A stretch of 54,860 bases of DNA from a virus. Taxonomy: Duplodnaviria; Caudoviricetes. This document shows, piece after piece, positions 1-54,860 of the stretch. Each line of letters opens with the position of its first letter. The stretch's first letter is position 1. The position numbers were made by a program, and so were the translations under genes. The notes beneath the pieces were generated by a model, which searched no databases, had not been told where the DNA came from, and saw only the letters and a program-made list of their open reading frames with translations. The DNA is taken from positions 1 to 54,860 of the IMG/VR virus record IMGVR_UViG_3300025875_000032, one strand, 5' to 3'.

Positions 1-127
1 CGCGCGTTCCCCGAGCTGGCAGCCCGGGAGCCCGTCGAGTTCGCCGTCCGCGAGCGCGAGGACGCCGTCCGCGTCCGCCTGCCCGACACGGCGTCGATCC
101 CGCCGGCCGTCCTCCAGGCGCTCGACG
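1..127. repeat. Terminal direct repeat (left copy), circular assembly overlap
   Basis: Identical to 54734-54860; 127 nt is a common assembler k-mer length; an ORF reads through the junction. Confidence 0.95.
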
Positions 128-243
128 CCCTCGCGACCGCCTGCCGGGAGGCGTACGGGCTCGGCGTCGAGGTGATCGCCGACGACCGCGACGACGCCCG
201 CGCCGCCCTCGACGTGCTCCGCCGCTGCCTCGACCTGCCGTGA
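1..243 (+). CDS. 3' part of hypothetical protein spanning the circular junction (starts 54662)
   Basis: Frame continues from GTG 54662 through the overlap to TGA 241-243, which overlaps the next GTG. Confidence 0.75.
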   Translation, partial: RAFPELAAREPVEFAVREREDAVRVRLPDTASIPPAVLQALDALATACREAYGLGVEVIADDRDDARAALDVLRRCLDLP

Positions 244-524
244 GACTCCCCGGTCCCGTGCCCGGAACGACCCTCTCCGTCCTGTGGGGCGACCCGCGCC
301 CGGCCGTGATCGTGTCCCGCTCGGGCAAGCGGTCCCGCCCCGGGTGGGTCGCCGACCTGCACGGGTGCGCGCCCGGCCGGCCCGACGTGATCCTCGGGAC
401 CGCGTTCGCCCCGGACCGGGCGCACCTCCGCCTCGTCCGCGTGTACGCCCTGCTCCGAGTGACCGTGATTCTCCTCGCCTACCGGCTCCGCCCGCTGCCC
501 GCCGAGGACCCGGAGGAGCCGTGA
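240..524 (+). CDS. hypothetical protein
   Basis: GTGA-coupled ORF with typical high-GC3 codons. Confidence 0.6.
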   Translation: MRLPGPVPGTTLSVLWGDPRPAVIVSRSGKRSRPGWVADLHGCAPGRPDVILGTAFAPDRAHLRLVRVYALLRVTVILLAYRLRPLPAEDPEEP

Positions 525-700
525 CGCGGACGTGCGAGGCGCCCGTGTGGGAACCGTCCCGCGAGAACCCGGGCGGGGACTGCCGCGCCCCCGCGATCGC
601 CGCCGTCCCCCTCGGGCAGACCGGCCGCGTCCTGCCCGTGTGCGCGGAGCACGCCGACCAGTACGAGCGGATCGTCGACCTACCCGAGGAGGACCCGTGA
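521..700 (+). CDS. small Cys/His-containing hypothetical protein
   Basis: GGAGGAG RBS, GTGA overlap; C...C...CAEH motif. Confidence 0.6.
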   Translation: MTRTCEAPVWEPSRENPGGDCRAPAIAAVPLGQTGRVLPVCAEHADQYERIVDLPEEDP

Positions 701-828
701 TCGGTCCCGTCCTGATCGGGCTCGGGCTCGTGCTCGGGATCGCCTGCCTCGCGGCCGGCGTCGCGCTGGAGGCGAGGCAGGTCCGGAGTCGTGAGCAACG
801 AGTAACACGGGACACGGATACCGGGTAG
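697..828 (+). CDS. small membrane protein
   Basis: GAGGAGG RBS; hydrophobic IGPVLIGLGLVLGIACLAAGVAL. Confidence 0.6.
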   Translation: MIGPVLIGLGLVLGIACLAAGVALEARQVRSREQRVTRDTDTG

Positions 829-838
829 CGTGTACCGC

Positions 839-1072
839 ATGACACAGCCCCTCCCGCGCACGCTCGACGAGGTTCGCGAGCACGCCGACCCGCTCGACCG
901 CGCCCGCGCCGCCGTCGCCTACCTCGGCCGCCTCCACGACCGCGAGCGGGAGGCGCTCGCGGTTCGGGACGAGGCGCTCCGATCTGCCCGCCCCCTCCGT
1001 GCCCCCGAGGTTGCCGAGCGGGTCGGCGTGACTGTCGCCGTCGTCAAGCACGCGCGCAGGTCCTCCCGGTGA
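839..1072 (+). CDS. helix-turn-helix DNA-binding protein
   Basis: C-terminal APEVAERVGVTVAVVK HTH-like; TAGCGT -10 lies 7 nt before ATG. Confidence 0.6.
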   Translation: MTQPLPRTLDEVREHADPLDRARAAVAYLGRLHDREREALAVRDEALRSARPLRAPEVAERVGVTVAVVKHARRSSR

Positions 1073-1416
1073 GGCGGTTCGTGTACGTGGCGACCTGGGG
1101 TGACCTCGTCAAGATCGGAACCTCCCTCGACCCGCACCGTCGGATGCGCGACCTCGCGGGCGGCAGCAGCCCGCAGCCCCCCGGCGTCCGCCCCGACGGA
1201 TCGCCCGTCCTGCTCGGGTACGTCCTCGGCGATCAGGGCGCCGAGGGGCTGATACACGCCGCCCTCGCCGAGCACCGGGTCGCGTCCGAGTGGTATCGGC
1301 GAGCGCCTGCCGTCGAGGCGGTCGTCGAGCGCATCCTGTCCCCCGTGTTCTGGAATCGCACCGGGCCGGTTCCGCCCCGCGTCCCGGTCGCCGCGCCCGG
1401 ACCGGCCGATTTCTAG
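1069..1416 (+). CDS. GIY-YIG / T5orf172-family nuclease domain protein
   Basis: FVYV...VKIGTS..P..R...L, E..IH..L..HRV.SEWY pattern. Confidence 0.75.
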   Translation: MRRFVYVATWGDLVKIGTSLDPHRRMRDLAGGSSPQPPGVRPDGSPVLLGYVLGDQGAEGLIHAALAEHRVASEWYRRAPAVEAVVERILSPVFWNRTGPVPPRVPVAAPGPADF

Positions 1417-1429
1417 GGTCCGGGATCGC

Positions 1430-1783
1430 GTGACCGCCGACGCGTGGCGCGACCTCGCAGCGATCGCCGCGTTCCTGATCGCCGGCCCGCTCGTCGCCGG
1501 CGCCCTCCTCGGGTACATCGTCGACGCCGCCCTCCAGCTCCGGGCGCTCCGCTCGACCGGGCACGTCCTCGACTGCCTCGGGCTCGGCGGGTGGCCGTGC
1601 GACTGCCGCGACTCCGAGCCGGCACCCGGCAGGATCGGGCAGCGTGAGCACGACGGAGGAGCGCCCGCTGCCGGTCTGCTCGTGCTGCCGGATGCGGGTC
1701 CTCCGCCCGCGTGGGAAGGGGCTCGCGTGCCCGGACTGCGACCTCCGGGGCGCGCCGAGCATCCCTCCTCCCGAGGACACTAG
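1430..1783 (+). CDS. membrane-anchored hypothetical protein
   Basis: N-terminal TM segment followed by H..DC....PCDC. Confidence 0.5.
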   Translation: MTADAWRDLAAIAAFLIAGPLVAGALLGYIVDAALQLRALRSTGHVLDCLGLGGWPCDCRDSEPAPGRIGQREHDGGAPAAGLLVLPDAGPPPAWEGARVPGLRPPGRAEHPSSRGH

Positions 1784-1797
1784 GGGGAGGGTATAGT
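1781..1797 (+). promoter_or_regulatory. 17-mer TAGGGGGAGGGTATAGT (copy 1), contains -10 TATAGT
   Basis: Exact second copy at 49916-49932; both lie at gene ends/intergenic. Confidence 0.6.
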
Positions 1798-1804
1798 GCC
1801 TCGC

Positions 1805-2194
1805 ATGATGCCCACGCCTCCACCTCCGCGCACGCCCCCCGGAGCGACCGTCCGCGCCGCCCTCGGCGACGGCGCGGTCGAGTTCTCCGCCCGCCTCCTC
1901 ATGCCCGCCCCCGGCGTGTCCTCCTGGACCGACCTCCCGAGCCCGCGCTCGTGGTTCATCACGCACGGATTCGGGCACCCGGCCGCCGGCACGTACACGG
2001 AGGTCGTGATCGACGCCGACGCCGCGCAGCTCCCCGAGCACGTCCTCGACGCCGTCGTCCGCGCGGTCGCCGTCGAGCTGTACGAGCGTCACTGGTCGTT
2101 CCACTACCGGCCCGACGAGTACGCCGACGCGATCGAGCAGCACGGGATCGCCCGCCGCGAGCGGGTCCTCGTCGAGGGGGTCGAGGTCCTGTGA
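1805..2194 (+). CDS. hypothetical protein
   Basis: Good codon usage; WFITHGFGH and WSFHY motifs; leaderless start. Confidence 0.7.
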   Translation: MMPTPPPPRTPPGATVRAALGDGAVEFSARLLMPAPGVSSWTDLPSPRSWFITHGFGHPAAGTYTEVVIDADAAQLPEHVLDAVVRAVAVELYERHWSFHYRPDEYADAIEQHGIARRERVLVEGVEVL

Positions 2195-2574
2195 CCGAGC
2201 AGCCCGCCCGCCGGCTCGCCGACCGCCTCCTCGCCGAGGGCGCGCTCGTCGCCTCCGAGTACGCCGGGCAGGACCGCCTCGACCCGGCCCGCCCCCTCCT
2301 GTCGACCCTCGTCGCCGAGGCGCTCGCCGCCGCCGAGCGACGCGGGGAGCAGCGCGCAGGCGGGGACGCCGGTCTCCGCGCCCGCCTGGAGGCGCTGATC
2401 GAGCAGCGGACGACCCTCCGCGACGAGCGGGTCCGGGTGGCCCGAAAGTACCTCGACGAGGACAACCTGCCCCCGGCCGCGTCCGAGCTACGGTGGGCGG
2501 CCGACCTCGACGGGCAGATCGGCGCCCTCCGTGTCCTGCTGATCGAGCCCGAGCCGGCGGGGGGCGAGGAGTGA
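2191..2574 (+). CDS. hypothetical protein
   Basis: GTGA-coupled, coding-like composition. Confidence 0.65.
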   Translation: MTEQPARRLADRLLAEGALVASEYAGQDRLDPARPLLSTLVAEALAAAERRGEQRAGGDAGLRARLEALIEQRTTLRDERVRVARKYLDEDNLPPAASELRWAADLDGQIGALRVLLIEPEPAGGEE

Positions 2575-3010
2575 CCGCCGACCGCGATGCCCTACTCGAC
2601 CTCGTCGGCGCGATCGAGACGCCCGGCGCGCACGGCGAGGCATGGCTCGGGGGCGTGCTCGCCGCCGTCGGTCGAGCCCGCCGACACCTCGACCGGACGC
2701 TCGACGCGGAGTCCGGCGCCGAGGGCGACCTCGTCCGCGCCCGGTCCGCCCTCCGCCGGTTCGGCGTCGTCCCGAACTCGGCGACGACGCCGGTCCTCGT
2801 CGAGGCGTTCGCCCGGGTCCGTGAGGAGGGGCGGACGCCGGCGTCCGCCCGTTCCGGGACCTGTTCGCCGGCGGACCCGACACGAGCTGCCGGACCGTGT
2901 GGGACGACGCCGAGGCGGTCCCTGCCCTCGGGATCGGTCCGACCGAGTGTGTCTCCGTCCCGCTGGACGACCTCCGCGCCGCGTTCGCCGAGGCAGGGGA
3001 GGCGCCGTGA
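2571..3010 (+). pseudogene. hypothetical protein interrupted by a -1 frameshift at GGGG 2828-2831
   Basis: Coding-like frame switches at GAG GAG GGG/GCG GAC; the -1 frame ends at TGA 3008-3010, overlapping the next GTG. Confidence 0.55.
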
Positions 3011-3450
3011 TCGAGGACGGTCGCCTCGCCGTCGAGGAGGAGGCCGCTCGGGCGACACACCCGCACGCCGTCGAGGTCGAGGTCGAGGAGTTCGACGACG
3101 GGTCCTCCTCCGCGACGGTCGTCCGGTTCACCTGTTCCGCCCCCGCTGGGTCCCTCTGCCGCTCGTGGTGCGTCGAGTGCGAAGAGGAGTGCTCCGCGAC
3201 GCCGATCCTCCGCGAGGTCGAGCAGGTCGCGCAGGCGCCCCTCGACGGGCACCGGTACGAGCCGGTCCCGTACTGCCGGGTCGTCGAGTGGCTCGGCGCC
3301 GGGGACGCGGGCGACCGCGAGGAGCTACACGCCGACGACGAGCCTCTCCGGCCGGGCGCCCGCCCGATCGAGGAGGAGTGGGACGGCGACGGGTACCTGT
3401 GGCGCTACGCCGTGCCCGAGCCCGAGCCGCTCCACCCGGGGCACCCGTGA
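3007..3450 (+). CDS. Cys-rich hypothetical protein
   Basis: GTGA-coupled; C..CR.WC..C...C cluster. Confidence 0.65.
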   Translation: MIEDGRLAVEEEAARATHPHAVEVEVEEFDDGSSSATVVRFTCSAPAGSLCRSWCVECEEECSATPILREVEQVAQAPLDGHRYEPVPYCRVVEWLGAGDAGDREELHADDEPLRPGARPIEEEWDGDGYLWRYAVPEPEPLHPGHP

Positions 3451-3629
3451 GCGGGCTCGCCGAGGTGACGCCCGGCCCGCTCGCCGCGTCCGTCGAGCGA
3501 TGGTGCCTCGACCTCGGGCTCGGGCGCCCTCGCCGCGACCCGCAGTGGCAGCGGACGTGGTGGGAGCGGTACATCGGCCGCGAGCTACGCCGGCGCGACT
3601 ACGCGCTCGCCGGGCAGCGCGTCCAGTGA
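3447..3629 (+). CDS. hypothetical protein
   Basis: GTGA overlaps at both ends. Confidence 0.5.
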   Translation: MSGLAEVTPGPLAASVERWCLDLGLGRPRRDPQWQRTWWERYIGRELRRRDYALAGQRVQ

Positions 3630-4117
3630 CCGCGCACGACCTCGTCGAGGTCCTCGCCCTCGGGTGGCAGCCGACCGGGTTTTCGACGCCGGCCGTGTTC
3701 CGGGTCGACGCCCTCTGCTCGTGCGGGCACGTCGCGACGACCGCTGCCGGCGCGGGGGAGCAGGCCGCCCGGGTCGGGATCGCCGGACTGTTCGCCCGGC
3801 ACGTCCGCCTCGCCGGGCTGGAGGACCGGCTCGTCGAGCGGTTCACCGGGCAGCGCCTCGGGCCGGCGTCCGTGCTCGTGCTCACGGAGTCGGCCGCCCG
3901 CGCGTTCGCCGCGTTCGCGGTCGAGGAGTTCCTCCGCCGCGAGGACTCCTCGCCGGAGGCAGCCCTCGCCCGCCGGGTGAACCGCGCTCGGGCGCTCGGG
4001 TTGTGCGGGGCGCGGTTCGGGGCGACTGGAGTCTGCTCGGAGCCGGCCGGGCACGAGCCGATCGTCCCGGGGCAGTGGGAGCACGCCGAGGAGGTCGGCG
4101 GTCCCCTCGGCGACTAG
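3626..4117 (+). CDS. hypothetical protein
   Basis: GTGA-coupled; CSCG and C...C...H...H motifs. Confidence 0.6.
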   Translation: MTAHDLVEVLALGWQPTGFSTPAVFRVDALCSCGHVATTAAGAGEQAARVGIAGLFARHVRLAGLEDRLVERFTGQRLGPASVLVLTESAARAFAAFAVEEFLRREDSSPEAALARRVNRARALGLCGARFGATGVCSEPAGHEPIVPGQWEHAEEVGGPLGD

Positions 4118-4171
4118 GCGCTCGGCAGTAGTTGACGACGATCCCCCGGGACGTGGGCAGGTTGCGTACGT

Positions 4172-4855
4172 GTGACCGCCTCGATCCCGGGGGATCGCGT
4201 GCTGTTATGGGCAGGTCACGATCCGTTACCCTCGGAGCGCCCCGTGTTCCTGTTCCCCCTCCCCGCCCTCCGTCCCGTCCCGCTCGTCGACGGCGACGCG
4301 TACGACGCGATCGAGCCCCTCCGCTGGACCGAACGCGACGGGACCCTCGGCGAGGTCGCCGCCCCGTTCCGGACCGACCTCGCCTCCGTCCCCCGCCCCC
4401 TCCGCGTCCTCGTCCCGACGAGCGGCCGGCACACGCCGGCCGCGATCCGGCACGACCGCCGATGCGACGACCTGAACGCGTGGCACCGGGCCGGCCGCCC
4501 CGAGCACCTCCGCCCGCACCTGTCCTCGATCGAGGCGGACGAGGAGTTCCTCGCCGGCGTCCGCGAGCTGGACCCGAACCGCCCCCTCCGCGCGCACGTC
4601 CTGTGGGCGGGCGTCCGGGCCGGCGCGTGGGCGAACCCGGCCCGCCGCGACGGGTGGCAGCAGGACCTCCTCCGGGTCCTCCTCGTGATCCTGATCGTCG
4701 CCCCCGTGTACCTGCCCGTCGCCCTCGTGAACTCCCTCGCCCTCCTCGTCGACGGGCTCGCGAACCGGCTCGCCTGCCGGCTCCAGTCCCCGCCCCTGCC
4801 CGACGACGCCGGGCTCCTCGTCGTCGGCGACCTCGCCGCGAGGGCTGCCGCGTGA
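4172..4855 (+). CDS. DUF1353-family membrane protein
   Basis: FRTDLASVP...GRHTPAAIRHD..C and AD..F motifs; C-terminal TM. Confidence 0.75.
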   Translation: MTASIPGDRVLLWAGHDPLPSERPVFLFPLPALRPVPLVDGDAYDAIEPLRWTERDGTLGEVAAPFRTDLASVPRPLRVLVPTSGRHTPAAIRHDRRCDDLNAWHRAGRPEHLRPHLSSIEADEEFLAGVRELDPNRPLRAHVLWAGVRAGAWANPARRDGWQQDLLRVLLVILIVAPVYLPVALVNSLALLVDGLANRLACRLQSPPLPDDAGLLVVGDLAARAAA

Positions 4856-5262
4856 CCGCCGTCCTCCCCTCGATCCCCGCACCCGTGTACGAGAACGGGA
4901 CCGTCGAGGGCTGGCACGACGGCGACACGGCGTACGTGTGGGTCGACAAGGGTCGAGGCGAGTTCGCGTACCGGAAGGTCCGCGTACGGGGCGCCGCGAC
5001 CCGGGAACTCCGCGAGCCCGGCGGACCGGAGACGACCGAGCACCTCGTCCGGCTCCTGCCGGCCGGGACCCGCGTCGTCCTCGTCGACCTGGACGACGAC
5101 AAGTACGGCGGACGCACCCTCGCGACCGTCGTCGTCGACCTCGGGCGCGGACCCGAGGACCTCGCCGAGGTCCTCGTCCGCGACCGGTGGGCGATGCCGT
5201 GGGACGGACGCGGGGAGCAGCCCCGCGTCCCCTGGCCGCGCGAGGAGGTGATTCTGTGCTGA
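4852..5262 (+). CDS. thermonuclease (SNase-like)
   Basis: HDGDT, KVRVRG..T.E, DKYGGRTLA motifs. Confidence 0.85.
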   Translation: MTAVLPSIPAPVYENGTVEGWHDGDTAYVWVDKGRGEFAYRKVRVRGAATRELREPGGPETTEHLVRLLPAGTRVVLVDLDDDKYGGRTLATVVVDLGRGPEDLAEVLVRDRWAMPWDGRGEQPRVPWPREEVILC

Positions 5263-5435
5263 TCGCCGCGACGACGACGGTCGCCGTCGCCGCTGCCGCT
5301 CCCCTGGAGCTGCTCGCCCTCGGGCTCGGCGGGCTCGCCGTCGTCGTCGCCGTCGGGTCCGCGCTCGCCGCGCTCGGCAGCCGCCGCGCCCTCCAGGCGC
5401 TCGACGACCGAGCCGGCGACGAGGTCCCCCGGTAG
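5256..5435 (+). CDS. small membrane protein
   Basis: GGAGG RBS; long hydrophobic stretch. Confidence 0.55.
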   Translation: MLIAATTTVAVAAAAPLELLALGLGGLAVVVAVGSALAALGSRRALQALDDRAGDEVPR

Positions 5436-5445
5436 CGTCCAGCCC

Positions 5446-5673
5446 ATGCCCGCCGACGAGCAGACCGCCCGGAGTTCCGTCACGGAGCCCCGGGCGGTCT
5501 CACGTCCGGAGTCCGAGCTGCTCGACCGGATCGCCGACCTCGCCCGGTACGAGCTGGACGCCGCCGAGCTGCCCCTCGCCGACGGGTCCGTCGTCCGGAT
5601 CGTCCGCCTCGACGAGGTCGCCGAGTGGCTCCACGGGCTCGCCGTGCGCGCCCGAGGCGGATCGCACCTCTAG
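5446..5673 (+). CDS. hypothetical protein
   Basis: ATG 7 nt after TAGCGT; coding-like. Confidence 0.6.
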   Translation: MPADEQTARSSVTEPRAVSRPESELLDRIADLARYELDAAELPLADGSVVRIVRLDEVAEWLHGLAVRARGGSHL

Positions 5674-5700
5674 GGGTATCGGGGGGGCTACCCTCCTCGC

Positions 5701-6057
5701 GTGACGGACTGGACGGGCGCCGGGTTCGGGACCGATCCGGAGGGCGACGCCCGCCGGCGAGCCGAGCTGGAGCCCGCTCGCGTCGACCCGGCCGCGCTCC
5801 GCGCCGCGCACGAGCGCGTCGAGGACGAGGTCCTCCGCTCCCTCGCCCTCCCGCCCGAGCGCCTCGCCCCGCCGGCCGCGCTGCCCGCCGAGGGCGCGCA
5901 CGCCGTCACCTCGACCGAGTACGGGTCGTCCGTCGCGATCGTGTGCGCGTGCGGCCGGTGGGAGTGCATCGTGTCCGGCCCGTCCTCCGCCGCGTGGGCG
6001 GGGCGGGATCACGCCCGGCACGTCCGCGACGAGGAGGCGGGCGCCCGTGGCGAGTGA
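5701..6057 (+). CDS. hypothetical protein (CACG...H..H)
   Basis: Coding-like; possible Zn site. Confidence 0.6.
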   Translation: MTDWTGAGFGTDPEGDARRRAELEPARVDPAALRAAHERVEDEVLRSLALPPERLAPPAALPAEGAHAVTSTEYGSSVAIVCACGRWECIVSGPSSAAWAGRDHARHVRDEEAGARGE

Positions 6058-6268
6058 GTGCGCGTACGGCGATCCCGAGCAGACCGCCCTCGCGCAGTAC
6101 GCGTGCTCCGGCCCGTGCGGGTGTTTCCTCCAGGCGCCCGGCGAGTGTCTGGAGTGCTGGAGCGCCCGTAAGACGTACACGGCGCGCGAGGTCGCGATGC
6201 TCGACGCCGACGACCCTCGCCGGCTCCAGGTCCGGCCGGACCGGAACCGGTGGACGCCGCGCCGGTGA
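6047..6268 (+). CDS. small Cys-rich protein
   Basis: GGAGG RBS; C...C...CLEC. Confidence 0.55.
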   Translation: MASECAYGDPEQTALAQYACSGPCGCFLQAPGECLECWSARKTYTAREVAMLDADDPRRLQVRPDRNRWTPRR

Positions 6269-6294
6269 GTAACGCCCCCGGTACTGTCGGGAGG

Positions 6295-6468
6295 GTGACG
6301 GGGGGGGAGCGGAACCGGTGGCTCCGCCCCCTCGCCGCAGGGCTGATCGCCCTCGCCCTGCTCCTCCTCGCCCTCCTGCTCCTCGACCGGGCCGGCGCGT
6401 ACCTCTCCTCGGACGACGTGGTCGGCGCGTTCGCCGTCGCGTTCCTCGTGGGGGCGATGCTCGCGTGA
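6295..6468 (+). CDS. small two-TM membrane protein
   Basis: Two hydrophobic segments; coupled to terminase start. Confidence 0.6.
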   Translation: MTGGERNRWLRPLAAGLIALALLLLALLLLDRAGAYLSSDDVVGAFAVAFLVGAMLA

Positions 6469-8315
6469 CCGCCCCCGCCGTCGACGCCGTCCGGCTCCGC
6501 CTCGCCCTGGAGGCAGCGACGCAGGACCTCCCCGCGCACGAGCGGGTCGCCGTCGCCGAGCGGGTCGCCCGGGAGCTGGCACGCCGACGCCGGCGGACGA
6601 GGTACCCGAGCCCCGGCGCGCTCGCGCACGCGATCGACCCGCTCGCCGTGATCGAGACGCCCGCCCTCCGCCTGATCGACGCGGCCGTCCTCCGCGCCGT
6701 CGAGCGCATGGAACGCGGGGAGTCCGCCCGCCTCGCCGTCGCCGCCCCCCCGCAGGAGGGCAAATCGAGGCGCCTCACGATCGCGACGCCCCTGTGGCTC
6801 CTCGTCCGGAACCCGAACCTCCGGATCGGGATCGCCTCGTTTGAGGCGGACGTGTCGACGACGTTCTCCCGGGAGGTCCGGAACTTCGTCTCCGCCTACG
6901 GGTCCGGGACCGTGCTCAACCCGCGCCCCCTGTCCGAGGACCTCCTCGGGATCAGTCTCCGGGGCGACTCGACCTCCGTCTCCCGGTTCTCGATCGCCGG
7001 GCACACGGGCGGACTGATCGCCTACGGGATGCGCGGGGGCTGGACCGGTAAGCCGCTCGACGCCCTGTTCGTCGACGACCCGTACAAGGACCGCGAGCAG
7101 GCGGACTCCCCCGAGCACCGGGCGAAGGTCCTCGCGTGGTGGCAGAACGTCGCCGTCCCCCGCCTCCCCTCCGCCGCGCTCGTGATCTTGACGCAGACCC
7201 GGTGGCACCCGGACGACCTGTACGGGTACGTCCTCGGGCAGGAGCGGGCGCTGCCCGAGGACCTCCGCCGGTGGGAGTTCGTCTCGATCCCCGCGCAGGC
7301 GGAGGCGCCCCGCCTCGACGACGAGGGGAACCTCGCCCCCGGGTGGCTGCCCGACTCCCTCGGGCGCGAGCCCGGCGAGTGGCTGGAGTCCGCCCGAGGT
7401 CGCACGCCCGAGGACTGGCAGCTCCGGCGCCTGGAGGTCGGCGAGACGGCGTGGGGCTCCCTGTACCAGCAGCACCCGACGCCGCCGGAGGGCGCCGTGT
7501 TCGCCGAGGTTCACATCGTCCGGAACCGCCGGCCCTCCGACTACGTCGGCGCCTCGACCCTCCGCGTCGTCGCGATCGACCCGAGCGCGGGCGGGGCGGA
7601 CGAGTTCGGCATCGTCACCGGGTACCGGGGGAAGGACTCCCGGGCGTACGTCACGCACGACCGCTCGCGCCGCTGCTCGTCCGCCGAGGGGATGCGGCAG
7701 GCGTGGCTCGCCGTCGTCGACACGGCCGCCGACGAGTTCGTGTGGGAGCAGAACCTCGCCGGCCCGACGATGCGGCAGGAGGCGCTCGACGCGTGGCAGC
7801 GGATCGTCCGGCAGGCGCGCGTCCTCGACGAGGTCGCCGAGGCGGGCGCCGTCGACCCGTTCACCCGCCGGCCGACCGGCCGCCCGATCGGCCGCGACGA
7901 GCAGCTCGACCGCGCCGCGCTCCTGTGGGCGTCCGCCGAGCAGCGCCTCCCCCTCGATCAGGTCCAGGCGTCCGACGACGACCGCCGGCAGCTCGGCGAG
8001 GTCCTCGACCGGATCGAGCGCGGGCTCCTCGACTCGGCGACGACCGCCCCGCCGGCGAAGCTCCACGCCGTGACCGCGACCGTCGGGAAGCGCCTCCGGG
8101 CGACGCCCGTCGCGACCGCCGTCGAGACGAACCGCGTCTCCCACGTGGGGACCCTCCCGCTCCTGGAGCTGGAGCTAACGACCTGGACGGAGGGACAGCA
8201 GTCCCCCGGCCGCCTCGACGCGTACGTGTGGCTCGTGACTCGCCTCCTCGGCGTCCGCCGGGGTAGGTCGAGCACCGTCGCGAACGAGGTCCTACCGACT
8301 GCCCCGAGGAGCTGA
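6465..8315 (+). CDS. terL: terminase large subunit
   Basis: Walker A PPQEGKS, Walker B LFVDDPYK, TQTRWHPDD, nuclease motifs VAIDP and SPGRLDA. Confidence 0.92.
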   Translation: MTAPAVDAVRLRLALEAATQDLPAHERVAVAERVARELARRRRRTRYPSPGALAHAIDPLAVIETPALRLIDAAVLRAVERMERGESARLAVAAPPQEGKSRRLTIATPLWLLVRNPNLRIGIASFEADVSTTFSREVRNFVSAYGSGTVLNPRPLSEDLLGISLRGDSTSVSRFSIAGHTGGLIAYGMRGGWTGKPLDALFVDDPYKDREQADSPEHRAKVLAWWQNVAVPRLPSAALVILTQTRWHPDDLYGYVLGQERALPEDLRRWEFVSIPAQAEAPRLDDEGNLAPGWLPDSLGREPGEWLESARGRTPEDWQLRRLEVGETAWGSLYQQHPTPPEGAVFAEVHIVRNRRPSDYVGASTLRVVAIDPSAGGADEFGIVTGYRGKDSRAYVTHDRSRRCSSAEGMRQAWLAVVDTAADEFVWEQNLAGPTMRQEALDAWQRIVRQARVLDEVAEAGAVDPFTRRPTGRPIGRDEQLDRAALLWASAEQRLPLDQVQASDDDRRQLGEVLDRIERGLLDSATTAPPAKLHAVTATVGKRLRATPVATAVETNRVSHVGTLPLLELELTTWTEGQQSPGRLDAYVWLVTRLLGVRRGRSSTVANEVLPTAPRS

Positions 8316-8319
8316 ACGC

Positions 8320-8775
8320 GTGCCTACCTCCGGCCGCCGGCCGCACGAGCCCGCCGAGCTGACCCTCCAGGTCCGCCGGCTCGACGACGGGTCCCTCCGG
8401 TTCGCGATGCCCTCCTGCCCCGGGTGGGCGTTCGTCGCCCGGCAGCCCTCGCAGATCGGCGAGGCGATCGCCCGCGCGTACACGGAGGCAGCGGTCGCCG
8501 CGTACGCGCGCCTCCGGGGCGTGCTGTACGACCTCGCGGAGACGGAGGAGGAGGTCCCCGCGACCGCCCGCCCGCGCGGGTCCCGGCACCCGGCGGAGCC
8601 GGCGCCCGCCCCGCCGGACGAGGTCGGGAAGCGGCGCCGCACGAAGCATCCCCGCACGCACCCGCCGGAGGAGTGGGCGGAGCTGGACTCCGGGTACTGG
8701 CGCTCGCCGGGCGGGGGGCGGTATCGCCCGGACTCGACGGTCGTCGCGTCCGTGCGGGCTCGCCTCGGGCGCTGA
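8320..8775 (+). CDS. hypothetical protein, N-terminus weakly HicB-like
   Basis: AGGAG RBS; VRRLDDGSLRFAMPSCPGW...IGEAIARA pattern. Confidence 0.55.
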   Translation: MPTSGRRPHEPAELTLQVRRLDDGSLRFAMPSCPGWAFVARQPSQIGEAIARAYTEAAVAAYARLRGVLYDLAETEEEVPATARPRGSRHPAEPAPAPPDEVGKRRRTKHPRTHPPEEWAELDSGYWRSPGGGRYRPDSTVVASVRARLGR

Positions 8776-8942
8776 ACGCCCTCGCGTGGGCGCTCCTCGC
8801 GTGGGGCGCCTCCGGGATCGTCGGGGGCGTGTGGGCGACGTGGGCCGGGTGGCACCTTGGGCGCGGCCGGCACGCTCGGGCGCCGTGTTGGACCGCTCGG
8901 AACCGAGCGGACGAGGACGATCCGCGACACGCCGGAGATTAG
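8772..8942 (+). CDS. possible small membrane protein with CTG start
   Basis: TM-like ALAWALLAWGASGIVGGVWA; only start candidate is the CTGA overlap. Confidence 0.35.
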   Translation: MNALAWALLAWGASGIVGGVWATWAGWHLGRGRHARAPCWTARNRADEDDPRHAGD

Positions 8943-8991
8943 TTGCCCCTCCCCCTACCTTCCCGCCATTACCCGTGCATATAATCATCGT

Positions 8992-10164
8992 GTGACCACG
9001 ACCCACGCCTCCGCCCCCGCCCCCTCGTTCGCGTTCCGGTTCACCCGCTCCGACGCCGGATACGCCGTCGGGTACCTCCCGACTCTCGACTCGATCGCCG
9101 CCGGCTCCGCCTCCTCGACCGACGGCCGGCACCTCGGGCGCGTCGTCAAGGTCGAGGGGACCTGGACCGCGATCGTCCCGAGCGGGTACGCCCTCGGCGA
9201 GCAGTACCGGACCCGCGCCGAGGCCGCGACCGCCCTCCTCGTCACCTCCGACCGGATCGCCGCCCTCGACGCCCTCCCGACGGACGACGAGCCGACCGGG
9301 ATCACGACCCGCCCCGTCGGCGCCGGGCTCGACGAGGTCGCCCTCGACGGGCAGGCGATCGGCCGGACCCGCGACCTCGACGCCGGCTCCGCCTCGACCG
9401 CCCTCGTCGACGCGTACACGACGACCGGGACCCGGATCGGCGAGGCGCTCACCCGCGACGCCGCGCACGCCCTCCTCGTCGAGCACGCCGACCCGGCCGC
9501 CGGGATGCTGCCCGCCGAGCAGGACGACGAGGAGCCGGTCGACGACTCCGAGCCCTCGGACCCGTACCGCCCGCAGACCGCGCACCTCATGGGCGACGAC
9601 CTCCTCGCCGCGTGCGGGTCCCTCGGCGGGATCGAGGGGCTGTACGTCGTGCCCTCCTCGACGCCCGAGCGGATCACGTGCTGCCGCTGCCTCCTGCTCG
9701 CCGTCGAGGTCGAGGTCCGCCGGCTCGGGTACCGGAACGCCGCGCACTACCTCCAGGCGCCCGGCCGTGAGGACGTGCGCGCCCGCGTCGAGCAGGCCGC
9801 GCAGAACCCGGACGGGCCGGACCTCCCCCGGTACGTCGACGCCCCGGCCGTCGTCGACCCGGCGGAGCAGGTCGCCGAGGCGATCCTCGACCGCCGGCCC
9901 GCGCTGCTCGCCCTCCGCCCCGGCGTCGACCCGGAGCGCGTCGTCGCCGAGCTGGACGAGCGCCCCCTCGACGCCGACGAGCGCGCGCTCCTGTCCGCCG
10001 GCGTCGACCTCGCCCGCGACCGGCTCGCCGCCCGGTACGGCGTCACGCCCGAGCAGGTCACCTCGACCGCCCGCGAGGTCGTCGAGGAGGCGCTCGGCTC
10101 GGAGGTCGACGACCCGCGCGAGCAGCCCGAGCCGCTGGAGTGGTCCTCGCACGCCGGCCGGTAG
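8992..10164 (+). CDS. hypothetical protein with internal repeat
   Basis: Leaderless after TATAAT 8980-8985; strong coding signal. Confidence 0.75.
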   Translation: MTTTHASAPAPSFAFRFTRSDAGYAVGYLPTLDSIAAGSASSTDGRHLGRVVKVEGTWTAIVPSGYALGEQYRTRAEAATALLVTSDRIAALDALPTDDEPTGITTRPVGAGLDEVALDGQAIGRTRDLDAGSASTALVDAYTTTGTRIGEALTRDAAHALLVEHADPAAGMLPAEQDDEEPVDDSEPSDPYRPQTAHLMGDDLLAACGSLGGIEGLYVVPSSTPERITCCRCLLLAVEVEVRRLGYRNAAHYLQAPGREDVRARVEQAAQNPDGPDLPRYVDAPAVVDPAEQVAEAILDRRPALLALRPGVDPERVVAELDERPLDADERALLSAGVDLARDRLAARYGVTPEQVTSTAREVVEEALGSEVDDPREQPEPLEWSSHAGR

Positions 10165-10203
10165 GTCACCCGGAGCCCCATGCCGAACCGCTACGGTTAT
10201 GGC

Positions 10204-10659
10204 ATGGGGCTCCGTCACTCTCTGACCAACATCGACCCGGACCGCCGACGCGGTGACTGCGCCGCGTGTGGCCCGGACGTGCCCGTGCGCGGCCGGGTTC
10301 GCGGCGACCGGCCGGGGCTCAACTGGCAGTGTCGCCGCCCCGGCGAGGTGCGCGACTCTGCCGCCTCGCGAGCGCGCCGCAAGCACGCGGAGCGCCTCCG
10401 CCGGTACGGGCTTACGGAGGGGGAGTACGCCGCCCTCGTGGCCGCTCACGGCGACGGGTGCGCGATCTGTGGAGGCTCCGACACCGACCGGCGCCTCGCG
10501 ATCGACCACTGTCACCGAACCGGCCGCGTTCGGGGGCTGCTGTGCAGGAGTTGTAACCGGGGGCTCGGGTTCTTCGGCGACGACCCCGGTCGTCTCCGGG
10601 CAGCAATCGACTACCTCCAGCGCGAGCCCGAGGACGGGGGCTCCGTCGCGTCCGGGTAA
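10204..10659 (+). CDS. endonuclease VII domain protein (alternative start 10180)
   Basis: YGLT..EY...CAIC...LAIDHCH.TG.VRGLLC..CN.GLG.F.D. Confidence 0.9.
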   Translation: MGLRHSLTNIDPDRRRGDCAACGPDVPVRGRVRGDRPGLNWQCRRPGEVRDSAASRARRKHAERLRRYGLTEGEYAALVAAHGDGCAICGGSDTDRRLAIDHCHRTGRVRGLLCRSCNRGLGFFGDDPGRLRAAIDYLQREPEDGGSVASG

Positions 10660-10759
10660 CGATCGGTCGACTCCTGCCCCTCCCGTCACGCGGAGGTATG
10701 GAACGGGAACTCCTGGAGCAGGACACGCGGACACGCCGCGCGGGTTGCCCCTCCCCGAG

Positions 10760-10801
10760 GGTTACCCGTGTATAAATAAGGGGCAAGCAACGTCCCACGC
10801 C
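10760..10801 (+). promoter_or_regulatory. conserved phage promoter element GGTTACCCGTGTATAAATA...TCCCACGCC
   Basis: Near-identical copies at 21005, 22630, 41559, 45162; all intergenic upstream of an RBS. Confidence 0.85.
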
Positions 10802-10822
10802 TGAACCGCCCCGGAGGTCCCC

Positions 10823-11251
10823 GTGTCCCACGCCCGCGCCGCCCGCTCCGCCCTCGTCCTCGTCGCCCTCGCGATCGCCCTCGCGATCGGCGCCCTCCTC
10901 GGCGCGACCGCCGGCCCGACCGTCGACGCGGACGCCGTCCAGGCCGCGACGCCCGCCCCGACCGCCGTCCAGCCCGCCGAGCCGGCCGCCCCCGCCCTCC
11001 CGGCCCTCCCCGGGTACGACGCGGCCGACCCGTTCCTCGTCGAGCTGCTCGGCGCCGGTAGCGACGTGACGCCCGAGCGCGCCGTCGAGCTGCTCCTCGC
11101 GGCCGATCGCGTGTGCGAGGCGATGACCGCCGGCGTCCCCTTGATCGAGGTCGAGCCCGTCCTCGCCGAGGAGCTGTCCCTGTCCGACGAGGAGGCTCAC
11201 GAGTTCGCCCGGCTCGCCGGGTGGGTCCGCTGCTCGCCTACCCGTGCATAA
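10823..11251 (+). CDS. secreted DUF732-like protein
   Basis: Signal peptide, Pro/Ala linker, D.FL..L...VC..M..G...A..F......C pattern. Confidence 0.6.
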   Translation: MSHARAARSALVLVALAIALAIGALLGATAGPTVDADAVQAATPAPTAVQPAEPAAPALPALPGYDAADPFLVELLGAGSDVTPERAVELLLAADRVCEAMTAGVPLIEVEPVLAEELSLSDEEAHEFARLAGWVRCSPTRA

Positions 11252-11359
11252 TCGGGGGGCAAGTACCCGCGTCGCCCGTACCGTCGGGACGGAGGGTCCC
11301 CGCCTCGCTTCCCTGGAGGCGGGGATCGTCCGCCCCGGCCGCTGCCTCCGGAGGGTCCC

Positions 11360-11707
11360 GTGCCCCTGCCACTCTCCCGCTCCGTCTCCGACGCCGGCGG
11401 GTTCCGGTGGCTCGTGACCGTCGACCGGGGGCGCCTCGTCCTCCAGCGCCTCGACGAGCCCGAGTCCCCCCCGATCGTCCTCGACGACCCGGCCGACCTC
11501 CGGTGGCTCGGGATGCAGACTCACCGCGCGGCCGTCGAGCTGGACCTCGACGTACAGCACGCCGCCGCGAAGGCGTCCGCCGACCGCCGGCAGCGACGCA
11601 TCCTCGCCGGCGAGACGGTCGGACTCCGGCACCGGCCGTACGACGACGACAACGTCCAGCCCGCGATCCACGCCGACCCGCTCGTCCGCCTCCAGGAGCC
11701 CGCGTGA
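11360..11707 (+). CDS. hypothetical protein
   Basis: GGAGGG RBS; coding-like. Confidence 0.65.
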   Translation: MPLPLSRSVSDAGGFRWLVTVDRGRLVLQRLDEPESPPIVLDDPADLRWLGMQTHRAAVELDLDVQHAAAKASADRRQRRILAGETVGLRHRPYDDDNVQPAIHADPLVRLQEPA

Positions 11708-12144
11708 CCCTCGCCCTCGTCGTCTCCGCGATCGCCCTCGTCGTCTCCGCGATCGCCCTCGCGTACGCGCTGACCGCCCGCCGGGACGCCCGCGTCGCCG
11801 CCGAGGCGATCCACGCCCTCGCCTCCCGGAACGCCGGCCCGCGTCGCCGCCCCTCGACCACGCCCCCCGAGCACGTCGAGCGGCGCGAGGAGGACGCCGG
11901 CCCGCCCGAGGGGCAGCAGGAGCGACGCCGTCACCGTGCCCCCGAGGAGGCGCCCCGCGCCCGCCGGCGGGACGCCGACGACCCGCAGTGGCAGGCGCTC
12001 GACCCGGCCGGCGCGGAGACGACGACGATCCCCGCCGTCCGCCCCGAGGACGTGCCCACGACGGAGCACCCGGCGCCCCCGCGCACGTACCGCCGACCGC
12101 CCCCGCCGCTGCCCCGCCCGGGGCAGATCGAGCACCCGAGGTGA
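11704..12144 (+). CDS. membrane-anchored protein
   Basis: TM built from a 21-bp tandem duplication (11711-11760, ALVVSAI x2). Confidence 0.6.
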   Translation: MTLALVVSAIALVVSAIALAYALTARRDARVAAEAIHALASRNAGPRRRPSTTPPEHVERREEDAGPPEGQQERRRHRAPEEAPRARRRDADDPQWQALDPAGAETTTIPAVRPEDVPTTEHPAPPRTYRRPPPPLPRPGQIEHPR

Positions 12145-12317
12145 GCGACCTCGCCCGGGTGCGCGCCGCGATCCCCTCGGAGTTGTGGTCCGAGGGCGTC
12201 ACTCACTGGCCGGTCGCTCACCTCCGGCAGCTCCTCGCCGCGCAGGAGCACGCCGACCGCCGCGAGCGCGCCGCGTACGCCGCCGGGCAGGCCCGGCAGG
12301 CGGGGGCGACGCCGTGA
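12141..12317 (+). CDS. hypothetical protein
   Basis: GTGA overlaps at both ends. Confidence 0.5.
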   Translation: MSDLARVRAAIPSELWSEGVTHWPVAHLRQLLAAQEHADRRERAAYAAGQARQAGATP

Positions 12318-12544
12318 GGCGCGAGCGCCCCTGGAGGGGCGTCGCGTACCTCCCGATTCCCGGAGGGGGGCGGGTCGTCGTTCACCGCTCCTCGGCCGCC
12401 TCCGAGGGCGGGCTCGACGGGCTCCGCCGACTCGCCGAGGAGCAGGGGCTCGCCGTTGACGTGTGGCGCCTCCAGGCGATCCCCGAGGTCGACGAGCAGC
12501 TCGCCGCGACTACCGGGTCCCCCTCCGTACCGTCGGCGCCGTGA
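12314..12544 (+). CDS. hypothetical protein
   Basis: GTGA overlaps at both ends. Confidence 0.5.
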   Translation: MRRERPWRGVAYLPIPGGGRVVVHRSSAASEGGLDGLRRLAEEQGLAVDVWRLQAIPEVDEQLAATTGSPSVPSAP

Positions 12545-12906
12545 CCGCCCCCCCGGAGCTGGAGTTCGGACTCCAGCCTGAACCGTCTCCCGTCGTCGTC
12601 CGCGACCTGTTCCCCGCCGAGGTCCACGTCGACGGGCTCGTGTACCGGACCGCGTTCGTCGTCATCACCCGCGAACGCCTGTACGTGTGGCAGGGGGAGG
12701 GGCGGGACCGCCCGCTCCGCCTCGTCGCCCCGTACGACCCGGCGACCTCGACCGTCCCCGCGTACCACGCCCCGCCCCGGCAGGACGCCCGCCTCGACCT
12801 CGGGCGCGGGCGGACCGCGCTCGTCCGCCGGCAGCGCGGGTGCGGCTGCTCCTCCAGCCTCCGGGGCTGGCGCCCGTGGCGCCCGTACCGCGTCGCCTCC
12901 TCGTGA
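12541..12906 (+). CDS. hypothetical protein (GCGC motif)
   Basis: Coding-like; C-terminal RGCGCSSSL..W.P. Confidence 0.65.
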   Translation: MTAPPELEFGLQPEPSPVVVRDLFPAEVHVDGLVYRTAFVVITRERLYVWQGEGRDRPLRLVAPYDPATSTVPAYHAPPRQDARLDLGRGRTALVRRQRGCGCSSSLRGWRPWRPYRVASS

Positions 12907-13469
12907 ACCTCCGGGGCGACTGGCAGCCGCGACGGACGCACCCGGTACTCCTCGCCCTCCAGCTCGTCACCCTGTGGCAGGCCGGACTCCGGGGGCTCGA
13001 CTACGCCGGCGGAGTCGTCGACGGGCTCGACGCCGGCGCCGCCGAGCCCGCGTACGGGTGGCTCCTGTACGGGTCGACCGTGCTCGTCCTGCTCGGGCTC
13101 GCGATCCGCCGGGGCGTGCCCGTGATCCTCGGGCACGCGCTCCTCGCGAGCTGGTACGCCGGGCTCGGCGTGACCTCCCTCGGCGGGCTCGGGATCGCCC
13201 TCGACTGGAGGGTCGTCCTCGGGATCGCGCTCGGCGGGATCGGGACCGGCGTCCTCCTCGCCGACCGGTTCCGGACGCCCCTCCGCCTCGCCGGCGTCGC
13301 CGCGATGCTCGCCGGGCAGGCAGTGATCGTCCTCGGGCTCGGCGCCGACTACCGGACCGGGACCGGGCTCGTCGGCGGAGCCCTCCAGCACGCGACCCTC
13401 GCCGTCGGGACCCTGATCCTCTGGCAGCGGGACAGACTCCGGCGGGTCGTCGAGCGCGAGCACGCGTGA
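12903..13469 (+). CDS. multi-pass membrane protein
   Basis: About six hydrophobic segments. Confidence 0.7.
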   Translation: MNLRGDWQPRRTHPVLLALQLVTLWQAGLRGLDYAGGVVDGLDAGAAEPAYGWLLYGSTVLVLLGLAIRRGVPVILGHALLASWYAGLGVTSLGGLGIALDWRVVLGIALGGIGTGVLLADRFRTPLRLAGVAAMLAGQAVIVLGLGADYRTGTGLVGGALQHATLAVGTLILWQRDRLRRVVEREHA

Positions 13470-13840
13470 GCCTCGCCGAGCTGCTCGGCGCCGCTGCCGG
13501 GTCGCCGTTGCTCCTCGCGTTCCTCGTCATCCTCGGCGGGTCCGTGTGGGCGATCGAGCGCCTCTCCGGGGCGAACGGTCCCCTAACGCGGGCGCTCCGG
13601 GCGTGGCAGGAGCGCGAACTCCGCCGGCTCCGTCGCGAGCGCGCCGTCGACGCCGAGCGGCGCGCCCGCGCGCAGGAGCAGGAGGACGCCCGCGTCGCCG
13701 AGCTGGAGCGCGAGGTCGAGTGGCTCCGCGAGCAGCTCCGCCGATCCCGGGCCGGGCTCGTCGAGCAGCGCCCGACGACGGAGCCGATCCCGGGTCGTCA
13801 TCGCCGCAACTCCGCACGCCCGCCCGTGCCCCCTCGGTAA
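13466..13840 (+). CDS. TM plus coiled-coil protein
   Basis: N-terminal TM, then RVAELEREVEWLREQL coiled coil. Confidence 0.65.
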   Translation: MSLAELLGAAAGSPLLLAFLVILGGSVWAIERLSGANGPLTRALRAWQERELRRLRRERAVDAERRARAQEQEDARVAELEREVEWLREQLRRSRAGLVEQRPTTEPIPGRHRRNSARPPVPPR

Positions 13841-13843
13841 CGT
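13802..13843 (+). promoter_or_regulatory. CGCCGCAACTC-N25-TAACGT putative activator-dependent promoter
   Basis: Same 11-mer with identical 25-nt spacing to a TANNNT hexamer at 23516 and 50414. Confidence 0.6.
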
Positions 13844-13851
13844 CCCCGGGC

Positions 13852-14151
13852 GTGACGGACGCCCGGATCGACGCGCTCGCCGACCCGGTCGCCCTCGGCG
13901 TCGGCGCGCTCGCCGTGTACCGGGTGACCCGTCTCCTCGTCGAGGACGAGGTCCTCCGTCCGGTCCGCGAGCGGATCGCCCCCGACGAGGAGTCCCGCCT
14001 CGCCTACTTCGTGACGTGCCCGTGGTGCGTGTCCGTGTGGGCCGGCGCCGCGTGGGCCGGGCTGACCGTCCTCGCCCCTCGCGTCGCCCGTACCGCCGGC
14101 GCCGCCCTCGCCTGGAGTGCTGTCTCCGGGCTCCTGTCCTCGTGGGAGTGA
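13852..14151 (+). CDS. DUF1360-like membrane protein
   Basis: LAVYRVTRLL..D.V..P.R and YFVTCPWC.SVW motifs; lies before the portal. Confidence 0.75.
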   Translation: MTDARIDALADPVALGVGALAVYRVTRLLVEDEVLRPVRERIAPDEESRLAYFVTCPWCVSVWAGAAWAGLTVLAPRVARTAGAALAWSAVSGLLSSWE

Positions 14152-14155
14152 CCTC

Positions 14156-17100
14156 GTGTCGTTGCTCGACCTGTTCCGTCCCCGCCCGAGGACCTCGTCC
14201 CTCGCGGAGGCTCTGACCTCCCGCCTCCCCGCCCGAGGGTCCCTCGTCGCGTCGGCCGCCCTGCTCACGCCGCAGGAGGGGCTCCGCCTCGCGAAGGCGA
14301 GCAAGCGGCGCGAGTGGCAGCGGGCGTCGTTCGGGTACGCCCGCGCGCTGCCCGAGGTCGGGTACGCGATGCGGTTTCTCGCGAACAACGCCGCCCATAT
14401 CCGCCTGTTTGCCGGCGACCGCGCCCCCGCCGGCGACGAGGTCGTCGAGCTGACCGACGACTACGGGTGGACCGACGCCGGGAACGGCGTCGAGACGTAC
14501 GCCGAGGACGCCCTCCCCGAGGACCTCGTCGCCGCCGCGCGGCAGGCGGTCGACGAGCTGACCGGATACTCCCCCTCGGGCGGAGGCGCCGCCATCCTGT
14601 CGCCGCTGACCCGCAACTACGAGCAGGCCGGCGAGTGCTACCTCGTGGGCCGGTACTTCCCCGAGGCGAACGCCGGCGCCGGGCGCGAGGAGTGGGCGAT
14701 CCGCTCGATTTCCGAGCTGACGTTCGTCGAGGGGCGGTTCCGGGGGATGGACCCGGAACTCCCCCCCGGGTACTTCCGCCTCGTCACCGGGGAGGGGCGC
14801 GACGCCGAGGCAGTCGACCTCGACCCGTCCACAACGACTGTCTACCGCCTGTGGACGGCCGACGCCGAGTGGTCCTCCGAGCCGGACTCGCCCATGCGCT
14901 CCCTGATCGGCGTATGCGAGCGCCTGCTCCTGATCGAGAAGGGCGACGACGCCGCCCTCCGGTCCCGCGCGGCCGGGAACGGCGTCCTGTTGTGGCCCGA
15001 GGAGCTGGACTCCCTCCCCGACGACGAGGACGAGGAGGAGGACGAGTTCGACCGCGATTTCGTAACACAGCTAACGACGCCCCTCACGCTCGACGGGTCG
15101 GCCGCGCAGGTCGTCCCGATGATCAAGCGCGGCGCGTACCAGTACCTCGACCGGGTTCGTCACCTCACGTTCGGCCGCCCCCTCGACCCGCTCACGAACG
15201 AGCGCGAGGCGCGCCTCCTGACCCGCCTCGGGATCGGGCTCGACGTGCCCCCCGAGGTGATCACCGGGCTGTCCGACGTGAATCATTGGAACGCCTGGCA
15301 GATCAGCTCCGACACGTTCCGTCATCATCAGGAGCCGATCACGATCGCCGGCGTCGAGGCGCTGACCCTGTCGTACATGCGGACCCGGCTCCGGACCGCG
15401 AACCGGTGGGACGAGTCCCTGATCCGCCGCGTCGTCCTATGGTTCGACCCGTCCGGGCTCGTCGCCCCCGCCGATATGTCGGGCGCCGCGAACGACGCAC
15501 ACGATCGCGGACTGATCACGGACGAGGCGTACCTCCAGCTCCGAGGCATTGATGCGAGCATGGCTCCGCCGGAGGAGCAGGAGACGGGCTCCGACGGCGT
15601 CGGCGAGACGGGGCTCGACGTGGACCGCCTCCTCCAGGTCGCCACGATCGCCGACCGCCTGCTCCGCGCCGGGTACGCCCCCGACGACGTGAACCGGCAG
15701 CTCGGGCTCACGATCGCGCACACGGGCTCGATCCCCGGCGTCGCCTCCTCGACGCCCGCCGAGCTGCCCGCCGGGGGAGGGGCGGGGGAGGAGCCCGGCG
15801 ACGAGGCGACGACGCCCGAGGCGCCCCCGCTGCCCGAGCTGCCGGCCGCGTCCGGCGCCCCCCGCGCAATCGTCGCCGCTGCCGGCCCGACCGATCGGCA
15901 GCGACGCCTCGCCCGCCGGCTCGCCTCGATCGAGCGGACCCTCCGCGAGCGGATCGCGGCAGCAGCGGACGCCGCCGTCCTCCGCGCCCTGGAGCGCGCC
16001 GGGAACCGCGCACGCGCCGCCGCGCAGCGCAACGACGCCGCCCGCGACGCCGTCCAGGGGCAGCCCGCCGAGACGGTCGTCGCCTCCCTCGGGCGGACGA
16101 TGGTCGCCGCCCTCGGGCTGGAGGAGCAGCAGCTCCTCGCCGAGGCGTTCGGCCGGCTCCGCGAGCAGTACGCCGAGTGGACCGCGTCGGCCGCCGAGGA
16201 GGCGCTCGACACGGCCGCGCAGCTCGCCGGGCTCGACCGCTCCGACCCGTCCGTCGCCGCGCAGCTCGGCACGCTCCGCGACCGGTTCGCCGAGAACGCC
16301 GACGCCTCGTGGCCCGTCCTGGAGGGCGGGCTCCGCGACCTCGCCGCCGAGCGCCTGTACGACCCGGACCCGAACGTCGACCCGCTCGGCGAGCTGCCCT
16401 CCTCGATCGTCCCGCCCGGGATCGTCCGCGACGCCCTCGCGGTCGCCGGAGGAGTCCCCGGCGACTCCTCCGGCACCGGCCCCCGGAACGGGCTCACCTC
16501 CGGGGACCTCCTCGACGGGTTCCTCCGCGAGCACGGGCAGGAGGTCGTCGAGTACGAGTGGGCGTACGGGATCAGCTCCCGCCCGTTCCCCCCGCACGCC
16601 GACCTCGACGGCGTCGTGTTCGCCGGGTTCGACGACGCCGTCCTGTCCACCTCGGGCACCCGGGGCGAGTGGATCGGCGGGTCGTTCGCCCCCGGCGATC
16701 ATCGCGGCTGTCACTGCGATTACGTCCCGGTCTACGCCGACGCCCGGGACACGCGCGCCGAGCTGGAGGCGATCGGCGAGCGGGCGTACGTCGAGCAGAA
16801 CCCGGACCTCCCGCTCCCGACCCGGCAGGCGACGAGCGACGAGCGCGTGTACCGCGACCCGACCGGCCGGCCCGAGCAGCGCCCCTCGGCGACCGTCGAG
16901 GCAGCACGGGCGGTCCGCAATGGTCCCCCGGTCGTCGTCCCGCCGGCGGAGCCCGTCCCCCCGCGCCGGGTGGCTGCTCGCGGCCGGACCCGGCAGGCCG
17001 CGACGGACGAGGCGGGTATCCCGATGCGCCTCGATCACACGTACCTGTCGTCCCTCACGGACGAGCAGATCGACGACCTGTACGCGCATCTTGCCGTCCG

Positions 17101-17653
17101 GCAGGACTCCCTCGACCCGCGCGAGGGGCAGCGATGGGACGACCTCGACGCGTTCACGACGTACGGGCAGGAGCAGGAGCGCCTCGGCGACGAACTCGCC
17201 GAGCGCATGGCCGGCGACGAGGAGTGGCAGAACGCGTACGCCGCCCTCGACGAGCGCCTCGGCCGGCCCGGCGTCACTCACCCGCGCGTCGGCGGTCGAG
17301 GGTCCCGCGACGGGACGCCGACCCGCGCCGAGGTCCAGGAGGAGTACGCCCTGTTCGTCGAGCAGCAGCTCGTCGCCCTGGAGCGGCACGCCCTCACGCA
17401 CGGGATCACCCGCGCCGGGCAGGCGCGCGGAATCTCGTACCGCGACCTCCTGACCGGGGACATTCGGCTCGTCTACCGGTACGCCTCCCCGGAGACACTG
17501 GAGTTCCTGGAGACGAACCGCCGCGTCTCCTGGACGGAGTTCTATTTCGCCCGCACGGGCAAGGGGAACGCCGACCTCGCCCGGCGGCAGTACGAGGCGA
17601 ACGCCCGGATCAACAGGGACAAGACGAACAAGCAGAAGGGGAACCGGAAGTGA
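14156..17653 (+). CDS. portal protein fused to MuF-like minor head domain plus C-terminal extension
   Basis: N-terminal WQ....Y....EVGY....AN....RL and NHWNAWQI resemble cluster-B-like actinophage portals; YEW.Y.....F.PH..LDG...PGDH.GC.C is a MuF motif. Confidence 0.8.
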   Translation: MSLLDLFRPRPRTSSLAEALTSRLPARGSLVASAALLTPQEGLRLAKASKRREWQRASFGYARALPEVGYAMRFLANNAAHIRLFAGDRAPAGDEVVELTDDYGWTDAGNGVETYAEDALPEDLVAAARQAVDELTGYSPSGGGAAILSPLTRNYEQAGECYLVGRYFPEANAGAGREEWAIRSISELTFVEGRFRGMDPELPPGYFRLVTGEGRDAEAVDLDPSTTTVYRLWTADAEWSSEPDSPMRSLIGVCERLLLIEKGDDAALRSRAAGNGVLLWPEELDSLPDDEDEEEDEFDRDFVTQLTTPLTLDGSAAQVVPMIKRGAYQYLDRVRHLTFGRPLDPLTNEREARLLTRLGIGLDVPPEVITGLSDVNHWNAWQISSDTFRHHQEPITIAGVEALTLSYMRTRLRTANRWDESLIRRVVLWFDPSGLVAPADMSGAANDAHDRGLITDEAYLQLRGIDASMAPPEEQETGSDGVGETGLDVDRLLQVATIADRLLRAGYAPDDVNRQLGLTIAHTGSIPGVASSTPAELPAGGGAGEEPGDEATTPEAPPLPELPAASGAPRAIVAAAGPTDRQRRLARRLASIERTLRERIAAAADAAVLRALERAGNRARAAAQRNDAARDAVQGQPAETVVASLGRTMVAALGLEEQQLLAEAFGRLREQYAEWTASAAEEALDTAAQLAGLDRSDPSVAAQLGTLRDRFAENADASWPVLEGGLRDLAAERLYDPDPNVDPLGELPSSIVPPGIVRDALAVAGGVPGDSSGTGPRNGLTSGDLLDGFLREHGQEVVEYEWAYGISSRPFPPHADLDGVVFAGFDDAVLSTSGTRGEWIGGSFAPGDHRGCHCDYVPVYADARDTRAELEAIGERAYVEQNPDLPLPTRQATSDERVYRDPTGRPEQRPSATVEAARAVRNGPPVVVPPAEPVPPRRVAARGRTRQAATDEAGIPMRLDHTYLSSLTDEQIDDLYAHLAVRQDSLDPREGQRWDDLDAFTTYGQEQERLGDELAERMAGDEEWQNAYAALDERLGRPGVTHPRVGGRGSRDGTPTRAEVQEEYALFVEQQLVALERHALTHGITRAGQARGISYRDLLTGDIRLVYRYASPETLEFLETNRRVSWTEFYFARTGKGNADLARRQYEANARINRDKTNKQKGNRK

Positions 17654-17895
17654 CCGCGAGCCCGCCCTCCGCCCGCTGGAGCGCCTCCGGGGAGCTGCTC
17701 GCCCTCGTCGCCTCCGCGCCCGTCCCGGAGCCCTCCGAGGAGCAGGTCGAGGCGTACGACGCCGGCCGCGCCGCGTACGGCGCCGACCTTCCCTCGACAG
17801 ACTGCCCGCACGAGCCGACCTCCGACCTCGGGACCCTGTGGCTCCGGGGGTACGTGCTCGCCCGCCGCGATGATCAGTACGGTCCGGTCCGATGA
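17650..17895 (+). CDS. Rmf/CrpP-fold small protein with GELLALVA leader
   Basis: AYDAGRAA......DCP.........WLRGY resembles the ribosome modulation factor pattern G..AG.....CPY....W..GW. Confidence 0.65.
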   Translation: MTASPPSARWSASGELLALVASAPVPEPSEEQVEAYDAGRAAYGADLPSTDCPHEPTSDLGTLWLRGYVLARRDDQYGPVR

Positions 17896-17906
17896 CAGGA
17901 GACAAC

Positions 17907-19475
17907 ATGCCCCGCACCCGCCGACCGCTCGGTTCCGAGCGGTTCGCCCGGTTCGACGGAGGCGAGCTGCTCGCCCTCGTCGCGACCGCCCCCGTCGAGG
18001 TCGAGGACCCGCCGGCCGTCGAGGTCGTCGAGGTCGAGGAGCAGGCGCCCCCGCCCGCCGAGCGCACGCCCGAGGACCAGCAGCTCGACCCGCCGGCCGG
18101 GGGCGTCGCGTTCACCTCGCCGGCCGTCGTCCTGGAGGGATGGGAGACGAGCGACGGGCGGTACATCGAGCCCGGGTCGCTCGGGCGCCGCGACCTCCCT
18201 CAGACCCTTATGGCGATGCTCCGCAACCCGGACGGCGGGTTCTCCGGGCACGACGCCGCGATCGTGTGCGGCCGGATCGACTCCCTGGAGCGGTACGACG
18301 CCTCCGCCGAGCTGAACCGCGAGACGGGGCAGCCGTACGGGCCGGGCGTGTTCGCCTGGAGGGCGACCGGATGGATCGTCCCGAACGACGACCAGCCCGG
18401 CTCGCAGGCGACCCTCGACTACGTCCGCGATCAGGTCCTCCGGGGCGTGTCCGTCGACCTCGGCGAGGTCCGCGCCGAGTGGATCGTCCTGGAGGAGGAC
18501 GAGGAGGGGTTCCCCGAGCGCGAGAGGATGGTCGTCACGGCCGCGTCGCTCGCGCAGTTCACGATCACGCCGTTTGCCGCGTTCCCGGGGGCGTACATCG
18601 TCCTGGACGAGGGGCAGGGCGCCGCCGACGCGGGCGTCGAGCCCCCCTCGACGGAGGTCGTCCCGATCGCCGCGTCCGGGCTCCGCATCCTCCAGCCCGA
18701 GCGCGGCCGGCGGGCGCTCGTCGCGTCCCTCGCCGCCGACGCCGACACGGTCGCCCCCGTCGTCCCGCCCCGGGGATGGTTCGCCCGGCAGGAGGTCGCC
18801 GACCCGGCCCGACACGTGTACCTCGGGCGGGACCGGACCGGCCGCCCGACCGGGCAGGTTTGGGGCTACCTCGCGCAGTGGGGCGTCCCGCACGCCGGGA
18901 TCATGGACCGCGAGGTGTACGCCCCCCGGCTCGGGCCGGACGGGTACCGGACGTTCCACTCGCAGGGCTCCGTGTTCACGGAGGAGGGCGAGGAGGTCCC
19001 GACCGGAATCCTCACGTTCGGCGGGGGGCACGCCTCGACCGACCTCGGCGTGATCCCCGCCCTCGCGCACTACGACTCCGCCGGCTCCGCGTACGCCGAC
19101 GTGGTCCTCGGCGAGGACGAGTTCGGACCCTGGTTCGCCGGCGCGATGCGTCCGCACCTCACCCGGCAGCAGGTCGAGGAGTTCGGCCGGCACCCGCTGT
19201 CCGGGGACTGGAGGGCGAACCCGGGCGATCAGAACGTCCGGCTCGTCGCCGCCCTGTGCGTCAATACGCCCGGGTTCCCGATCCGGGGACACTCGTACCT
19301 CACGGCCGCCGGTGGGCGGACCCTGCTCGCGGCCGGCTCCGCGCCGCTCGTCCGCCGCTCGCAGCAGGGGCGCGGGCACGACGAGGACGCCGTCCGCCGC
19401 GTCGTCGACGACCGGATGCGGCCGGTACTGGCCGCCGCTGCTCGGGCAGGGCTCGCCCGGCTCCGCCGACCGTAG
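17907..19475 (+). CDS. capsid maturation (prohead) protease
   Basis: AGGAG RBS; EG.ETSDGR, GH..A..CGRI, RGVSVDL, P..AF motifs; LSGDWR and LVAAL.VN.PGFP. Confidence 0.8.
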   Translation: MPRTRRPLGSERFARFDGGELLALVATAPVEVEDPPAVEVVEVEEQAPPPAERTPEDQQLDPPAGGVAFTSPAVVLEGWETSDGRYIEPGSLGRRDLPQTLMAMLRNPDGGFSGHDAAIVCGRIDSLERYDASAELNRETGQPYGPGVFAWRATGWIVPNDDQPGSQATLDYVRDQVLRGVSVDLGEVRAEWIVLEEDEEGFPERERMVVTAASLAQFTITPFAAFPGAYIVLDEGQGAADAGVEPPSTEVVPIAASGLRILQPERGRRALVASLAADADTVAPVVPPRGWFARQEVADPARHVYLGRDRTGRPTGQVWGYLAQWGVPHAGIMDREVYAPRLGPDGYRTFHSQGSVFTEEGEEVPTGILTFGGGHASTDLGVIPALAHYDSAGSAYADVVLGEDEFGPWFAGAMRPHLTRQQVEEFGRHPLSGDWRANPGDQNVRLVAALCVNTPGFPIRGHSYLTAAGGRTLLAAGSAPLVRRSQQGRGHDEDAVRRVVDDRMRPVLAAAARAGLARLRRP

Positions 19476-19502
19476 GGTCCCCGGGGGACTACTGTCCGGG
19501 GG

Positions 19503-20741
19503 GTGAGTCGCGAGGAGGATCGCCCCGGGATCGTCGAGCGGGCGTTCGACCGCTGGAGGGTCCGCCTCGCGACGAAGCTCCTCGGGTGGGCGTTCCCCCT
19601 CGCCCTCGTCGCCCTGCTCCTCCTGTGGTTCGCACGCCGGCCGCGACTGCTCCTCGGAGTGATCGCGGCCGGCGTCGCCGTGTACGGGTGGCAGCGGTAC
19701 GGGTGGCTCCCGTTCGCCGTGCTCGCCGTGCTCGTCCTCGCCCCGTTCACGTCCGCTCGGTTCCGAGCGGTCGCCCGAGCGGCAGCACGACGGGCCGGGT
19801 ACGCCGCGCTCGCCGTCGTTGCCGACCCGCTCCGCCGGCCCGTCCCCCTACCCGCCCCCGCCGGGGCGACCCTGGAGGACCTCGGCGCCGTCACGGTCGG
19901 GCGCCGCGAGAACGGCGACCCGCTCGACCTCGCCGTGTGGCGCCCCGGGCGGGGGACGACACACCTCCTCGTCGCCGGCGTCACCGGCTCCGGGAAAGGC
20001 TCCGCAGTCTGGAGCCTCCTCGCCGGGCTCGGGCCGGCGATCCGCGACGGGCTCGTCGCCGTGTGGGCGGTCGACCCGAAGGGCGGAGCCGAACTCGGCG
20101 GGGGGCTTCCCCTGTTCGACCGGTTCGTGTGCGGGGGACCGACGCGCGACGGGTCCCCCTGGCAGACCGCGATCGCCGACCTCCTCGACGAGGCGGTCGG
20201 CGGGATGCAGGCGCGCCTAGTCGCCATGCGCGACCCGGCCCGCCCCGGCGGTCCCGTCCGCGTCCACACGCCGACGCCGGCGGAGCCCGTGATCCTCCTC
20301 GTCGTCGACGAGGTCGCCTCGATCACCGCGTACGCCCCGACGCCGATCCGGACCCGCGTCGAGAACTCCCTCTCCCTCCTCCTGTCGCAGGGGCGCGCGG
20401 CCGGCGTGTCCGTCGTCTCCTGTACGCAGGACCCACGGAAGCAGACCCTCGCGTTCCGGGACCTGATCCCCGAGCGGGTCGCCCTCCGCACGGCGGAGCC
20501 CGTCGCCGACCTGATCCTCGGGCCGGGGATGCGCGAGCGCGGGGCGCTCACGGAGCAGATCGACCGGCGCCTCGCCGGCGTCGGGTACCTCGTCGACGAG
20601 CGGTCCGCCGAGCCCGTCCGCGTCCGGTTCGCGTACGTCGACGACGCGCAGCTCGCCAACCTCGGGCGCCGGTACGCCCCCTCCCGCGCCGTGCTCGTCG
20701 ACGAGCCCCTCCAGGCGACCTCGACGCGGGTCCCGTCGTGA
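19503..20741 (+). CDS. FtsK/SpoIIIE DNA translocase of AICE Tra/TraB type
   Basis: N-terminal TMs; HLLVAGVTGSGKGS Walker A, VDPKGG.EL, LVVDE Walker B, LLSQGRAAG...TQDPRK, EPVRVR.AYV.D. Confidence 0.9.
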   Translation: MSREEDRPGIVERAFDRWRVRLATKLLGWAFPLALVALLLLWFARRPRLLLGVIAAGVAVYGWQRYGWLPFAVLAVLVLAPFTSARFRAVARAAARRAGYAALAVVADPLRRPVPLPAPAGATLEDLGAVTVGRRENGDPLDLAVWRPGRGTTHLLVAGVTGSGKGSAVWSLLAGLGPAIRDGLVAVWAVDPKGGAELGGGLPLFDRFVCGGPTRDGSPWQTAIADLLDEAVGGMQARLVAMRDPARPGGPVRVHTPTPAEPVILLVVDEVASITAYAPTPIRTRVENSLSLLLSQGRAAGVSVVSCTQDPRKQTLAFRDLIPERVALRTAEPVADLILGPGMRERGALTEQIDRRLAGVGYLVDERSAEPVRVRFAYVDDAQLANLGRRYAPSRAVLVDEPLQATSTRVPS

Positions 20742-21004
20742 GGGGACGCCTCCGCCGCGCTCGCGCCTCCGCGCTCGTCCTGGCCCTCGCGCTCGTCCTC
20801 GCCGGCGCCGCGTACCTCGCGCTCCGGGCGCTGGACCCGCGCCCGTGGGTCGCCCTCGTCGGCGCGTGCGGTCCGCTCCTGATCCCCGGGCTCCCGGCCG
20901 CCCTCATGCTCGCCGCGACCCTCCGACACGGCGACCCGTACGACGTGTCGCACCGGTACCCGCCGGGCTCGCACCTCGGGAGGAGTGTCGGTCCCCGCGA
21001 GTAG
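20738..21004 (+). CDS. two-TM membrane protein coupled to the translocase
   Basis: GTGA overlap; two hydrophobic segments. Confidence 0.6.
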   Translation: MRGRLRRARASALVLALALVLAGAAYLALRALDPRPWVALVGACGPLLIPGLPAALMLAATLRHGDPYDVSHRYPPGSHLGRSVGPRE

Positions 21005-21044
21005 GGTTCGCCGTGTATAAATAGGGGGCACCCGCTCCCACGCC
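21005..21044 (+). promoter_or_regulatory. conserved phage promoter element
   Basis: GGTTCGCCGTGTATAAATAGGGGGCAC...TCCCACGCC. Confidence 0.85.
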
Positions 21045-21057
21045 TACCAGAGGACCC

Positions 21058-21585
21058 GTGACCATGATCGACAACGAGCAGCAGATCGACCACGCCGAGC
21101 ACGCCGCCGTCCGCGCCGAGTCCGAGCGCGAGAACCGCGAGGAGCAGGCGCACGCCGACCTCGTGACCGCGACCGTCCAGCACCTCCGCGCCCTCGGGAC
21201 CGCGAGCTACCTCGACGCGCAGGCGTCCCTCGCCCGGTTCGCCGAGGAGGTCCGGCTCCGCCTCGCCCCGAACGCGCACCGGTACGAGCTGCTCGCCCGG
21301 CAGCAGCACGTCGCCCTCCTCGCCCCGACGACCGCCTCCTCGATCGAGGGCGCCGGCTCGTACGACCTCGCCGAGGTCGCCCGGGTCGCCGCCCGCGCCT
21401 ACGCGACGACGCACCGGTCCCCCCGGGACGGCGACCTCCTGAACCGCGCGCTCGCGCACGCGGTCGCCCGGGTCGCCGACGCCGTCGCCGAGGTCGCCCA
21501 CCACGCGCAGCAGGCCGCGACCGACCGCGAGGTCGAGCAGCACGAGCGCGACCTCGCCGAGCGCGACGCCGGCTCCGAGCTGTGA
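21058..21585 (+). CDS. hypothetical helical protein
   Basis: AGAGGA RBS; coding-like. Confidence 0.7.
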   Translation: MTMIDNEQQIDHAEHAAVRAESERENREEQAHADLVTATVQHLRALGTASYLDAQASLARFAEEVRLRLAPNAHRYELLARQQHVALLAPTTASSIEGAGSYDLAEVARVAARAYATTHRSPRDGDLLNRALAHAVARVADAVAEVAHHAQQAATDREVEQHERDLAERDAGSEL

Positions 21586-21875
21586 TCGCGACCGTGTTCG
21601 CCGTCGTCCTCGCGAAGCGCACCGCGTCCGGAACCGCGCTCACCGTGAACCGTCGCCCGCACGACGCCGCCCCGCTCGTCCTGTCCCTCCACGCGAGCCG
21701 GCAGGCGGCCGACCGGCGCCTCGTCGAGGTCGCCCGCGCCGAGTGGGACTCCGACGAGTCGAACCTCGCCTACGCCTACGGGCCGGCCGACGCGTGGGAG
21801 GACGCAAAGCTCCTGGAGCACATGCGCGACCTCGGATACCTCGCGACCGTGACCGAGCAGGTCGTCGAGCTGTGA
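21582..21875 (+). CDS. hypothetical protein
   Basis: GTGA-coupled. Confidence 0.65.
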   Translation: MIATVFAVVLAKRTASGTALTVNRRPHDAAPLVLSLHASRQAADRRLVEVARAEWDSDESNLAYAYGPADAWEDAKLLEHMRDLGYLATVTEQVVEL

Positions 21876-22189
21876 GCGTCGTCACCGGGACGACCCGGGC
21901 GCTCGCCTGCCTCGCCCTCGGGCATGACGAGGACGGGTCCGTCCGCTGCCCCTCCTCCGACGAGGACCTCGTCCGGCAGCTCGTCGAGCAGGTCCAGGCG
22001 CTCCGCGTCGCCGCCGGCGTCGTCGAGGAGTCCGAGGTCGACCGCGCCGAGCGGATCGAGGTCGTCGAGGACGTGCTGTCGGACGTGCTCGTCGACTCCG
22101 ACGCCGTGATCGACCCGGAGGTCGCTCGCCGGCTCGTCGAGCGCCTCGACGGCGCCGGGTGGACCCTGCACCCGGTCCGCCGTCCGTGA
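21872..22189 (+). CDS. hypothetical protein
   Basis: GTGA-coupled. Confidence 0.6.
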   Translation: MSVVTGTTRALACLALGHDEDGSVRCPSSDEDLVRQLVEQVQALRVAAGVVEESEVDRAERIEVVEDVLSDVLVDSDAVIDPEVARRLVERLDGAGWTLHPVRRP

Positions 22190-22587
22190 CCGGGGAGGAC
22201 CGGACCGCGCTCGCGTGGGCTGCCGGCGTGTTCGACGGCGAGGGGTATATCGGGTCGAAAATCCGAAAGACGCCCGGCGGTCGCCGGAACCCGTACATCC
22301 ATATGTCCGTGTCTCAGTACCACGACGCCGAGGTCGTCGAGCGGTTCACGGCCGCCCTCGGCATCGGTACGTGCTCTGTTCGTCACCGGGAGACGCCGCG
22401 CGGACCCGTGGTCGAGTCCCTGTGGCGCGTCCAGAGTTTCGAGAAGGTGCAGGCTGCCGTCGCGCTGCTCTGGCCGTGGCTCAGTGGGCCGAAACGGCGG
22501 CAGGCCGTCCAGGCGTTGCAGTCGTTCCACGGGGAGCGGGAGGTCCTCGGCGTCCGTGAGTGGCGCCGTCGAACCGCGTCGGCGTGA
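22186..22587 (+). CDS. LAGLIDADG homing endonuclease
   Basis: WAAGVFDGEGYI motif; L.PWL..PKR.QA end. Confidence 0.85.
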   Translation: MTGEDRTALAWAAGVFDGEGYIGSKIRKTPGGRRNPYIHMSVSQYHDAEVVERFTAALGIGTCSVRHRETPRGPVVESLWRVQSFEKVQAAVALLWPWLSGPKRRQAVQALQSFHGEREVLGVREWRRRTASA

Positions 22588-22629
22588 CACTCGGAGGGGG
22601 GACTCGCGCATCGGGTCTCCCCTCCGAGC

Positions 22630-22669
22630 GGTTACCCGTGTATAAAAGGGGGGCACACGTTCCCACGCC
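22630..22669 (+). promoter_or_regulatory. conserved phage promoter element
   Basis: GGTTACCCGTGTATAAAAGGGGGGCAC...TCCCACGCC. Confidence 0.85.
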
Positions 22670-22680
22670 TGGAGGTTCCC

Positions 22681-22857
22681 GTGTCCCACTCCACCCGCCC
22701 CCGCCGGCTCGCCGACGGGCAGCAGCTCGCGCTCCTGCCGACCTCGATCGAGGAGGACGGCGATCAGCTCGACCTCGTCGAGCACGCCGGCGTCGAGACG
22801 CTGTCGCCCACCCCGGCCGCCGCCGGCCCCCTCGTCCTGCTCCCCCTGGAGGGCTGA
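22681..22857 (+). CDS. 58-aa protein with two QLxL motifs (absent from ORF track)
   Basis: GGAGG RBS directly after the promoter element; MSHSTRPRRLADGQQLALLPTSIEEDGDQLDLVEH... Confidence 0.7.
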   Translation: MSHSTRPRRLADGQQLALLPTSIEEDGDQLDLVEHAGVETLSPTPAAAGPLVLLPLEG

Positions 22858-22860
22858 CCG

Positions 22861-23226
22861 GTGGCGAAGCGCGGGCAGCTCCAGCCCTGGAGGGTCCGGT
22901 ACGAGTGGCCCGGCGGAACCTCCGGCACGAACTCGCACGTCACCCGCGAGGACGCCGTGTTCGCCGCCCGCCGGCAGGTCGAGCGCGTGAGCCCGCTCAC
23001 CGGCCGCCGCGAGTGTGTCGCGACCGTGTCGCACCGCGACCGCCCCGAGGAGGTCGAGGAGTTCGCCTCGACGGCGACGGTCTGCGAGTGGTGCGACGCC
23101 GAACTCGACGGCGTCGACGACCCGGTCGACGTGTGCGAGCCCGGGTGCGACTGCCCGCCCTGCTCCGTCGCCCGAGCCCTCGACGACGACGCCGACGCCT
23201 ACCGCGACCGGGTCCGGAACCCGTGA
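22861..23226 (+). CDS. hypothetical protein with Cys cluster
   Basis: GGAGGG RBS; CEWC...C..GCDC..C. Confidence 0.65.
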   Translation: MAKRGQLQPWRVRYEWPGGTSGTNSHVTREDAVFAARRQVERVSPLTGRRECVATVSHRDRPEEVEEFASTATVCEWCDAELDGVDDPVDVCEPGCDCPPCSVARALDDDADAYRDRVRNP

Positions 23227-23513
23227 CCGGCCACGCGCTCACGCCCTACGGGTACGCGACCGTCGCGCTCGCCGCCCGCGAGCCCGAGTGGGACCCGGCA
23301 TACGAGGACCCGGACGGGCTCCTCGACGACGCCGATCACGAGCCCGAGGAGGACCGCGACGCCCCGTCCCTCGACGAGGCGCTCGGCGTCCCCGTCGACA
23401 CGTACTGCCCGGACTGGCCGCACCGGTACGTGTGCCCGGAGTGCTCCGGGAATGGCTGCCGCGCCTGCTCGGGCACCGGTGAACGGGAGGACCGGCGCCC
23501 CTGCCGACACTGA
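23223..23513 (+). CDS. hypothetical protein with CxxCxGxG motifs
   Basis: CPECSGNGCRACSGTG. Confidence 0.6.
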   Translation: MTGHALTPYGYATVALAAREPEWDPAYEDPDGLLDDADHEPEEDRDAPSLDEALGVPVDTYCPDWPHRYVCPECSGNGCRACSGTGEREDRRPCRH

Positions 23514-23515
23514 TC

Positions 23516-23557
23516 CGCCGCAACTCCGCACGCGCACCCGCCCCGCTGTTCTACGGT
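23516..23557 (+). promoter_or_regulatory. CGCCGCAACTC-N25-TACGGT putative capsid operon promoter
   Basis: Shared motif and spacing with 13802 and 50414. Confidence 0.6.
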
Positions 23558-23692
23558 CCGTCCGTACGAGCAGCGGGGCGTCGCGCTACCTAGTGGCCCG
23601 CCTCGCCGCCCCCCGCCCATAGGGCGCCCGGGGGTACCGCTCGCAGACGACCGTCCGTACGTCTGTCGACGATCCCCGAGGAGGGGCAACCC

Positions 23693-25660
23693 GTGTCACG
23701 CAACCTGAACCGCCGCCCGAGCAGCACCCGGAGCCGCGTCCGGTTCGGCTCGTCCGGCGAGCTGCTCGCGCTCGTCGCCGACGCCCCCGAGTCGCCGCTC
23801 GCGTTCCTGGACACGCCGGAGGGCGCCGAGCCGCTCACCCGCGCGCAGATCGAGGAGTACCTCGCCGGACTGGACGCCGAGGCGCTCGGCGAGGTCGTCG
23901 AGGCCGCCCGCTCCGAGGCGGAGGGGATCGACGTTGCGACCGTCACCTCCGAGACGATCGAGCGGATCACGACCCTCGGCGACGCCGTCGAGGTCGCCGA
24001 GGGTCGCCTCCAGCAGATCGAGGCGGAGGAGGTCGAGCGGCAGCAGCGCGCCGCCGACGCGCTCCAGCGCCTCCAGCGCCCGGCCGCCGAGGGCGAGGGC
24101 GAGGGCGAGGGAACGGAGGGCGCCGAGGGCGCCGAGGGCGAGGGCGCCGAGGGCGCGAACGCCGAGCAGCCCGAGCCCGTCGCCGCCTCCGGGGGCACCC
24201 GCCCGCCGGCCGCCCGCCGGACGACCGTCCTCCCCCGCCCCGGCGCCTCCGGTGGCATGGGCTCCGGGACCGCTGCCGGCCGCACCGGTGGGACCGCCCC
24301 CGCGTACACGGCGCCGCAGGCGTCGAACGCCCTCGTCGCCTCCGCCGGTCTGGAGTCGATCGGGATCAACAACGGGTCGACGATCGAGTCGCCCCGGCAG
24401 CTCGGCGACGCGTTCGGGCTCCGGATCGACGCGCTCCGGCGCGGGCACGGGTCCGGCGCGGACGGCGAGCACCTCACCGTCGCGACCGTCCGGACCTCGT
24501 TCCCCGAGGAGCGGCGCCTCCGCGAGGGCGCCGTCGACCGGAACACGGCGCTCGTCGCCGCTGCCGTCACCCGCGAGAACCTCCTCGCGGCCGGCGCGCA
24601 CGCGTCCGGGAACGGCGCGATCGTCGCCGCCGGCGGTCTGTGCGGTCCGATCGACTCCCTGAACGACGTTCCCGTCCTCGGCTCGACCGCCCGGCCCGTC
24701 CGCGACGCGCTCGCGAACTTCGGCGCCGAGCGCGGGGGCGTCCGGTGGCGCGAGCACCTCTCGTTCGGCGACCTCGCCGCCGCCGTCGGGTTCTGGACCC
24801 TCGCCGACGACGAGGCAGCGGGCGACCCGGCGAACACGGTCGACGGCGTGTACGGCGGACCCGTCAAGCCGTGCGCCGAGGTCCTCTGCCCCGGCGAGGT
24901 CGAGGCGTACGTCGAGGCGATCACGCTCTGCCTCCTGTTCCGCAACGCCTCGGCGCGGTTCGACCCGGAGGGCACGGCCGCGAACATCACGGCCGCGCAG
25001 ATCGCGCACGCCCGGATCGCCGAGAACCGGCTCCTCTCGCAGCTCGGCGCCCTCTCGACGACCGTCACGGGCGGGGAGGTCCTCGGCGCGCTCCGCGACC
25101 TGCTGACGTGGCTCGACCAGCTCCTCGCGCAGTACCGGTCGTTCTACCGGCTCGACGACACGATCGCCCTCCGGATGGTCCTCCCGCAGTGGGTCCGGCT
25201 CATGCTCCGCGCCGACCTCACCCGGGGCATGGCCGGCGACCTGGACGCGATCGCCGCGTCCGACGCGCAGATCGCCGGATGGTTCCAGACACGGGGCGTG
25301 AACATCACGTGGCACCTCGACGGGCTCGGCGCCCGGGGCGCTGCCGCCGGCGTGGCCCCCGCGATCCCCGCGCAGGCGTACGGGGCGTTCTCCCCGGCCG
25401 GCGCGGTCGCCGCGTTCCCGGCCGCGATCGAGGCGCTCCTGTGGGTCGAGGGCGACATGCTCCACCTCGACGGCGGAACCCTGGACCTCGGCGTCGTCCG
25501 CGACTCCACCCTGAACGCCCGGAACGAGTACAAGACGTTCAGCGAGTCGTGGGAGGGCGTCGCGCACCGGGGCGTCGAGGCGATCCGGGGCGTCGTGACG
25601 ACCCGGCCGCTCGGCATGGTCGCCGGCACCCGCGACACGGCCGCGATCCTGGCCGCCTGA
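23693..25660 (+). CDS. major capsid protein with N-terminal scaffold-like region
   Basis: GAGGAGG RBS; coiled-coil N-terminus, IVAAGGLCGP, RGG, KPC....CP, GG.LDLGVVRDSTLN..N.Y..FSE. Confidence 0.9.
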   Translation: MSRNLNRRPSSTRSRVRFGSSGELLALVADAPESPLAFLDTPEGAEPLTRAQIEEYLAGLDAEALGEVVEAARSEAEGIDVATVTSETIERITTLGDAVEVAEGRLQQIEAEEVERQQRAADALQRLQRPAAEGEGEGEGTEGAEGAEGEGAEGANAEQPEPVAASGGTRPPAARRTTVLPRPGASGGMGSGTAAGRTGGTAPAYTAPQASNALVASAGLESIGINNGSTIESPRQLGDAFGLRIDALRRGHGSGADGEHLTVATVRTSFPEERRLREGAVDRNTALVAAAVTRENLLAAGAHASGNGAIVAAGGLCGPIDSLNDVPVLGSTARPVRDALANFGAERGGVRWREHLSFGDLAAAVGFWTLADDEAAGDPANTVDGVYGGPVKPCAEVLCPGEVEAYVEAITLCLLFRNASARFDPEGTAANITAAQIAHARIAENRLLSQLGALSTTVTGGEVLGALRDLLTWLDQLLAQYRSFYRLDDTIALRMVLPQWVRLMLRADLTRGMAGDLDAIAASDAQIAGWFQTRGVNITWHLDGLGARGAAAGVAPAIPAQAYGAFSPAGAVAAFPAAIEALLWVEGDMLHLDGGTLDLGVVRDSTLNARNEYKTFSESWEGVAHRGVEAIRGVVTTRPLGMVAGTRDTAAILAA

Positions 25661-25669
25661 TCGAGTCCC

Positions 25670-25702
25670 CCCGCCCCGCCCGAGCAGCTCGGGCGGGGCG
25701 GG
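25670..25702 (+). terminator. GC-rich hairpin after capsid gene
   Basis: Perfect inverted repeat CCCGCCCCGCCCGAGC/GCTCGGGCGGGGCGGG. Confidence 0.7.
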
Positions 25703-25737
25703 TGACCCGGTCCCGTCCCTGACCGCGAGGAGCCCCC

Positions 25738-26571
25738 GTGCTGACCCGAGTCGTCGCCCCCCGGGCGACCGTTCCCCCTCACTCCCTGATCCGCGCCGCC
25801 GTGACCACGCTCGACGGCGAGGCCGGGTGGGAGCGCGGGCTCACCTACGCCCCCGAGTCCCCCGGCGGGTACCGGGCGTTCGCCGCCTGTACCGACGCCG
25901 AGTACGTCGACGAGGGCTCCGGCGTGACGCCCGCCGTCGAGTACCGGCCGTGGGACCTCCAGGTCCTCCACCCGTGTCACTCGACGTTCGGGCTCGACGA
26001 GGTCCAGCTCGACGCCGAACTCGGGCGAGCGATGGACACCGTCGAGTCCTACGCGATCGCCCGCGAGTTGTGGGCCGGCGACCTCACCCGCGCCGCTGCC
26101 GACGCCGGCGACGTGGACGCCCCGAACCTCTCCCTCGTCGACGGACCGACCGTGCTCAACGGCGGGACGCCGACGAAAGCAGCCCTCGCCCTCGGGATGC
26201 TGGAGCAGGCGGTCGGCGACGCCCTCCGGGGGCAGCAGGCGTACCTCCACGTCGGCCGGATCGCGCAGAACCTCCTCCCGAACGTCACCCGCGAGGGGAA
26301 CCTGCTCACGACCCGGATCGGGAACCTCGTCGTCGCCGACGCCGGGTACCCGGGGACGCCCCCGATCGGCGAGGACGCCGCCCCGGGCGTCGGGTGGGTC
26401 TACGCGACCGGCCCGGTCGTCGTCCGCCGCTCCTCGATCGAGCGCCTCGGCATCGGGCAGGGCGCGCTCGACACGAGGACGAACACGCTCGACCTCCGCT
26501 CGACCCGGGTCGTCGCCGCGACGTTCGACCACTCCGCCCTGTTCGCCGTCCCCGTCGACCTGACCGCCTGA
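25738..26571 (+). CDS. second capsid protein (pentamer/minor capsid-like)
   Basis: Follows major capsid; E...IARELW.G, LE, T..GN.VV..GY.G.P, W.YATGPV motifs. Confidence 0.65.
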   Translation: MLTRVVAPRATVPPHSLIRAAVTTLDGEAGWERGLTYAPESPGGYRAFAACTDAEYVDEGSGVTPAVEYRPWDLQVLHPCHSTFGLDEVQLDAELGRAMDTVESYAIARELWAGDLTRAAADAGDVDAPNLSLVDGPTVLNGGTPTKAALALGMLEQAVGDALRGQQAYLHVGRIAQNLLPNVTREGNLLTTRIGNLVVADAGYPGTPPIGEDAAPGVGWVYATGPVVVRRSSIERLGIGQGALDTRTNTLDLRSTRVVAATFDHSALFAVPVDLTA

Positions 26572-26590
26572 CCTCCGAGGAGTACCTACC

Positions 26591-27256
26591 GTGGCAACCC
26601 GTACGAAGGCCGGAAGCGTGTTCGCGCTCGGAGCGCGGTTCGTCCGCCTCCAGCGCAACGGAGCGCCCCTCGTGGGCGCCGACAACGCGTACGTGACGGA
26701 CAACCTCGTGAAGCTCGATTTCACGATGCTGTACCGGGAGGGGCAGGAGGTCGAGCGGATCAACGGAGCCGGCCGGGCGTGCATGTACTACAAGGCTCCC
26801 GACACGGTCCGTGGTCTGACCGTGGACGCCCTGGAGCTGTGCTACCCGGACCCGGAGCTGGAGGAGTTCCTCCAGGCCGGCGACGTGCTCGTCGACGACG
26901 ACGGCGACGCGGTCGGGTACGCCGCCCCCGCCGTCGGAACGGACGTGTCCGGGTTCGGCGTCGGGATCGAGTTGTGGTCCTCCGCCGTCCTCGACGAGGG
27001 CGTCGACGACGAGTTCCCGTACGTGAAGTGGCTCCTCCCCCGCGAGAAGCTCCGCGAGACGGGTACCCGCTCGATCGGCTCCGACCCGGTCGCCGTGTCG
27101 TACGAGGGCACCGGGCAGCAGAACCCGAACTACGGGTCCGGTCCGTTCGGCGACTGGACGTACGAGTCGTCGCGCGTGTTCCAGTGGTACCGGGTGCCGA
27201 CGATGCCCGACCTCTCCGTGAACGGGCTCGTCCCCGTCGCGGCGCCGACGCCGTAA
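26591..27256 (+). CDS. major tail (tube) protein
   Basis: G.E....NG.G..C, L.LC.PDP, G.GIELWS, NPNYG.GP.GDW motifs; position. Confidence 0.75.
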   Translation: MATRTKAGSVFALGARFVRLQRNGAPLVGADNAYVTDNLVKLDFTMLYREGQEVERINGAGRACMYYKAPDTVRGLTVDALELCYPDPELEEFLQAGDVLVDDDGDAVGYAAPAVGTDVSGFGVGIELWSSAVLDEGVDDEFPYVKWLLPREKLRETGTRSIGSDPVAVSYEGTGQQNPNYGSGPFGDWTYESSRVFQWYRVPTMPDLSVNGLVPVAAPTP

Positions 27257-27259
27257 CCG

Positions 27260-27955
27260 GTGGCCCTCGGAGCATGGGCGACCGTCGACGACCTGCCGGC
27301 GACTCGCCCCGCCCTCCCCGGGGGCGACGAGGAGTGGACCCGCTACCTCCTCGCCGCCTCCGAGGTCCTGTACGCGCTCACGGGCCGGCGGTTCGGCGGG
27401 CTCCGGGAGCGCGCCGTCGAGCTGTACGCGCCCCCCTCCTCCGGGGGCGACCCGTGCTGCCGGCGTCCCTCCGTCCGCCTCCCGAACCGGCCCGTCGTCG
27501 AGCTGCTCGCCGTCCGCACACGCGGAGGTGACGTGCTCGACCGCACGGCGTACCGGATCGCCCGGGGCGGGTACCTGGAGTCCGCACCCGGCCGCGCTGC
27601 CCGCCTGCCGAACACGGTCGAGCCGCTCCGGCTCCGCTACCGGTTCGGCCGGGACCCGGGCGACGCCGGCCGCGTCCACGCCGCGCACCTCGCCGACGCG
27701 CTCGGGCGGGCTCGCCTCGACCCGGACTCGTCGCCGCTGCCGGGCACCGTGACGCAGATCGTCCGGCAGGGCGTGACGTTCACGCAGCAGGCCGCCTCGA
27801 CCCTGATCGAGGCAGGGCAGACCGGGCTCGCGCCCGTCGACCTGTGGGTCGCCTCCGCGAACCCGTCACGGAACCGCCGGCCCTCGCGCTCGTGGTCCCC
27901 TGACACGGACGCCCCGTACTACCCGCTCCCGATCGAGGAGGTACCGGTCCCGTGA
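27260..27955 (+). CDS. head-to-tail adaptor
   Basis: ASEVLYALTGRRFG, LP..VT.I.RQGVT, TGL..VDLW....NP. Confidence 0.75.
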   Translation: MALGAWATVDDLPATRPALPGGDEEWTRYLLAASEVLYALTGRRFGGLRERAVELYAPPSSGGDPCCRRPSVRLPNRPVVELLAVRTRGGDVLDRTAYRIARGGYLESAPGRAARLPNTVEPLRLRYRFGRDPGDAGRVHAAHLADALGRARLDPDSSPLPGTVTQIVRQGVTFTQQAASTLIEAGQTGLAPVDLWVASANPSRNRRPSRSWSPDTDAPYYPLPIEEVPVP

Positions 27956-28611
27956 CCGATCCGTACGCACCGTTCCCGGCCGCACCCGTCCGCCCGGCAG
28001 TGTTCCCCCGTGAGCGCCTGTCCCGGGCCGGGCTCGACGACGACGCGGTCGCCCGCCTCGACGCCGAGTACGAGTCCCTCGACCCGGCCGGCCGGCAGGA
28101 GTTCTCCCGGTTCGTGACCTCCCACTCCGACGACGCGATCCGCGAGCGGTTCTCCGCCGGCTCCGTCGAGGACACGGGTCGGCAGGCCGCGCTCCCGACG
28201 TACGACGACCTGAACTCCGAGACGATCGACGAACTCGACGAACGCCTCCGCGAGTGGAACGAGTCGCACCCGGAGCAGCACCTCACGATCGCCGGCCGGA
28301 AGGGCGAGAAGATCGGCCGACTCCTCGACGCGTACGAGGGCGAGCGCGAGCAGCTCGGCGCCGTACAGACCTCGGACGGCGTCGAGCACGTCGGCATCGT
28401 GCCCGCGAGCGCGGCCGTCCCCGTCGCCGAGCAGCAGCTCCCGACCGCCCCGACCGCCACGACGACCGCCGGCGCCCCCGAGGCCGCCCCTGCTGCCCCC
28501 GTGGCCCCCGCCGGGACGGTCGAGACGGGCGCCGCCTCCACGGGAGCGCAGGCGCCCGCACAGACCGCCGACGCCGCACCCGGCGCCGGTCCCGCAACGA
28601 CCGAGGAGTGA
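27952..28611 (+). CDS. hypothetical protein (helical domain plus Ala/Pro tail)
   Basis: GAGGAGG RBS; coding-like. Confidence 0.65.
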   Translation: MTDPYAPFPAAPVRPAVFPRERLSRAGLDDDAVARLDAEYESLDPAGRQEFSRFVTSHSDDAIRERFSAGSVEDTGRQAALPTYDDLNSETIDELDERLREWNESHPEQHLTIAGRKGEKIGRLLDAYEGEREQLGAVQTSDGVEHVGIVPASAAVPVAEQQLPTAPTATTTAGAPEAAPAAPVAPAGTVETGAASTGAQAPAQTADAAPGAGPATTEE

Positions 28612-28613
28612 CC

Positions 28614-28799
28614 ATGCCCGCCGAGCCGAGCCGAACCGAGCTGTCCAGCAACTCCGCCGACTACCTCACCGGACCAACCTCCGGCGACCGGGGCACGGAG
28701 GGCGGGACCACGAAGGACGGCGCCGTCGCCCTGTTCCCCCGGCAGTCGTCCGTCCGGCCCGTCGAGGGCGCCGAGCAGCAGTCCAGCTCGGACGCCTGA
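28614..28799 (+). CDS. small hypothetical protein
   Basis: GAGGAG RBS plus ATG. Confidence 0.55.
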   Translation: MPAEPSRTELSSNSADYLTGPTSGDRGTEGGTTKDGAVALFPRQSSVRPVEGAEQQSSSDA

Positions 28800-28801
28800 T
28801 C

Positions 28802-29374
28802 GTGGCGCTCCCGCGCGAGGGCGGTCCGCCGACGCCGGCCGCCGTCGCGCGGGCGCTCCTCGACCGGGTCGTCGCGTACTACGCCGAGCACGCCGACCCG
28901 GAGGACCTCGGCGCCCCCGTGCCGCTGCCCGAGCGGCGGTTCGTCGCCGGCGGGGAGCCCCGCGTCGTCGCGTGGGACGTGGACCTCGGGCAGGTCCACG
29001 TCGCGTACGAGCGGACGATCCGCGCCCTCGACCCGACGGTCCCCGCCCCCGCCGTCCGGGCGCCCCGCACGAACCCGGCGAACCGAGGGAACCTCGTCCG
29101 CTCCGTCGTCCTGGAGGTCCAGGTCGTTCGCCCCGCCCCCGGGCTCGGGCAGCTCCGGACCCTCCCGACGCAGGACGAACTCGACCGGCACGGGCACGCC
29201 CTCGGGCTCGACCTCGCGCACCTCGTCCGCGCCGTCTCCGAGGCAGCGACCGGCGGGCACCTCACCCGCGAGAACGTCGCCGAGGCGCGCGTCGACCTCG
29301 GCGACGCCGTCACCCTCGGACCCTCCGGGAAGGTCGCCGGCGTGGGGCTCGCCGTGACCGTCCCCCTCATGTGA
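28802..29374 (+). CDS. tail completion/terminator-like protein
   Basis: Position; VAWD, V.R..P, GP.G...G motifs. Confidence 0.55.
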   Translation: MALPREGGPPTPAAVARALLDRVVAYYAEHADPEDLGAPVPLPERRFVAGGEPRVVAWDVDLGQVHVAYERTIRALDPTVPAPAVRAPRTNPANRGNLVRSVVLEVQVVRPAPGLGQLRTLPTQDELDRHGHALGLDLAHLVRAVSEAATGGHLTRENVAEARVDLGDAVTLGPSGKVAGVGLAVTVPLM

Positions 29375-29387
29375 GCAGGAGGCGACC

Positions 29388-29729
29388 GTGTCCCGAGGCG
29401 GAGGAATCGGCGTCCGCGTGTCCCCGGACTCGTACGGCGTGATCGACCCGGACGTGCTCGCGAAGTACGTCCGGCAGGGCGGGGGACCCGTGATCGCCGA
29501 CCTCACCCGCCGCGCGGGGAACGTCCAGGCCGGCGCCCGCCGGCAGGTCGGGAAAAAGACTCGGCGCCTGGAGCGGAGCATCGTCAAGCGCCCCGGCGTC
29601 GACGCCCGGGGACCGTACGTCGACGTAGTGACCGAGGGCGTGCGCTACGCCGGGTATCACCACAACGGGACGGCGACCTGGAGAGGTAACCCGTTCCTGA
29701 CCGATAACCTCCCGCTCGCCCGCCGCTGA
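29388..29729 (+). CDS. HK97 gp10-like neck/tail protein
   Basis: T.RL.RSI, YA.YHH.GT, NPFL.D.L motifs. Confidence 0.7.
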   Translation: MSRGGGIGVRVSPDSYGVIDPDVLAKYVRQGGGPVIADLTRRAGNVQAGARRQVGKKTRRLERSIVKRPGVDARGPYVDVVTEGVRYAGYHHNGTATWRGNPFLTDNLPLARR

Positions 29730-29734
29730 ACGCA

Positions 29735-29770
29735 CGAGGAGCCCGCCCCCCGGAGGGAACGGGCTCCTCG
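29735..29770. terminator. hairpin between convergent genes
   Basis: CGAGGAGCCCG / CGGGCTCCTCG inverted repeat. Confidence 0.7.
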
Positions 29771-29835
29771 CACCGTCGGGCACCGTACGCGCGGCGCCCG
29801 GCCGGCAGGAGCGGGCGCGGGCGACCTCGCGGACC

Positions 29836-30120
29836 CTAGCTCGGGCCGGGGCACCCGCGCACCCGGCAGCCCCGGAACCGCTCGTGAGGGCAGCGGGGGG
29901 CGTACACGCGCCACGCTGCCGACCCGACCCGCACCGTCGGCCGCTCCCGCGTCGGTACCGCCTCCGGGTCCCACGCGTCGCCGGCCGGCTCGTCCTCGAC
30001 CTCGGCGAGGTCGGGCATCGCGACCGGGACCGGGATCGGGGGCGTGTGCTGCCGCCGCTCGTCGTACACGACGAACCGCGACCCGTCCCGCACGTACAGG
30101 ACCTCCTCGACCGCGCTCAC
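29836..30120 (-). CDS. hypothetical protein
   Basis: GTGA-coupled; VSAVEEVLYVRDGSRFVVYD...CPH....C....C. Confidence 0.55.
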   Translation of the reverse strand: MSAVEEVLYVRDGSRFVVYDERRQHTPPIPVPVAMPDLAEVEDEPAGDAWDPEAVPTRERPTVRVGSAAWRVYAPRCPHERFRGCRVRGCPGPS

Positions 30121-30215
30121 GACCGACGCCCCCGGCAGCGGAGGTGCATCCCGTACAGGGTCCGCTCGCCGTCCCCGAGGGGCAGCGGGCAGCGCGGGCA
30201 CGCCGGCGCCGTCAC
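30117..30215 (-). CDS. 32-aa CxxC...HxxC peptide
   Basis: MTAPACPRCPLPLGDGERTLYGMHLRCRGRRS; GTGA overlaps at both ends. Confidence 0.5.
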   Translation of the reverse strand: MTAPACPRCPLPLGDGERTLYGMHLRCRGRRS

Positions 30216-30931
30216 GCCGTCACCTCGGCGGGGAAGTGAGCGCGCACCGTGCCGCGCTTGCCCTCGGCGCGGACGACGACGCCGTGACGGATCGCCCGAT
30301 TGAGCGCCCCGGACGCGGCGCCCTCACTCCAGCCTGCGACCGACGCGAGGTCGCCGAGCGTGAGCCCGCCCGCCGGCCGCCCCTCCAGGAGCCCGGCAGC
30401 AGCGCGCCGGACGTACTCCGCTGCCTGCTCCCATCGGGCGCCCTCGGGCGCCTCCAGGGCGACGACGGGCGCCTGCCGGCCCGTCCTCGACGAGCGGGAC
30501 CGGCCGTCCGCGCCCTCGACCCGCTCCGGCGCCGGGTCGAGGGTCCGGAGCGCCTCGTTCACCGCGTACGAGGAGACGCCGAGCCGCTCGCGGATCGCCC
30601 GCGTCGCCGCGCCCTGCTCGCGGAGACTCCAGACGAGCGCGTTCCGCTCGGCGACCGCCTCGGGCGAGCCCGTGAGGCGGAGCGCCTGGAGGTCCCCGAG
30701 CCACGCCTCGACCGCCTCGTGCCACGTCGAGTACCCGGCCGTGAGGTGAGCACCGGCCGCCCGGAGGCGGGCGAGGCGCTGGAGCGGCCGGAGCAGCTCG
30801 GCGCGGATCGCCGCGACCTCGACCTCGATTTCGGCGAGGGACAGGGGCGCGACGTACTCCTCGATCGGTATCGCGCGGGCGTAGGCGCCGCGCACGACGG
30901 CGAGGTCGACGACCTCGGCGAGGGCGCTCAC
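30212..30931 (-). CDS. DNA-binding protein with two HTH domains
   Basis: GYSTW, LREQGAATRAIRERLGVS..AV, RVEGADGR, LT..DLA...GWS.GAAS..L. Confidence 0.75.
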   Translation of the reverse strand: MSALAEVVDLAVVRGAYARAIPIEEYVAPLSLAEIEVEVAAIRAELLRPLQRLARLRAAGAHLTAGYSTWHEAVEAWLGDLQALRLTGSPEAVAERNALVWSLREQGAATRAIRERLGVSSYAVNEALRTLDPAPERVEGADGRSRSSRTGRQAPVVALEAPEGARWEQAAEYVRRAAAGLLEGRPAGGLTLGDLASVAGWSEGAASGALNRAIRHGVVVRAEGKRGTVRAHFPAEVTA

Positions 30932-31218
30932 GCGGACCACGCCGTACGGAGGTCGCGGTTCACGGCAGCGGCAGCGGCAGCGGCGGACCCGTGCTCGGCG
31001 ATCAGCTCGCGGGCCGGGACGCCGGACAGGAGGTCGATCAGGGTCCCGTCGTCCTCGCCGAGGACCTCGTCGGTCGAGGTGATCGAGGCGAACACGGCGA
31101 GGCGGGGGACGTACACGGCCGGCCCGGAGACGACGCCGGCGAGGTCGAGGACGACGGTCCCGAACAGGCGGGTCGCGGCGGACCGGAGGTCGGCAGCGGT
31201 AACGCGGGGGGCGCTCAT
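30928..31218 (-). CDS. hypothetical protein
   Basis: ATG start, coding-like, coupled to the HTH gene. Confidence 0.65.
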   Translation of the reverse strand: MSAPRVTAADLRSAATRLFGTVVLDLAGVVSGPAVYVPRLAVFASITSTDEVLGEDDGTLIDLLSGVPARELIAEHGSAAAAAAAVNRDLRTAWSA

Positions 31219-31374
31219 GCTCTACCCATCGGCAGGGGGGCGGGGAACCTTTACCCGGGGGACACTATCCCCCCCCGATAGGGTCGGGTCGACTGCTCGG
31301 ACCCGAGCGGTCGGCCGTGTCCCTCGACCGGGGGACGCGCCGCAACTCACCGGGGGGCAACTAACCTCCCCCGT

Positions 31375-32061
31375 GTGACCGACAACGACTCCGCCCCGCC
31401 CGTCGAGGGGACGCCCGGCGTCCGCGTGTTCGGGCAGCGCGCGACGCCCCTCTCCGAACGCCGGTTCCGACGGTTCGGGATCGAGGTCGAGACGGACTCC
31501 GACCGGTGGGTCGAGGAGTTCGACGCCTATTTCGACCCGGACGCCGGCGCCCTCCTCGGCGTGATGAACGCCCGGACGGACCTCCAGCAGGCGAACGCGA
31601 CCGCCGTCCTCCTCCGGACGAGCCTCCGCGACGACGACGGCGTCCCGGCGGACTGGCACATTCCCGGCGAGCCCGTCCACGACGACGAGGGCGACGAGGT
31701 CCTGTACGTCGTGGGCGAGGACGGCGAGCCGGTCGAGTGGCAGCCCGAGGACGGCGACGACGGCGACGAGGTCCCCGACGGCGTCGAGGTCCGGTACGAG
31801 TGGCACGACGGGTCCCTGCTCACCGCGACGGAGCTACGGGAGGCGATCGCGGAGTTCGACGTGTTCGACGACGGGTCGTCTCGCCGGCGGTTTGAGTGGG
31901 TGATGAACTCCCCCCGTCACCGCGTCAAGCTCTCCGCCCTGACCGACCTCGCCGAGTGGATCACCGGGGAGGTAGCGAAACGCCCTACACGGAGGCCCAC
32001 GTCCTCGGCGCGTGGGCAGCAGCGAACCGGCCGTACGTCGAGGGGAAGCTCGCGCCGCTGA
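31375..32061 (+). CDS. tail assembly chaperone (G-like)
   Basis: Upstream of tape measure; ends L..LAEWI......RPT..P.SS. Confidence 0.7.
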   Translation: MTDNDSAPPVEGTPGVRVFGQRATPLSERRFRRFGIEVETDSDRWVEEFDAYFDPDAGALLGVMNARTDLQQANATAVLLRTSLRDDDGVPADWHIPGEPVHDDEGDEVLYVVGEDGEPVEWQPEDGDDGDEVPDGVEVRYEWHDGSLLTATELREAIAEFDVFDDGSSRRRFEWVMNSPRHRVKLSALTDLAEWITGEVAKRPTRRPTSSARGQQRTGRTSRGSSRR

Positions 32062-32342
32062 CCCTCGCCGCCGGTGCCCGGTCGTTCCTGGAGCTGCCCG
32101 CAACTCTGGCCCTGGACCTGCTGTACTGCCTCCTGCTGGAGGAGGACGAGGACACGGTCGAGAGGCGGACGCACCTCGACGAGCAGCTCGCGTCGTTCCG
32201 GATGCCGATCGGCGCCGTCACGGTCGACCGGGCAGCGGATCGAGCGGCGCGCGCCGCGACGTGGGGGAAGCTCCCCGCGCATCAACGGGCGATGCGTCAA
32301 GCGCAGGAGGCCGGCGGACCGCCGTCGAGGGCAGGGGGATAG
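31983..32342 (+). CDS. tail assembly chaperone -1 frameshift extension (GT-like)
   Basis: Overlapping -1 frame PYTEAHVLGAWA... with no obvious RBS/start. Confidence 0.6.
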   Translation, partial: PYTEAHVLGAWAAANRPYVEGKLAPLTLAAGARSFLELPATLALDLLYCLLLEEDEDTVERRTHLDEQLASFRMPIGAVTVDRAADRAARAATWGKLPAHQRAMRQAQEAGGPPSRAGG

Positions 32343-32345
32343 CGC

Positions 32346-34697
32346 GTGGCAGTCGTCATCGGCGAGGCGTCCGTCCGGATCAGGGCGGACGCGGACAAGT
32401 CCGAGATACAGCGCGAGGTCGAGCCGAAGATCGAGCAGGCGCTAGAGGCTGCCGGCGAGTCGGGCGCGGACGCGTTCTCCGCGAAAATGGCCGCCGGGAT
32501 CGCCGGCGCCGGGCTCGCGATCGCCGGCGGGTTCTCCGCGTCCCTGGAGCAGGCCGCCCTAGGCGACAAGCTCGCCGCGCAGCTCGGCGCGTCCGGCGAC
32601 TATGCCGAGGACCTCGGCTCGATCGCCGGCGGGCTCTACGCGAACGCGTACGGCGAGTCCCTCGGCGACGTGAACGACGCCCTCCGGTCCGTCATTCAGT
32701 CCGGCGCCGTGATGGAAGATGCGTCGAACGAGCAGCTCTCCTCCGTAACCGCGTCCGTGATGGACCTCGCCTCGGCGATGGATCAGGACGTGGGCGGGAC
32801 CTCGCGAGCGGTCGGCCGCATGATCCAGACCGGTCTAGCAGCGAACGCCGAGGAGGCGCTCGACGTACTGACCCGAGGGTTCCAGCAGGGGGCGGACCGG
32901 GGCGGGGACCTGCTCGACGTGGTCGGCGAGTACGGGACCACGTTCTCGGAGCTAGGGCTCACCGGCGGGCAGGCGATGGGCGTCCTAAATCAGGCGCTCG
33001 CGGCAGGCATCCCGAACGCCGATTTCGCAGCGGACGCGCTCCGGGAAATGGGCATCATCGGCCGCGAGGGCGGGGAGGACGCGGCAGCCGCGATCGACTC
33101 CCTCGGGCTCTCCTCGGCGGACTATTTCGCAGCGATGCAGGCCGGCGGACCGCAGGCGTCGGCCGCCCTGGACGGCGTCCTCGACGCCCTCCGGAACACG
33201 GAGGACCCGGCGCTCCGGGCGTCGGCCGCGACCGCGCTCGTCGGGACGCAGTACGAGGACCTCGGCGACGCGATCCTGTCCCTCGACCCGTCCGAGGCGG
33301 AGTCGTCCCTCGGGACGATCGAGGGCGCCGCCGGCCGGCTCGGGACCACGCTCAACGACAACGCCTCGACGAACCTCACGACCTTTATGCGGACCGCTCA
33401 ACAGGCGTTCGTCGACGTGATCGGCGGGCAGGTCGTCCCGATCATCGAGTCCGTGGTCGTGTGGCTCCGGGACAACCTCGGACCCGCCCTCGACACCGTC
33501 GGCGGGTTCATCACGACGAACATCGTCCCTCCGTTGCAGTCCCTCGCGACGTGGCTCGGACAGAACGACGGGCTCGTGTCCGCGTTCGCGTACACGGTCG
33601 GGACGATCCTCGTCGCCGCGCTCGCCGTGTGGGGAACCCGCTCCGTGATCGAGACGGCGAAGTCCGTCGTCGGATGGTTCGCGACCGCGACCGCCTCCTC
33701 GACGAGCGCAGCGACGCAGCAGCGGTCCGCCCTCCAGGTCGTCGCCGGGTGGGTCCTTATGGGCGTACAGGCGCTCCTCCAGGGGATCAAGATCGCCGCC
33801 GTGTGGGCGGTACAGATCGCCGCCGCTGCTGTGACCGGCGCCGCGTCGTTCGTCGTCCAGGTCGCCCGCGTCGTCGCCGGGTGGGTCCTCATGGGCGCGC
33901 AGTCCCTCCTCGCCGCCGCGCGGATCGCCGCCGCGTGGCTAATCGCGATGGGACCGGTCGGGATCGTGATCGCGATCGTCGTCGGGCTCGTCGCCCTGAT
34001 CATCGCGAACTGGGACAAGATCAAGACGTTCACGACTAAGGCGTTCCAGGCGGTCGTCGACGCCGTGACCGGGGCGTTCCGCTCCGCGCGGGACGCCGTC
34101 TCCTCCGGGATCGAGACGGTCGTCGGATTCTTCACCGGGCTACCGAGCAAGATCGTTCGGGCGCTGTCCGGGCTCGGCTCCCTGCTCGTCGGCGCCGGAG
34201 GCGACCTGATCCGAGGGTTCGTCAACGGGATCAGCAGCGCGGCCGGGTTCGTGGGTGACATCGCCGGCTCGATCGTCCGGTCCGTCAAATCGTTCCTGAA
34301 CACGCAGGTAATCGGCCGCCTGAACTCCCTCCTGGAGTTCTCCGTCATGGGCGTGACCGTCAACCCGCCCGACATACCGACCCTCCACTCCGGAGGCGTG
34401 TTCGACTCCGGGACCGGCGAGGGGCTCGCGCTGCTCCGCGACGACGAACTCGTCGCGACGCCCGAGCAGCGGGGCGTCGCCGACGACCTCCTCCGAGGGC
34501 TCCTCGCCGGCCGCCTGCCCGCCGCCGGCGCCGCACCCGCCGGCGTCCCGGCCGCCGGAGCGTCCGTGACAAACCACATCTACGCGTCCGAGGGAATGTC
34601 GACCCGCGAACTCGGGGCGATCGTCTCCCGTGACACCGTGTGGTCCCTCGGGACCGGGGCGACCCGGTCCGTCCCGATCGCCGGAGGTGCCGCGTGA
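32346..34697 (+). CDS. tape measure protein
   Basis: IGEASVRIRAD N-terminus; Ala/Gly-rich helical; ADALRE, TQYEDLG, NWD.IK motifs. Confidence 0.9.
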   Translation: MAVVIGEASVRIRADADKSEIQREVEPKIEQALEAAGESGADAFSAKMAAGIAGAGLAIAGGFSASLEQAALGDKLAAQLGASGDYAEDLGSIAGGLYANAYGESLGDVNDALRSVIQSGAVMEDASNEQLSSVTASVMDLASAMDQDVGGTSRAVGRMIQTGLAANAEEALDVLTRGFQQGADRGGDLLDVVGEYGTTFSELGLTGGQAMGVLNQALAAGIPNADFAADALREMGIIGREGGEDAAAAIDSLGLSSADYFAAMQAGGPQASAALDGVLDALRNTEDPALRASAATALVGTQYEDLGDAILSLDPSEAESSLGTIEGAAGRLGTTLNDNASTNLTTFMRTAQQAFVDVIGGQVVPIIESVVVWLRDNLGPALDTVGGFITTNIVPPLQSLATWLGQNDGLVSAFAYTVGTILVAALAVWGTRSVIETAKSVVGWFATATASSTSAATQQRSALQVVAGWVLMGVQALLQGIKIAAVWAVQIAAAAVTGAASFVVQVARVVAGWVLMGAQSLLAAARIAAAWLIAMGPVGIVIAIVVGLVALIIANWDKIKTFTTKAFQAVVDAVTGAFRSARDAVSSGIETVVGFFTGLPSKIVRALSGLGSLLVGAGGDLIRGFVNGISSAAGFVGDIAGSIVRSVKSFLNTQVIGRLNSLLEFSVMGVTVNPPDIPTLHSGGVFDSGTGEGLALLRDDELVATPEQRGVADDLLRGLLAGRLPAAGAAPAGVPAAGASVTNHIYASEGMSTRELGAIVSRDTVWSLGTGATRSVPIAGGAA

Positions 34698-35623
34698 CGA
34701 CTGCGCAGCTCGCCGACCTCGCGTACCTCACGCACGCCGGCGAGTGGACCTACCGGTTCGGGTCCCTCGCCGCCCCGCTGCTCGTCCTCAACGACGAGGA
34801 CGCCTCCGGGTCCCTGTGGGCGTGCGAGGAGCCCGACGGATGGAACGGGACCTCGGCGGAGACGCCGATCGAGGACCGGGCGTACGGCGACGGCGGGTAC
34901 GCCGGGGAGACGACGTTCGCGCCGCTCGTGCTCACCTGGACCGGGACGACGGTCTGCCCCGACCGGGCGACGATGCGCGCCGCGATCCGCCGACTCCGCG
35001 CCGTCGCGCAGACCCGCGTCCCAATCCTCTACACGCAGACCGACGACCCGGTCGACCTGTCCGTGTGGCTCCGCGCCACGGGGCAGCCGAAGATCGCCCC
35101 GTTCGACGGGCTCGGGTTTGAGTGGTCGTTCACGATGCTTGCCCCGGACCCGTTCCGGTTCGACGCCGCGCAGGCCGCCCGCGAGCTGTCGACCGGGCTC
35201 CCCTCGCGCACGCCCGGCCGCATCTACCCGCGCCGGCATAACTACGTCTACGGCGGAGGGGACGCCGGGGCGGGCGTGATCATCTTTCGGAACGCCGGCG
35301 ACGAGTGGGCGCAGGCGAGGTACCGCCTACGCGGACCGGTGATCGAGCCGGTCCTCGTCAATCAGACGACCGGGGAGGCCGCCGGGTGGACCCTCACCCT
35401 CGGCGCCGACGACGTGCTGATCCTCGACACCGCGACCGAACTCGTCACCCTCAACGGGACGCCCTACTACGGCGACCGGATACCCGGGTTCGTGTTCCCC
35501 CGCATGGCTCCGGCCGACCCTGCCGTCCCCGGCTCCGGACGGAACGTCGTCCGCTGGTCCGGTTCCGGCGTTCCCAACCCTGCCGCGCGGCTGTACCTGT
35601 CCGCCGCCTCGACCTGGAGGTAA
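34694..35623 (+). CDS. distal tail protein (Dit-like)
   Basis: Follows TMP; GW, APDP.RF, N.G......GPV..P motifs. Confidence 0.75.
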   Translation: MTTAQLADLAYLTHAGEWTYRFGSLAAPLLVLNDEDASGSLWACEEPDGWNGTSAETPIEDRAYGDGGYAGETTFAPLVLTWTGTTVCPDRATMRAAIRRLRAVAQTRVPILYTQTDDPVDLSVWLRATGQPKIAPFDGLGFEWSFTMLAPDPFRFDAAQAARELSTGLPSRTPGRIYPRRHNYVYGGGDAGAGVIIFRNAGDEWAQARYRLRGPVIEPVLVNQTTGEAAGWTLTLGADDVLILDTATELVTLNGTPYYGDRIPGFVFPRMAPADPAVPGSGRNVVRWSGSGVPNPAARLYLSAASTWR

Positions 35624-35631
35624 CTGACCTC

Positions 35632-36978
35632 GTGACCGTTCGCAACCCGCCGTCGTTCCTCCAGGGGATCGTCGACACGGACCTAGGGCACTCCGCGCAG
35701 AACGACCGCCTCACGATCCACGCCGTGTGGCTGCCCGGCGCCGATCCGCTGTCCGCCCGCTCGGGGATCATCCCCGCCCCGGCCGGCGGGATGGGCGAGG
35801 TGACGCTCCTGTCGGACGCACTGGCCCGCGTCGCCCCGTTCCGCGCCGTCCTCCAGGGCACCCGCAACGACACGCAGGGGCAGTACGTCACCGTCAACGA
35901 TGCCGACCTGGACCTCCCGCTCACGGAGCAGGAGGCCGGCGTCGCCCGCCTGGACCTCCTCGTGGTCACCGTCCGCGACGCGCAGTACGCCCCCGACACC
36001 CTCGACGACGGGGACGTGGTCGTTGTCCGGGGCGACCCGGCCGTGACCGACCCGGTCCCGCCGATCCTGGACGGACCCGACCTCGGGAACTACCTCGTAC
36101 TAGGGACGTTCACCGTCCCCCCACCCGGGACGCCCGTCACGTTCGCGCCCGCCCCCGACCTGCTGACCGTGCCCGTCGGCGGAATCCTGCCCGTCACGAA
36201 CGACGACCTCGCGACCCGCGTCCCCCCCGCGTACGAGGGGCAGTACCGCGACCTCGGCGGTCGCCTGTCCCGCGCGACCGCCGGCGGGTGGGCCGGGACC
36301 GTCCCGAAATACTGGGGCTACTACGAGTCCCCGGTCGAGGCGGACTGGCCGACGATCGCGCAGGGCGCGCAGTACGGCGACACCCTCCACTCCCGGTGGC
36401 ACGAGTGCGCGTTCGTGTACGGCACCTCCTCGACGTGGCGGCAGGTCAACGTCACTCAGTCGTCGAACCCGCAGACCACGAAGACGAACATCGAGTCCCG
36501 GGGCGGGAGCCTCCACAACGGGTTCCTGATCTTCGACACGGCTCGCGATCGCCTGTGGGTCTCCGACGGCGTTATCCCCTCGGCGGGCATGTCTCCCGCC
36601 GGCGGGAAGGTGGGCGCGTGGCAGTCGAACGTCACCGCCCTCGCCGGGTGGACCGTCACCGGGTCGTTCTCCAACCTCGGTAACGGCATGGCCCGCGTGT
36701 ACCTGGACGCGACTAAGACGGGTAGCGCCCTCACCGTTACCGCGACCGGGGACATAGGCAACATCGGCATGGCGAACCTGCCCGTCGGGTGGGAGTCGGA
36801 GGTCGCGACGCCGCTCTCGACTGCCGCGTTCGGTCGTATGGCGATGGGCGGAATCGGCACCGGCTCGCGGGGGATCACCCTCGCCGCCGTCGCGCCCGGG
36901 TCGAACATCGCGGTCGGCGAGATCATCCAACTCGCCGGCGTCTACCCGCTGAACAACCCGTTCGGGCTGCTCGTGTAG
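35632..36978 (+). CDS. minor tail / receptor-binding protein
   Basis: QG.Y..ND, R.DL.V..VRD..Y, G.P...PV.P N-terminus; beta-rich C-terminus. Confidence 0.7.
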   Translation: MTVRNPPSFLQGIVDTDLGHSAQNDRLTIHAVWLPGADPLSARSGIIPAPAGGMGEVTLLSDALARVAPFRAVLQGTRNDTQGQYVTVNDADLDLPLTEQEAGVARLDLLVVTVRDAQYAPDTLDDGDVVVVRGDPAVTDPVPPILDGPDLGNYLVLGTFTVPPPGTPVTFAPAPDLLTVPVGGILPVTNDDLATRVPPAYEGQYRDLGGRLSRATAGGWAGTVPKYWGYYESPVEADWPTIAQGAQYGDTLHSRWHECAFVYGTSSTWRQVNVTQSSNPQTTKTNIESRGGSLHNGFLIFDTARDRLWVSDGVIPSAGMSPAGGKVGAWQSNVTALAGWTVTGSFSNLGNGMARVYLDATKTGSALTVTATGDIGNIGMANLPVGWESEVATPLSTAAFGRMAMGGIGTGSRGITLAAVAPGSNIAVGEIIQLAGVYPLNNPFGLLV

Positions 36979-36980
36979 CG

Positions 36981-37379
36981 ATGCCCCCCTCGACCCGCAA
37001 GCCGACCACGCCCCCGGGGAAGCTGAACGCGAGTCCAGCTCCACCCGCCGTCGCCGCCGCCGCACCGATCAGGAGACCCGCCGTGCCCACCTCCTCCACC
37101 TGGGGACGCCTCCGCGAGGCACCCGCGCCCGCCCGCGTCCGGTTCCGGTTCCCGTGGGAGGAGACCGACACCGAAGCGACGTACGTCCGTCCCGGATACC
37201 TGTCCGGGTGGCGCGAGGTCGAGGGCGAGGAGTCGGTCGAGGTGTGGGTCCACGTCGTCGACTACGGCGGAGAGGTCGGCGAGCAGGAGACCGCGTTCCC
37301 CGTGACTGCCCCCGTCGAGCTGCTCGACGACACGACTCCGGCCGCGCCCGCGACCGGAACGACAGGAGGAGCACAGTGA
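36981..37379 (+). CDS. hypothetical protein (alternative start 37083)
   Basis: Coding-like; AGGAG before GTG 37083. Confidence 0.6.
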   Translation: MPPSTRKPTTPPGKLNASPAPPAVAAAAPIRRPAVPTSSTWGRLREAPAPARVRFRFPWEETDTEATYVRPGYLSGWREVEGEESVEVWVHVVDYGGEVGEQETAFPVTAPVELLDDTTPAAPATGTTGGAQ

Positions 37380-37546
37380 CCCGACCGACGTTCACCGGCC
37401 CGGACGGCGCCGAGTACGAGTACGCCGACCCGAACGACTCCCCGAGCATGGACGAGGTCGACTCGACCTCGGTCCCGCCCGTCGAGGGCGCCCCCGAGGA
37501 CCCCGTCGACGTGGCCGGCGAGTCCACGCCCCCCGAGGAGGTCTGA
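37376..37546 (+). CDS. small acidic protein
   Basis: AGGAGG RBS; GTGA overlap. Confidence 0.55.
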   Translation: MTRPTFTGPDGAEYEYADPNDSPSMDEVDSTSVPPVEGAPEDPVDVAGESTPPEEV

Positions 37547-37548
37547 CC

Positions 37549-38364
37549 GTGGCGACCTGCCAGAACGGGTGGCCGACGATCGACGCCGCGTCGGGCGTCG
37601 GCCGGTACACGATCCCCGGCACCTCGTACGCCGTGACCTGCCGGCCGGGCGACTCGTCCGTGATCCTGCTCGACTGGCTCGGGTTCGTTCACGCCGAGGT
37701 CGAGCCGCTCCTCGTGCCTGGCGTGTGGGGATGGGCGGTCCGCAACGTGCGCGGGTCGTCCTCGGAGTTGTCGAACCACTCCGGGGGGGACGCCGTCGAC
37801 GCCTCCGCGCCCCGGCACCCGCTCGCTACCGGGCTGGAGACGTGGAAGCCGCACCCGCAGTCCGTCCAGCGGATCAGGCGCCGGATCGCCGCGTACAACG
37901 CGGCAGCGCCCGGCGTGTTCCGGTGGGGCGGGGACTACACGGGCCGACTCGACTCGATGCACGGCGAACTCCTCGGCACCGTCGCGACCCGGAAGCGCCT
38001 CGCCGACGCGATTCGGCAGGGCCGGCTCCCCGGCGAGCGGTCGTACCTCGTCGGGCAGGCGCCGATCGGGGGCAGCGCACCCGCGCCCGCGCCCGCCCCC
38101 GCCCCGGCCGCGACCGGTTCGGCCGCCCTCCCGTCCCTCCGCGCCGGGCAGACCTCCGACGCGGTGCGCCGGCTCGGGGAGTTCCTCGTCCGCACCTTCC
38201 CCGCGTACGCGAAGTTCCGGCCGAACGGGCACTACGGGCCGGCGACGACTGCCGCCGTCCGCGAGTTCCAGCGCCGGAGCGGGATCACCGGCTCCGACGC
38301 CGATGGGACGATCGTCGGGCCGCGCACTCACGCCGCCCTGTGGCGCCACGGGTGGCGCGGGTAG
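37549..38364 (+). CDS. endolysin: M15 peptidase plus peptidoglycan-binding domain
   Basis: QNGW, R.VRG....SNH.GG.AVD, WGGDY....D.MH.E; G.YGP.T..AVREFQ...G...DG.IVGP.T..AL. Confidence 0.9.
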   Translation: MATCQNGWPTIDAASGVGRYTIPGTSYAVTCRPGDSSVILLDWLGFVHAEVEPLLVPGVWGWAVRNVRGSSSELSNHSGGDAVDASAPRHPLATGLETWKPHPQSVQRIRRRIAAYNAAAPGVFRWGGDYTGRLDSMHGELLGTVATRKRLADAIRQGRLPGERSYLVGQAPIGGSAPAPAPAPAPAATGSAALPSLRAGQTSDAVRRLGEFLVRTFPAYAKFRPNGHYGPATTAAVREFQRRSGITGSDADGTIVGPRTHAALWRHGWRG

Positions 38365-38412
38365 GCCGTGACTGATCCGACCTCGGCGACCGGGACGGCG
38401 TCCTGGAGGGCG

Positions 38413-38835
38413 CTACCGCAGGCGCTCACAGTCCCGACAGTGGCGCTCGACGTAGCCTCGCCGGTCGATCCGCGTCCGCGTGTTCTCCGGCGTGCGCTCG
38501 TGCCCGCGTCGGCACCGTTCCTTGCGGAGCCGGTCGCGCTCGACGGCGTCCGCGACGTTCGTCGCCTGATCCCCGGAGCGGAGGTGCGACACGTAGTTGA
38601 CGCACAAGGGCGTGTCGCAGGAGTGGAGCGCGTCCTCGTCGTCTCGCAGCGGACGCCCGAGCCGCAGCTCCAGGGCGAACCGGTGGACGTACACCTGTCG
38701 CCGTCCGCCGATCCGCAAGCGCCCGTACCCTTTCGCGCTCGGCTCACCTCTCCACAGCCAGCACTCGTCGTCGGCGCCCCGGACGAACCCGGCGAGGAAG
38801 CGGTCGAGCGGGGACAGGGCGTTAGGCGTGGGCAC
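38413..38835 (-). CDS. HNH endonuclease
   Basis: CWLW.G...GYG, HR, HSCDTPLCVN..HL..G...N; own -10 TAACGT 7 nt upstream. Confidence 0.9.
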   Translation of the reverse strand: MPTPNALSPLDRFLAGFVRGADDECWLWRGEPSAKGYGRLRIGGRRQVYVHRFALELRLGRPLRDDEDALHSCDTPLCVNYVSHLRSGDQATNVADAVERDRLRKERCRRGHERTPENTRTRIDRRGYVERHCRDCERLR

Positions 38836-38870
38836 TCGCAGAACGTTACCTCTACCGAGGGGGAGGGGCA

Positions 38871-40022
38871 GTGACCGAGCCCGCGACAGGCTCCGCGAGT
38901 TGGCGCTACACCTTCTGCGACCTCCTCACCGACGACCCGATCGCCGTCCTCCCCCTCCGCGACGCCGACCTGACCGAGACGATCGGCGAGGCCGGACCCG
39001 GCCGGGCACGAGTACAGCTCGACTCCGAGCACGCCCGCGTCCACGACGTGTGGGGCTCCACGACGCCCCGGCGGACGATCTGCTACGCGCAGCGCGTCGT
39101 CCGCCGGGCCGGCGTCGAGGTCGCCGCCCCCGTCCTGTGGCACGGGATCGTGTGGGGCAGGACCCGCTCCGGCCGCGACCTGTCCCTGATCATGGCGACG
39201 CCCGAGTCGTACTACGCGCACCGGCTCGTCCGGTGGGACCGCACGTACCGCCGGTGGGACGACGCCCGGATGCTCCGCGACGTGTTCCAACGCGCCGAGG
39301 CGACGCCGTCGGGCGGGCTCGGGCTCCGGTACACCGATACCCTCGCCGGCGTCGTCTCCGACCGAACCCTCCTCGCCGAGGACCTCCGGACCGTGCTGGA
39401 GACCGCGACCTCGATCGCGCAGGGGGGCGCCGGGCTGGACTGGAGAATCCGGCCCGGGATCGACCCGGCGACCGGCCGGTTCACGAAAACGCTAGAGGTC
39501 GCCCCCCGCCTCGGCCGCGTCGGCGTCCCCGAACTCCGCTGGCAGACCTCCTCCCGAGGGCGCGCCCCTAACGAGGTGATCGCCTACACGTACGAGGAGG
39601 ACGGGACCGGCGTCGCGAACCTCGTCGTCGGGCTCGGCGCCGGGCAGCCACCCGAGCAGCTCCGCTCGACCGCGACCGCCGCGCAGCTCGGGATCAACGA
39701 GATTGCGCTCGGGTGGCCGCTGCTGGAGCGGCAGTACAGCGGCGGGGAGGAGCTAAAGCAGCAGGCGACCCTCGACCGGCACACGCTCGGCGTCCTCGCC
39801 GCCGGGTACGGGGCAGAACGGCGAGTGACCGGGCTCACCGTGCGCGGGGACCTGTCCCCGACCCTCGACCGGTACGGGCTCGGCGACGAGGTCCGCCTCG
39901 ACCTCGACGACCCGCTCCAGCCCGACCCGACGGCCGTCCTCGGCCGGGTCGTGACCCGCCGTATCGCCCCCGGGCAGCCCGGCCGGACCGAGCGGGTCGC
40001 GATGGAACTCGGGGAGACCTGA
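38871..40022 (+). CDS. minor tail protein (baseplate hub/Tal-like)
   Basis: WRY.FCDLLT.....LP, LW.G.VW, Y.LGD.V motifs. Confidence 0.75.
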   Translation: MTEPATGSASWRYTFCDLLTDDPIAVLPLRDADLTETIGEAGPGRARVQLDSEHARVHDVWGSTTPRRTICYAQRVVRRAGVEVAAPVLWHGIVWGRTRSGRDLSLIMATPESYYAHRLVRWDRTYRRWDDARMLRDVFQRAEATPSGGLGLRYTDTLAGVVSDRTLLAEDLRTVLETATSIAQGGAGLDWRIRPGIDPATGRFTKTLEVAPRLGRVGVPELRWQTSSRGRAPNEVIAYTYEEDGTGVANLVVGLGAGQPPEQLRSTATAAQLGINEIALGWPLLERQYSGGEELKQQATLDRHTLGVLAAGYGAERRVTGLTVRGDLSPTLDRYGLGDEVRLDLDDPLQPDPTAVLGRVVTRRIAPGQPGRTERVAMELGET

Positions 40023-40558
40023 TGCACACACCGCCCGACACCTCGGCCGAACGCCGGCTCCTGGAGCTGAACCGGGCAGTCGACGGGTTGCGCGCTGCCG
40101 GCGTCGCCGCTGCCGGCCGCCGCTCCGCCGACGCCGACGCCGCCCTCGTCGTCTCCTCCGTCGCGTGGGTCGCCGACGCCGCCGGCCCGGCCGTGACCGT
40201 CCGCGTCGGAACCTCCGGCGCGCTCGCCGTCACCCTGTCCGCCCGGCTCGTGTCGACCGCCCCCCGCGTGTTCTACGGCTGCCGGATCGTCGGACCGTAC
40301 GTCGACGAGGCGCTGACCGAGCCCCTCGACACCTCGACCGCCGGCCCGGACGAGCCCCCCGCCCCGGCGACACCGCAGAACGTCGTCGAGCCCGCCGACC
40401 GCGCCGCCCTCACGACCGGCCCGGGTGACGTGTCCGCGTCCCTCGTCCGCGAGTACACGGGGCTCCCGGCGGGTTGGTACCGGGTCGAGTCCCGGTACCG
40501 GGTGACCTCGGCGACCGGGACCGTCCAGTACCGGCAGATCGCCGCCGCGCCCCGGTAG
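40022..40558 (+). CDS. minor tail protein
   Basis: Short coiled-coil N-terminus then beta-rich domain; coupled to previous gene. Confidence 0.55.
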   Translation: MHTPPDTSAERRLLELNRAVDGLRAAGVAAAGRRSADADAALVVSSVAWVADAAGPAVTVRVGTSGALAVTLSARLVSTAPRVFYGCRIVGPYVDEALTEPLDTSTAGPDEPPAPATPQNVVEPADRAALTTGPGDVSASLVREYTGLPAGWYRVESRYRVTSATGTVQYRQIAAAPR

Positions 40559-40598
40559 GGTCCGCGTCGGCCGGGGCGGAGGGGAACCACCCCGGCCG

Positions 40599-40976
40599 TC
40601 ACGCGATCGGCAGGACGCCCCCGTCGTCGAGTAGGAACACGAACCCGAGCCCGGCGATCCGGACCGGGATCGAGGCGGGCTCGTCGACGTTGCTCGACAC
40701 GAGCAGCCCGAGAGGCCGGGACCACTCCGGCGACCCGTGGACGGAGCGGCCGGCGACGCCGTCGAGGAGGAGTCCCGGCGCCCCGAAGTTGTGGACCCGC
40801 GCGAGCAGCGCCACGACGTTCGACGGCGCCTGCTGGTTCGCCCTGCTCGTCCCCCCGCGACCGCCCGGCCGCCGATGGTGCAACGCGTCACGGTCCCAAT
40901 CGAGGGGGAGGCCCGTCACGGCACAAAGGCCGCGCTGCCTCTCCCATGCCAGCTCGCGTAGCTCGCGCATCCTCAC
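40599..40976 (-). CDS. HNH-like endonuclease
   Basis: R.RG.C, LHHRR..G.GG, SN...L...HN, VH..PE.S...GLLV. Confidence 0.7.
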   Translation of the reverse strand: MRMRELRELAWERQRGLCAVTGLPLDWDRDALHHRRPGGRGGTSRANQQAPSNVVALLARVHNFGAPGLLLDGVAGRSVHGSPEWSRPLGLLVSSNVDEPASIPVRIAGLGFVFLLDDGGVLPIA

Positions 40977-41422
40977 CGGGCGCGCCGCTTGGCGTCGTGT
41001 CGCGCGTTGGCCGCCGTCCGGCAGGCTCGGCACTCGCGCTCGCCGCGCGGGTTCACGTACAGGTTGTCCCCGTCGAGCGGGTGCCCTTCCCGCGCGCAAT
41101 GAGTCTTGCGCCGGTTCACCTGCCACGGCGACTCGCCCCGCCGCAGATTGACCCGGCCCGTTACGACCTCCGTGTCCGCCGGGTTGGCACAGTGGCGCAC
41201 CCGGCACCGGTGGTCGAGCTGTCGGTCGGCGGGGATCGGCCCGACGAGCGCCTCGCGGACGACGCGATGCACGTACTCCGATCGGCCCTCGTGGCTAACC
41301 TTCCCGTATCCGTTGGTCGACAGGCAGCCCGTCCACTCCCAGCAGCCCGACGGCGATACCCGGAGCTTGCGCCAGATGCGCTCGGGGATGCGTGGGTCGC
41401 CGAACGCGACGGGCGTACTCAT
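40973..41422 (-). CDS. HNH endonuclease
   Basis: CWEWTG....GYG, HR, LDH.CR.R.C.NP..E.VT..N, KTHC..GH; -10 TAGTGT 7 nt upstream. Confidence 0.9.
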   Translation of the reverse strand: MSTPVAFGDPRIPERIWRKLRVSPSGCWEWTGCLSTNGYGKVSHEGRSEYVHRVVREALVGPIPADRQLDHRCRVRHCANPADTEVVTGRVNLRRGESPWQVNRRKTHCAREGHPLDGDNLYVNPRGERECRACRTAANARHDAKRRAR

Positions 41423-41558
41423 AGGTGCCACACTAGCTCACAGGTTGCCACCCGCCGTCGAGGTCGCCGAGGGGCGCACCGGTGACCGCGCATCGGCCGT
41501 CCTGCCGCTCCCACGCGACCCGCCGCAACTCTCCCGAGCGCATCGTCCCCGCACCTCC

Positions 41559-41597
41559 GGTTCGCCGTGTATAAATAGGCGGTAAGTATCCCACGTC
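41559..41597 (+). promoter_or_regulatory. conserved phage promoter element
   Basis: GGTTCGCCGTGTATAAATA...TCCCACGTC; preceded by CGCCGCAACTC at 41521. Confidence 0.85.
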
Positions 41598-41609
41598 CGA
41601 GGAGGTCCT

Positions 41610-41828
41610 ATGTCCGACACCGCCCGCCCGTTGCGCGCGGGTCGCCCGCCGACGGTCGAGGGGGGGCTGTCGATGCGCTGGTGGCTGTACGTCAACCCGG
41701 ACGCCCGCCGCCTCGCCGAGGAGCGCGCCGCCCGCGAGGGCGTCGAGCTGCCCGTCGTGCTCCGCGCCTACCTCGACGCGTACGCCGCCGGCTCGATCCC
41801 CGCAGCTCCCCCCGCCCTGGAGGCATGA
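41610..41828 (+). CDS. ribbon-helix-helix-like DNA-binding protein
   Basis: GRP...LYV......A..RA..EG..L..VLR.YL..Y. Confidence 0.6.
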   Translation: MSDTARPLRAGRPPTVEGGLSMRWWLYVNPDARRLAEERAAREGVELPVVLRAYLDAYAAGSIPAAPPALEA

Positions 41829-42745
41829 TGCCCGCGCAGACCCGCACCCGACCCGAGCCCGCCGGCGAACCGCCGCCGACGACGATCGACACGCCCCCGA
41901 CGCCCGTCGAGGACCTCCCCGCCGGCGACCCGCCGGCGCCCGAGCCGGACGACGCCGCCCGAGAGGACCTCGACCGCGTCCTCGACGAGCCGCCGTTCGC
42001 CGGACCCGTGTTCGGCGCCTCCAGTCCGAACCCGGCGCACACGTTCCAACCCGGCTCCGCGATGCTCGGCGGGTCCCCCGGCGACGATCCCCGCGACGAC
42101 TACCCGCTCACCGCTGCCGAGGCGCTCGCCGAGGTGTTCCGTCGGGTCCAGCCCATCGCGAAGGGCAGGCAGGCGGAGCAGAAGGCCGGCGGGTACTCGT
42201 TCCGGGGGATCGACGACGTGTACGCCGCCCTCCACGACCTGTTCGCCGAGGTCGGGCTCGTCGTCCTCCCCTCGACCCTGGACCGCGAGCGCGAGCAGCG
42301 CCCCCGCTCCTCGGGCGCCGGGTACAACTACGTGACGCACGTACACGTCCGCCTCCGGTTCCTCGCGCAGGACGGCAGCTCCGAGGAGCTGGACGGGTGG
42401 GGCGAGGGCGCCGACACCGGGGACAAGAGCACCGGGAAGGCGTACAGCCAGGCGATCAAGAGCGCGCTACTCGCCGCGTTCCTAATCCCGACGGAGGCGT
42501 CCGCGTCCGACGACCCGGACCGCACGAACTCTGAGGCGTCCCGACCGTTCTCCGCCGAGGAGGTCAAGCGCGCCGAGAACGCCCTCGCCGCCGCGCTCGC
42601 GACGACGACCGTCGAGGAGCTGGCCGGCGTCCGGCACCGTGCCCTCCAGCTCCTCGACGTGCCCGTGCCGATGGTCAACGGCGACGCCGCCCCGCTCGGG
42701 TACCTGATCGACGAGCGGCGCCGCAGGATCGAGTCCGGCTCGTGA
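41825..42745 (+). CDS. ERF-family single-strand annealing protein
   Basis: Y.FRGIDDV, GEG.D.GDK...KA.S.A.K..LL..F.IPT. Confidence 0.88.
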   Translation: MMPAQTRTRPEPAGEPPPTTIDTPPTPVEDLPAGDPPAPEPDDAAREDLDRVLDEPPFAGPVFGASSPNPAHTFQPGSAMLGGSPGDDPRDDYPLTAAEALAEVFRRVQPIAKGRQAEQKAGGYSFRGIDDVYAALHDLFAEVGLVVLPSTLDREREQRPRSSGAGYNYVTHVHVRLRFLAQDGSSEELDGWGEGADTGDKSTGKAYSQAIKSALLAAFLIPTEASASDDPDRTNSEASRPFSAEEVKRAENALAAALATTTVEELAGVRHRALQLLDVPVPMVNGDAAPLGYLIDERRRRIESGS

Positions 42746-43488
42746 GCGCGGACGACCCGGCGTACGGCGACCTCGACCGGCCGGACGACGTGCTCGACGA
42801 CGAGCAGTCCGAGTCCCTCCTCCTCGTCGAGCAGCGCCCCGACGGGACCCTCGGACTCGTCGGCGAGCCCGCCGAGGGGACGATCGGGCTCGCCGAGGAG
42901 CTGCCGGACGGGACGATGCCCGACGGGTCGGCCGCCCCGTCCTGCTCGCACCCGGCGCCGGACCGCCGGCTCGTCGACGGCGAGCAGGTCTGCTCCGCGT
43001 GTTGGGAGGTCGTCTCCGTCCCGCAGGCGATCGTCCCCCGCGACCGGCCGGGCGCCGTCGACCCGACCGCCCGAGAGGGCGACGCCCGCTCGACCGGGGG
43101 GCTCCGGCACATCACGACAAACCCGGACGCGACCTCCCGCCCGTACACGCCCGAGGAGGTCGAGCGCGAGATCGTCGACACGCTCGACCGGATCGAACGG
43201 GGCGCCGGGTTCCTGACCACGAAAGAGGAGCAGCGGGGCGCCGCGAAACTCGCGTACGACCTCGCGCACGCCCGCGCGCTGCTCCGCTCGACCGCCCGCT
43301 CGGCGGAGGGTCGGGAGGCGGAGGCGATCATCGCCTGCCAGGAGGAGTACGAGCAGTGGCAGCTCCTGGAGCTGACCTGCCGCACGGCGCGCGAGGGGAT
43401 GCACAACCTCCGGGCGAAGCTGTCCGGGACGCAGTCCGTCCTCCGCTCCGTCGGCGACGCGCTCCGGGGCGGGGGCGGGTACCGGTGA
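42742..43488 (+). CDS. hypothetical protein with coiled-coil C-terminus
   Basis: TP.EVE..I...AY..A.A.A...L...L...QS...SV pattern. Confidence 0.65.
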   Translation: MSADDPAYGDLDRPDDVLDDEQSESLLLVEQRPDGTLGLVGEPAEGTIGLAEELPDGTMPDGSAAPSCSHPAPDRRLVDGEQVCSACWEVVSVPQAIVPRDRPGAVDPTAREGDARSTGGLRHITTNPDATSRPYTPEEVEREIVDTLDRIERGAGFLTTKEEQRGAAKLAYDLAHARALLRSTARSAEGREAEAIIACQEEYEQWQLLELTCRTAREGMHNLRAKLSGTQSVLRSVGDALRGGGGYR

Positions 43489-44090
43489 CCGCGCCCGAGC
43501 AGCAGCGCGACGCCGACCGCGCCGAGGTCCGCCGCGAGCTGGACGAGGAGCGGATCGCGCAGGCGCGGGGGCTCCCGACGTACGAGGTCCCCGCGTTCGT
43601 CGCCGAGCGGTTCCCCGCGTTCGACCCGCAGGACCCGTCGACGTGGCCCGAGCCGGACCGATGCACGAACGGGCGCCCGTGGGGACACGACGCGTACTCG
43701 TACTCGACGCCCGGCGCGCAGGAGTGGGCGGACCGCTGGACCCGGTATCTCGCCTCGATCGACCGGCCGCCGAACCGGTACGCGGTCGCCGACCGCTGCC
43801 GGAATCGGTGGAAAGACGAGGAGTCTCGGCTATGCGGGACGCACGTCAAGCCGTGGCGCGAGGGGATCGAGACCGCCCGGAAGCGCCTCGCCCGCAACGC
43901 CCGCGAGCTGGAGCATCTCGACCTCGCCCGGCAGATCGCCGCGTACGGGATCGAGGCGGACGGGTTCTCGGACTCCGTCCGCCTCCAGGCCGACGCCGTC
44001 CGGGCGCTCCTCTGCATTCTCGCCTCGGCTGCCGAGGATCGCGAGCGGGTCGAGGAGTACGAGAACCCGCTCCGGGACGCCCCCCGGTGA
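43485..44090 (+). CDS. hypothetical protein
   Basis: GTGA-coupled; C...RC.....LC..H. Confidence 0.65.
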   Translation: MTAPEQQRDADRAEVRRELDEERIAQARGLPTYEVPAFVAERFPAFDPQDPSTWPEPDRCTNGRPWGHDAYSYSTPGAQEWADRWTRYLASIDRPPNRYAVADRCRNRWKDEESRLCGTHVKPWREGIETARKRLARNARELEHLDLARQIAAYGIEADGFSDSVRLQADAVRALLCILASAAEDRERVEEYENPLRDAPR

Positions 44091-44575
44091 GGACGGTCAC
44101 GCCGGCTCCTGTCCGGTTCGCCGCCTACGTCGACACCTCGGGCGGTCCCGACGCCTGCCACCCGTGGACCGGCGGTAAGACGAGGCAGGGGTACGGCGGG
44201 TTCCACCCGACGAAGGGGACAACGGTCCTCGCGCACCGGTTCGCGTGGGAGCTGGAGAACGGTCCGGTCCCCGAGGGCGCGCACGTCGACCACGTCTGCC
44301 ACAACGGGACGGGCTGCCCGCCCGGCCCATGTTCGCATCGGCTTTGTTGCAACGTCCGGCACCTGGACCCGACGACGCCGGCCGACAACGTCGACCGCTC
44401 GCACAACGCGAACGCACACAAGGTCCGATGCCCGGCCGGGCATCGGTACACCCCCGAGAACACGTACGAGCAGCGCCCCCGGAAGGTCGGAAACCGACCT
44501 CTCCGGAAGTGCCGCGAGTGCGCCCGAGAGCGCGACCGCGCTCGATCCCCACGCCGTAGGAGGCAACCCGCATGA
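44087..44575 (+). CDS. HNH endonuclease
   Basis: CHPWTG...GYG, AHR, VDH.C..HR.CCN..HL...T..DN, C..GH.Y..EN. Confidence 0.88.
44096..44409 (+). repeat. dispersed imperfect direct repeat, copy 1 (HNH core)
   Basis: Long identical runs shared with 46585-46901. Confidence 0.85.
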
Positions 44576-45063
44576 GTGGAGAGACAACGATCACCGTCGT
44601 CGGAAACCTGGCCGGGGACGTGGACCTCCGGTTCACGCCCTCCGGGGCGGCCGTCGCGAACTTCACCGTCGCGAGCACGCCCCGGACGTTCGACCGGCAG
44701 TCGCAGGAGTGGAAGGACGGCGAGACTCTGTGGATGCGCTGCTCCGTGTGGCGCGAGCAGGCGGAGAACGCCGCCGAGTCCCTCACGAAGGGGACCCGGG
44801 TCGTCGTGACCGGGCGCCTCACGCAGCGGTCGTGGGAGGACAAGGAGTCCGGGCAGAAGCGGACCGCCGTCGAACTCCAGGTCGACGAGGTCGCCCCGTC
44901 CCTCCGGTACGCGCAGGCGACGATCCGGAAGCAGCAGCGCAGCAGCTCCGGCGGAGGCGGGGGCGGGTTCGGCGGGGGAGGGTACGGCGGGGGAGGCGCG
45001 TCGGACCCGTGGTCGACGCCGGCGGGCGCGGGCGTTGGACACGGCGACGAGCCGCCGTTCTAG
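44572..45063 (+). CDS. ssb: single-stranded DNA-binding protein
   Basis: ITVVGNL...[20 protein letters not shown]; Gly-rich linker; DEPPF tail. Confidence 0.97.
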
Positions 45064-45091
45064 GCTGCCCGCACCGCGCCTGATCCCGCGA

Positions 45092-45137
45092 CGACGAGCC
45101 CCCGTTCTCCCCTCACCGGGAGGGCGGGGGCTCGTCG
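45092..45137 (+). terminator. hairpin after ssb
   Basis: CGACGAGCCCCCG / CGGGGGCTCGTCG. Confidence 0.7.
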
Positions 45138-45161
45138 CGTGTCCCGGCCCCCCGCTCGACC

Positions 45162-45199
45162 GGTTCGCCGTGTATAAATAGGGGGCACCGTCCCGCGCC
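45162..45199 (+). promoter_or_regulatory. conserved phage promoter element
   Basis: GGTTCGCCGTGTATAAATAGGGGGCAC..TCCCGCGCC. Confidence 0.85.
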
Positions 45200-45218
45200 T
45201 ACCCGAGGAGTCCGCCTC

Positions 45219-45650
45219 ATGCTCGACCCGCCCACGCCCGCGACGATCGTCGCGACGATCCCCCGGTGGCTCGGCCGCCGGCCGATCGCCGGCGAGACCG
45301 TCCTCGTCGGGTTCACCGACAATGACCCGGACCTCGCCGTGTGCCTCACCCTCCCGCCCGACCGTGAGCCCGTCGACGAGGTCGTCGCGATGCGGCAGCT
45401 CGTCGTCGACGGCGCCGAGGCGGTCGCGATCGTCGACCTCACCGGCTCCGAGGACCCGAGCCCGTCCCGCCTGGAGGCGACGCACCGGTTCCTCGCCGCC
45501 GCTGCCGGCCGGTACGGGCACGAGGTCCTCGGCGTCCTCGTCGTCGTTCCTCCGCAGCGCGACCGCCCGGGCTACTGGCGCAACCTGCCCGACCCGATCC
45601 GCCTCCCCCTCCCCCTGTCCTACGCACGCCCGACCGAGGAGACCTCGTGA
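45219..45650 (+). CDS. hypothetical protein
   Basis: GAGGAG RBS plus ATG. Confidence 0.7.
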   Translation: MLDPPTPATIVATIPRWLGRRPIAGETVLVGFTDNDPDLAVCLTLPPDREPVDEVVAMRQLVVDGAEAVAIVDLTGSEDPSPSRLEATHRFLAAAAGRYGHEVLGVLVVVPPQRDRPGYWRNLPDPIRLPLPLSYARPTEETS

Positions 45651-46576
45651 CCGAACGCATCGCCCCCGCCTGCCCGACCCTCGTCGAGTCCCCCGACGAC
45701 CCGACCGCCTCCCTCGTGTGTTTCCTCGGAGAGGGGCACGAGGGCGAGTGGCACTACGACTCGCGCGGGCTCGGCGCCTCGTTCCGCATCGGGGGCAATC
45801 TCGGCGAGGAGGTGACCGTCCGGTTTGGCGTCGGTCCGCAGCAGGCCGACGCCCCGACCGCCCCGAACCTGCCCGTCCCGATCGGCGGACCCGACGGGCA
45901 GCTCGACGCCGACGCCCTCCGCGCCCTCGCGCCGATCCTCCGCCGCGACCTGATCGCCTCCCTCCGGTACGCCGCGACGACGATCCGGCAGGCGCGCGGG
46001 ACGGTCGTCGTCCCCGAGGACACGTACGACCTTGTCCGCCGCGTCGTGTCGGCCGGGGAGTCCCTCCGGTCCGTCGCCGAGGCGTTCTCCGCCGCCGCTG
46101 TCGAGGCGGACGCGATCGCCGGCGAGGAGGCGCTGTCCGTGTCCGGCGCCGAGCTGGACGGGATGCTCCTCGCGTCCCTGTTCGTGCCCGACGGGGCGGG
46201 GCAGCGGATCGCGGTCCGCGCGGACTACGCCTCGGGCTCGTCCGTGTGGGACGTGGACTCCCTGATCGCGTGGGTCGCCGAGCAGACCGTCGCCGACGAG
46301 GGGCGGAAGCCTCCCGCCGCGATGCTCGCACCCGGGGAGGAGCCCGAGGAGGTCCCGGTCTGGACGAACGCCGAGGCAGTGTCCCTCGTCCGCGACGGGA
46401 TCGACCGGCTCCTCGCGCTCGGGAAGTTCTCGCCGGCCGCCCGCGAGGTCGAGCAGCTCCGGAAGCGTCTCGCCGAGCAGCAGCGCGACGCCGACGCCGC
46501 CGTGATCCGGCAGGTCCGCTCCGTCGGACCGCGCACGTACCGGGGCGTGCGCGTGACGCGGGAGGAGGCGAAGTGA
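45647..46576 (+). CDS. hypothetical protein
   Basis: Long coding-like ORF; N-terminal C..C...GH.G.H. Confidence 0.7.
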   Translation: MTERIAPACPTLVESPDDPTASLVCFLGEGHEGEWHYDSRGLGASFRIGGNLGEEVTVRFGVGPQQADAPTAPNLPVPIGGPDGQLDADALRALAPILRRDLIASLRYAATTIRQARGTVVVPEDTYDLVRRVVSAGESLRSVAEAFSAAAVEADAIAGEEALSVSGAELDGMLLASLFVPDGAGQRIAVRADYASGSSVWDVDSLIAWVAEQTVADEGRKPPAAMLAPGEEPEEVPVWTNAEAVSLVRDGIDRLLALGKFSPAAREVEQLRKRLAEQQRDADAAVIRQVRSVGPRTYRGVRVTREEAK

Positions 46577-47052
46577 CCCGCACCGTCACGCCGGCTCCGG
46601 TCCGGTTCGCCCGGCACGTCGACACCTCGGGCGGTCCCGACGCCTGCCACCCGTGGACCCGGGCGCTCAACGCCGACGGGTACGGCGTGTTCGCGCTCGT
46701 CGACGGCCGGACCGTCCTCGCGCACCGGTTCGCGTGGGAACTGGAGAACGACCCGGTCCCCGAGGGCGCGCACGTCGACCACGTCTGCCACAACGGGACG
46801 GGCTGCCCGGGTGGCCCGACCTGTCCGCACCGGCGCTGCTGTAACGGCCGACACCTGGAGCCGACGACGCCGGCGGACAACAACGACCGGTCGCATAACG
46901 CCCTCCAGCACCGGACGCACTGTGCCCGCGAGGGGCACGCGCTGTCCGGCGGGAACGTCTACGTCGACCGGCGGGGGAACCGGTCGTGCCGAGAGTGTCG
47001 CCGTGCCGCGTGGCGCCGGTCGGCCGCGAAGCGCGCCGGGGCGTCGTCGTGA
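46573..47052 (+). CDS. HNH endonuclease (paralog of 44087)
   Basis: Same HNH core; THC.REGH C-terminus. Confidence 0.88.
   Translation: MTRTVTPAPVRFARHVDTSGGPDACHPWTRALNADGYGVFALVDGRTVLAHRFAWELENDPVPEGAHVDHVCHNGTGCPGGPTCPHRRCCNGRHLEPTTPADNNDRSHNALQHRTHCAREGHALSGGNVYVDRRGNRSCRECRRAAWRRSAAKRAGASS
46585..46901 (+). repeat. dispersed imperfect direct repeat, copy 2
   Basis: Matches 44096-44409. Confidence 0.85.
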
Positions 47053-47813
47053 GCACCTCCGCCGCCGAGCTGGCCGCGATCCGGGGCGTCGCCCGTCACC
47101 TCGGCGCCTCGTCCTCGCCGGTCGAGGTCCGCCGCGCCCGCGCGTGGTCGAGCGTGCTCCAGTCGTCCGCCCGGAACCTCGGGCGGTACGTCGAGTTCCT
47201 CCGCGCCGAGGCGGAGGGCCGGCTCCCCGAGGTGAACTCCGGCGACGGGCTCGTCGACGACGGGTACGCCGGGCTCGACGCCGGGCAGGCCGCGACGAGG
47301 TTCGCCTCGATCGCCGCCGCGCTCGCCCTCCGGGGCGAGGACGCCCGGGTCCTCCTGGAGGAGCGCGACCGGTTCGTCGCGCACGTCGACGCCCTGAACG
47401 CCTCCAGGAGCCCGCAGACCGCCCGGGGGGTTGCCGCAGGGTCCCCGGGGGCGAACGGGACCGGCAGGGTCCGGCGTGGGGCGAGGGCGACCTCCTCCGA
47501 CGCCGCGCTCCTCGCGCTCCCGCAGTCCGGGAAGCGACGCCGGCAGGTCCTCGACGCGGTCGCGCAGGTCGCCCGGGACCCGAAGCTCGTCGGGCTGACC
47601 GACCTCCAGATCGCGCAGGCGACCGGGCTCCGGGACAACTCCGTACGGCCGCGCCGCGTCGAGCTGGTCGACGGCGGGTGGCTGGAGCCGGCGACCGGCT
47701 CGGACGGGACCGTCGTCACCCGCGAGCACTACGGGCGCGAGCACACCGTGTGGGTTCTCACGCAACGCGCGGCAGGCGATCCCGAGCTGCTCGCGCAGCT
47801 CGCCCGCGCGTAG
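47049..47813 (+). CDS. protein with C-terminal winged helix
   Basis: TS..A....R.QVL...GLTD.QI...TGL..NSVRPRR.EL...G. Confidence 0.7.
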   Translation: MSTSAAELAAIRGVARHLGASSSPVEVRRARAWSSVLQSSARNLGRYVEFLRAEAEGRLPEVNSGDGLVDDGYAGLDAGQAATRFASIAAALALRGEDARVLLEERDRFVAHVDALNASRSPQTARGVAAGSPGANGTGRVRRGARATSSDAALLALPQSGKRRRQVLDAVAQVARDPKLVGLTDLQIAQATGLRDNSVRPRRVELVDGGWLEPATGSDGTVVTREHYGREHTVWVLTQRAAGDPELLAQLARA

Positions 47814-47829
47814 CGTCCCCCCCTACACA

Positions 47830-47873
47830 CCTCCGGCCCGGACTCTCCCCGAGAGGAGGGTCCGGGCCGGAGG
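47830..47873 (+). terminator. hairpin
   Basis: CCTCCGGCCCGGAC / GTCCGGGCCGGAGG. Confidence 0.65.
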
Positions 47874-47910
47874 CTCGCTGTCCCACGCCTAATGAAACCG
47901 CGAGGTCCAC

Positions 47911-48321
47911 ATGCTACCGAACGAACCCGCTCCCCTGTCGGCCGGACGCCGTGAGCGCCTCGACCCGGCCGCGCAGGTCCACCCGCACGCCGGCCCGCTC
48001 GTGTACTACCTCCGGAACCTCGCCGTCCCCCTCGGCTCCCCGATCAAGATCGGGACGACCGGGAACCTGCCACTCCGCGTCGAGCAGCTCCAGCGACAGA
48101 CCGGGGAGGTCCTCGGTCTGCTCGCGTGGGAGCCCGGCGGGTACCCGGTCGAGCGCGCCCGGCACGAGCGGTTCGCCCGGTCCCGCATCGCCGGGAGTGA
48201 GTGGTTCTGGCAGTCCCTCGACCTCCTCGATCACCTCGCCGCCCTCGGCGCGGCCGGGATCGAGGACTGTCTGCACACGTGCCCGCCGGACTGCCCGACC
48301 CGGACGGAGGTCCGGTCGTGA
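47911..48321 (+). CDS. GIY-YIG / T5orf172-family protein
   Basis: VYY...IKIGTT..L..R...LLA.EPGG...E..RH.RF...R..SEWF. Confidence 0.8.
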   Translation: MLPNEPAPLSAGRRERLDPAAQVHPHAGPLVYYLRNLAVPLGSPIKIGTTGNLPLRVEQLQRQTGEVLGLLAWEPGGYPVERARHERFARSRIAGSEWFWQSLDLLDHLAALGAAGIEDCLHTCPPDCPTRTEVRS

Positions 48322-49133
48322 CCGCAGACGTTCACGCCGAGGACGGGTATTACGCCGTCATCCCCGAGTGGGTTCTCGACTCGGACGTGTCGGCGCAGGC
48401 GATCCGCCTGTACGCCGTGCTCCGCCGCTACGCCGATCAGCGCACCGGGCACGCGCACCCGTCCCGGCGGACCCTCGCTGATCGCCTCCAGGTCGCCGAC
48501 GTAAAGGTCGTCGACCGGGCGCTCGCCGACCTGACCCGGATCGGCGCCGTCACCGTGTACCCGCGCACGGACGACGCCGGCGACCGCTCGTCGAACGGGT
48601 ACGTCCTCCACCGGGCACCCATGCCACAGGGTAGGGGCGCGAACGCCTCCACCCCCCAGGAAAGGCAGGGGGTAGGGGCTCAAACGCCACAACCTAGGGG
48701 CGCTAGGACCCCAACAGGTAGGGGCGTTTCAGCCCCTACGGTGGGGGTCCAAACGGGACAGGAACCACAGCCAGGGAACCACAGCCAGGGAACCACAGAA
48801 CTAACCCTCGTCGAGCTGCCGCTCGACGGAGCCGGCGATCCGTTCGCCGAGTTCTGGAGCGCCTACCCGCGCAAGGTCGGGAAGGTCGCCGCCCGGAAGG
48901 CGTGGACGAGTGCCGTCAAACGGGTCAACCCGGACAAGATCATCGCTGCTGTCCGGGAGTACCCATTCCGAGACGACCTCCAGTACGTCCCGCATCCCGC
49001 GTCGTGGCTCAACGGCGGCCGGTGGGAGGACGACCCGTCGGCCGTCAATCCACACCGGACCGTGACCTCTAGCGCCTACGGTCCCCGGCAGCACATACCG
49101 ACCGACCCCGACGCACATCGAGGAGCGTTCTAG
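48318..49133 (+). CDS. replication initiator (lambda O-like, N-terminal wHTH)
   Basis: A.IPEW......A..LY..L..YAD......PSR..LA; F..FW.AYPRKVGK..A.KAW; PHPASWLN..RW.D. Confidence 0.85.
   Translation: MTADVHAEDGYYAVIPEWVLDSDVSAQAIRLYAVLRRYADQRTGHAHPSRRTLADRLQVADVKVVDRALADLTRIGAVTVYPRTDDAGDRSSNGYVLHRAPMPQGRGANASTPQERQGVGAQTPQPRGARTPTGRGVSAPTVGVQTGQEPQPGNHSQGTTELTLVELPLDGAGDPFAEFWSAYPRKVGKVAARKAWTSAVKRVNPDKIIAAVREYPFRDDLQYVPHPASWLNGGRWEDDPSAVNPHRTVTSSAYGPRQHIPTDPDAHRGAF
48629..48800. repeat. iteron-like repeats, putative replication origin
   Basis: TAGGGGC at 48632, 48673, 48695, 48719; tandem GGAACCACAGCCAG at 48761-48798; atypical codon usage inside the initiator. Confidence 0.75.
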
Positions 49134-49135
49134 CC

Positions 49136-49918
49136 ATGCCCGAGTCCCACGCCGCGAGCCCCGCACCCGAGCACCCGCCCGCCGACGAGGCCGCGCTCGC
49201 CCGCCTCGCCGCCGAGGTCGAGCGACGGAAGCGCGAGCAGCCCGCCGAGCGCCCCGAACCGGAGGTGATCGACTGGCAGGCGCGCGTCGAGCAGATCGCC
49301 GCCCGCTCCCGCCCTGTCCGCGAGCAGGCCGCCCGCGAACGGACCGCCCGGCAGCAGCGGATCGACACGCTCCGCCGCGAGCGGGTCGTCGCCTCGACCC
49401 TCGCGCACCTCGACCGCCGGTTCGGCCGGTTCGACGCCGCCCGCCCGACGAACGCCGCCGTCACCCGCGCCGCGATCGCCCTGTACCGCCGGCAGATCGA
49501 CGGGATCGTGATCCGGGGACCGGTGGGCGTGGGCAAGACTCACGAGGCGGTCGCCGCGTTCCGGTTCCTCGTCGGCGAGCGCGCCATGCTGCCGGCCGTC
49601 GCCGTCGCCGTCCCCGCGTTCCTCGACGGGCTCCGGCCCGGCCGCGTGCCCGTCGAGACGTTGGACGCCGTCGAGGGCGCCCGCCTGCTCCTGCTCGACG
49701 ACCTCGCCGCCGAGCGCGCCTCGGACTGGACCGCCGAGGTCCTGTACCGGGTGATCGACGCCCGGTACGCGCGGCGCCTGCCGACGATCGTCACGACGAA
49801 CGCGACCGGGGACCTGATCCGGGCGAACCTCGGCGAGCGGGTCGCGTCCCGCCTGAACGGGCTCGGGATGGTCGTCACCCTCGACGGGCCGGACCGTCGC
49901 CGCCCCCTCACGGAGTAG
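49136..49918 (+). CDS. DnaC/IstB-like AAA+ helicase loader
   Basis: GPVGVGKT, LLLDDL, ID.RY....TIVTTN, RVASRL, G.DRR. Confidence 0.9.
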   Translation: MPESHAASPAPEHPPADEAALARLAAEVERRKREQPAERPEPEVIDWQARVEQIAARSRPVREQAARERTARQQRIDTLRRERVVASTLAHLDRRFGRFDAARPTNAAVTRAAIALYRRQIDGIVIRGPVGVGKTHEAVAAFRFLVGERAMLPAVAVAVPAFLDGLRPGRVPVETLDAVEGARLLLLDDLAAERASDWTAEVLYRVIDARYARRLPTIVTTNATGDLIRANLGERVASRLNGLGMVVTLDGPDRRRPLTE

Positions 49919-49932
49919 GGGGAGGGTATAGT
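49916..49932 (+). promoter_or_regulatory. 17-mer TAGGGGGAGGGTATAGT (copy 2)
   Basis: Exact match to 1781-1797. Confidence 0.6.
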
Positions 49933-49998
49933 TCGCAGGGCGTCGGGTAGCTCCCCCCGTGGCTGCCCGGCGCCCGCCCACGCCGAACAGGAGAACCC

Positions 49999-50412
49999 GT
50001 GCCCCTCATGCCCGCGCCCGAGCCCCGCCCCGAACCGCTCGCCCGAGCGAAGGCCCGCCTCGCGTACGACGCCCTCGTCCACGCCCGGCAGATCGCCCTC
50101 ACGAACGCCGGCCGGCGCGAGGACGGCGACCTGCTCCAGGCGATCGCGCAGGCGTTCGCCGATCAGGTCGACCGGGAGAACTCGACCCGGGGCATCCTCC
50201 GCGTCGGCGTCCAGGTCGAGTACGTCGACGCGGTCGTCGTCACCGGGAAGGCCGGAGCGGTCGTCGTCGACGCCGACGAGTACGAGGCGACGCCGATCGC
50301 CTGGCACACTCGGGCCGGCGAGGTCGACTCCGTGATCCGGGGGCGTGACCTCGACGGGTACCTCCGCTCCGGCGAGCAGCGGTACGCCGAGCAGCTCGGG
50401 CTCCCGGCGTGA
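49999..50412 (+). CDS. hypothetical protein
   Basis: AGGAG RBS; coding-like. Confidence 0.7.
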   Translation: MPLMPAPEPRPEPLARAKARLAYDALVHARQIALTNAGRREDGDLLQAIAQAFADQVDRENSTRGILRVGVQVEYVDAVVVTGKAGAVVVDADEYEATPIAWHTRAGEVDSVIRGRDLDGYLRSGEQRYAEQLGLPA

Positions 50413-50462
50413 ACGCCGCAACTCCGCTCGCTGACCCTGCCCCCCCGGATAGGTTGCGACTC

Positions 50463-50783
50463 GTGACCGCGATCGCAGTCGAGGAGCCCCCCGCCGTGTC
50501 CGAGCCCGAACCGCTGCCCGCCGTCGAGCCGCCGCCGCTGCCGCTCACCGGCGACGACGAGACGGACGAGCAGCTCGCCCTCATGCGGCAGACGACCGGC
50601 GCGATCCACGAAGCGCAGGACCGCGTCGCCGAGCTGTCCACGGAGCGGAAGCGCCTCGTGTTGGACCTCCGTCGGCGCCGGGTCCTGTTCCGGCACATCG
50701 CGCAGGCCGCGAACTCGACGGAGCAGACTATCCTCAAGATTCACCGCGAGGCGAAGCAGGACGAGGCCGCCGGCCGCCTGTAG
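50463..50783 (+). CDS. HTH DNA-binding protein
   Basis: RK.LV..LR...V.FR.IA.AA..TEQ.I.KI; leaderless after TAGGTT. Confidence 0.65.
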   Translation: MTAIAVEEPPAVSEPEPLPAVEPPPLPLTGDDETDEQLALMRQTTGAIHEAQDRVAELSTERKRLVLDLRRRRVLFRHIAQAANSTEQTILKIHREAKQDEAAGRL

Positions 50784-50835
50784 TGCCCCCTCCCGCGTCT
50801 CCAGGCGTCCCCCCTGCCCCGGGGAGCCTGGAGGC

Positions 50836-51069
50836 GTGGACGAACTCCGAGCGGGGGACCTGACGTGCGAGCACGTCGGGCAGTGCGTGTGCGTCGAGGG
50901 CGACGAGGGGCACGTCGTCGACGAGGAGGTCGAGGGCGTCGTGTGGGGGATACGCCGGTTCGGGGGGCGCTCCGTCGACGTGGTCCTCGACCGCGACCCG
51001 TACGTCGTGAACGTTCCGGACGACCGCCCCGTGACCGTCTCGCCCCCCGTAGAGTGTCCCCCCGTATAG
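50836..51069 (+). CDS. hypothetical protein
   Basis: Coding-like small beta protein. Confidence 0.55.
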   Translation: MDELRAGDLTCEHVGQCVCVEGDEGHVVDEEVEGVVWGIRRFGGRSVDVVLDRDPYVVNVPDDRPVTVSPPVECPPV

Positions 51070-51091
51070 GTCCCACGCCCGAGGAGTCCCG

Positions 51092-52288
51092 ATGCCCGCT
51101 GCTCAACCCTCGCGACCCGGGCGCCGATGCGCCCGCCTCGTGCTCGCCCTGCTCCGCGACGGGCGCACCCGCCCCGACGAGTGGGACCACGCCGAACGGT
51201 CCGCCGTGACCCGCCTCCACTCGTGGGCGTTCCGGCACGGCGCCCGAGCGTGGCCCGCCCTCGCCGAGCGGGTCGAGGAGAACGGGCAGGGCGCCCCCGC
51301 GTCCGCCGACGAGCGCCCGTACCGCTGTCCGACCTGTGGCGTCCGCCTCGCCGAGCCGGTCGAGGTCGGGTTCCCGCAGAACCTCGCGAACGAGGCGCGC
51401 GACGACGACCGGTTCGCCGCCGAGCTGCTGACCGACCTCCAGCGCCTCGGCGACACGTACGGGCCGCTCGGCGTCGCGATCGCCGCCGCATCCCTCACGG
51501 ACCGCCGCGCCCTGATCGCCCTCCTGATCGACGGCCGCACCCGGCAGCCCGTACCCGAGGCGCTCAACCTCGGCGAGGCAGGCGGGACGGAGCCCCTCGA
51601 CGGGCAGATCGCCCGCCTCGCCGGGTGGATCGTCGAGAACGTGCCCGGGGAGCCGTCCCGCTCGGAGGGCGCCGTCGACTGTGCGATCCGCCTCCTCGCA
51701 CAGCGGCGCGTGTACCGCGAGGACGTAGAGGAGTCCGCGAACCGCGCCGAGCAGGAGCACGCCCGCCGGCTCGGCGCCGAGCGCGAGCAGGAGCGCCTCC
51801 GCCGGCAGCTCGCGACCGTGATCGGCGAGCGGGACCGCACGCGGGACGCCCGCGTCGAGGTCGAGGGCGAGCTACGGGACGCCCGCGACCTCGCGCAGCA
51901 GCGCCTCGACGAGGCGAACCGGCTCCGCGACGAGCGCGACGAGGCCCGTCGCCTGTTCGGCTCCGCGAAGCGCCACACGGAGCGGAACGGCGTCGAGCTG
52001 CCCGACCTCCCCCCGGACGCCGAGGAGGTCCGCCGGTTCCTCGGCGTCCCCCGCGAGAACGTCGTCGAGGTGACGCCGCTCCGGGAGGTGACGAGCCCGC
52101 ACCCGATCGAGGAGGACCCGTACCGGCCGCACGCGGACTCGTGGCCCGACGACGGCGTCCTCCTCCGGTACGTGGAACTCCGCCGCCTCGTGTCCCTTCA
52201 CCTGGAGCGGTACGCCGACACCCGGACCGCCCGCGCCATGCTGGAGGGCGACGTGCCCCTCCGCCTCTCCGAGGTCCTCGACCGGTGA
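51092..52288 (+). CDS. hypothetical multi-segment protein with coiled coil
   Basis: GAGGAG RBS; CPTC; coiled coil. Confidence 0.7.
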   Translation: MPAAQPSRPGRRCARLVLALLRDGRTRPDEWDHAERSAVTRLHSWAFRHGARAWPALAERVEENGQGAPASADERPYRCPTCGVRLAEPVEVGFPQNLANEARDDDRFAAELLTDLQRLGDTYGPLGVAIAAASLTDRRALIALLIDGRTRQPVPEALNLGEAGGTEPLDGQIARLAGWIVENVPGEPSRSEGAVDCAIRLLAQRRVYREDVEESANRAEQEHARRLGAEREQERLRRQLATVIGERDRTRDARVEVEGELRDARDLAQQRLDEANRLRDERDEARRLFGSAKRHTERNGVELPDLPPDAEEVRRFLGVPRENVVEVTPLREVTSPHPIEEDPYRPHADSWPDDGVLLRYVELRRLVSLHLERYADTRTARAMLEGDVPLRLSEVLDR

Positions 52289-52497
52289 CCGCCCTCATCA
52301 CCCTGTCCTGTGACCGGATGCGGCACGGGCAGCCCTGCCGGGGCGCCTACCCGACCCGGCAGCGGTCCGACCTCGCCGCCCGCCACGAGGGCGCCGCGAA
52401 CGGGTGGACCTCGACCCTCGTCGACCTGCCCGACGGCGCGCACGCCTACCTCGACACGTGCCCCTCCCCGGGGCACGACGAGGAGGGCACGAGGTGA
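52285..52497 (+). CDS. small Zn-binding-like protein
   Basis: CD...C...A...GW...CP..H. Confidence 0.6.
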   Translation: MTALITLSCDRMRHGQPCRGAYPTRQRSDLAARHEGAANGWTSTLVDLPDGAHAYLDTCPSPGHDEEGTR

Positions 52498-52886
52498 CCG
52501 GGAAGGCCCGCACGACAAACCCGGTCGCCGCGACCGTCCAGGCCGCGACGAGCACGATCCCGGCCGCCGTCCAGGCGATCACGTCCCCGACCGCAGGAGC
52601 ACCCGTGACCACGACGCCCACGCCCACGACCGACCCGGCCGACCGCTGGACCGCCGAGGACCCGGGCCGGCGGACCCGCGTCCGGCTCCGGGGCGCTGCC
52701 CTCGGACGCGTCGAGGTCGTCGCCGAGGACCCGGAGGGCGCGATCCTCGCCGGGCTTGACCGGTCGACCGTGATCGCCCTCGTCGACGCCGCCCGTACAT
52801 GGCTGCTGGAGGACGCCCGAGCCCGCGACGCCGCCGAGCTGGCCGGCACCGTCCAGGACTCCACGACGACCGGCGGGCAGCAGTGA
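52494..52886 (+). CDS. hypothetical protein
   Basis: GTGA-coupled. Confidence 0.6.
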   Translation: MTGKARTTNPVAATVQAATSTIPAAVQAITSPTAGAPVTTTPTPTTDPADRWTAEDPGRRTRVRLRGAALGRVEVVAEDPEGAILAGLDRSTVIALVDAARTWLLEDARARDAAELAGTVQDSTTTGGQQ

Positions 52887-53413
52887 GGCCGCTCCTCCGC
52901 CGGCTCCGCTCCGGCGTCCTCGCCGTCGTCCGGCTCCGCCCCCGCCGCGACCTCCTCGACGACCCGAGGTACGCCGAGCTGATCCGCCGCGACCTCGCCC
53001 GCCGAGCCCGCGAGGTGCAGGCGGAGGCAGCACGGCGACATGACCTCGTCGTCGGCCGCGCCTGGAGCCGCCGGGTCCGCGCCGAGGTCGAGGCGCTGCT
53101 GTCCCCGCCGGCGAAGATCGCCGACCGCGCCGTCGTCTCCGACGGGTACGCGCAGGGACGCGCCGACCTCCAGCTCGTCCACGCCGCCGGGTGGGTCCCC
53201 TGCACCCTCGGCACGATCACCGTGACCCGGCCGCCGATCGGCTCGACCCGCGTCCGGTTCCACGCCGAGCCGCGCGGGCTCGTCGAGGGTTGGCTCCTCG
53301 GGCTCGCCCCCTCGGACGTGTCCCTCGTGTACTACCGGATCGAGGTCGGAACGGTCGACGGTCCCCGCGAGTACGACCTGCCCCTCTCCCACTCGATCGA
53401 GGTCCTCCGGTGA
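52883..53413 (+). CDS. hypothetical protein
   Basis: GTGA-coupled. Confidence 0.6.
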   Translation: MRPLLRRLRSGVLAVVRLRPRRDLLDDPRYAELIRRDLARRAREVQAEAARRHDLVVGRAWSRRVRAEVEALLSPPAKIADRAVVSDGYAQGRADLQLVHAAGWVPCTLGTITVTRPPIGSTRVRFHAEPRGLVEGWLLGLAPSDVSLVYYRIEVGTVDGPREYDLPLSHSIEVLR

Positions 53414-54282
53414 CCGACCCGACGCACCCGTTCTCCGACTCGCGCAGCCCGCACGCGAGCCCGCCCAGCGCCCCGCAGGCGCCCGTCGAGCCCCCCGCCG
53501 GACCCGGGCAGCCGAGCGCCCTCCCGTCGCTCCTGGACCCGCGCACACGCCCCGGCCGCCCGTCGTTGCTCACCGTCGAGACGGCCGACCGGATCGTCGG
53601 CGCGATCGAGCAGGGCTCGTACCTGAAGATCGCCGCGCAGGCCGTTGGCGTCGGACAGTCCACCCTCGCCGGGTGGCTCGCCCGTGGACGCGAGGCGGGC
53701 GCCGTCCGCGACGCCCACGACCCGGAGCACCGGTACTGCCCCGAGTGCGACACGGACCGCGAGGACGAGGTCGCCGCGACCGAGCAGGAGGTCCGCGACG
53801 CCGACGAGCAGCACGAGGCAGACCTCGCCGCGCACCGGACCGCCGTCGAGCAGCTCGTCGACCCGAACGGACCGCAGCCCGCGCCCCCCGTGCATCCCGG
53901 GTACCCGGTCCTCGACCGCTGCCCGACCTGCCGCTCCGACTCGTACCCGCTCCTGTGGACCCTCCCCGAGGAGCACGCCCCGTACCTGGAGTTCCTGGAG
54001 TCCGTCACACGCGCGCAGGCCGTCGCCGAGGTCGACGCGGTCGGCGCCTGGAGGCGAGCGTTCACCGGACACGAGCCGGACTGGCGCGCCGCCCGCGACT
54101 GGCTCGCCCGCACGGCGCCCGAGCGTTGGGCCGGCGTGACCCGCGTCCAGATGACCACGGAGGAGGCGGAGCGGCGGATCGACGACGCCGTGAACGAGGC
54201 GCTCCTCGCCGTCGGGATCGACCTCCCCGGCGTCGACGACGGCGACCCGGACGCCGCCCTCGACGAGGGACTCCTCCCGTGA
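53410..54282 (+). CDS. probable terminase small subunit (HTH)
   Basis: GRP.LLT.E..DRI...I..G.Y...AA...GV...T...WL.RG; Y.EF.E.V.RA.A.AE; DWRAA..WL.R..PE.W. Confidence 0.65.
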   Translation: MTDPTHPFSDSRSPHASPPSAPQAPVEPPAGPGQPSALPSLLDPRTRPGRPSLLTVETADRIVGAIEQGSYLKIAAQAVGVGQSTLAGWLARGREAGAVRDAHDPEHRYCPECDTDREDEVAATEQEVRDADEQHEADLAAHRTAVEQLVDPNGPQPAPPVHPGYPVLDRCPTCRSDSYPLLWTLPEEHAPYLEFLESVTRAQAVAEVDAVGAWRRAFTGHEPDWRAARDWLARTAPERWAGVTRVQMTTEEAERRIDDAVNEALLAVGIDLPGVDDGDPDAALDEGLLP

Positions 54283-54665
54283 CCGCGATCCCCCGCCTCG
54301 CCCCCGGCTCGACGGTCGTCGTCGCCGGCCCGGACGTGCCGTACGTCGTCGGGTCCCTGGAGACGACCGGGGCGACCGCCGTCCTCCACCTCCGTACGGA
54401 GGACGGGCTCGACTGGAGCGCGGACCGCCCCGCGACGTACGTCCTCCGCCGGCGCGACGAGCCGGCCCGCGCCGCGTACGTCGACGAGGGCTCCCTCGTC
54501 GAGTCCCTCGCCGCTGCCCGGATCGGGATCGAGCACGTCGAGCACCACGGCCGGCCGCTCCGGTTCGTCGGGTCCTCCGTCGTCGGCGACCTCGTCGAGC
54601 ACCGGTTCGCCTGCCAGGACCGGACGTGCCCCGTCCGCCTCGCCTGGAGCGTGACCGGCTCGTGA
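54279..54665 (+). CDS. hypothetical protein
   Basis: GTGA-coupled. Confidence 0.6.
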   Translation: MTAIPRLAPGSTVVVAGPDVPYVVGSLETTGATAVLHLRTEDGLDWSADRPATYVLRRRDEPARAAYVDEGSLVESLAAARIGIEHVEHHGRPLRFVGSSVVGDLVEHRFACQDRTCPVRLAWSVTGS

Positions 54666-54860
54666 GCAGCTCCTCCCGGCCGCCCGTCGACGAGCGCGCC
54701 CTCGCCGAACTCGTCGCGCCCGTGCCCCTGGCCCGCGCGTTCCCCGAGCTGGCAGCCCGGGAGCCCGTCGAGTTCGCCGTCCGCGAGCGCGAGGACGCCG
54801 TCCGCGTCCGCCTGCCCGACACGGCGTCGATCCCGCCGGCCGTCCTCCAGGCGCTCGACG
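54662..54860 (+). CDS. 5' part of junction-spanning hypothetical protein
   Basis: Open to the window end; continues at position 128 to stop 243. Confidence 0.7.
   Translation, partial: MSSSSRPPVDERALAELVAPVPLARAFPELAAREPVEFAVREREDAVRVRLPDTASIPPAVLQALD
54734..54860. repeat. Terminal direct repeat (right copy)
   Basis: Identical to 1-127. Confidence 0.95.

Follow-up and report, generated by a model that had tools for sequence, protein, structure and literature searches.

The 81-aa Rmf/CrpP-family protein, the prohead protease and the major capsid protein (MCP) encoded in the window, which is a whole virus record of 54,860 bp (GC ~75%) from an uncultured phage, all begin with the same short leader, and comparison with related phages supports the view that a single conserved peptide module recurs on these three proteins of head assembly. 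Judging from sequence, the leader most likely marks these three head proteins for trimming by the phage's own head protease. The fuller reading, in which the leader is a beta-hairpin propeptide with a protease motif and the small protein is a partner of the MuF C-terminal region, is one towards which we lean modestly. The features on which the analysis draws are collected in Table 1.

Table 1. Coordinates of head-module genes, leaders and candidate processing sites in the window.
Feature	Position (nt)	Strand	Basis
Portal-MuF-extension fusion protein, 1178 aa	14117..17653	+	phrog_776, weak PF04233
SLVASAA, candidate site near portal N-terminus, aa 42-48	14240..14260	+	Core regex match
AIVAAAG, candidate site at portal-MuF border, aa 584-590	15866..15886	+	Ortholog alignment
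C-terminal extension of MuF part	16847..17650	+	Conserved PTRxEVQEEY...RYASPELLEFLETNRRxSWxEFY
81-aa Rmf/CrpP-family protein	17650..17895	+	NF041886 match; overlaps both neighbours
Leader RWSASGELLALVASAP of small protein	17674..17721	+	Motif scan and leader HMM
Prohead (capsid maturation) protease, 527 aa	17892..19475	+	phrog_859, phrog_18402
Leader ARFDGGELLALVATAP of protease	17946..17993	+	Motif scan and leader HMM
TLLAAGS, candidate C-terminal self-processing site of protease, aa 477-483	19320..19340	+	Alignment and model
Major capsid (hexamer-type) protein, long N-terminal delta/scaffold region, 655 aa	23693..25660	+	NF033847, phrog_777
Leader RVRFGSSGELLALVADAP of MCP	23735..23788	+	Motif scan and leader HMM
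ALVASAG, candidate site after disordered part of MCP delta region, aa 213-219	24329..24349	+	
AIVAAGG (of AIVAAGGLCGP), candidate maturation site before HK97-fold N-arm, aa 309-315	24617..24637	+	
phrog_779 protein, homolog of Rosebush record's 'major capsid pentamer protein'	25738..26571	+	

Occurrence and conservation of the leader

A six-frame scan of the window returned GELLALVAxAP three times in total, at nt 17689, 17961 and 23756, and each match, reading GELLALVA[S/T/D]AP, fell close to the N-terminal end of a genuine gene product: it spans aa 14-24 in the 81-aa protein, aa 24-34 in the protease and aa 22-32 in the MCP. Upstream of it, R-[W/F]-x3-G is common to all three proteins. A leader HMM was built from 142 instances in other genomes, excluding the window's own proteins, and searched against all six-frame ORFs of the window; the three leader proteins scored 30.4, 28.3 and 25.2 bits, and the next-best ORF 5.4 bits. 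This clear gap and the three matches confirmed the preliminary description, which had placed the same N-terminal motif on three proteins at these positions. The motif search across related phages that it had suggested also found the leader conserved on all three, the strict pattern being present in 66 of 120 protease homolog clusters, 60 of 120 MCP clusters and 19 of 36 small-protein clusters. Read by eye, 16 of the 36 small-protein clusters have a short form, RPETI[VIL]A[SD][AG].

Across these 120, 120 and 36 clusters the residue after LVA was class-specific, with T in the protease, D in the MCP and S in the small protein, and protease and MCP leaders paired by contig showed no clear co-variation by eye. 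At nine sites of the leader in three genomes, the codons varied (CTG/CTC/CTA/CTT, GCC/GCG, CCC/CCG, GGG/GGC/GGT) and the residues were kept. Since these are synonymous changes within a conserved leader, selection acts on the peptide. A short N-terminal peptide common to several head proteins is what would be expected of a propeptide or a capsid-targeting sequence.

Protease and major capsid protein

The AF2 model of the protease (pLDDT 81.9) predicts a protease domain of the T4 gp21/assemblin fold. Residues 69-229 aligned with T4 gp21 (5jbl_C) at Z 9.6 and rmsd 2.2 A over 120 aligned residues, herpesvirus proteases were matched at Z 6-7, and the next unrelated folds (MCE/MlaD) scored Z 6.1 or less. 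Among 63 sequences S187 was invariant and H120 at least 90% conserved, and these are the putative catalytic Ser and His. The head-protease family includes relatives of Cluster B mycobacteriophages.

The MCP matched NF033847 (MCP_Sipho) at 285.8 bits, as well as phrog_777, and its AF2 model had a pLDDT of 81.4. The leader was predicted as a hairpin in both proteins, with strands 19-22 and 25-29 in the protease and 15-18 and 24-28 in the MCP. The majority of HK97-fold alignments began at residue 315-331 of the MCP model, right after the AIVAAGGLCGP loop; this does not fix the mature N-terminus, because some alignments (encapsulins, HK97 Prohead I) began at residue 212-237.

Recurrence of the leader core at borders of head proteins

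The leader core, h-L/I-V-A-x-A/G-G/P, was also found at domain borders, namely at two further MCP sites, at the portal-MuF junction and at the protease C-terminus. A regular expression for the core matched 7 times in four head proteins (2,441 aa) and once in the 47 other predicted proteins (10,795 aa), that one match being in a capsid protein. Shuffled head proteins gave a mean of 0.21 matches and 0/2000 shuffles reached 7, although this enrichment figure is too favourable because the expression was written after the sites had been seen. A looser 5-mer of the core matched 12 times in 13 proteins. The proteome of the window as a whole is rich in Ala/Val/Gly.

At the portal-MuF border, AIVAAAG follows a Pro/Glu-rich linker and directly precedes a conserved ptDxQRRL, and its counterparts in orthologs read AIVAAAT, VLVAAAP, AITAAAP, LALVAAAP and AITAAAP. 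The protease position of TLLAAG reads [AS]L[VI]AAG in 29 of 32 rows (every second of 63 sequences); the window's own row reads TLLAAG, and A480, A481 and G482 are invariant in the 63 sequences. AF2 modelled TLLAAGS as a strand with low-pLDDT stretches on both sides. In the MCP, ALVASAG coincides with a predicted strand (211-216) and is conserved as [ATV]LVA[AS]AG in the clade, with similar h-V/T-A-A/G-A/G strings family-wide. The second MCP site, AIVAAGGLCGP, is within a loop (308-320) of pLDDT <50, and among the 120 MCP homologs listed, ALVAAGG[LF]C[AG]P is near-invariant; ALVAAGGLC[AG]P might instead serve a structural role in the mature MCP and not be a cut site. SLVASAA, which is loosely conserved in portal orthologs (GGLTAAG, GALIGAA, KTLTAAA), is the weakest of the candidate sites. 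The phrog_779 protein carries LVVADAG at aa 197-203 (nt 26326-26346), a motif conserved in 4 of 5 orthologs.

Because the core turns up again at conserved borders within the MCP, portal-MuF and protease sequences, these comparisons support the idea that it behaves like a prohead-protease processing motif; both the cutting and the position of the scissile bond are inferred. The leader HMM gave no score to the internal core sites of the head proteins, so the hairpin part would be something beyond the cut site. Of the common address and cleavage tag that had been proposed, the cleavage part gained comparative support, as a motif of that type recurs at head-protein borders, and the address part, in which the leader delivers the small protein to the head, did not.

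The small protein and the MuF extension

The small gene overlaps both neighbour genes (GTGA and ATGA), including the MuF stop codon. Its product matched NF041886 (Rmf/CrpP) over residues 35-72 at 36.8 bits (cut-off 28), and the Rmf/CrpP pattern seen earlier in the 81-aa protein is thus real at the family level. It scored under the cut-off with both NF041887 (Rmf_like_phage, equivalog; 35.0 bits, cut-off 40) and Pfam RMF PF04957 (25.8 bits, cut-off 27.9). At E up to 1, PRK14563 was not among its NCBIfam matches and none of the solved Rmf chains was matched by its family profile, while 27 of the 36 homolog clusters bear a precomputed PF04957 mark. Ribosome modulation factors associate with 30S/70S ribosomes and promote 100S dimers, and E. 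coli Rmf is a basic protein, in keeping with 16S rRNA binding. The small protein has a pI of 4.42 and a net charge of -6.4 (core residues 33-81, pI 4.65), and being acidic, below the PF04957 cut-off and unmatched by solved Rmf chains it is not supported as a ribosome-hibernation factor; the ribosome-modulating cargo of the preliminary description is likewise left unsupported.

In the fusion protein, phrog_776 (portal) covers aa 38-660 at E 9.8e-78, and PF04233 (Phage_Mu_F) matched weakly at aa 807-868 (20 bits, under the cut-off of 29.6). The C-terminal extension of the MuF part has no family in Pfam or NCBIfam, toxin families included. However, phrog_12049 'head morphogenesis' matched 7 of 8 members of the extension, and PHROG families annotated as head maturation protease matched 6 and 2 of the 8. 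Judged by these matches, the extension would be a regular component of MuF and MuF-protease proteins, not a variable tip.

The claim that the 81-aa protein is coupled to the MuF extension was borne out by gene content, by gene fusion and by a predicted interface. Extension and small gene occur together in 9 of 9 genomes having either, the cultured phage Picard included, and both are absent in 3 of 3 others. In two genomes (L074/L075), a single 1229-aa ORF joins MuF, extension, Rmf-like domain and protease in frame, with VLRASAG and GITASAT at the two borders. The complex prediction with the MuF C-terminus, also suggested beforehand, gave an ipSAE of 0.73 for the small protein with the extension, compared with 0.00 for the best control; the runs agreed in at least 81% of contacts, partner pLDDT was at least 81, and the predicted interface uses the conserved Rmf-like core of the small protein. 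The ipSAE mark was reached by 58 of 80 solved complexes and 2 of 110 mismatched pairs, a calibration that is only roughly valid here because the complex alignments, which were our own, are small (8 and 36 rows). The models thus support the small protein as a predicted head-internal partner of MuF. Of the earlier alternative of partner or immunity protein, the partner was retained, and immunity found no Pfam or NCBIfam toxin family in the extension to act upon.

The full leader is absent from 16 of the 36 small-protein clusters, from the homolog in one related genome (L055), which lacks any leader, and from Picard gp05, and two genomes (L061 and L073) have a short-leader small protein together with a full-leader protease. 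Since all small proteins with a short leader or none still adjoin the same MuF extension, the association does not depend on a full leader, and these cases gave no support to the proposal that the leader brings the small protein into the head. The product of Streptomyces phage Picard gp05 (NF041887, Rmf_like_phage) is likewise small and of the Rmf/CrpP fold, and its gene immediately follows one for a MuF-like head morphogenesis protein that ends in the same C-terminal domain as the MuF protein of the window. Picard gp05 has no leader and matches NF041887 at 77.5 bits, whereas the small protein of the window has the leader and 35 bits. Our literature searches found no paper on the pairing of an Rmf-like protein with the MuF extension.

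Proposed mechanism

In the reading that we favour, the leader R-[W/F]-x3-G-x-L-L-A-L-V would be a short hairpin propeptide ending in h-[L/I]-[V/T]-A-x-[A/G]-[G/P], the putative recognition motif of the prohead serine protease. The same core would mark the expected cuts in the MCP, after the disordered scaffold and before the HK97-fold N-arm, at the portal-MuF border and at the C-terminal tail of the protease. After assembly of the prohead, the protease would cut itself and break up the MCP delta region, and it would also trim the small protein and detach MuF from the portal. The small protein, which we infer to be packaged in the head, would be carried into the prohead on the portal-MuF fusion. 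In one lineage it would enter as part of a MuF-extension-Rmf-protease polyprotein, and in this clade its N-terminus would have acquired the propeptide that the MCP and the protease also carry.

Alternative explanations

The extension could instead be a MuF polymorphic toxin delivered with the DNA, the small ORF providing immunity in the producer cell. The strict co-occurrence, the predicted interface, the position of the small ORF directly downstream of MuF and the variation of the MuF C-terminal region among relatives (different in L063, lacking in L054 and L062) would all suit such a pair, and an extension of MuF followed by a small ORF is the arrangement described in Jamet et al. 2017 (PMC5576092). 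Here, however, no toxin domain is recognised in Pfam or NCBIfam, and 7 of 8 members of the extension match a head-morphogenesis family, as a recurrent module would. One lineage, moreover, joins the small ORF to the protease, and an in-frame extension-Rmf-protease fusion is a poor fit to immunity. MuF toxins are reported from temperate phages, and no integrase or repressor families were found in Pfam scans of 51 predicted proteins (11 + 40, from crude gene calls with several ORFs outside the scan). We regard this explanation as rather unlikely. Also unlikely, in our opinion, is the reading of the preliminary description, in which the leader is a T4-like capsid-targeting address that loads an Rmf-fold protein, later injected to modulate host ribosomes. 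It is opposed by the small proteins with a short N-terminus or without a leader, by their acidic character (pI 4.4, net charge about -6, where E. coli Rmf is basic), by the sub-threshold Pfam RMF score and lack of a matching solved Rmf chain, and by the predicted MuF interface, which occupies the conserved Rmf-like core itself. It is favoured by the match to the Rmf/CrpP family model and by the conserved hairpin part, which extends beyond the putative cut site and is common to the three N-termini only, and T4 propeptides are said to target proteins into the prohead core (PMC10052503).

The hairpin could also act as an assembly adaptor, by which the portal-bound small protein, the MCP delta region and the protease co-assemble, nucleating the shell at the portal and recruiting the protease, before all three are trimmed. 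This would agree with the identical hairpin predictions in MCP and protease, with the conservation of the hairpin part beyond the cut motif and with the predicted binding of the small protein to a domain covalently joined to the portal, but leader-less clades assemble heads with homologous proteins, and L061 and L073 combine a short-leader small protein with a full-leader protease, and we consider it unlikely. We would credit just as little a version in which the leader is a hairpin 'assembly handle' on a portal-held Rmf/CrpP adaptor, the MCP and the protease, where hairpin co-assembly holds portal, shell and protease together until LVA cleavage releases them, and the freed small protein remains in the head beside MuF and passes into the host along with the DNA. 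It is very improbable that the repeat is a signal in DNA or RNA, such as a regulatory site or recombination hot spot, or that low-complexity sequence matched by chance. The three DNA copies of the leader are closely alike, and GC3 >90% fixes most codons anyway; yet Leu, Ala, Pro and Gly codons do change while the residues do not, every copy is in frame and equally far from a start, and each protein class has its own residue behind LVA. In a scan of a genome collection (185,579 species, 596 billion bases), the exact leader pattern occurred 12 times, 0 of them in this context.

Comparison with known systems

The proposed propeptide can be set beside several known systems. Herpesvirus assemblin, whose fold is shared with the protease of the window at Z about 7, cuts after Ala in (V/L/I)-x-A-S, a site resembling the L-V-A followed by S, T, D or A of the window's leaders. 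In Staphylococcus phage 80alpha, both the capsid and the scaffold protein start with a short leader, and the host protease Prp takes it off at a motif common to the two. Prp is also the enzyme by which Firmicutes mature ribosomal protein L27; in the window, a phage protease that itself bears the motifs would be the simpler agent. For HK97, Duda et al. in 2013 reportedly thought that a short terminal peptide of the protease, its encapsidation signal, brings it into the prohead beside the MCP delta domain. That signal is C-terminal and not on the MCP, whereas the leader described here is N-terminal and nearly identical in MCP and protease.

The systems of T4 gp21 and of gp245 from the giant phage SPN3US also place N-terminal propeptides ending in one short protease motif on several head proteins. 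According to PMC10052503, mass spectrometry for SPN3US gp245 revealed a layout like the one proposed here, in which head proteins bear N-terminal propeptides, some short and some long, and the protease bears one at its C-terminus. In the long propeptides of T4 and SPN3US the motif is repeated several times, the protease is provided with a C-terminal site of its own, and T4 propeptides also address proteins to the prohead core. The protease domain of the window is predicted to have the T4 gp21 fold. In contrast to those systems, the candidate motif here, known from sequence comparison, is hydrophobic and Ala-based (LVA-x-A/G) rather than x-x-Glu. The leader, a conserved predicted hairpin of 16-18 residues, is carried by the MCP itself as well as by the protease and a single small protein, and the phage is a siphophage of ~55 kb.

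Implications

If the proposed processing is correct, h-L/I-V-A-x-A/G would provide a sequence rule for the cut sites of a large, mostly uncultured actinophage head-protease family; a preprint on actinophage capsids says of the site at which the delta domain is cleaved that it 'is not possible to predict' (10.1101/2022.09.09.507160). The short, portable leader would then be a candidate for loading foreign proteins into actinophage heads. The phage branch of Rmf/CrpP would also gain a first functional context, as a partner of the MuF C-terminal domain in the head module, with the warning that 'Rmf' in annotations should not be read as ribosome hibernation.

A leader shared by three head proteins

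A six-frame scan of the window matched GELLALVA[S/T/D]AP three times, 14 to 24 residues past the starts of an 81-aa small protein, the prohead protease and the major capsid protein (MCP), and R-[W/F]-x3-G upstream of this leader was common to all three proteins. A profile made from 142 leaders of other genomes, with the window's own proteins excluded, was run over all six-frame ORFs of the window; it scored 30.4, 28.3 and 25.2 bits at the three sites and 5.4 bits at the best other stretch, and no fourth leader-bearing protein was found. Scan and profile thus confirmed the leader on the three proteins at the positions where the preliminary description had placed it. The exact leader DNA pattern occurred 12 times in a genome collection, never in head-protein context. 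A chance origin was ruled out by the restriction to three sites, the gap in profile score and the scan of the genome collection.

The sole leader-like match outside head-protein families was a 475-aa replication-type protein with the N-terminus ...RSRRFGELLALVAPAPPEW (L056:15781-17208, minus strand). Its N-terminal RRFGELLALVAPAP was set aside as coincidence; the contig is that of an unrelated phage of lower GC content.

The virus record is complete, with 54,860 bp and about 75% GC, and its gene order follows the siphophage layout. The protease and MCP genes are split by about 4.2 kb (19503-23690), an unusual break within a head module, and several kb likewise lie between these genes in the related contigs L001 and L002. 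The T5orf172/MUG113 and HNH_3 genes listed in the table make several homing-endonuclease-like genes within one 55-kb genome.

Features of the virus genome and positions of the core motif h-[L/I]-[V/T]-A-x-[A/G]-[G/P]
Feature	Position	Remarks
T5orf172/MUG113-domain protein	1069-1416	
Large terminase	6318-8315	
Portal-MuF-extension fusion, 1178-aa ORF	14117-17653	phrog_776 portal aa 38-660; weak PF04233 MuF aa 807-868
81-aa small-protein gene	17650-17895	overlaps both neighbours, GTGA and ATGA
Capsid maturation protease, 527 aa	17892-19475	
FtsK/SpoIIIE-like P-loop protein	19503-20741	PF01580, E 1.1e-7; inside the ~4.2-kb insert
HNH-like protein	22159-22587	phrog_5046; inside the ~4.2-kb insert, beside several small ORFs
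MCP, 655 aa	23693-25660	NF033847, 285.8 bits
HNH_3 endonuclease	40973-41431 (-)	
T5orf172/MUG113-domain protein	47911-48321	
Homolog of Rosebush-record 'pentamer' capsid protein		also encoded
Major tail protein, tape measure, endolysin, ERF recombinase, SSB		also encoded
Core SLVASAA	portal residues 42-48	
Core AIVAAAG	portal-MuF residues 584-590	follows a Pro/Glu-rich linker, just ahead of the MuF part
Core TLLAAGS	protease residues 477-483	
Core ALVASAG	MCP residues 213-219	follows the disordered segment of the scaffold region
Core AIVAAGG	MCP residues 309-315	

Conservation of the leader in related viruses

The motif search in relatives that the preliminary description had proposed showed that the leader is kept on the same head proteins in related contigs (L001, L002, L054, L055, L057, L058, L061, L062, L063 and L073), whose identity to the window ranges from 79% to 50% for the MCP and from 78% to 50% for the protease. 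At nine sites compared in three genomes, the Leu, Ala, Pro and Gly codons differ in their third bases but encode unchanged residues, indicating that selection acts on the peptide and ruling out a DNA-level signal.

Among the matches listed from a large protein collection, the strict leader pattern was present in 66 of 120 protease clusters and 60 of 120 MCP clusters. For the small protein, 19 of 36 clusters carried it (20 by eye), and 16 of 36 had a short N-terminus, RPETI[VIL]A[SD][AG], holding the core only; the L055 homolog (45% identity) had neither form. Judged by eye, nearly all proteases and MCPs above about 45-50% identity have the leader and those below do not, distant proteases beginning directly at the catalytic domain and the N-terminus of distant MCPs being helical and different. 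Each protein class has its own residue after LVA: T-A-P is seen in 58 of 69 proteases, S-A-P in 16 of 19 small proteins and D-G/A in MCPs. Each of the three leaders was therefore passed down with its gene rather than copied between genes. A search of phage records found the small protein in no cultured phage record; cultured-phage matches to the MCP and protease had identities of 42% or less and lay outside the leader, and a pattern search of the representative genome collection gave no protease relative.

Several protease homologs vary around this region. P0107, P0110, P0113 and P0116 have a Cys-rich insert right after the leader (e.g. GCPDGCPGDHGD...CPGCDDTCPACT), which looks like a metal-binding module, and P0072 has the core in tandem duplicate (LLALVATALVATAP). 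In a subgroup (P0087, P0089, P0091, P0094, P0097, P0100, P0103, P0105, P0109, P0111, P0112, P0115 and P0119), a basic N-terminal extension of 40-50 residues precedes the leader, and in several of these a second core-like string, e.g. AILAAAGRARL, lies inside the extension.

The core motif at domain borders

The core of the leader recurs within the head proteins of the window (see table), and these positions are conserved. MCP 213-219 reads [ATV]LVA[AS]AG across the clade, with similar strings family-wide, and ALVAAGG[LF]C[AG]P, at the second MCP site, is near-invariant among 120 listed MCP homologs. Orthologs have AIVAAAT, VLVAAAP, AITAAAP or LALVAAAP at the border between portal and MuF. The protease C-terminal site is [AS]L[VI]AAG in 29 of 32 rows (every second of a 63-sequence alignment), leaderless members included, the window's row being TLLAAG; A480, A481 and G482 are invariant. 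L067, a prophage-like record whose protease is 41% identical, is without the leader, but its protease C-terminus still has ALVAAGG and its MCP has AIVASGG.

A regular expression for the core matched the four head-assembly proteins (2,441 aa) 7 times and the 47 other predicted proteins (10,795 aa) once; shuffled head proteins had a mean of 0.21 matches and none of 2000 shuffles reached 7, an enrichment that is too favourable because the expression was written after the sites were seen. The lone outside match lay in the pentamer-type capsid protein, and 4 of 5 orthologs of that protein keep it. More weight belongs to the conservation seen at aligned borders.

In Mycobacterium phage Rosebush (L069), the MuF-protease border of gp13 (GTVAASGGWAAPSEQ) and the MCP gp15 (ALVAAGGWCAPSEQ) have a 14-residue string in common. 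Rosebush, whose protease and MCP belong to the same families as those of the window, is an independent case of one motif in both a protease polyprotein and a capsid protein. We rejected ALVAAGGWCAPSEQ as a delta border, as the 120-sequence alignment puts it at the family-wide motif corresponding to window residues 309-315, and the likely maturation site was placed there. The text of the Rosebush capsid paper (PMC7150772) contains neither 'cleav' nor 'protease', and according to an actinophage capsid preprint (10.1101/2022.09.09.507160) the place where the delta domain is cleaved is not predictable.

Structure models of the MCP and protease

Searches by sequence found no solved relative for the MCP or for the small-protein profile, and only one chance-level match (E 0.41) for the protease. 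In the MCP model (mean pLDDT 81.4) the leader forms a beta hairpin (strands 15-18 and 24-28), followed by long helices (50-127), disorder (135-200), a strand (211-216) and a low-confidence loop (308-320) that holds the AIVAAGGLCGP segment. Most solved mature HK97-fold chains align from residue 315-331 onward: HK97 1ohg_A residues 116-383 align to 317-637 (Z 13.1) and Che8 8e16_A aligns from its residue 4 to model residue 315 onward (Z 12.9), while T7 3j7w_A gave Z 13.6 and rmsd 5.4 A over 272 aligned residues. For HK97 Prohead I and some encapsulins the alignment begins at 212-237. Since mature chains align from about 315, the most likely place of the main maturation cut of the MCP is 309-315, and the scaffold region would be cut further at 213-219 and at the leader, an assignment that is likely rather than settled.

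The leader is again a hairpin in the protease model (pLDDT 81.9; strands 19-22 and 25-29). Protease residues 69-229 match T4 gp21 5jbl_C (Z 9.6, rmsd 2.2 A, 120 aligned), with herpesvirus proteases next at Z about 7. Among the aligned proteases S187 never changes and H120 hardly ever does. The cleavage motif of assemblins is (V/L/I)-x-A|S, and the window's L-V-A with S, T, D or A as the next residue is similar to it.

The small protein and its link to the MuF extension

The small protein passes the Rmf/CrpP family model NF041886 with 36.8 bits (cut-off 28), so that the likeness noted in the preliminary description holds at family-model level. It falls below the cut-offs of both the phage equivalog NF041887 (35 bits against 40) and Pfam RMF (25.8 against 27.9), it is acidic (pI 4.4, net charge -6.4), and its family profile found no solved Rmf chain. 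The proposal that it is a ribosome-modulating cargo is not supported by its acidic pI, its Pfam RMF score and the lack of a matching Rmf chain.

The small gene occurs together with the C-terminal extension of the MuF part in nine genomes (the window, L001, L002, L057, L055, L061, L073, L074/L075 and Streptomyces phage Picard), and both are absent from L054, L062 and L063, other C-terminal sequence standing in place of the extension in L063 and L062. None of the 12 genomes judged was discordant; L058, a contig that starts inside the upstream region of the small gene, was left outside the count. Of 8 extension members, 7 match phrog_12049 'head morphogenesis', and 6 and 2 match PHROGs that carry a head maturation protease annotation; no Pfam or NCBIfam family was found, and an ESM Atlas search gave no usable match. 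In Picard, the MuF-like gp04 ends in the extension domain and is directly followed by gp05 (62 aa), whose NF041887 score is 77.5 bits. In the contig L074, one 1229-aa ORF (L074:2731-6417) holds the MuF, extension, Rmf-like domain and protease in frame, with two borders, SVLRASAGDAVPEP and GITASATPEG; L074 and L075, from different metagenomes, are identical over 9,249 bases.

The domain set for head assembly is thus joined in differing orders by lineage: portal and MuF are one ORF in the window's clade, MuF is fused to the protease in Rosebush, and MuF, extension, Rmf-like domain and protease are joined in L074.

Complex prediction with the MuF C-terminus, also proposed in the preliminary description, used extension residues 55-268 of the 268-aa piece (8-row alignment) and small-protein residues 20-81 (36-row alignment). 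It gave a predicted interface with ipSAE 0.73 (median of three runs) versus 0.00 for the best control; in calibration, 58 of 80 solved complexes reached the mark for a complex, as did 2 of 110 mismatched pairs, counts that hold here only roughly because our own alignments were used. The runs share at least 81% of contacts, with partner pLDDT of at least 81, and contacts are predicted between the extension's conserved EVQEEYALFVEQQ helix region (165-180) and the small protein's conserved Rmf-like core (49-77). The modelling supports, short of showing, binding of the small protein to the MuF C-terminal domain.

Discussion

As the best-supported account, we propose that the leader would be a hairpin propeptide ending in the recognition motif of the protease itself, that the same core motif may mark other cuts expected during head maturation, and that the small protein would be a partner of the MuF C-terminal domain. 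The small protein is probably head-internal, because it is linked through the portal-MuF fusion, and its conserved putative protease motif is an argument for an encounter with the protease within the prohead. A cut site alone does not account for the leader's hairpin part, for which the possible roles are those of an address, of an assembly handle and of an extended recognition element. The earlier interpretation is partly supported: the leader shared by head proteins and the link to MuF stand, and ribosome modulation is not supported.

A toxin-immunity pair, with the extension as MuF toxin and the small ORF as immunity, agrees with the gene layout (PMC5576092) and fits that layout only, being ill suited to the nature of the extension and to the L074 fusion. 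As to propeptides cut by the protease, a mass spectrometry study of SPN3US gp245 (PMC10052503) gives 14 sites in nine substrates. Eight of the propeptides there are N-terminal, two having lengths of just 20 and 24 residues, the protease has one at its C-terminus, and long propeptides are cut at several internal places, a pattern that matches the one proposed here for the window's head proteins. Literature searches, with most subscription journals outside their coverage, found nothing on the leader motif, on Rmf/CrpP-MuF pairing or on point for published cleavage sites of actinobacteriophage capsid maturation proteases. Prohead-protease propeptides with a shared motif are an already known kind of system; the association of phage Rmf/CrpP-fold proteins with the MuF C-terminal domain is new and testable.

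Follow-up and report, generated by a model that had tools for sequence, protein, structure and literature searches.

The window, meaning the whole stretch of DNA analysed, is the complete, very GC-rich, 54.9-kb genome of an uncultured tailed phage. On its plus strand lies a tra-like gene (19503..20741) encoding a 412-aa ATPase of FtsK/SpoIIIE fold, followed by a gene for an 88-aa protein with two transmembrane (TM) segments (20738..21004, plus strand). The initial annotation had placed this pair inside a phage head module, and the neighbours agree with that placement: the head maturation protease gene lies upstream (17907..19475, plus strand; phrog_18402 at 2e-31, phrog_859 at 2.8e-68) and the major capsid protein gene downstream (23693..25660, plus strand; phrog_777 at 3.6e-66), with about seven small ORFs separating the capsid gene from the two-TM gene. 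The capsid protein is 41% identical to capsid proteins of Arthrobacter phages, and phages with a related capsid gene infect Arthrobacter, Microbacterium, Gordonia and also Streptomyces. Capsid relatives, 27-40% identical, were found in 6 of 401 sampled actinomycete genomes and in none of five AICE-bearing genomes. The large terminase gene was located at 6465-8315 (phrog_38 at 5.3e-68), and a candidate lysis cassette, consisting of an endolysin gene (37549-38364) preceded by a 56-aa ORF, lies away from tra. The composition of tra is phage-like, as had been noted, with GC contents of 0.79, 0.55 and 0.94 at codon positions 1, 2 and 3, as in the adjoining genes. Of the pMR2 proteins only Tra matches the window, consistent with the earlier remark that no rep, int or xis flanks the gene, and the Phage_integrase, Resolvase, ParB_N and AAA_31 models gave no match in the window. 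Searches of the window for lysogeny, plasmid-replication and partition genes found none, and no tRNA genes were found in it.

The tra product is an intact FtsK/SpoIIIE ATPase, as first proposed. The ORF is full-length, and its product matches Pfam FtsK_SpoIIIE (PF01580) with 32 bits at a cut-off of 24. Walker A (G159-S167; 19977-20003, plus strand), Walker B (D269-E270; 20307-20312, plus strand) and the residues Q309, D310 and R312 were invariant in alignments of 29 and of 107 homologues. Both Walker motifs lie within a RecA-like motor domain of the FtsK beta type (residues ~125-391; 19875..20675, plus strand), which was delimited by invariant columns and by the match of the structural model. 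The protein thus shows the features expected of the FtsK/SpoIIIE superfamily: the Pfam score, Walker A, Walker B, the QxxR motif and the RecA-like fold. An AlphaFold2 model had a mean pLDDT of 89.7, and a Foldseek search with it against the PDB returned the FtsK motor 6t8o_A as the top match (E 1.5e-15), the order of matches being FtsK motors on DNA, next EccC, the conjugation coupling protein TcpA and EssC. The TM-score between the model and the FtsK motor was ~0.5 over 286-300 columns. By its family and fold the product would be expected to form a hexamer and to pump DNA. Hydrophobic helices at the N-terminus (residues 26-85; 19578..19757, plus strand) are presumed to form the membrane anchor claimed by the initial annotation; Kyte-Doolittle peaks were seen at residues 26-44 and 67-85, and also at 49-63 with a 15-residue window, and the model has helices at 10-45, 47-66, 69-83 and 85-106. 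The protein was said to end directly after the ATPase, which is true of the window protein and of the whole family as well (median tail of 1 residue among 120 homologues). Judging by these homologues, the C-terminal wHTH is missing family-wide and has not been lost through a phage-specific truncation.

The suggestion that the unit has its own leaderless promoter can be kept at the level of a candidate. The start coordinate given originally, 19490, is the first T of a TACTGT word (19490..19495, plus strand), which could serve as a -10 hexamer of the TANNNT type; it stands 7 nt before the GTG start and would give a leaderless transcript. The TANNNT word is the actinobacterial -10 element. In all 8 related contigs the T, A, T and T of the hexamer word are invariant, as are two C letters at the hexamer, and its distance to the start codon is a constant 7 nt, even with two extra genes inserted upstream. 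This TANNNT layout recurs before 9 of the 75 predicted gene starts, although the plus strand holds only 37 TANNNT words. No promoter was found at tra by a scan for the sigma-70 consensus, which is blind to the leaderless TANNNT type. That scan, together with the GTATAAAT elements, had been the basis for regarding tra as the promoterless tail of a portal-protease operon, an idea which was dropped in view of the conserved hexamer and its genome-wide layout. A hairpin around TACTGT was rejected as well, with z-scores of 0.46 to -3.05 only and 57.1% of cells paired, a value as high being reached by 157 of 500 shuffles; in 5 of 8 contigs the polarity of the G/C arms is exchanged, and the folds range from -10 to -19 kcal/mol.

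Downstream, the two-gene unit is bounded by a conserved intergenic element (GGTTCGCCGTGTATAAATAGGGGGCAC..TCCCACGCC; 21005..21050, plus strand), one of five copies, all of which could be aligned. Its pattern gave 6 matches at 5 places, all on the plus strand, with 0.13 expected, and no match to it was found in Rfam. This element stands where a T-rich terminator was sought after the unit and none was found. Examined as a possible moron, the unit has a conserved candidate promoter and no T-rich terminator. Its presence does not vary, tra being there in all 7 relatives seen, although the island between protease and capsid in which the unit lies is variable among the related phages. Near tra there is no cluster of repeated 8-mers of the kind expected for clt- or KOPS-like words, and the strongly strand-skewed 8-mers of the window are GCC-rich coding words.

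Coupling of the second gene to tra, also part of the initial annotation, is evident from the GTGA overlap, in which the GTG start at 20738 overlaps the tra stop codon TGA at 20739-20741. The 88-aa product has two hydrophobic segments and a conserved tail, RHGDPYDVSHRY. Its homologues are confined to this phage clade, 13 being found by a word search and 12 by a profile search of 1.84 billion representatives. The gene is present in the related contigs L002, L003, L004, L171 and L172, and absent after tra in L006; in L173 and L174, the nearest AICEs, nothing comparable follows tra. Neither word nor profile searches detected any Spd relatives. The gene overlap and the two TM segments would suit a Spd protein, but sequence relatives occur only within the phage clade, and calling the two-TM protein Spd-like is an analogy only. 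Spd families are described as unrecognisable by sequence (PMC4447253).

There is little doubt that the gene is an AICE transfer gene of the pMR2 clade, captured by a tailed-phage lineage and kept as its own small unit. Over residues 126-404 its product shares 45.2% identity with pMR2 Tra (E 2e-55), and it is 54-56% identical to the AICE copies L173 and L174, where rep, or rep and int, adjoin tra. With a family profile, members scored above 200 bits (L002-L019 and L082-L092), or 188-213 bits for the interrupted L093 and L094, and pMR2 Tra scored 367, while the outsiders scored 34-75 (chromosomal FtsK and other FtsK-like proteins), 72 (a cluster J mycobacteriophage protein) and 105 (pSVH1 TraB). 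The comparison proposed initially, a phylogeny with AICE Tra, chromosomal FtsK and EccC, grouped the protein within AICE Tra, far from FtsK and EccC. The IQ-TREE analysis put it in a clade of 12 rows (SH-aLRT 99), which also holds the 7 syntenic phages, two AICEs (L173 and L174), L007 and L008 and which nests in a 45-row family holding pMR2 and 26 other AICE copies. Of the label "AICE/TraB-type" the first part therefore stands, narrowed to AICE Tra of the pMR2 clade, and the second does not, as the score with the NCBIfam plasmid_TraB model (NF041214) was 38.6 bits at a cut-off of 800. In the genome loci of cellular relatives rep adjoins tra in 12 of 13 cases, most of them also with reg, xis and int, and among 80 metagenome loci 32 have a pMR2-like rep. 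It was Ghinet et al. 2011 (PMC3218068) who defined a pMR2 clade among the Tra proteins of AICEs. Conjugation of pMR2 is listed as "nd" by te Poele et al. 2008 (PMC2440964), so that a transfer role for the pMR2 Tra clade rests on context and on other clades. The literature searches turned up no description of an AICE-type Tra in the structural region of a tailed phage.

With the AICE Tra proteins of this clade (type, pMR2 of Micromonospora rosaria, NC_006910) the phage protein shares homology over its whole length, the anchor with its W..RRPR motif and the motor, and the C-terminal gamma/wHTH domain is missing in family and phage protein alike. However, the AICE proteins consist of anchor, alpha-like module and motor, whereas the phage protein has the anchor and the motor and no alpha-like module. 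The gene surroundings differ too: AICEs have the layout reg-tra-rep-xis-int between att sites, whereas the phage has tra only, amid head genes, followed by the clade-specific two-TM gene and preceded by a promoter candidate of the type found before other phage genes. The TraB proteins of Streptomyces plasmids (pSVH1, pSG5, pIJ101 KilA) are, like the phage protein, membrane-associated FtsK-like ATPases, and they work with small membrane Spd proteins encoded by overlapping genes, but they are only 26-30% identical to it. TraB binds clt through its C-terminal wHTH, whereas the phage protein ends 1-20 residues past the motor. TraB alone is reported to suffice for dsDNA transfer between hyphae and to bind 8-bp clt repeats, and spreading across the cross-walls to be mediated by spd genes, which are small, diverse and linked by overlaps of stop and start codons (PMC4447253).

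The FtsK-like proteins of cultured actinobacteriophages (cluster J, e.g. Omega gp203, and Streptomyces phages) are likewise phage-borne ATPases of the FtsK/SpoIIIE family. Those of cluster J are described as close to chromosomal FtsK, without a membrane domain and with the gamma domain kept (PMC3706429), and in our trees the cluster J protein clustered with chromosomal FtsK, whereas the window protein did not. Three queries against INPHARED recovered no pMR2-type family member, the best results being 28.5% identity, no match and 31.7% identity. Chromosomal FtsK/SpoIIIE has the RecA-like motor fold in common with the phage protein, which lacks the 4TM-linker-alpha-beta-gamma layout and scored 21.1 bits with the FtsK model PRK10263 (cut-off 1566). 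EccC and EssC of type VII secretion (T7SS) have three tandem ATPase domains as opposed to one, and the T7SS models scored 23.2 (EccCb, cut-off 346.55) and 16 (EccCa, cut-off 509.15) on the phage protein. A precedent for a phage that is transferred by conjugation is the Streptomyces plasmid-phage pZL12, or phiZL12, with a size of about 90 kb. A tra gene is needed for its conjugal transfer (Zhong et al. 2010, as cited in PMC3583192), it appears as a phage and conjugally transferable element also in PMC4487206 and PMC5431353, and the citing papers present it as a plasmid prophage with ParA/ParB. In contrast to pZL12 with its partition genes, no genes for partition, plasmid replication or integration were found in the 54.9 kb of the window phage.

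The position of the gene is conserved. It lies between protease and capsid in 7 related phage contigs (L002-L006, L171 and L172) and stays there down to a capsid identity of 50%, at which the Tra proteins are 55% identical. A single-protein scan of viral contigs matched nothing, and an alignment-based scan was required. One origin for the 8 syntenic rows was not rejected (p-AU 0.645). Both the survey of relatives and the dN/dS analysis had been suggested at the outset, and the latter showed that selection on the gene is not relaxed. NG86 omega, which is inflated in absolute terms and is read only relative to the neighbouring genes, was 0.40-0.51 for tra and 0.27-0.72 for portal, protease and capsid; the small ORFs gave 0.87-1.65 (g21058 and g21872) and 0.53-0.88 (g21582). 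Within tra the N-terminal anchor evolves faster (0.91 and 1.3) than the remainder (0.39 and 0.49), and the ATPase part is constrained about as strongly as the portal, protease and capsid genes.

An FtsK alpha-like module of ~95 aa, which precedes the motor domain in relatives, has been lost in the subclade of the window. Among the 120 homologues, only P0001-P0007 are full-length without this module, five more that lack it being fragments, and these seven variants, 66-85% identical, keep every motif. The family-profile alignment to FtsK 2IUU starts inside the alpha-like module, and 379 columns of the alpha-containing homologue P0011 were aligned to 6t8o_A, compared to 293 of the window protein. 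The alpha-containing form occupies the same place in the sister phages L003, L004, L172, L005 and L006. In other phage lineages family members are found elsewhere in the genome, among replication or early genes, and that of L007 is at the border of a prophage region, beside an integrase. The loss of the module and the family members in unrelated phage lineages had both been overlooked in the earlier reading.

The most likely role of the unit, to which we give a probability of roughly one in three, is the passage of phage DNA from cell to cell or across septa independently of virions, and it was ranked ahead of interference with rival elements and of a host-directed kil function. The product would be a membrane-anchored, ATP-driven ring translocase for dsDNA with the FtsK fold. 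We infer that this pump, perhaps together with the two-TM protein, would be lodged in the membrane where cells touch or are divided by septa or cross-walls and would push replicated phage dsDNA into the adjoining compartment or cell. Infection could then pass on with no need of virions, in the way that AICEs and plasmids of Streptomyces travel within the mycelium. As the family lacks the gamma/wHTH domain, it would not be the pump that selects the DNA. Several observations speak against a role in transfer. A mycelial habit of the host is only presumed, and phages with a related capsid gene infect Arthrobacter, Microbacterium and Gordonia besides Streptomyces. The alpha-like module, kept by every other full-length homologue, is missing, which may alter ring formation or the handling of DNA. 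The two-TM protein has no detectable link to Spd and is missing in L006, and clt-like repeats do not cluster near tra. Finally, with no lysogeny, plasmid-replication or partition genes found, delivered DNA would just start a lytic cycle, with at most a presumed benefit over virions.

Alternatively, the gene could act in conflicts between mobile elements. A captured pump, especially one without the alpha-like module, might jam or poison the rings formed by the Tra proteins of resident AICEs or plasmids, preventing these elements from leaving or entering the cell, or exclude superinfecting phage DNA at the membrane. The ancestry in AICE Tra, the moron-like setting, with a candidate promoter ahead of the gene and a variable accessory island around it, and the omega values of 0.91 and 1.3 in the fast-evolving anchor would all fit such a role, the loss of the alpha-like module could give a mixed and inactive ring, and family members are differently placed in other phages, including L007 with its neighbouring integrase. 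However, a poison subunit would not need the invariant ATPase motifs and the constrained motor observed here, the presence of the alpha-containing form at the same site in sister phages implies a role older than the deletion, and matches in PADLOC were weak and generic (mad8 50.5 bits, SspH 22-23 bits). We consider this explanation unlikely on balance. Membership in a defence system was discarded as a separate candidate, in view of the same PADLOC result.

A function directed at the host appears just as unlikely. Here the pump would arrest growth, permeabilise the membrane, or disturb septation and chromosome segregation, thereby favouring phage production. Unregulated traB is described as toxic and as part of Kil-Kor pairs (PMC4447253), and no pMR2-like regulator adjoins the phage tra; moreover, papers on Streptomyces phages have listed ftsK-like phage genes as possible manipulators of development (PMC10117723, PMC13587820, bioRxiv 10.1101/2024.02.16.580700). 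On the other hand, the protein belongs to the conjugative Tra clade and not to the chromosomal FtsK type, the phage has a candidate lysis cassette elsewhere, and toxicity alone need not require the conserved arginine and Walker motifs, though it may.

Handling of DNA inside the cell is considerably less probable. The pump would move or position replicating or concatemeric phage DNA within one cell, for example from compartment to compartment of an infected hypha or to where particles are assembled, with no transfer to uninfected cells, as might be suggested by the location beside head assembly genes, kept in 7 relatives, and by the view of Hatfull and colleagues that the cluster J FtsK-like proteins presumably bind and translocate phage DNA (PMC3706429). 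The genome has a separate large terminase, though, the linkage to head genes is not general, given that other phage lineages carry their family member among replication or early genes, and the membrane anchor suggests a task across the membrane. That the gene is a functionless passenger decaying after its transfer from an AICE, as the lost alpha-like module and the variable island might suggest, is highly improbable and already largely refuted by the seven full-length alpha-less variants with all motifs intact, by retention in phages as far apart as 50% capsid identity, by omega values of the motor like those of structural genes and by the confident structural model.

A more far-reaching reading, which we put forward tentatively and hold somewhat less probable than the transfer role itself, is that an apparently virulent phage clade has acquired a second, virion-free route. 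The anchor-and-motor pump and its two-TM partner would then form a minimal conduit that lets replicating phage genomes through cross-walls or cell contacts, allowing a spread resembling that of plasmids in pocks, and members of this Tra family would have been taken up independently, to the same end, by several other actinophage lineages.

The finding shows gene flow from AICEs to phages; the opposite direction, from phage to AICE, has been discussed for int and rep modules (te Poele et al. 2008, PMC2440964). With the family profile, genes of conjugative type can be told from those of chromosomal type, which are now lumped in phage annotation as "FtsK-like DNA translocase". The alpha-less form represents a natural minimal FtsK-type motor, useful for asking what purpose the alpha ring serves. 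Phage spread is assumed to need virions, and for conjugation in actinomycetes a single FtsK-like protein is enough. With a protein of this kind kept under selection in a phage lineage, it becomes testable whether viral DNA can move from cell to cell through a conjugative pump, and whether pumps of this sort serve phages against competing mobile elements.

The gene tra, at 19503-20741 (+ strand), encodes a protein of 412 residues that scored above the Pfam FtsK_SpoIIIE cut-off. Its Walker A (G159-S167) and Walker B (D269-E270) motifs and residues Q309, D310 and R312 showed no variation across two homologue alignments (29 and 107 sequences), and two to three hydrophobic stretches were found within the N-terminal 100 residues. 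In the AlphaFold2 model (mean pLDDT 89.7) this hydrophobic region was built as helices 10-45, 47-66, 69-83 and 85-106, and the motor started at about residue 125. The closest solved structures were FtsK motor domains on DNA (E 1.5e-15), with further matches to EccC, the conjugation coupling protein TcpA, EssC and HerA. Codon-position GC was the same as in the neighbouring genes. The description of tra in the initial annotation, as an intact membrane-anchored FtsK/SpoIIIE ATPase of phage-like composition, was therefore confirmed.

The protein had also been called an AICE/TraB-type translocase (AICE, actinomycete integrative conjugative element), and only the AICE part of this name could be kept. 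Of the NCBIfam models, plasmid_TraB ranked first but reached 38.6 bits where the cut-off is 800, and EccC and FtsK models scored lower still. The top PLSDB match was Tra of Micromonospora rosaria pMR2 (45.2% identity, E 2e-55), a classic AICE whose record has the order regulator, tra, small genes, DUF2637, rep, xis, int. Ghinet et al. (2011, PMC3218068) name a pMR2 clade of AICE Tra, apart from the Tra of Streptomyces plasmids. In a large protein collection, full-length relatives had 408-415 residues at 66-85% identity, and many proteins of 470-510 residues were 45-74% identical over the motor. A profile built from the motor part gave >200 bits for viral loci L002-L019 and genome loci L082-L092, 188-213 bits for the interrupted copies L093 and L094, and 367 bits for pMR2 Tra. 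It gave 105 bits for pSVH1 TraB, 37 bits for pWTY27 TraB, 72 bits for the cluster J mycobacteriophage protein and about 34-75 bits for chromosomal FtsK and other FtsK-like proteins. A pMR2-like rep adjoined tra in 12 of 13 genome loci, most of which also had regulator, xis and int. Among 80 metagenome loci, 32 had rep, 38 had rep, regulator or xis, and three were syntenic with the window phage; tra alone was visible in another 34, most of them short. L010, a 24-kb contig listed as viral in IMG/VR, has the AICE gene order (tra, rep, int) and is probably a misfiled AICE. On pWTY27 (L164) a CDS annotated as phage major capsid protein (5117-6577) lies about 800 nt after traB, which the plasmid's authors took as a sign of plasmid-phage exchange (PMC3583192).

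Trees were calculated with FastTree (158 rows) and, for 49 rows of known context, with IQ-TREE (LG+C20, quick search). In both, chromosomal FtsK and the cluster J phage protein formed the outgroup, pSVH1 TraB was a long separate branch, and all remaining rows made up the family; the window Tra thus falls inside the AICE Tra family, as had been proposed. It formed a group of three rows with L002 and L171 (SH-aLRT 100), within a seven-row group of syntenic phages (SH-aLRT 99) and a twelve-row group (SH-aLRT 99) that adds L006, L007, L008 and the AICE copies L173 and L174. Constraining the eight syntenic phage rows together was not rejected and gave a better tree (lnL +4.10, p-AU 0.645). Since joining all 18 phage-borne rows cost 36.65 lnL units (p-AU 0.0255), the trees suggest that AICE-phage exchange occurred more than once, although the long branches call for caution.

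A feature missed by the initial annotation is the deletion of an alpha-like module. In every longer relative, anchor and motor are separated by about 95 residues that the window Tra lacks; with the family profile, this stretch aligns with the C-terminal portion of the Pseudomonas FtsK alpha domain (2IUU). In the model of an alpha-containing phage relative, P0011 (pLDDT 91.9), the module has the order four strands, two helices, two strands (residues 130-199); P0011 aligned to FtsK 6t8o_A over 379 columns and the window Tra over 293. Among the best 120 homologues the module was missing from only seven full-length proteins, P0001-P0007, and from five fragments. Because the seven form one subclade in the trees, a single in-frame deletion explains the loss, and because they are 66-85% identical with all motifs kept, the short form is maintained. 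The absence of a C-terminal wHTH had also been recorded, and the protein does end right after the motor. Across the 120 best homologues a median of one residue separates motor end and C-terminus, so this is an ancestral family trait and not a phage truncation.

The surrounding genome, mapped from third-position GC and PHROG scans, has a siphovirus-type layout with nearly all genes on the + strand and 70-78% GC in each 1-kb window. The record of 54,860 bases repeats 127 identical bases at both ends; 127 is a usual largest k-mer in assembly, and the repeat is read as the assembler overlap of a circularly assembled genome. The genes comprise a large terminase (6465-8315), a portal fused to a MuF-like part (14156-17653), a head protease (17907-19475, +), the capsid (23693-25660, +) followed by adaptor and tail proteins, tape measure (32346-34697), endolysin (37549-38364), then an Erf-type recombinase and a DnaC-like loader, and a small-terminase-like gene (53410-54282). 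No tyrosine or serine recombinase, ParB, ParA-like gene or tRNA gene was found in the window. Cultured phages are all distant (capsid identity at most 42%). The portal protein, of 1165 residues, extends at its C-terminus into a long region that matches Mu F weakly, and the capsid protein has an additional N-terminal stretch of about 220 residues, unmatched by its relatives, with a Glu/Gly-rich repeat in which the 8-mer CGAGGGCG occurs seven times around 23900-24350. Three opposite-strand ORFs lie amid the structural genes at 29836-31218 (- strand), one of them (30212-30940) encoding a MarR-type wHTH (E 2.6e-07); they may form a regulator or immunity cassette, though no integrase or partition gene was found in the window.

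Several words are also biased. Against 100 synonymous-codon shuffles of all + strand genes, hexamers were fully or nearly missing: GAGCTC (0 observed, 61.7 expected), CCGCGG (0, 93.9), GACGTC (0, 39.7), CTCGAG (0, 38.8), GACCCC (1, 57.6), GGCCTC (0, 52.9) and CCACCG (0, 43.5). This looks like restriction-site avoidance. On the whole + strand GGCGGC occurs 8 times and GCCGCC 173 times, and CGGCGGCG 0 times against 56 for CGCCGCCG; within genes, GGCGGC was found 7 times (81.3 +/- 7.9 expected) and GCCGCC 152 times (153.5 expected). The related contigs L003 (20 versus 157) and L006 (27 versus 169) show the same trend. This bias towards one orientation of a non-palindromic word may be analogous to the case of T7 and EcoP15I.

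Seven contigs (L002, L003, L004, L005, L006, which is L186, L171 and L172) share portal and protease with the window, and the capsid gene wherever they reach that far. In all seven tra follows the protease. L003 (7215-9382) and L171 (5423-8337) each have an insertion of two genes, weakly matching head-decoration or fibre proteins, between protease and tra, so the region is a variable island in which tra is constant. Between the window and L006 the capsids are 50% identical and the Tra proteins 55%. By NG86, whose absolute values are inflated at 95% GC3, omega was 0.40-0.51 for tra (five pairs) and 0.27-0.72 for portal, protease and capsid; for the small ORFs near tra it was 0.87-1.65 (g21058 and g21872) and 0.53-0.88 (g21582). 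YN00 gave 0.116 for tra, few pairs being computable. Within tra, evolution is fast in the anchor (omega 0.91 and 1.3) and slow in the motor (0.39 and 0.49). The survey of retention and dN/dS thus found tra kept in all seven contigs, at an omega within the range of the head genes.

Family members also occur in IMG/VR contigs unrelated to the window phage. In L007 the gene adjoins an integrase, at the border of a region that contains tape-measure and tail genes. Its neighbours are RecT, methyltransferase and DnaB genes in L008, and exonuclease, methyltransferase and ParB-like genes in L012-L014; in L018 it precedes terminase and portal. Soluble motor-only versions of about 310 residues, without anchor or alpha-like module, occur in a second phage lineage (L009 2209-3144, L015 9992-10924, L016 9986-10918). 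The L016 copy follows a primase, and the copies of L009 and L016 precede terminase and portal. Three queries of the deposited phage genomes in INPHARED found no family member.

A sigma-70 consensus scan of 17500-24000 gave no promoter match, and tra was first read as the tail of a portal-protease operon, a reading overturned by comparison of related contigs. In all eight, TACTGT (TAGTCT in one) stands 7 nt before the start codon, also in the two with other genes inserted upstream, where the spacer stays attached to tra. TANNNT lies 5-9 nt upstream of nine of 75 predicted gene starts (5446, 5701, 6295, 8992, 12541, 13852, 19503, 31375, 50463), out of 37 such words on the + strand, and the nine sites share the shape CCCCCGG-TAnnnT-C-N6-GTGAC. 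TANNNT near the start is the actinobacterial -10 and leaderless layout, which these sites fit; they suggest widespread leaderless transcription in this phage. The proposal that tra has its own leaderless promoter is thus supported comparatively, by the conserved spacing and the nine starts; a search for RNA runs containing the phage gave none. The hexamer is flanked by hairpin-like G/C arms, but a hairpin was supported neither by the z-scores of folding nor by a pair-count test. The tra stop codon overlaps the GTG of an 88-residue ORF (20738-21004, +) whose product has two hydrophobic segments, as annotated initially, and a strongly conserved tail, RHGDPYDVSHRY. A word search found 13 relatives, and a profile search of 1.84 billion representatives found 12; several of them share contigs with the phage Tra proteins. 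The gene is present in L002, L003, L004, L171 and L172 and missing after tra in L006, and no counterpart was seen after tra in the nearest AICEs. Thoma et al. (2015, PMC4447253) describe spd genes as small, diverse, overlapping at stop and start codons and unrecognisable by sequence, so the two-TM protein may be an analogue of Spd. This gene is directly followed by a roughly 50-nt conserved element that includes GTATAAATAGGGGG, one of five copies (GGTTcgCCGTGTATAAATAGGGGGCAC..TCCCACGCC; 10770, 21015, 22640, 41569 and 45172), all on the + strand and each about 40 nt before a gene block. Its pattern had six matches against 0.13 expected, no Rfam match and a weak consensus fold (-8.5 kcal/mol). 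The element may act as a promoter or operator specific to the phage.

An intact FtsK-fold motor, membrane-anchored and of conjugative (AICE) descent, has thus been retained under constraint by the phage clade, in a unit of two genes that has a conserved promoter-like word. Such Tra proteins are described as hexameric pores that move dsDNA between hyphae, and together with Spd proteins across cross-walls (PMC4447253, PMC3218068, PMC2440964). By analogy, the phage Tra could move phage DNA in the same way, which would give spread without virions; we put the probability of this at roughly 0.35. Against it, the alpha module of Tra is lost, a virulent phage would gain merely a short cut, and te Poele et al. 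(2008, PMC2440964) report the conjugation of pMR2 itself as never determined. That Tra interferes with other phages or with resident AICEs or plasmids is rather unlikely. Equally doubtful is a host-directed kil or developmental role. In favour of that role, unregulated traB is toxic (PMC4447253) and the AICE regulator gene is missing from the phage. FtsK-like genes known in actinophages are usually tied to host development or unexplained (PMC10117723, PMC13587820, 10.1101/2024.02.16.580700, PMC3706429); the cluster J proteins are of the chromosomal type. Intracellular DNA handling is improbable, and a decaying passenger, given the kept motifs and constraint, can practically be dismissed.

A precedent for the combination of phage and conjugative element is pZL12, according to papers that cite it a Streptomyces plasmid-phage with a tra gene (PMC3583192, PMC4487206, PMC5431353). 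In the literature searched, three features seem to be new: the alpha-less Tra derivative, the fixation of an AICE Tra of the pMR2 clade within the head region of phages that appear to be virulent, and the recurrence of the family across several lineages of phages.
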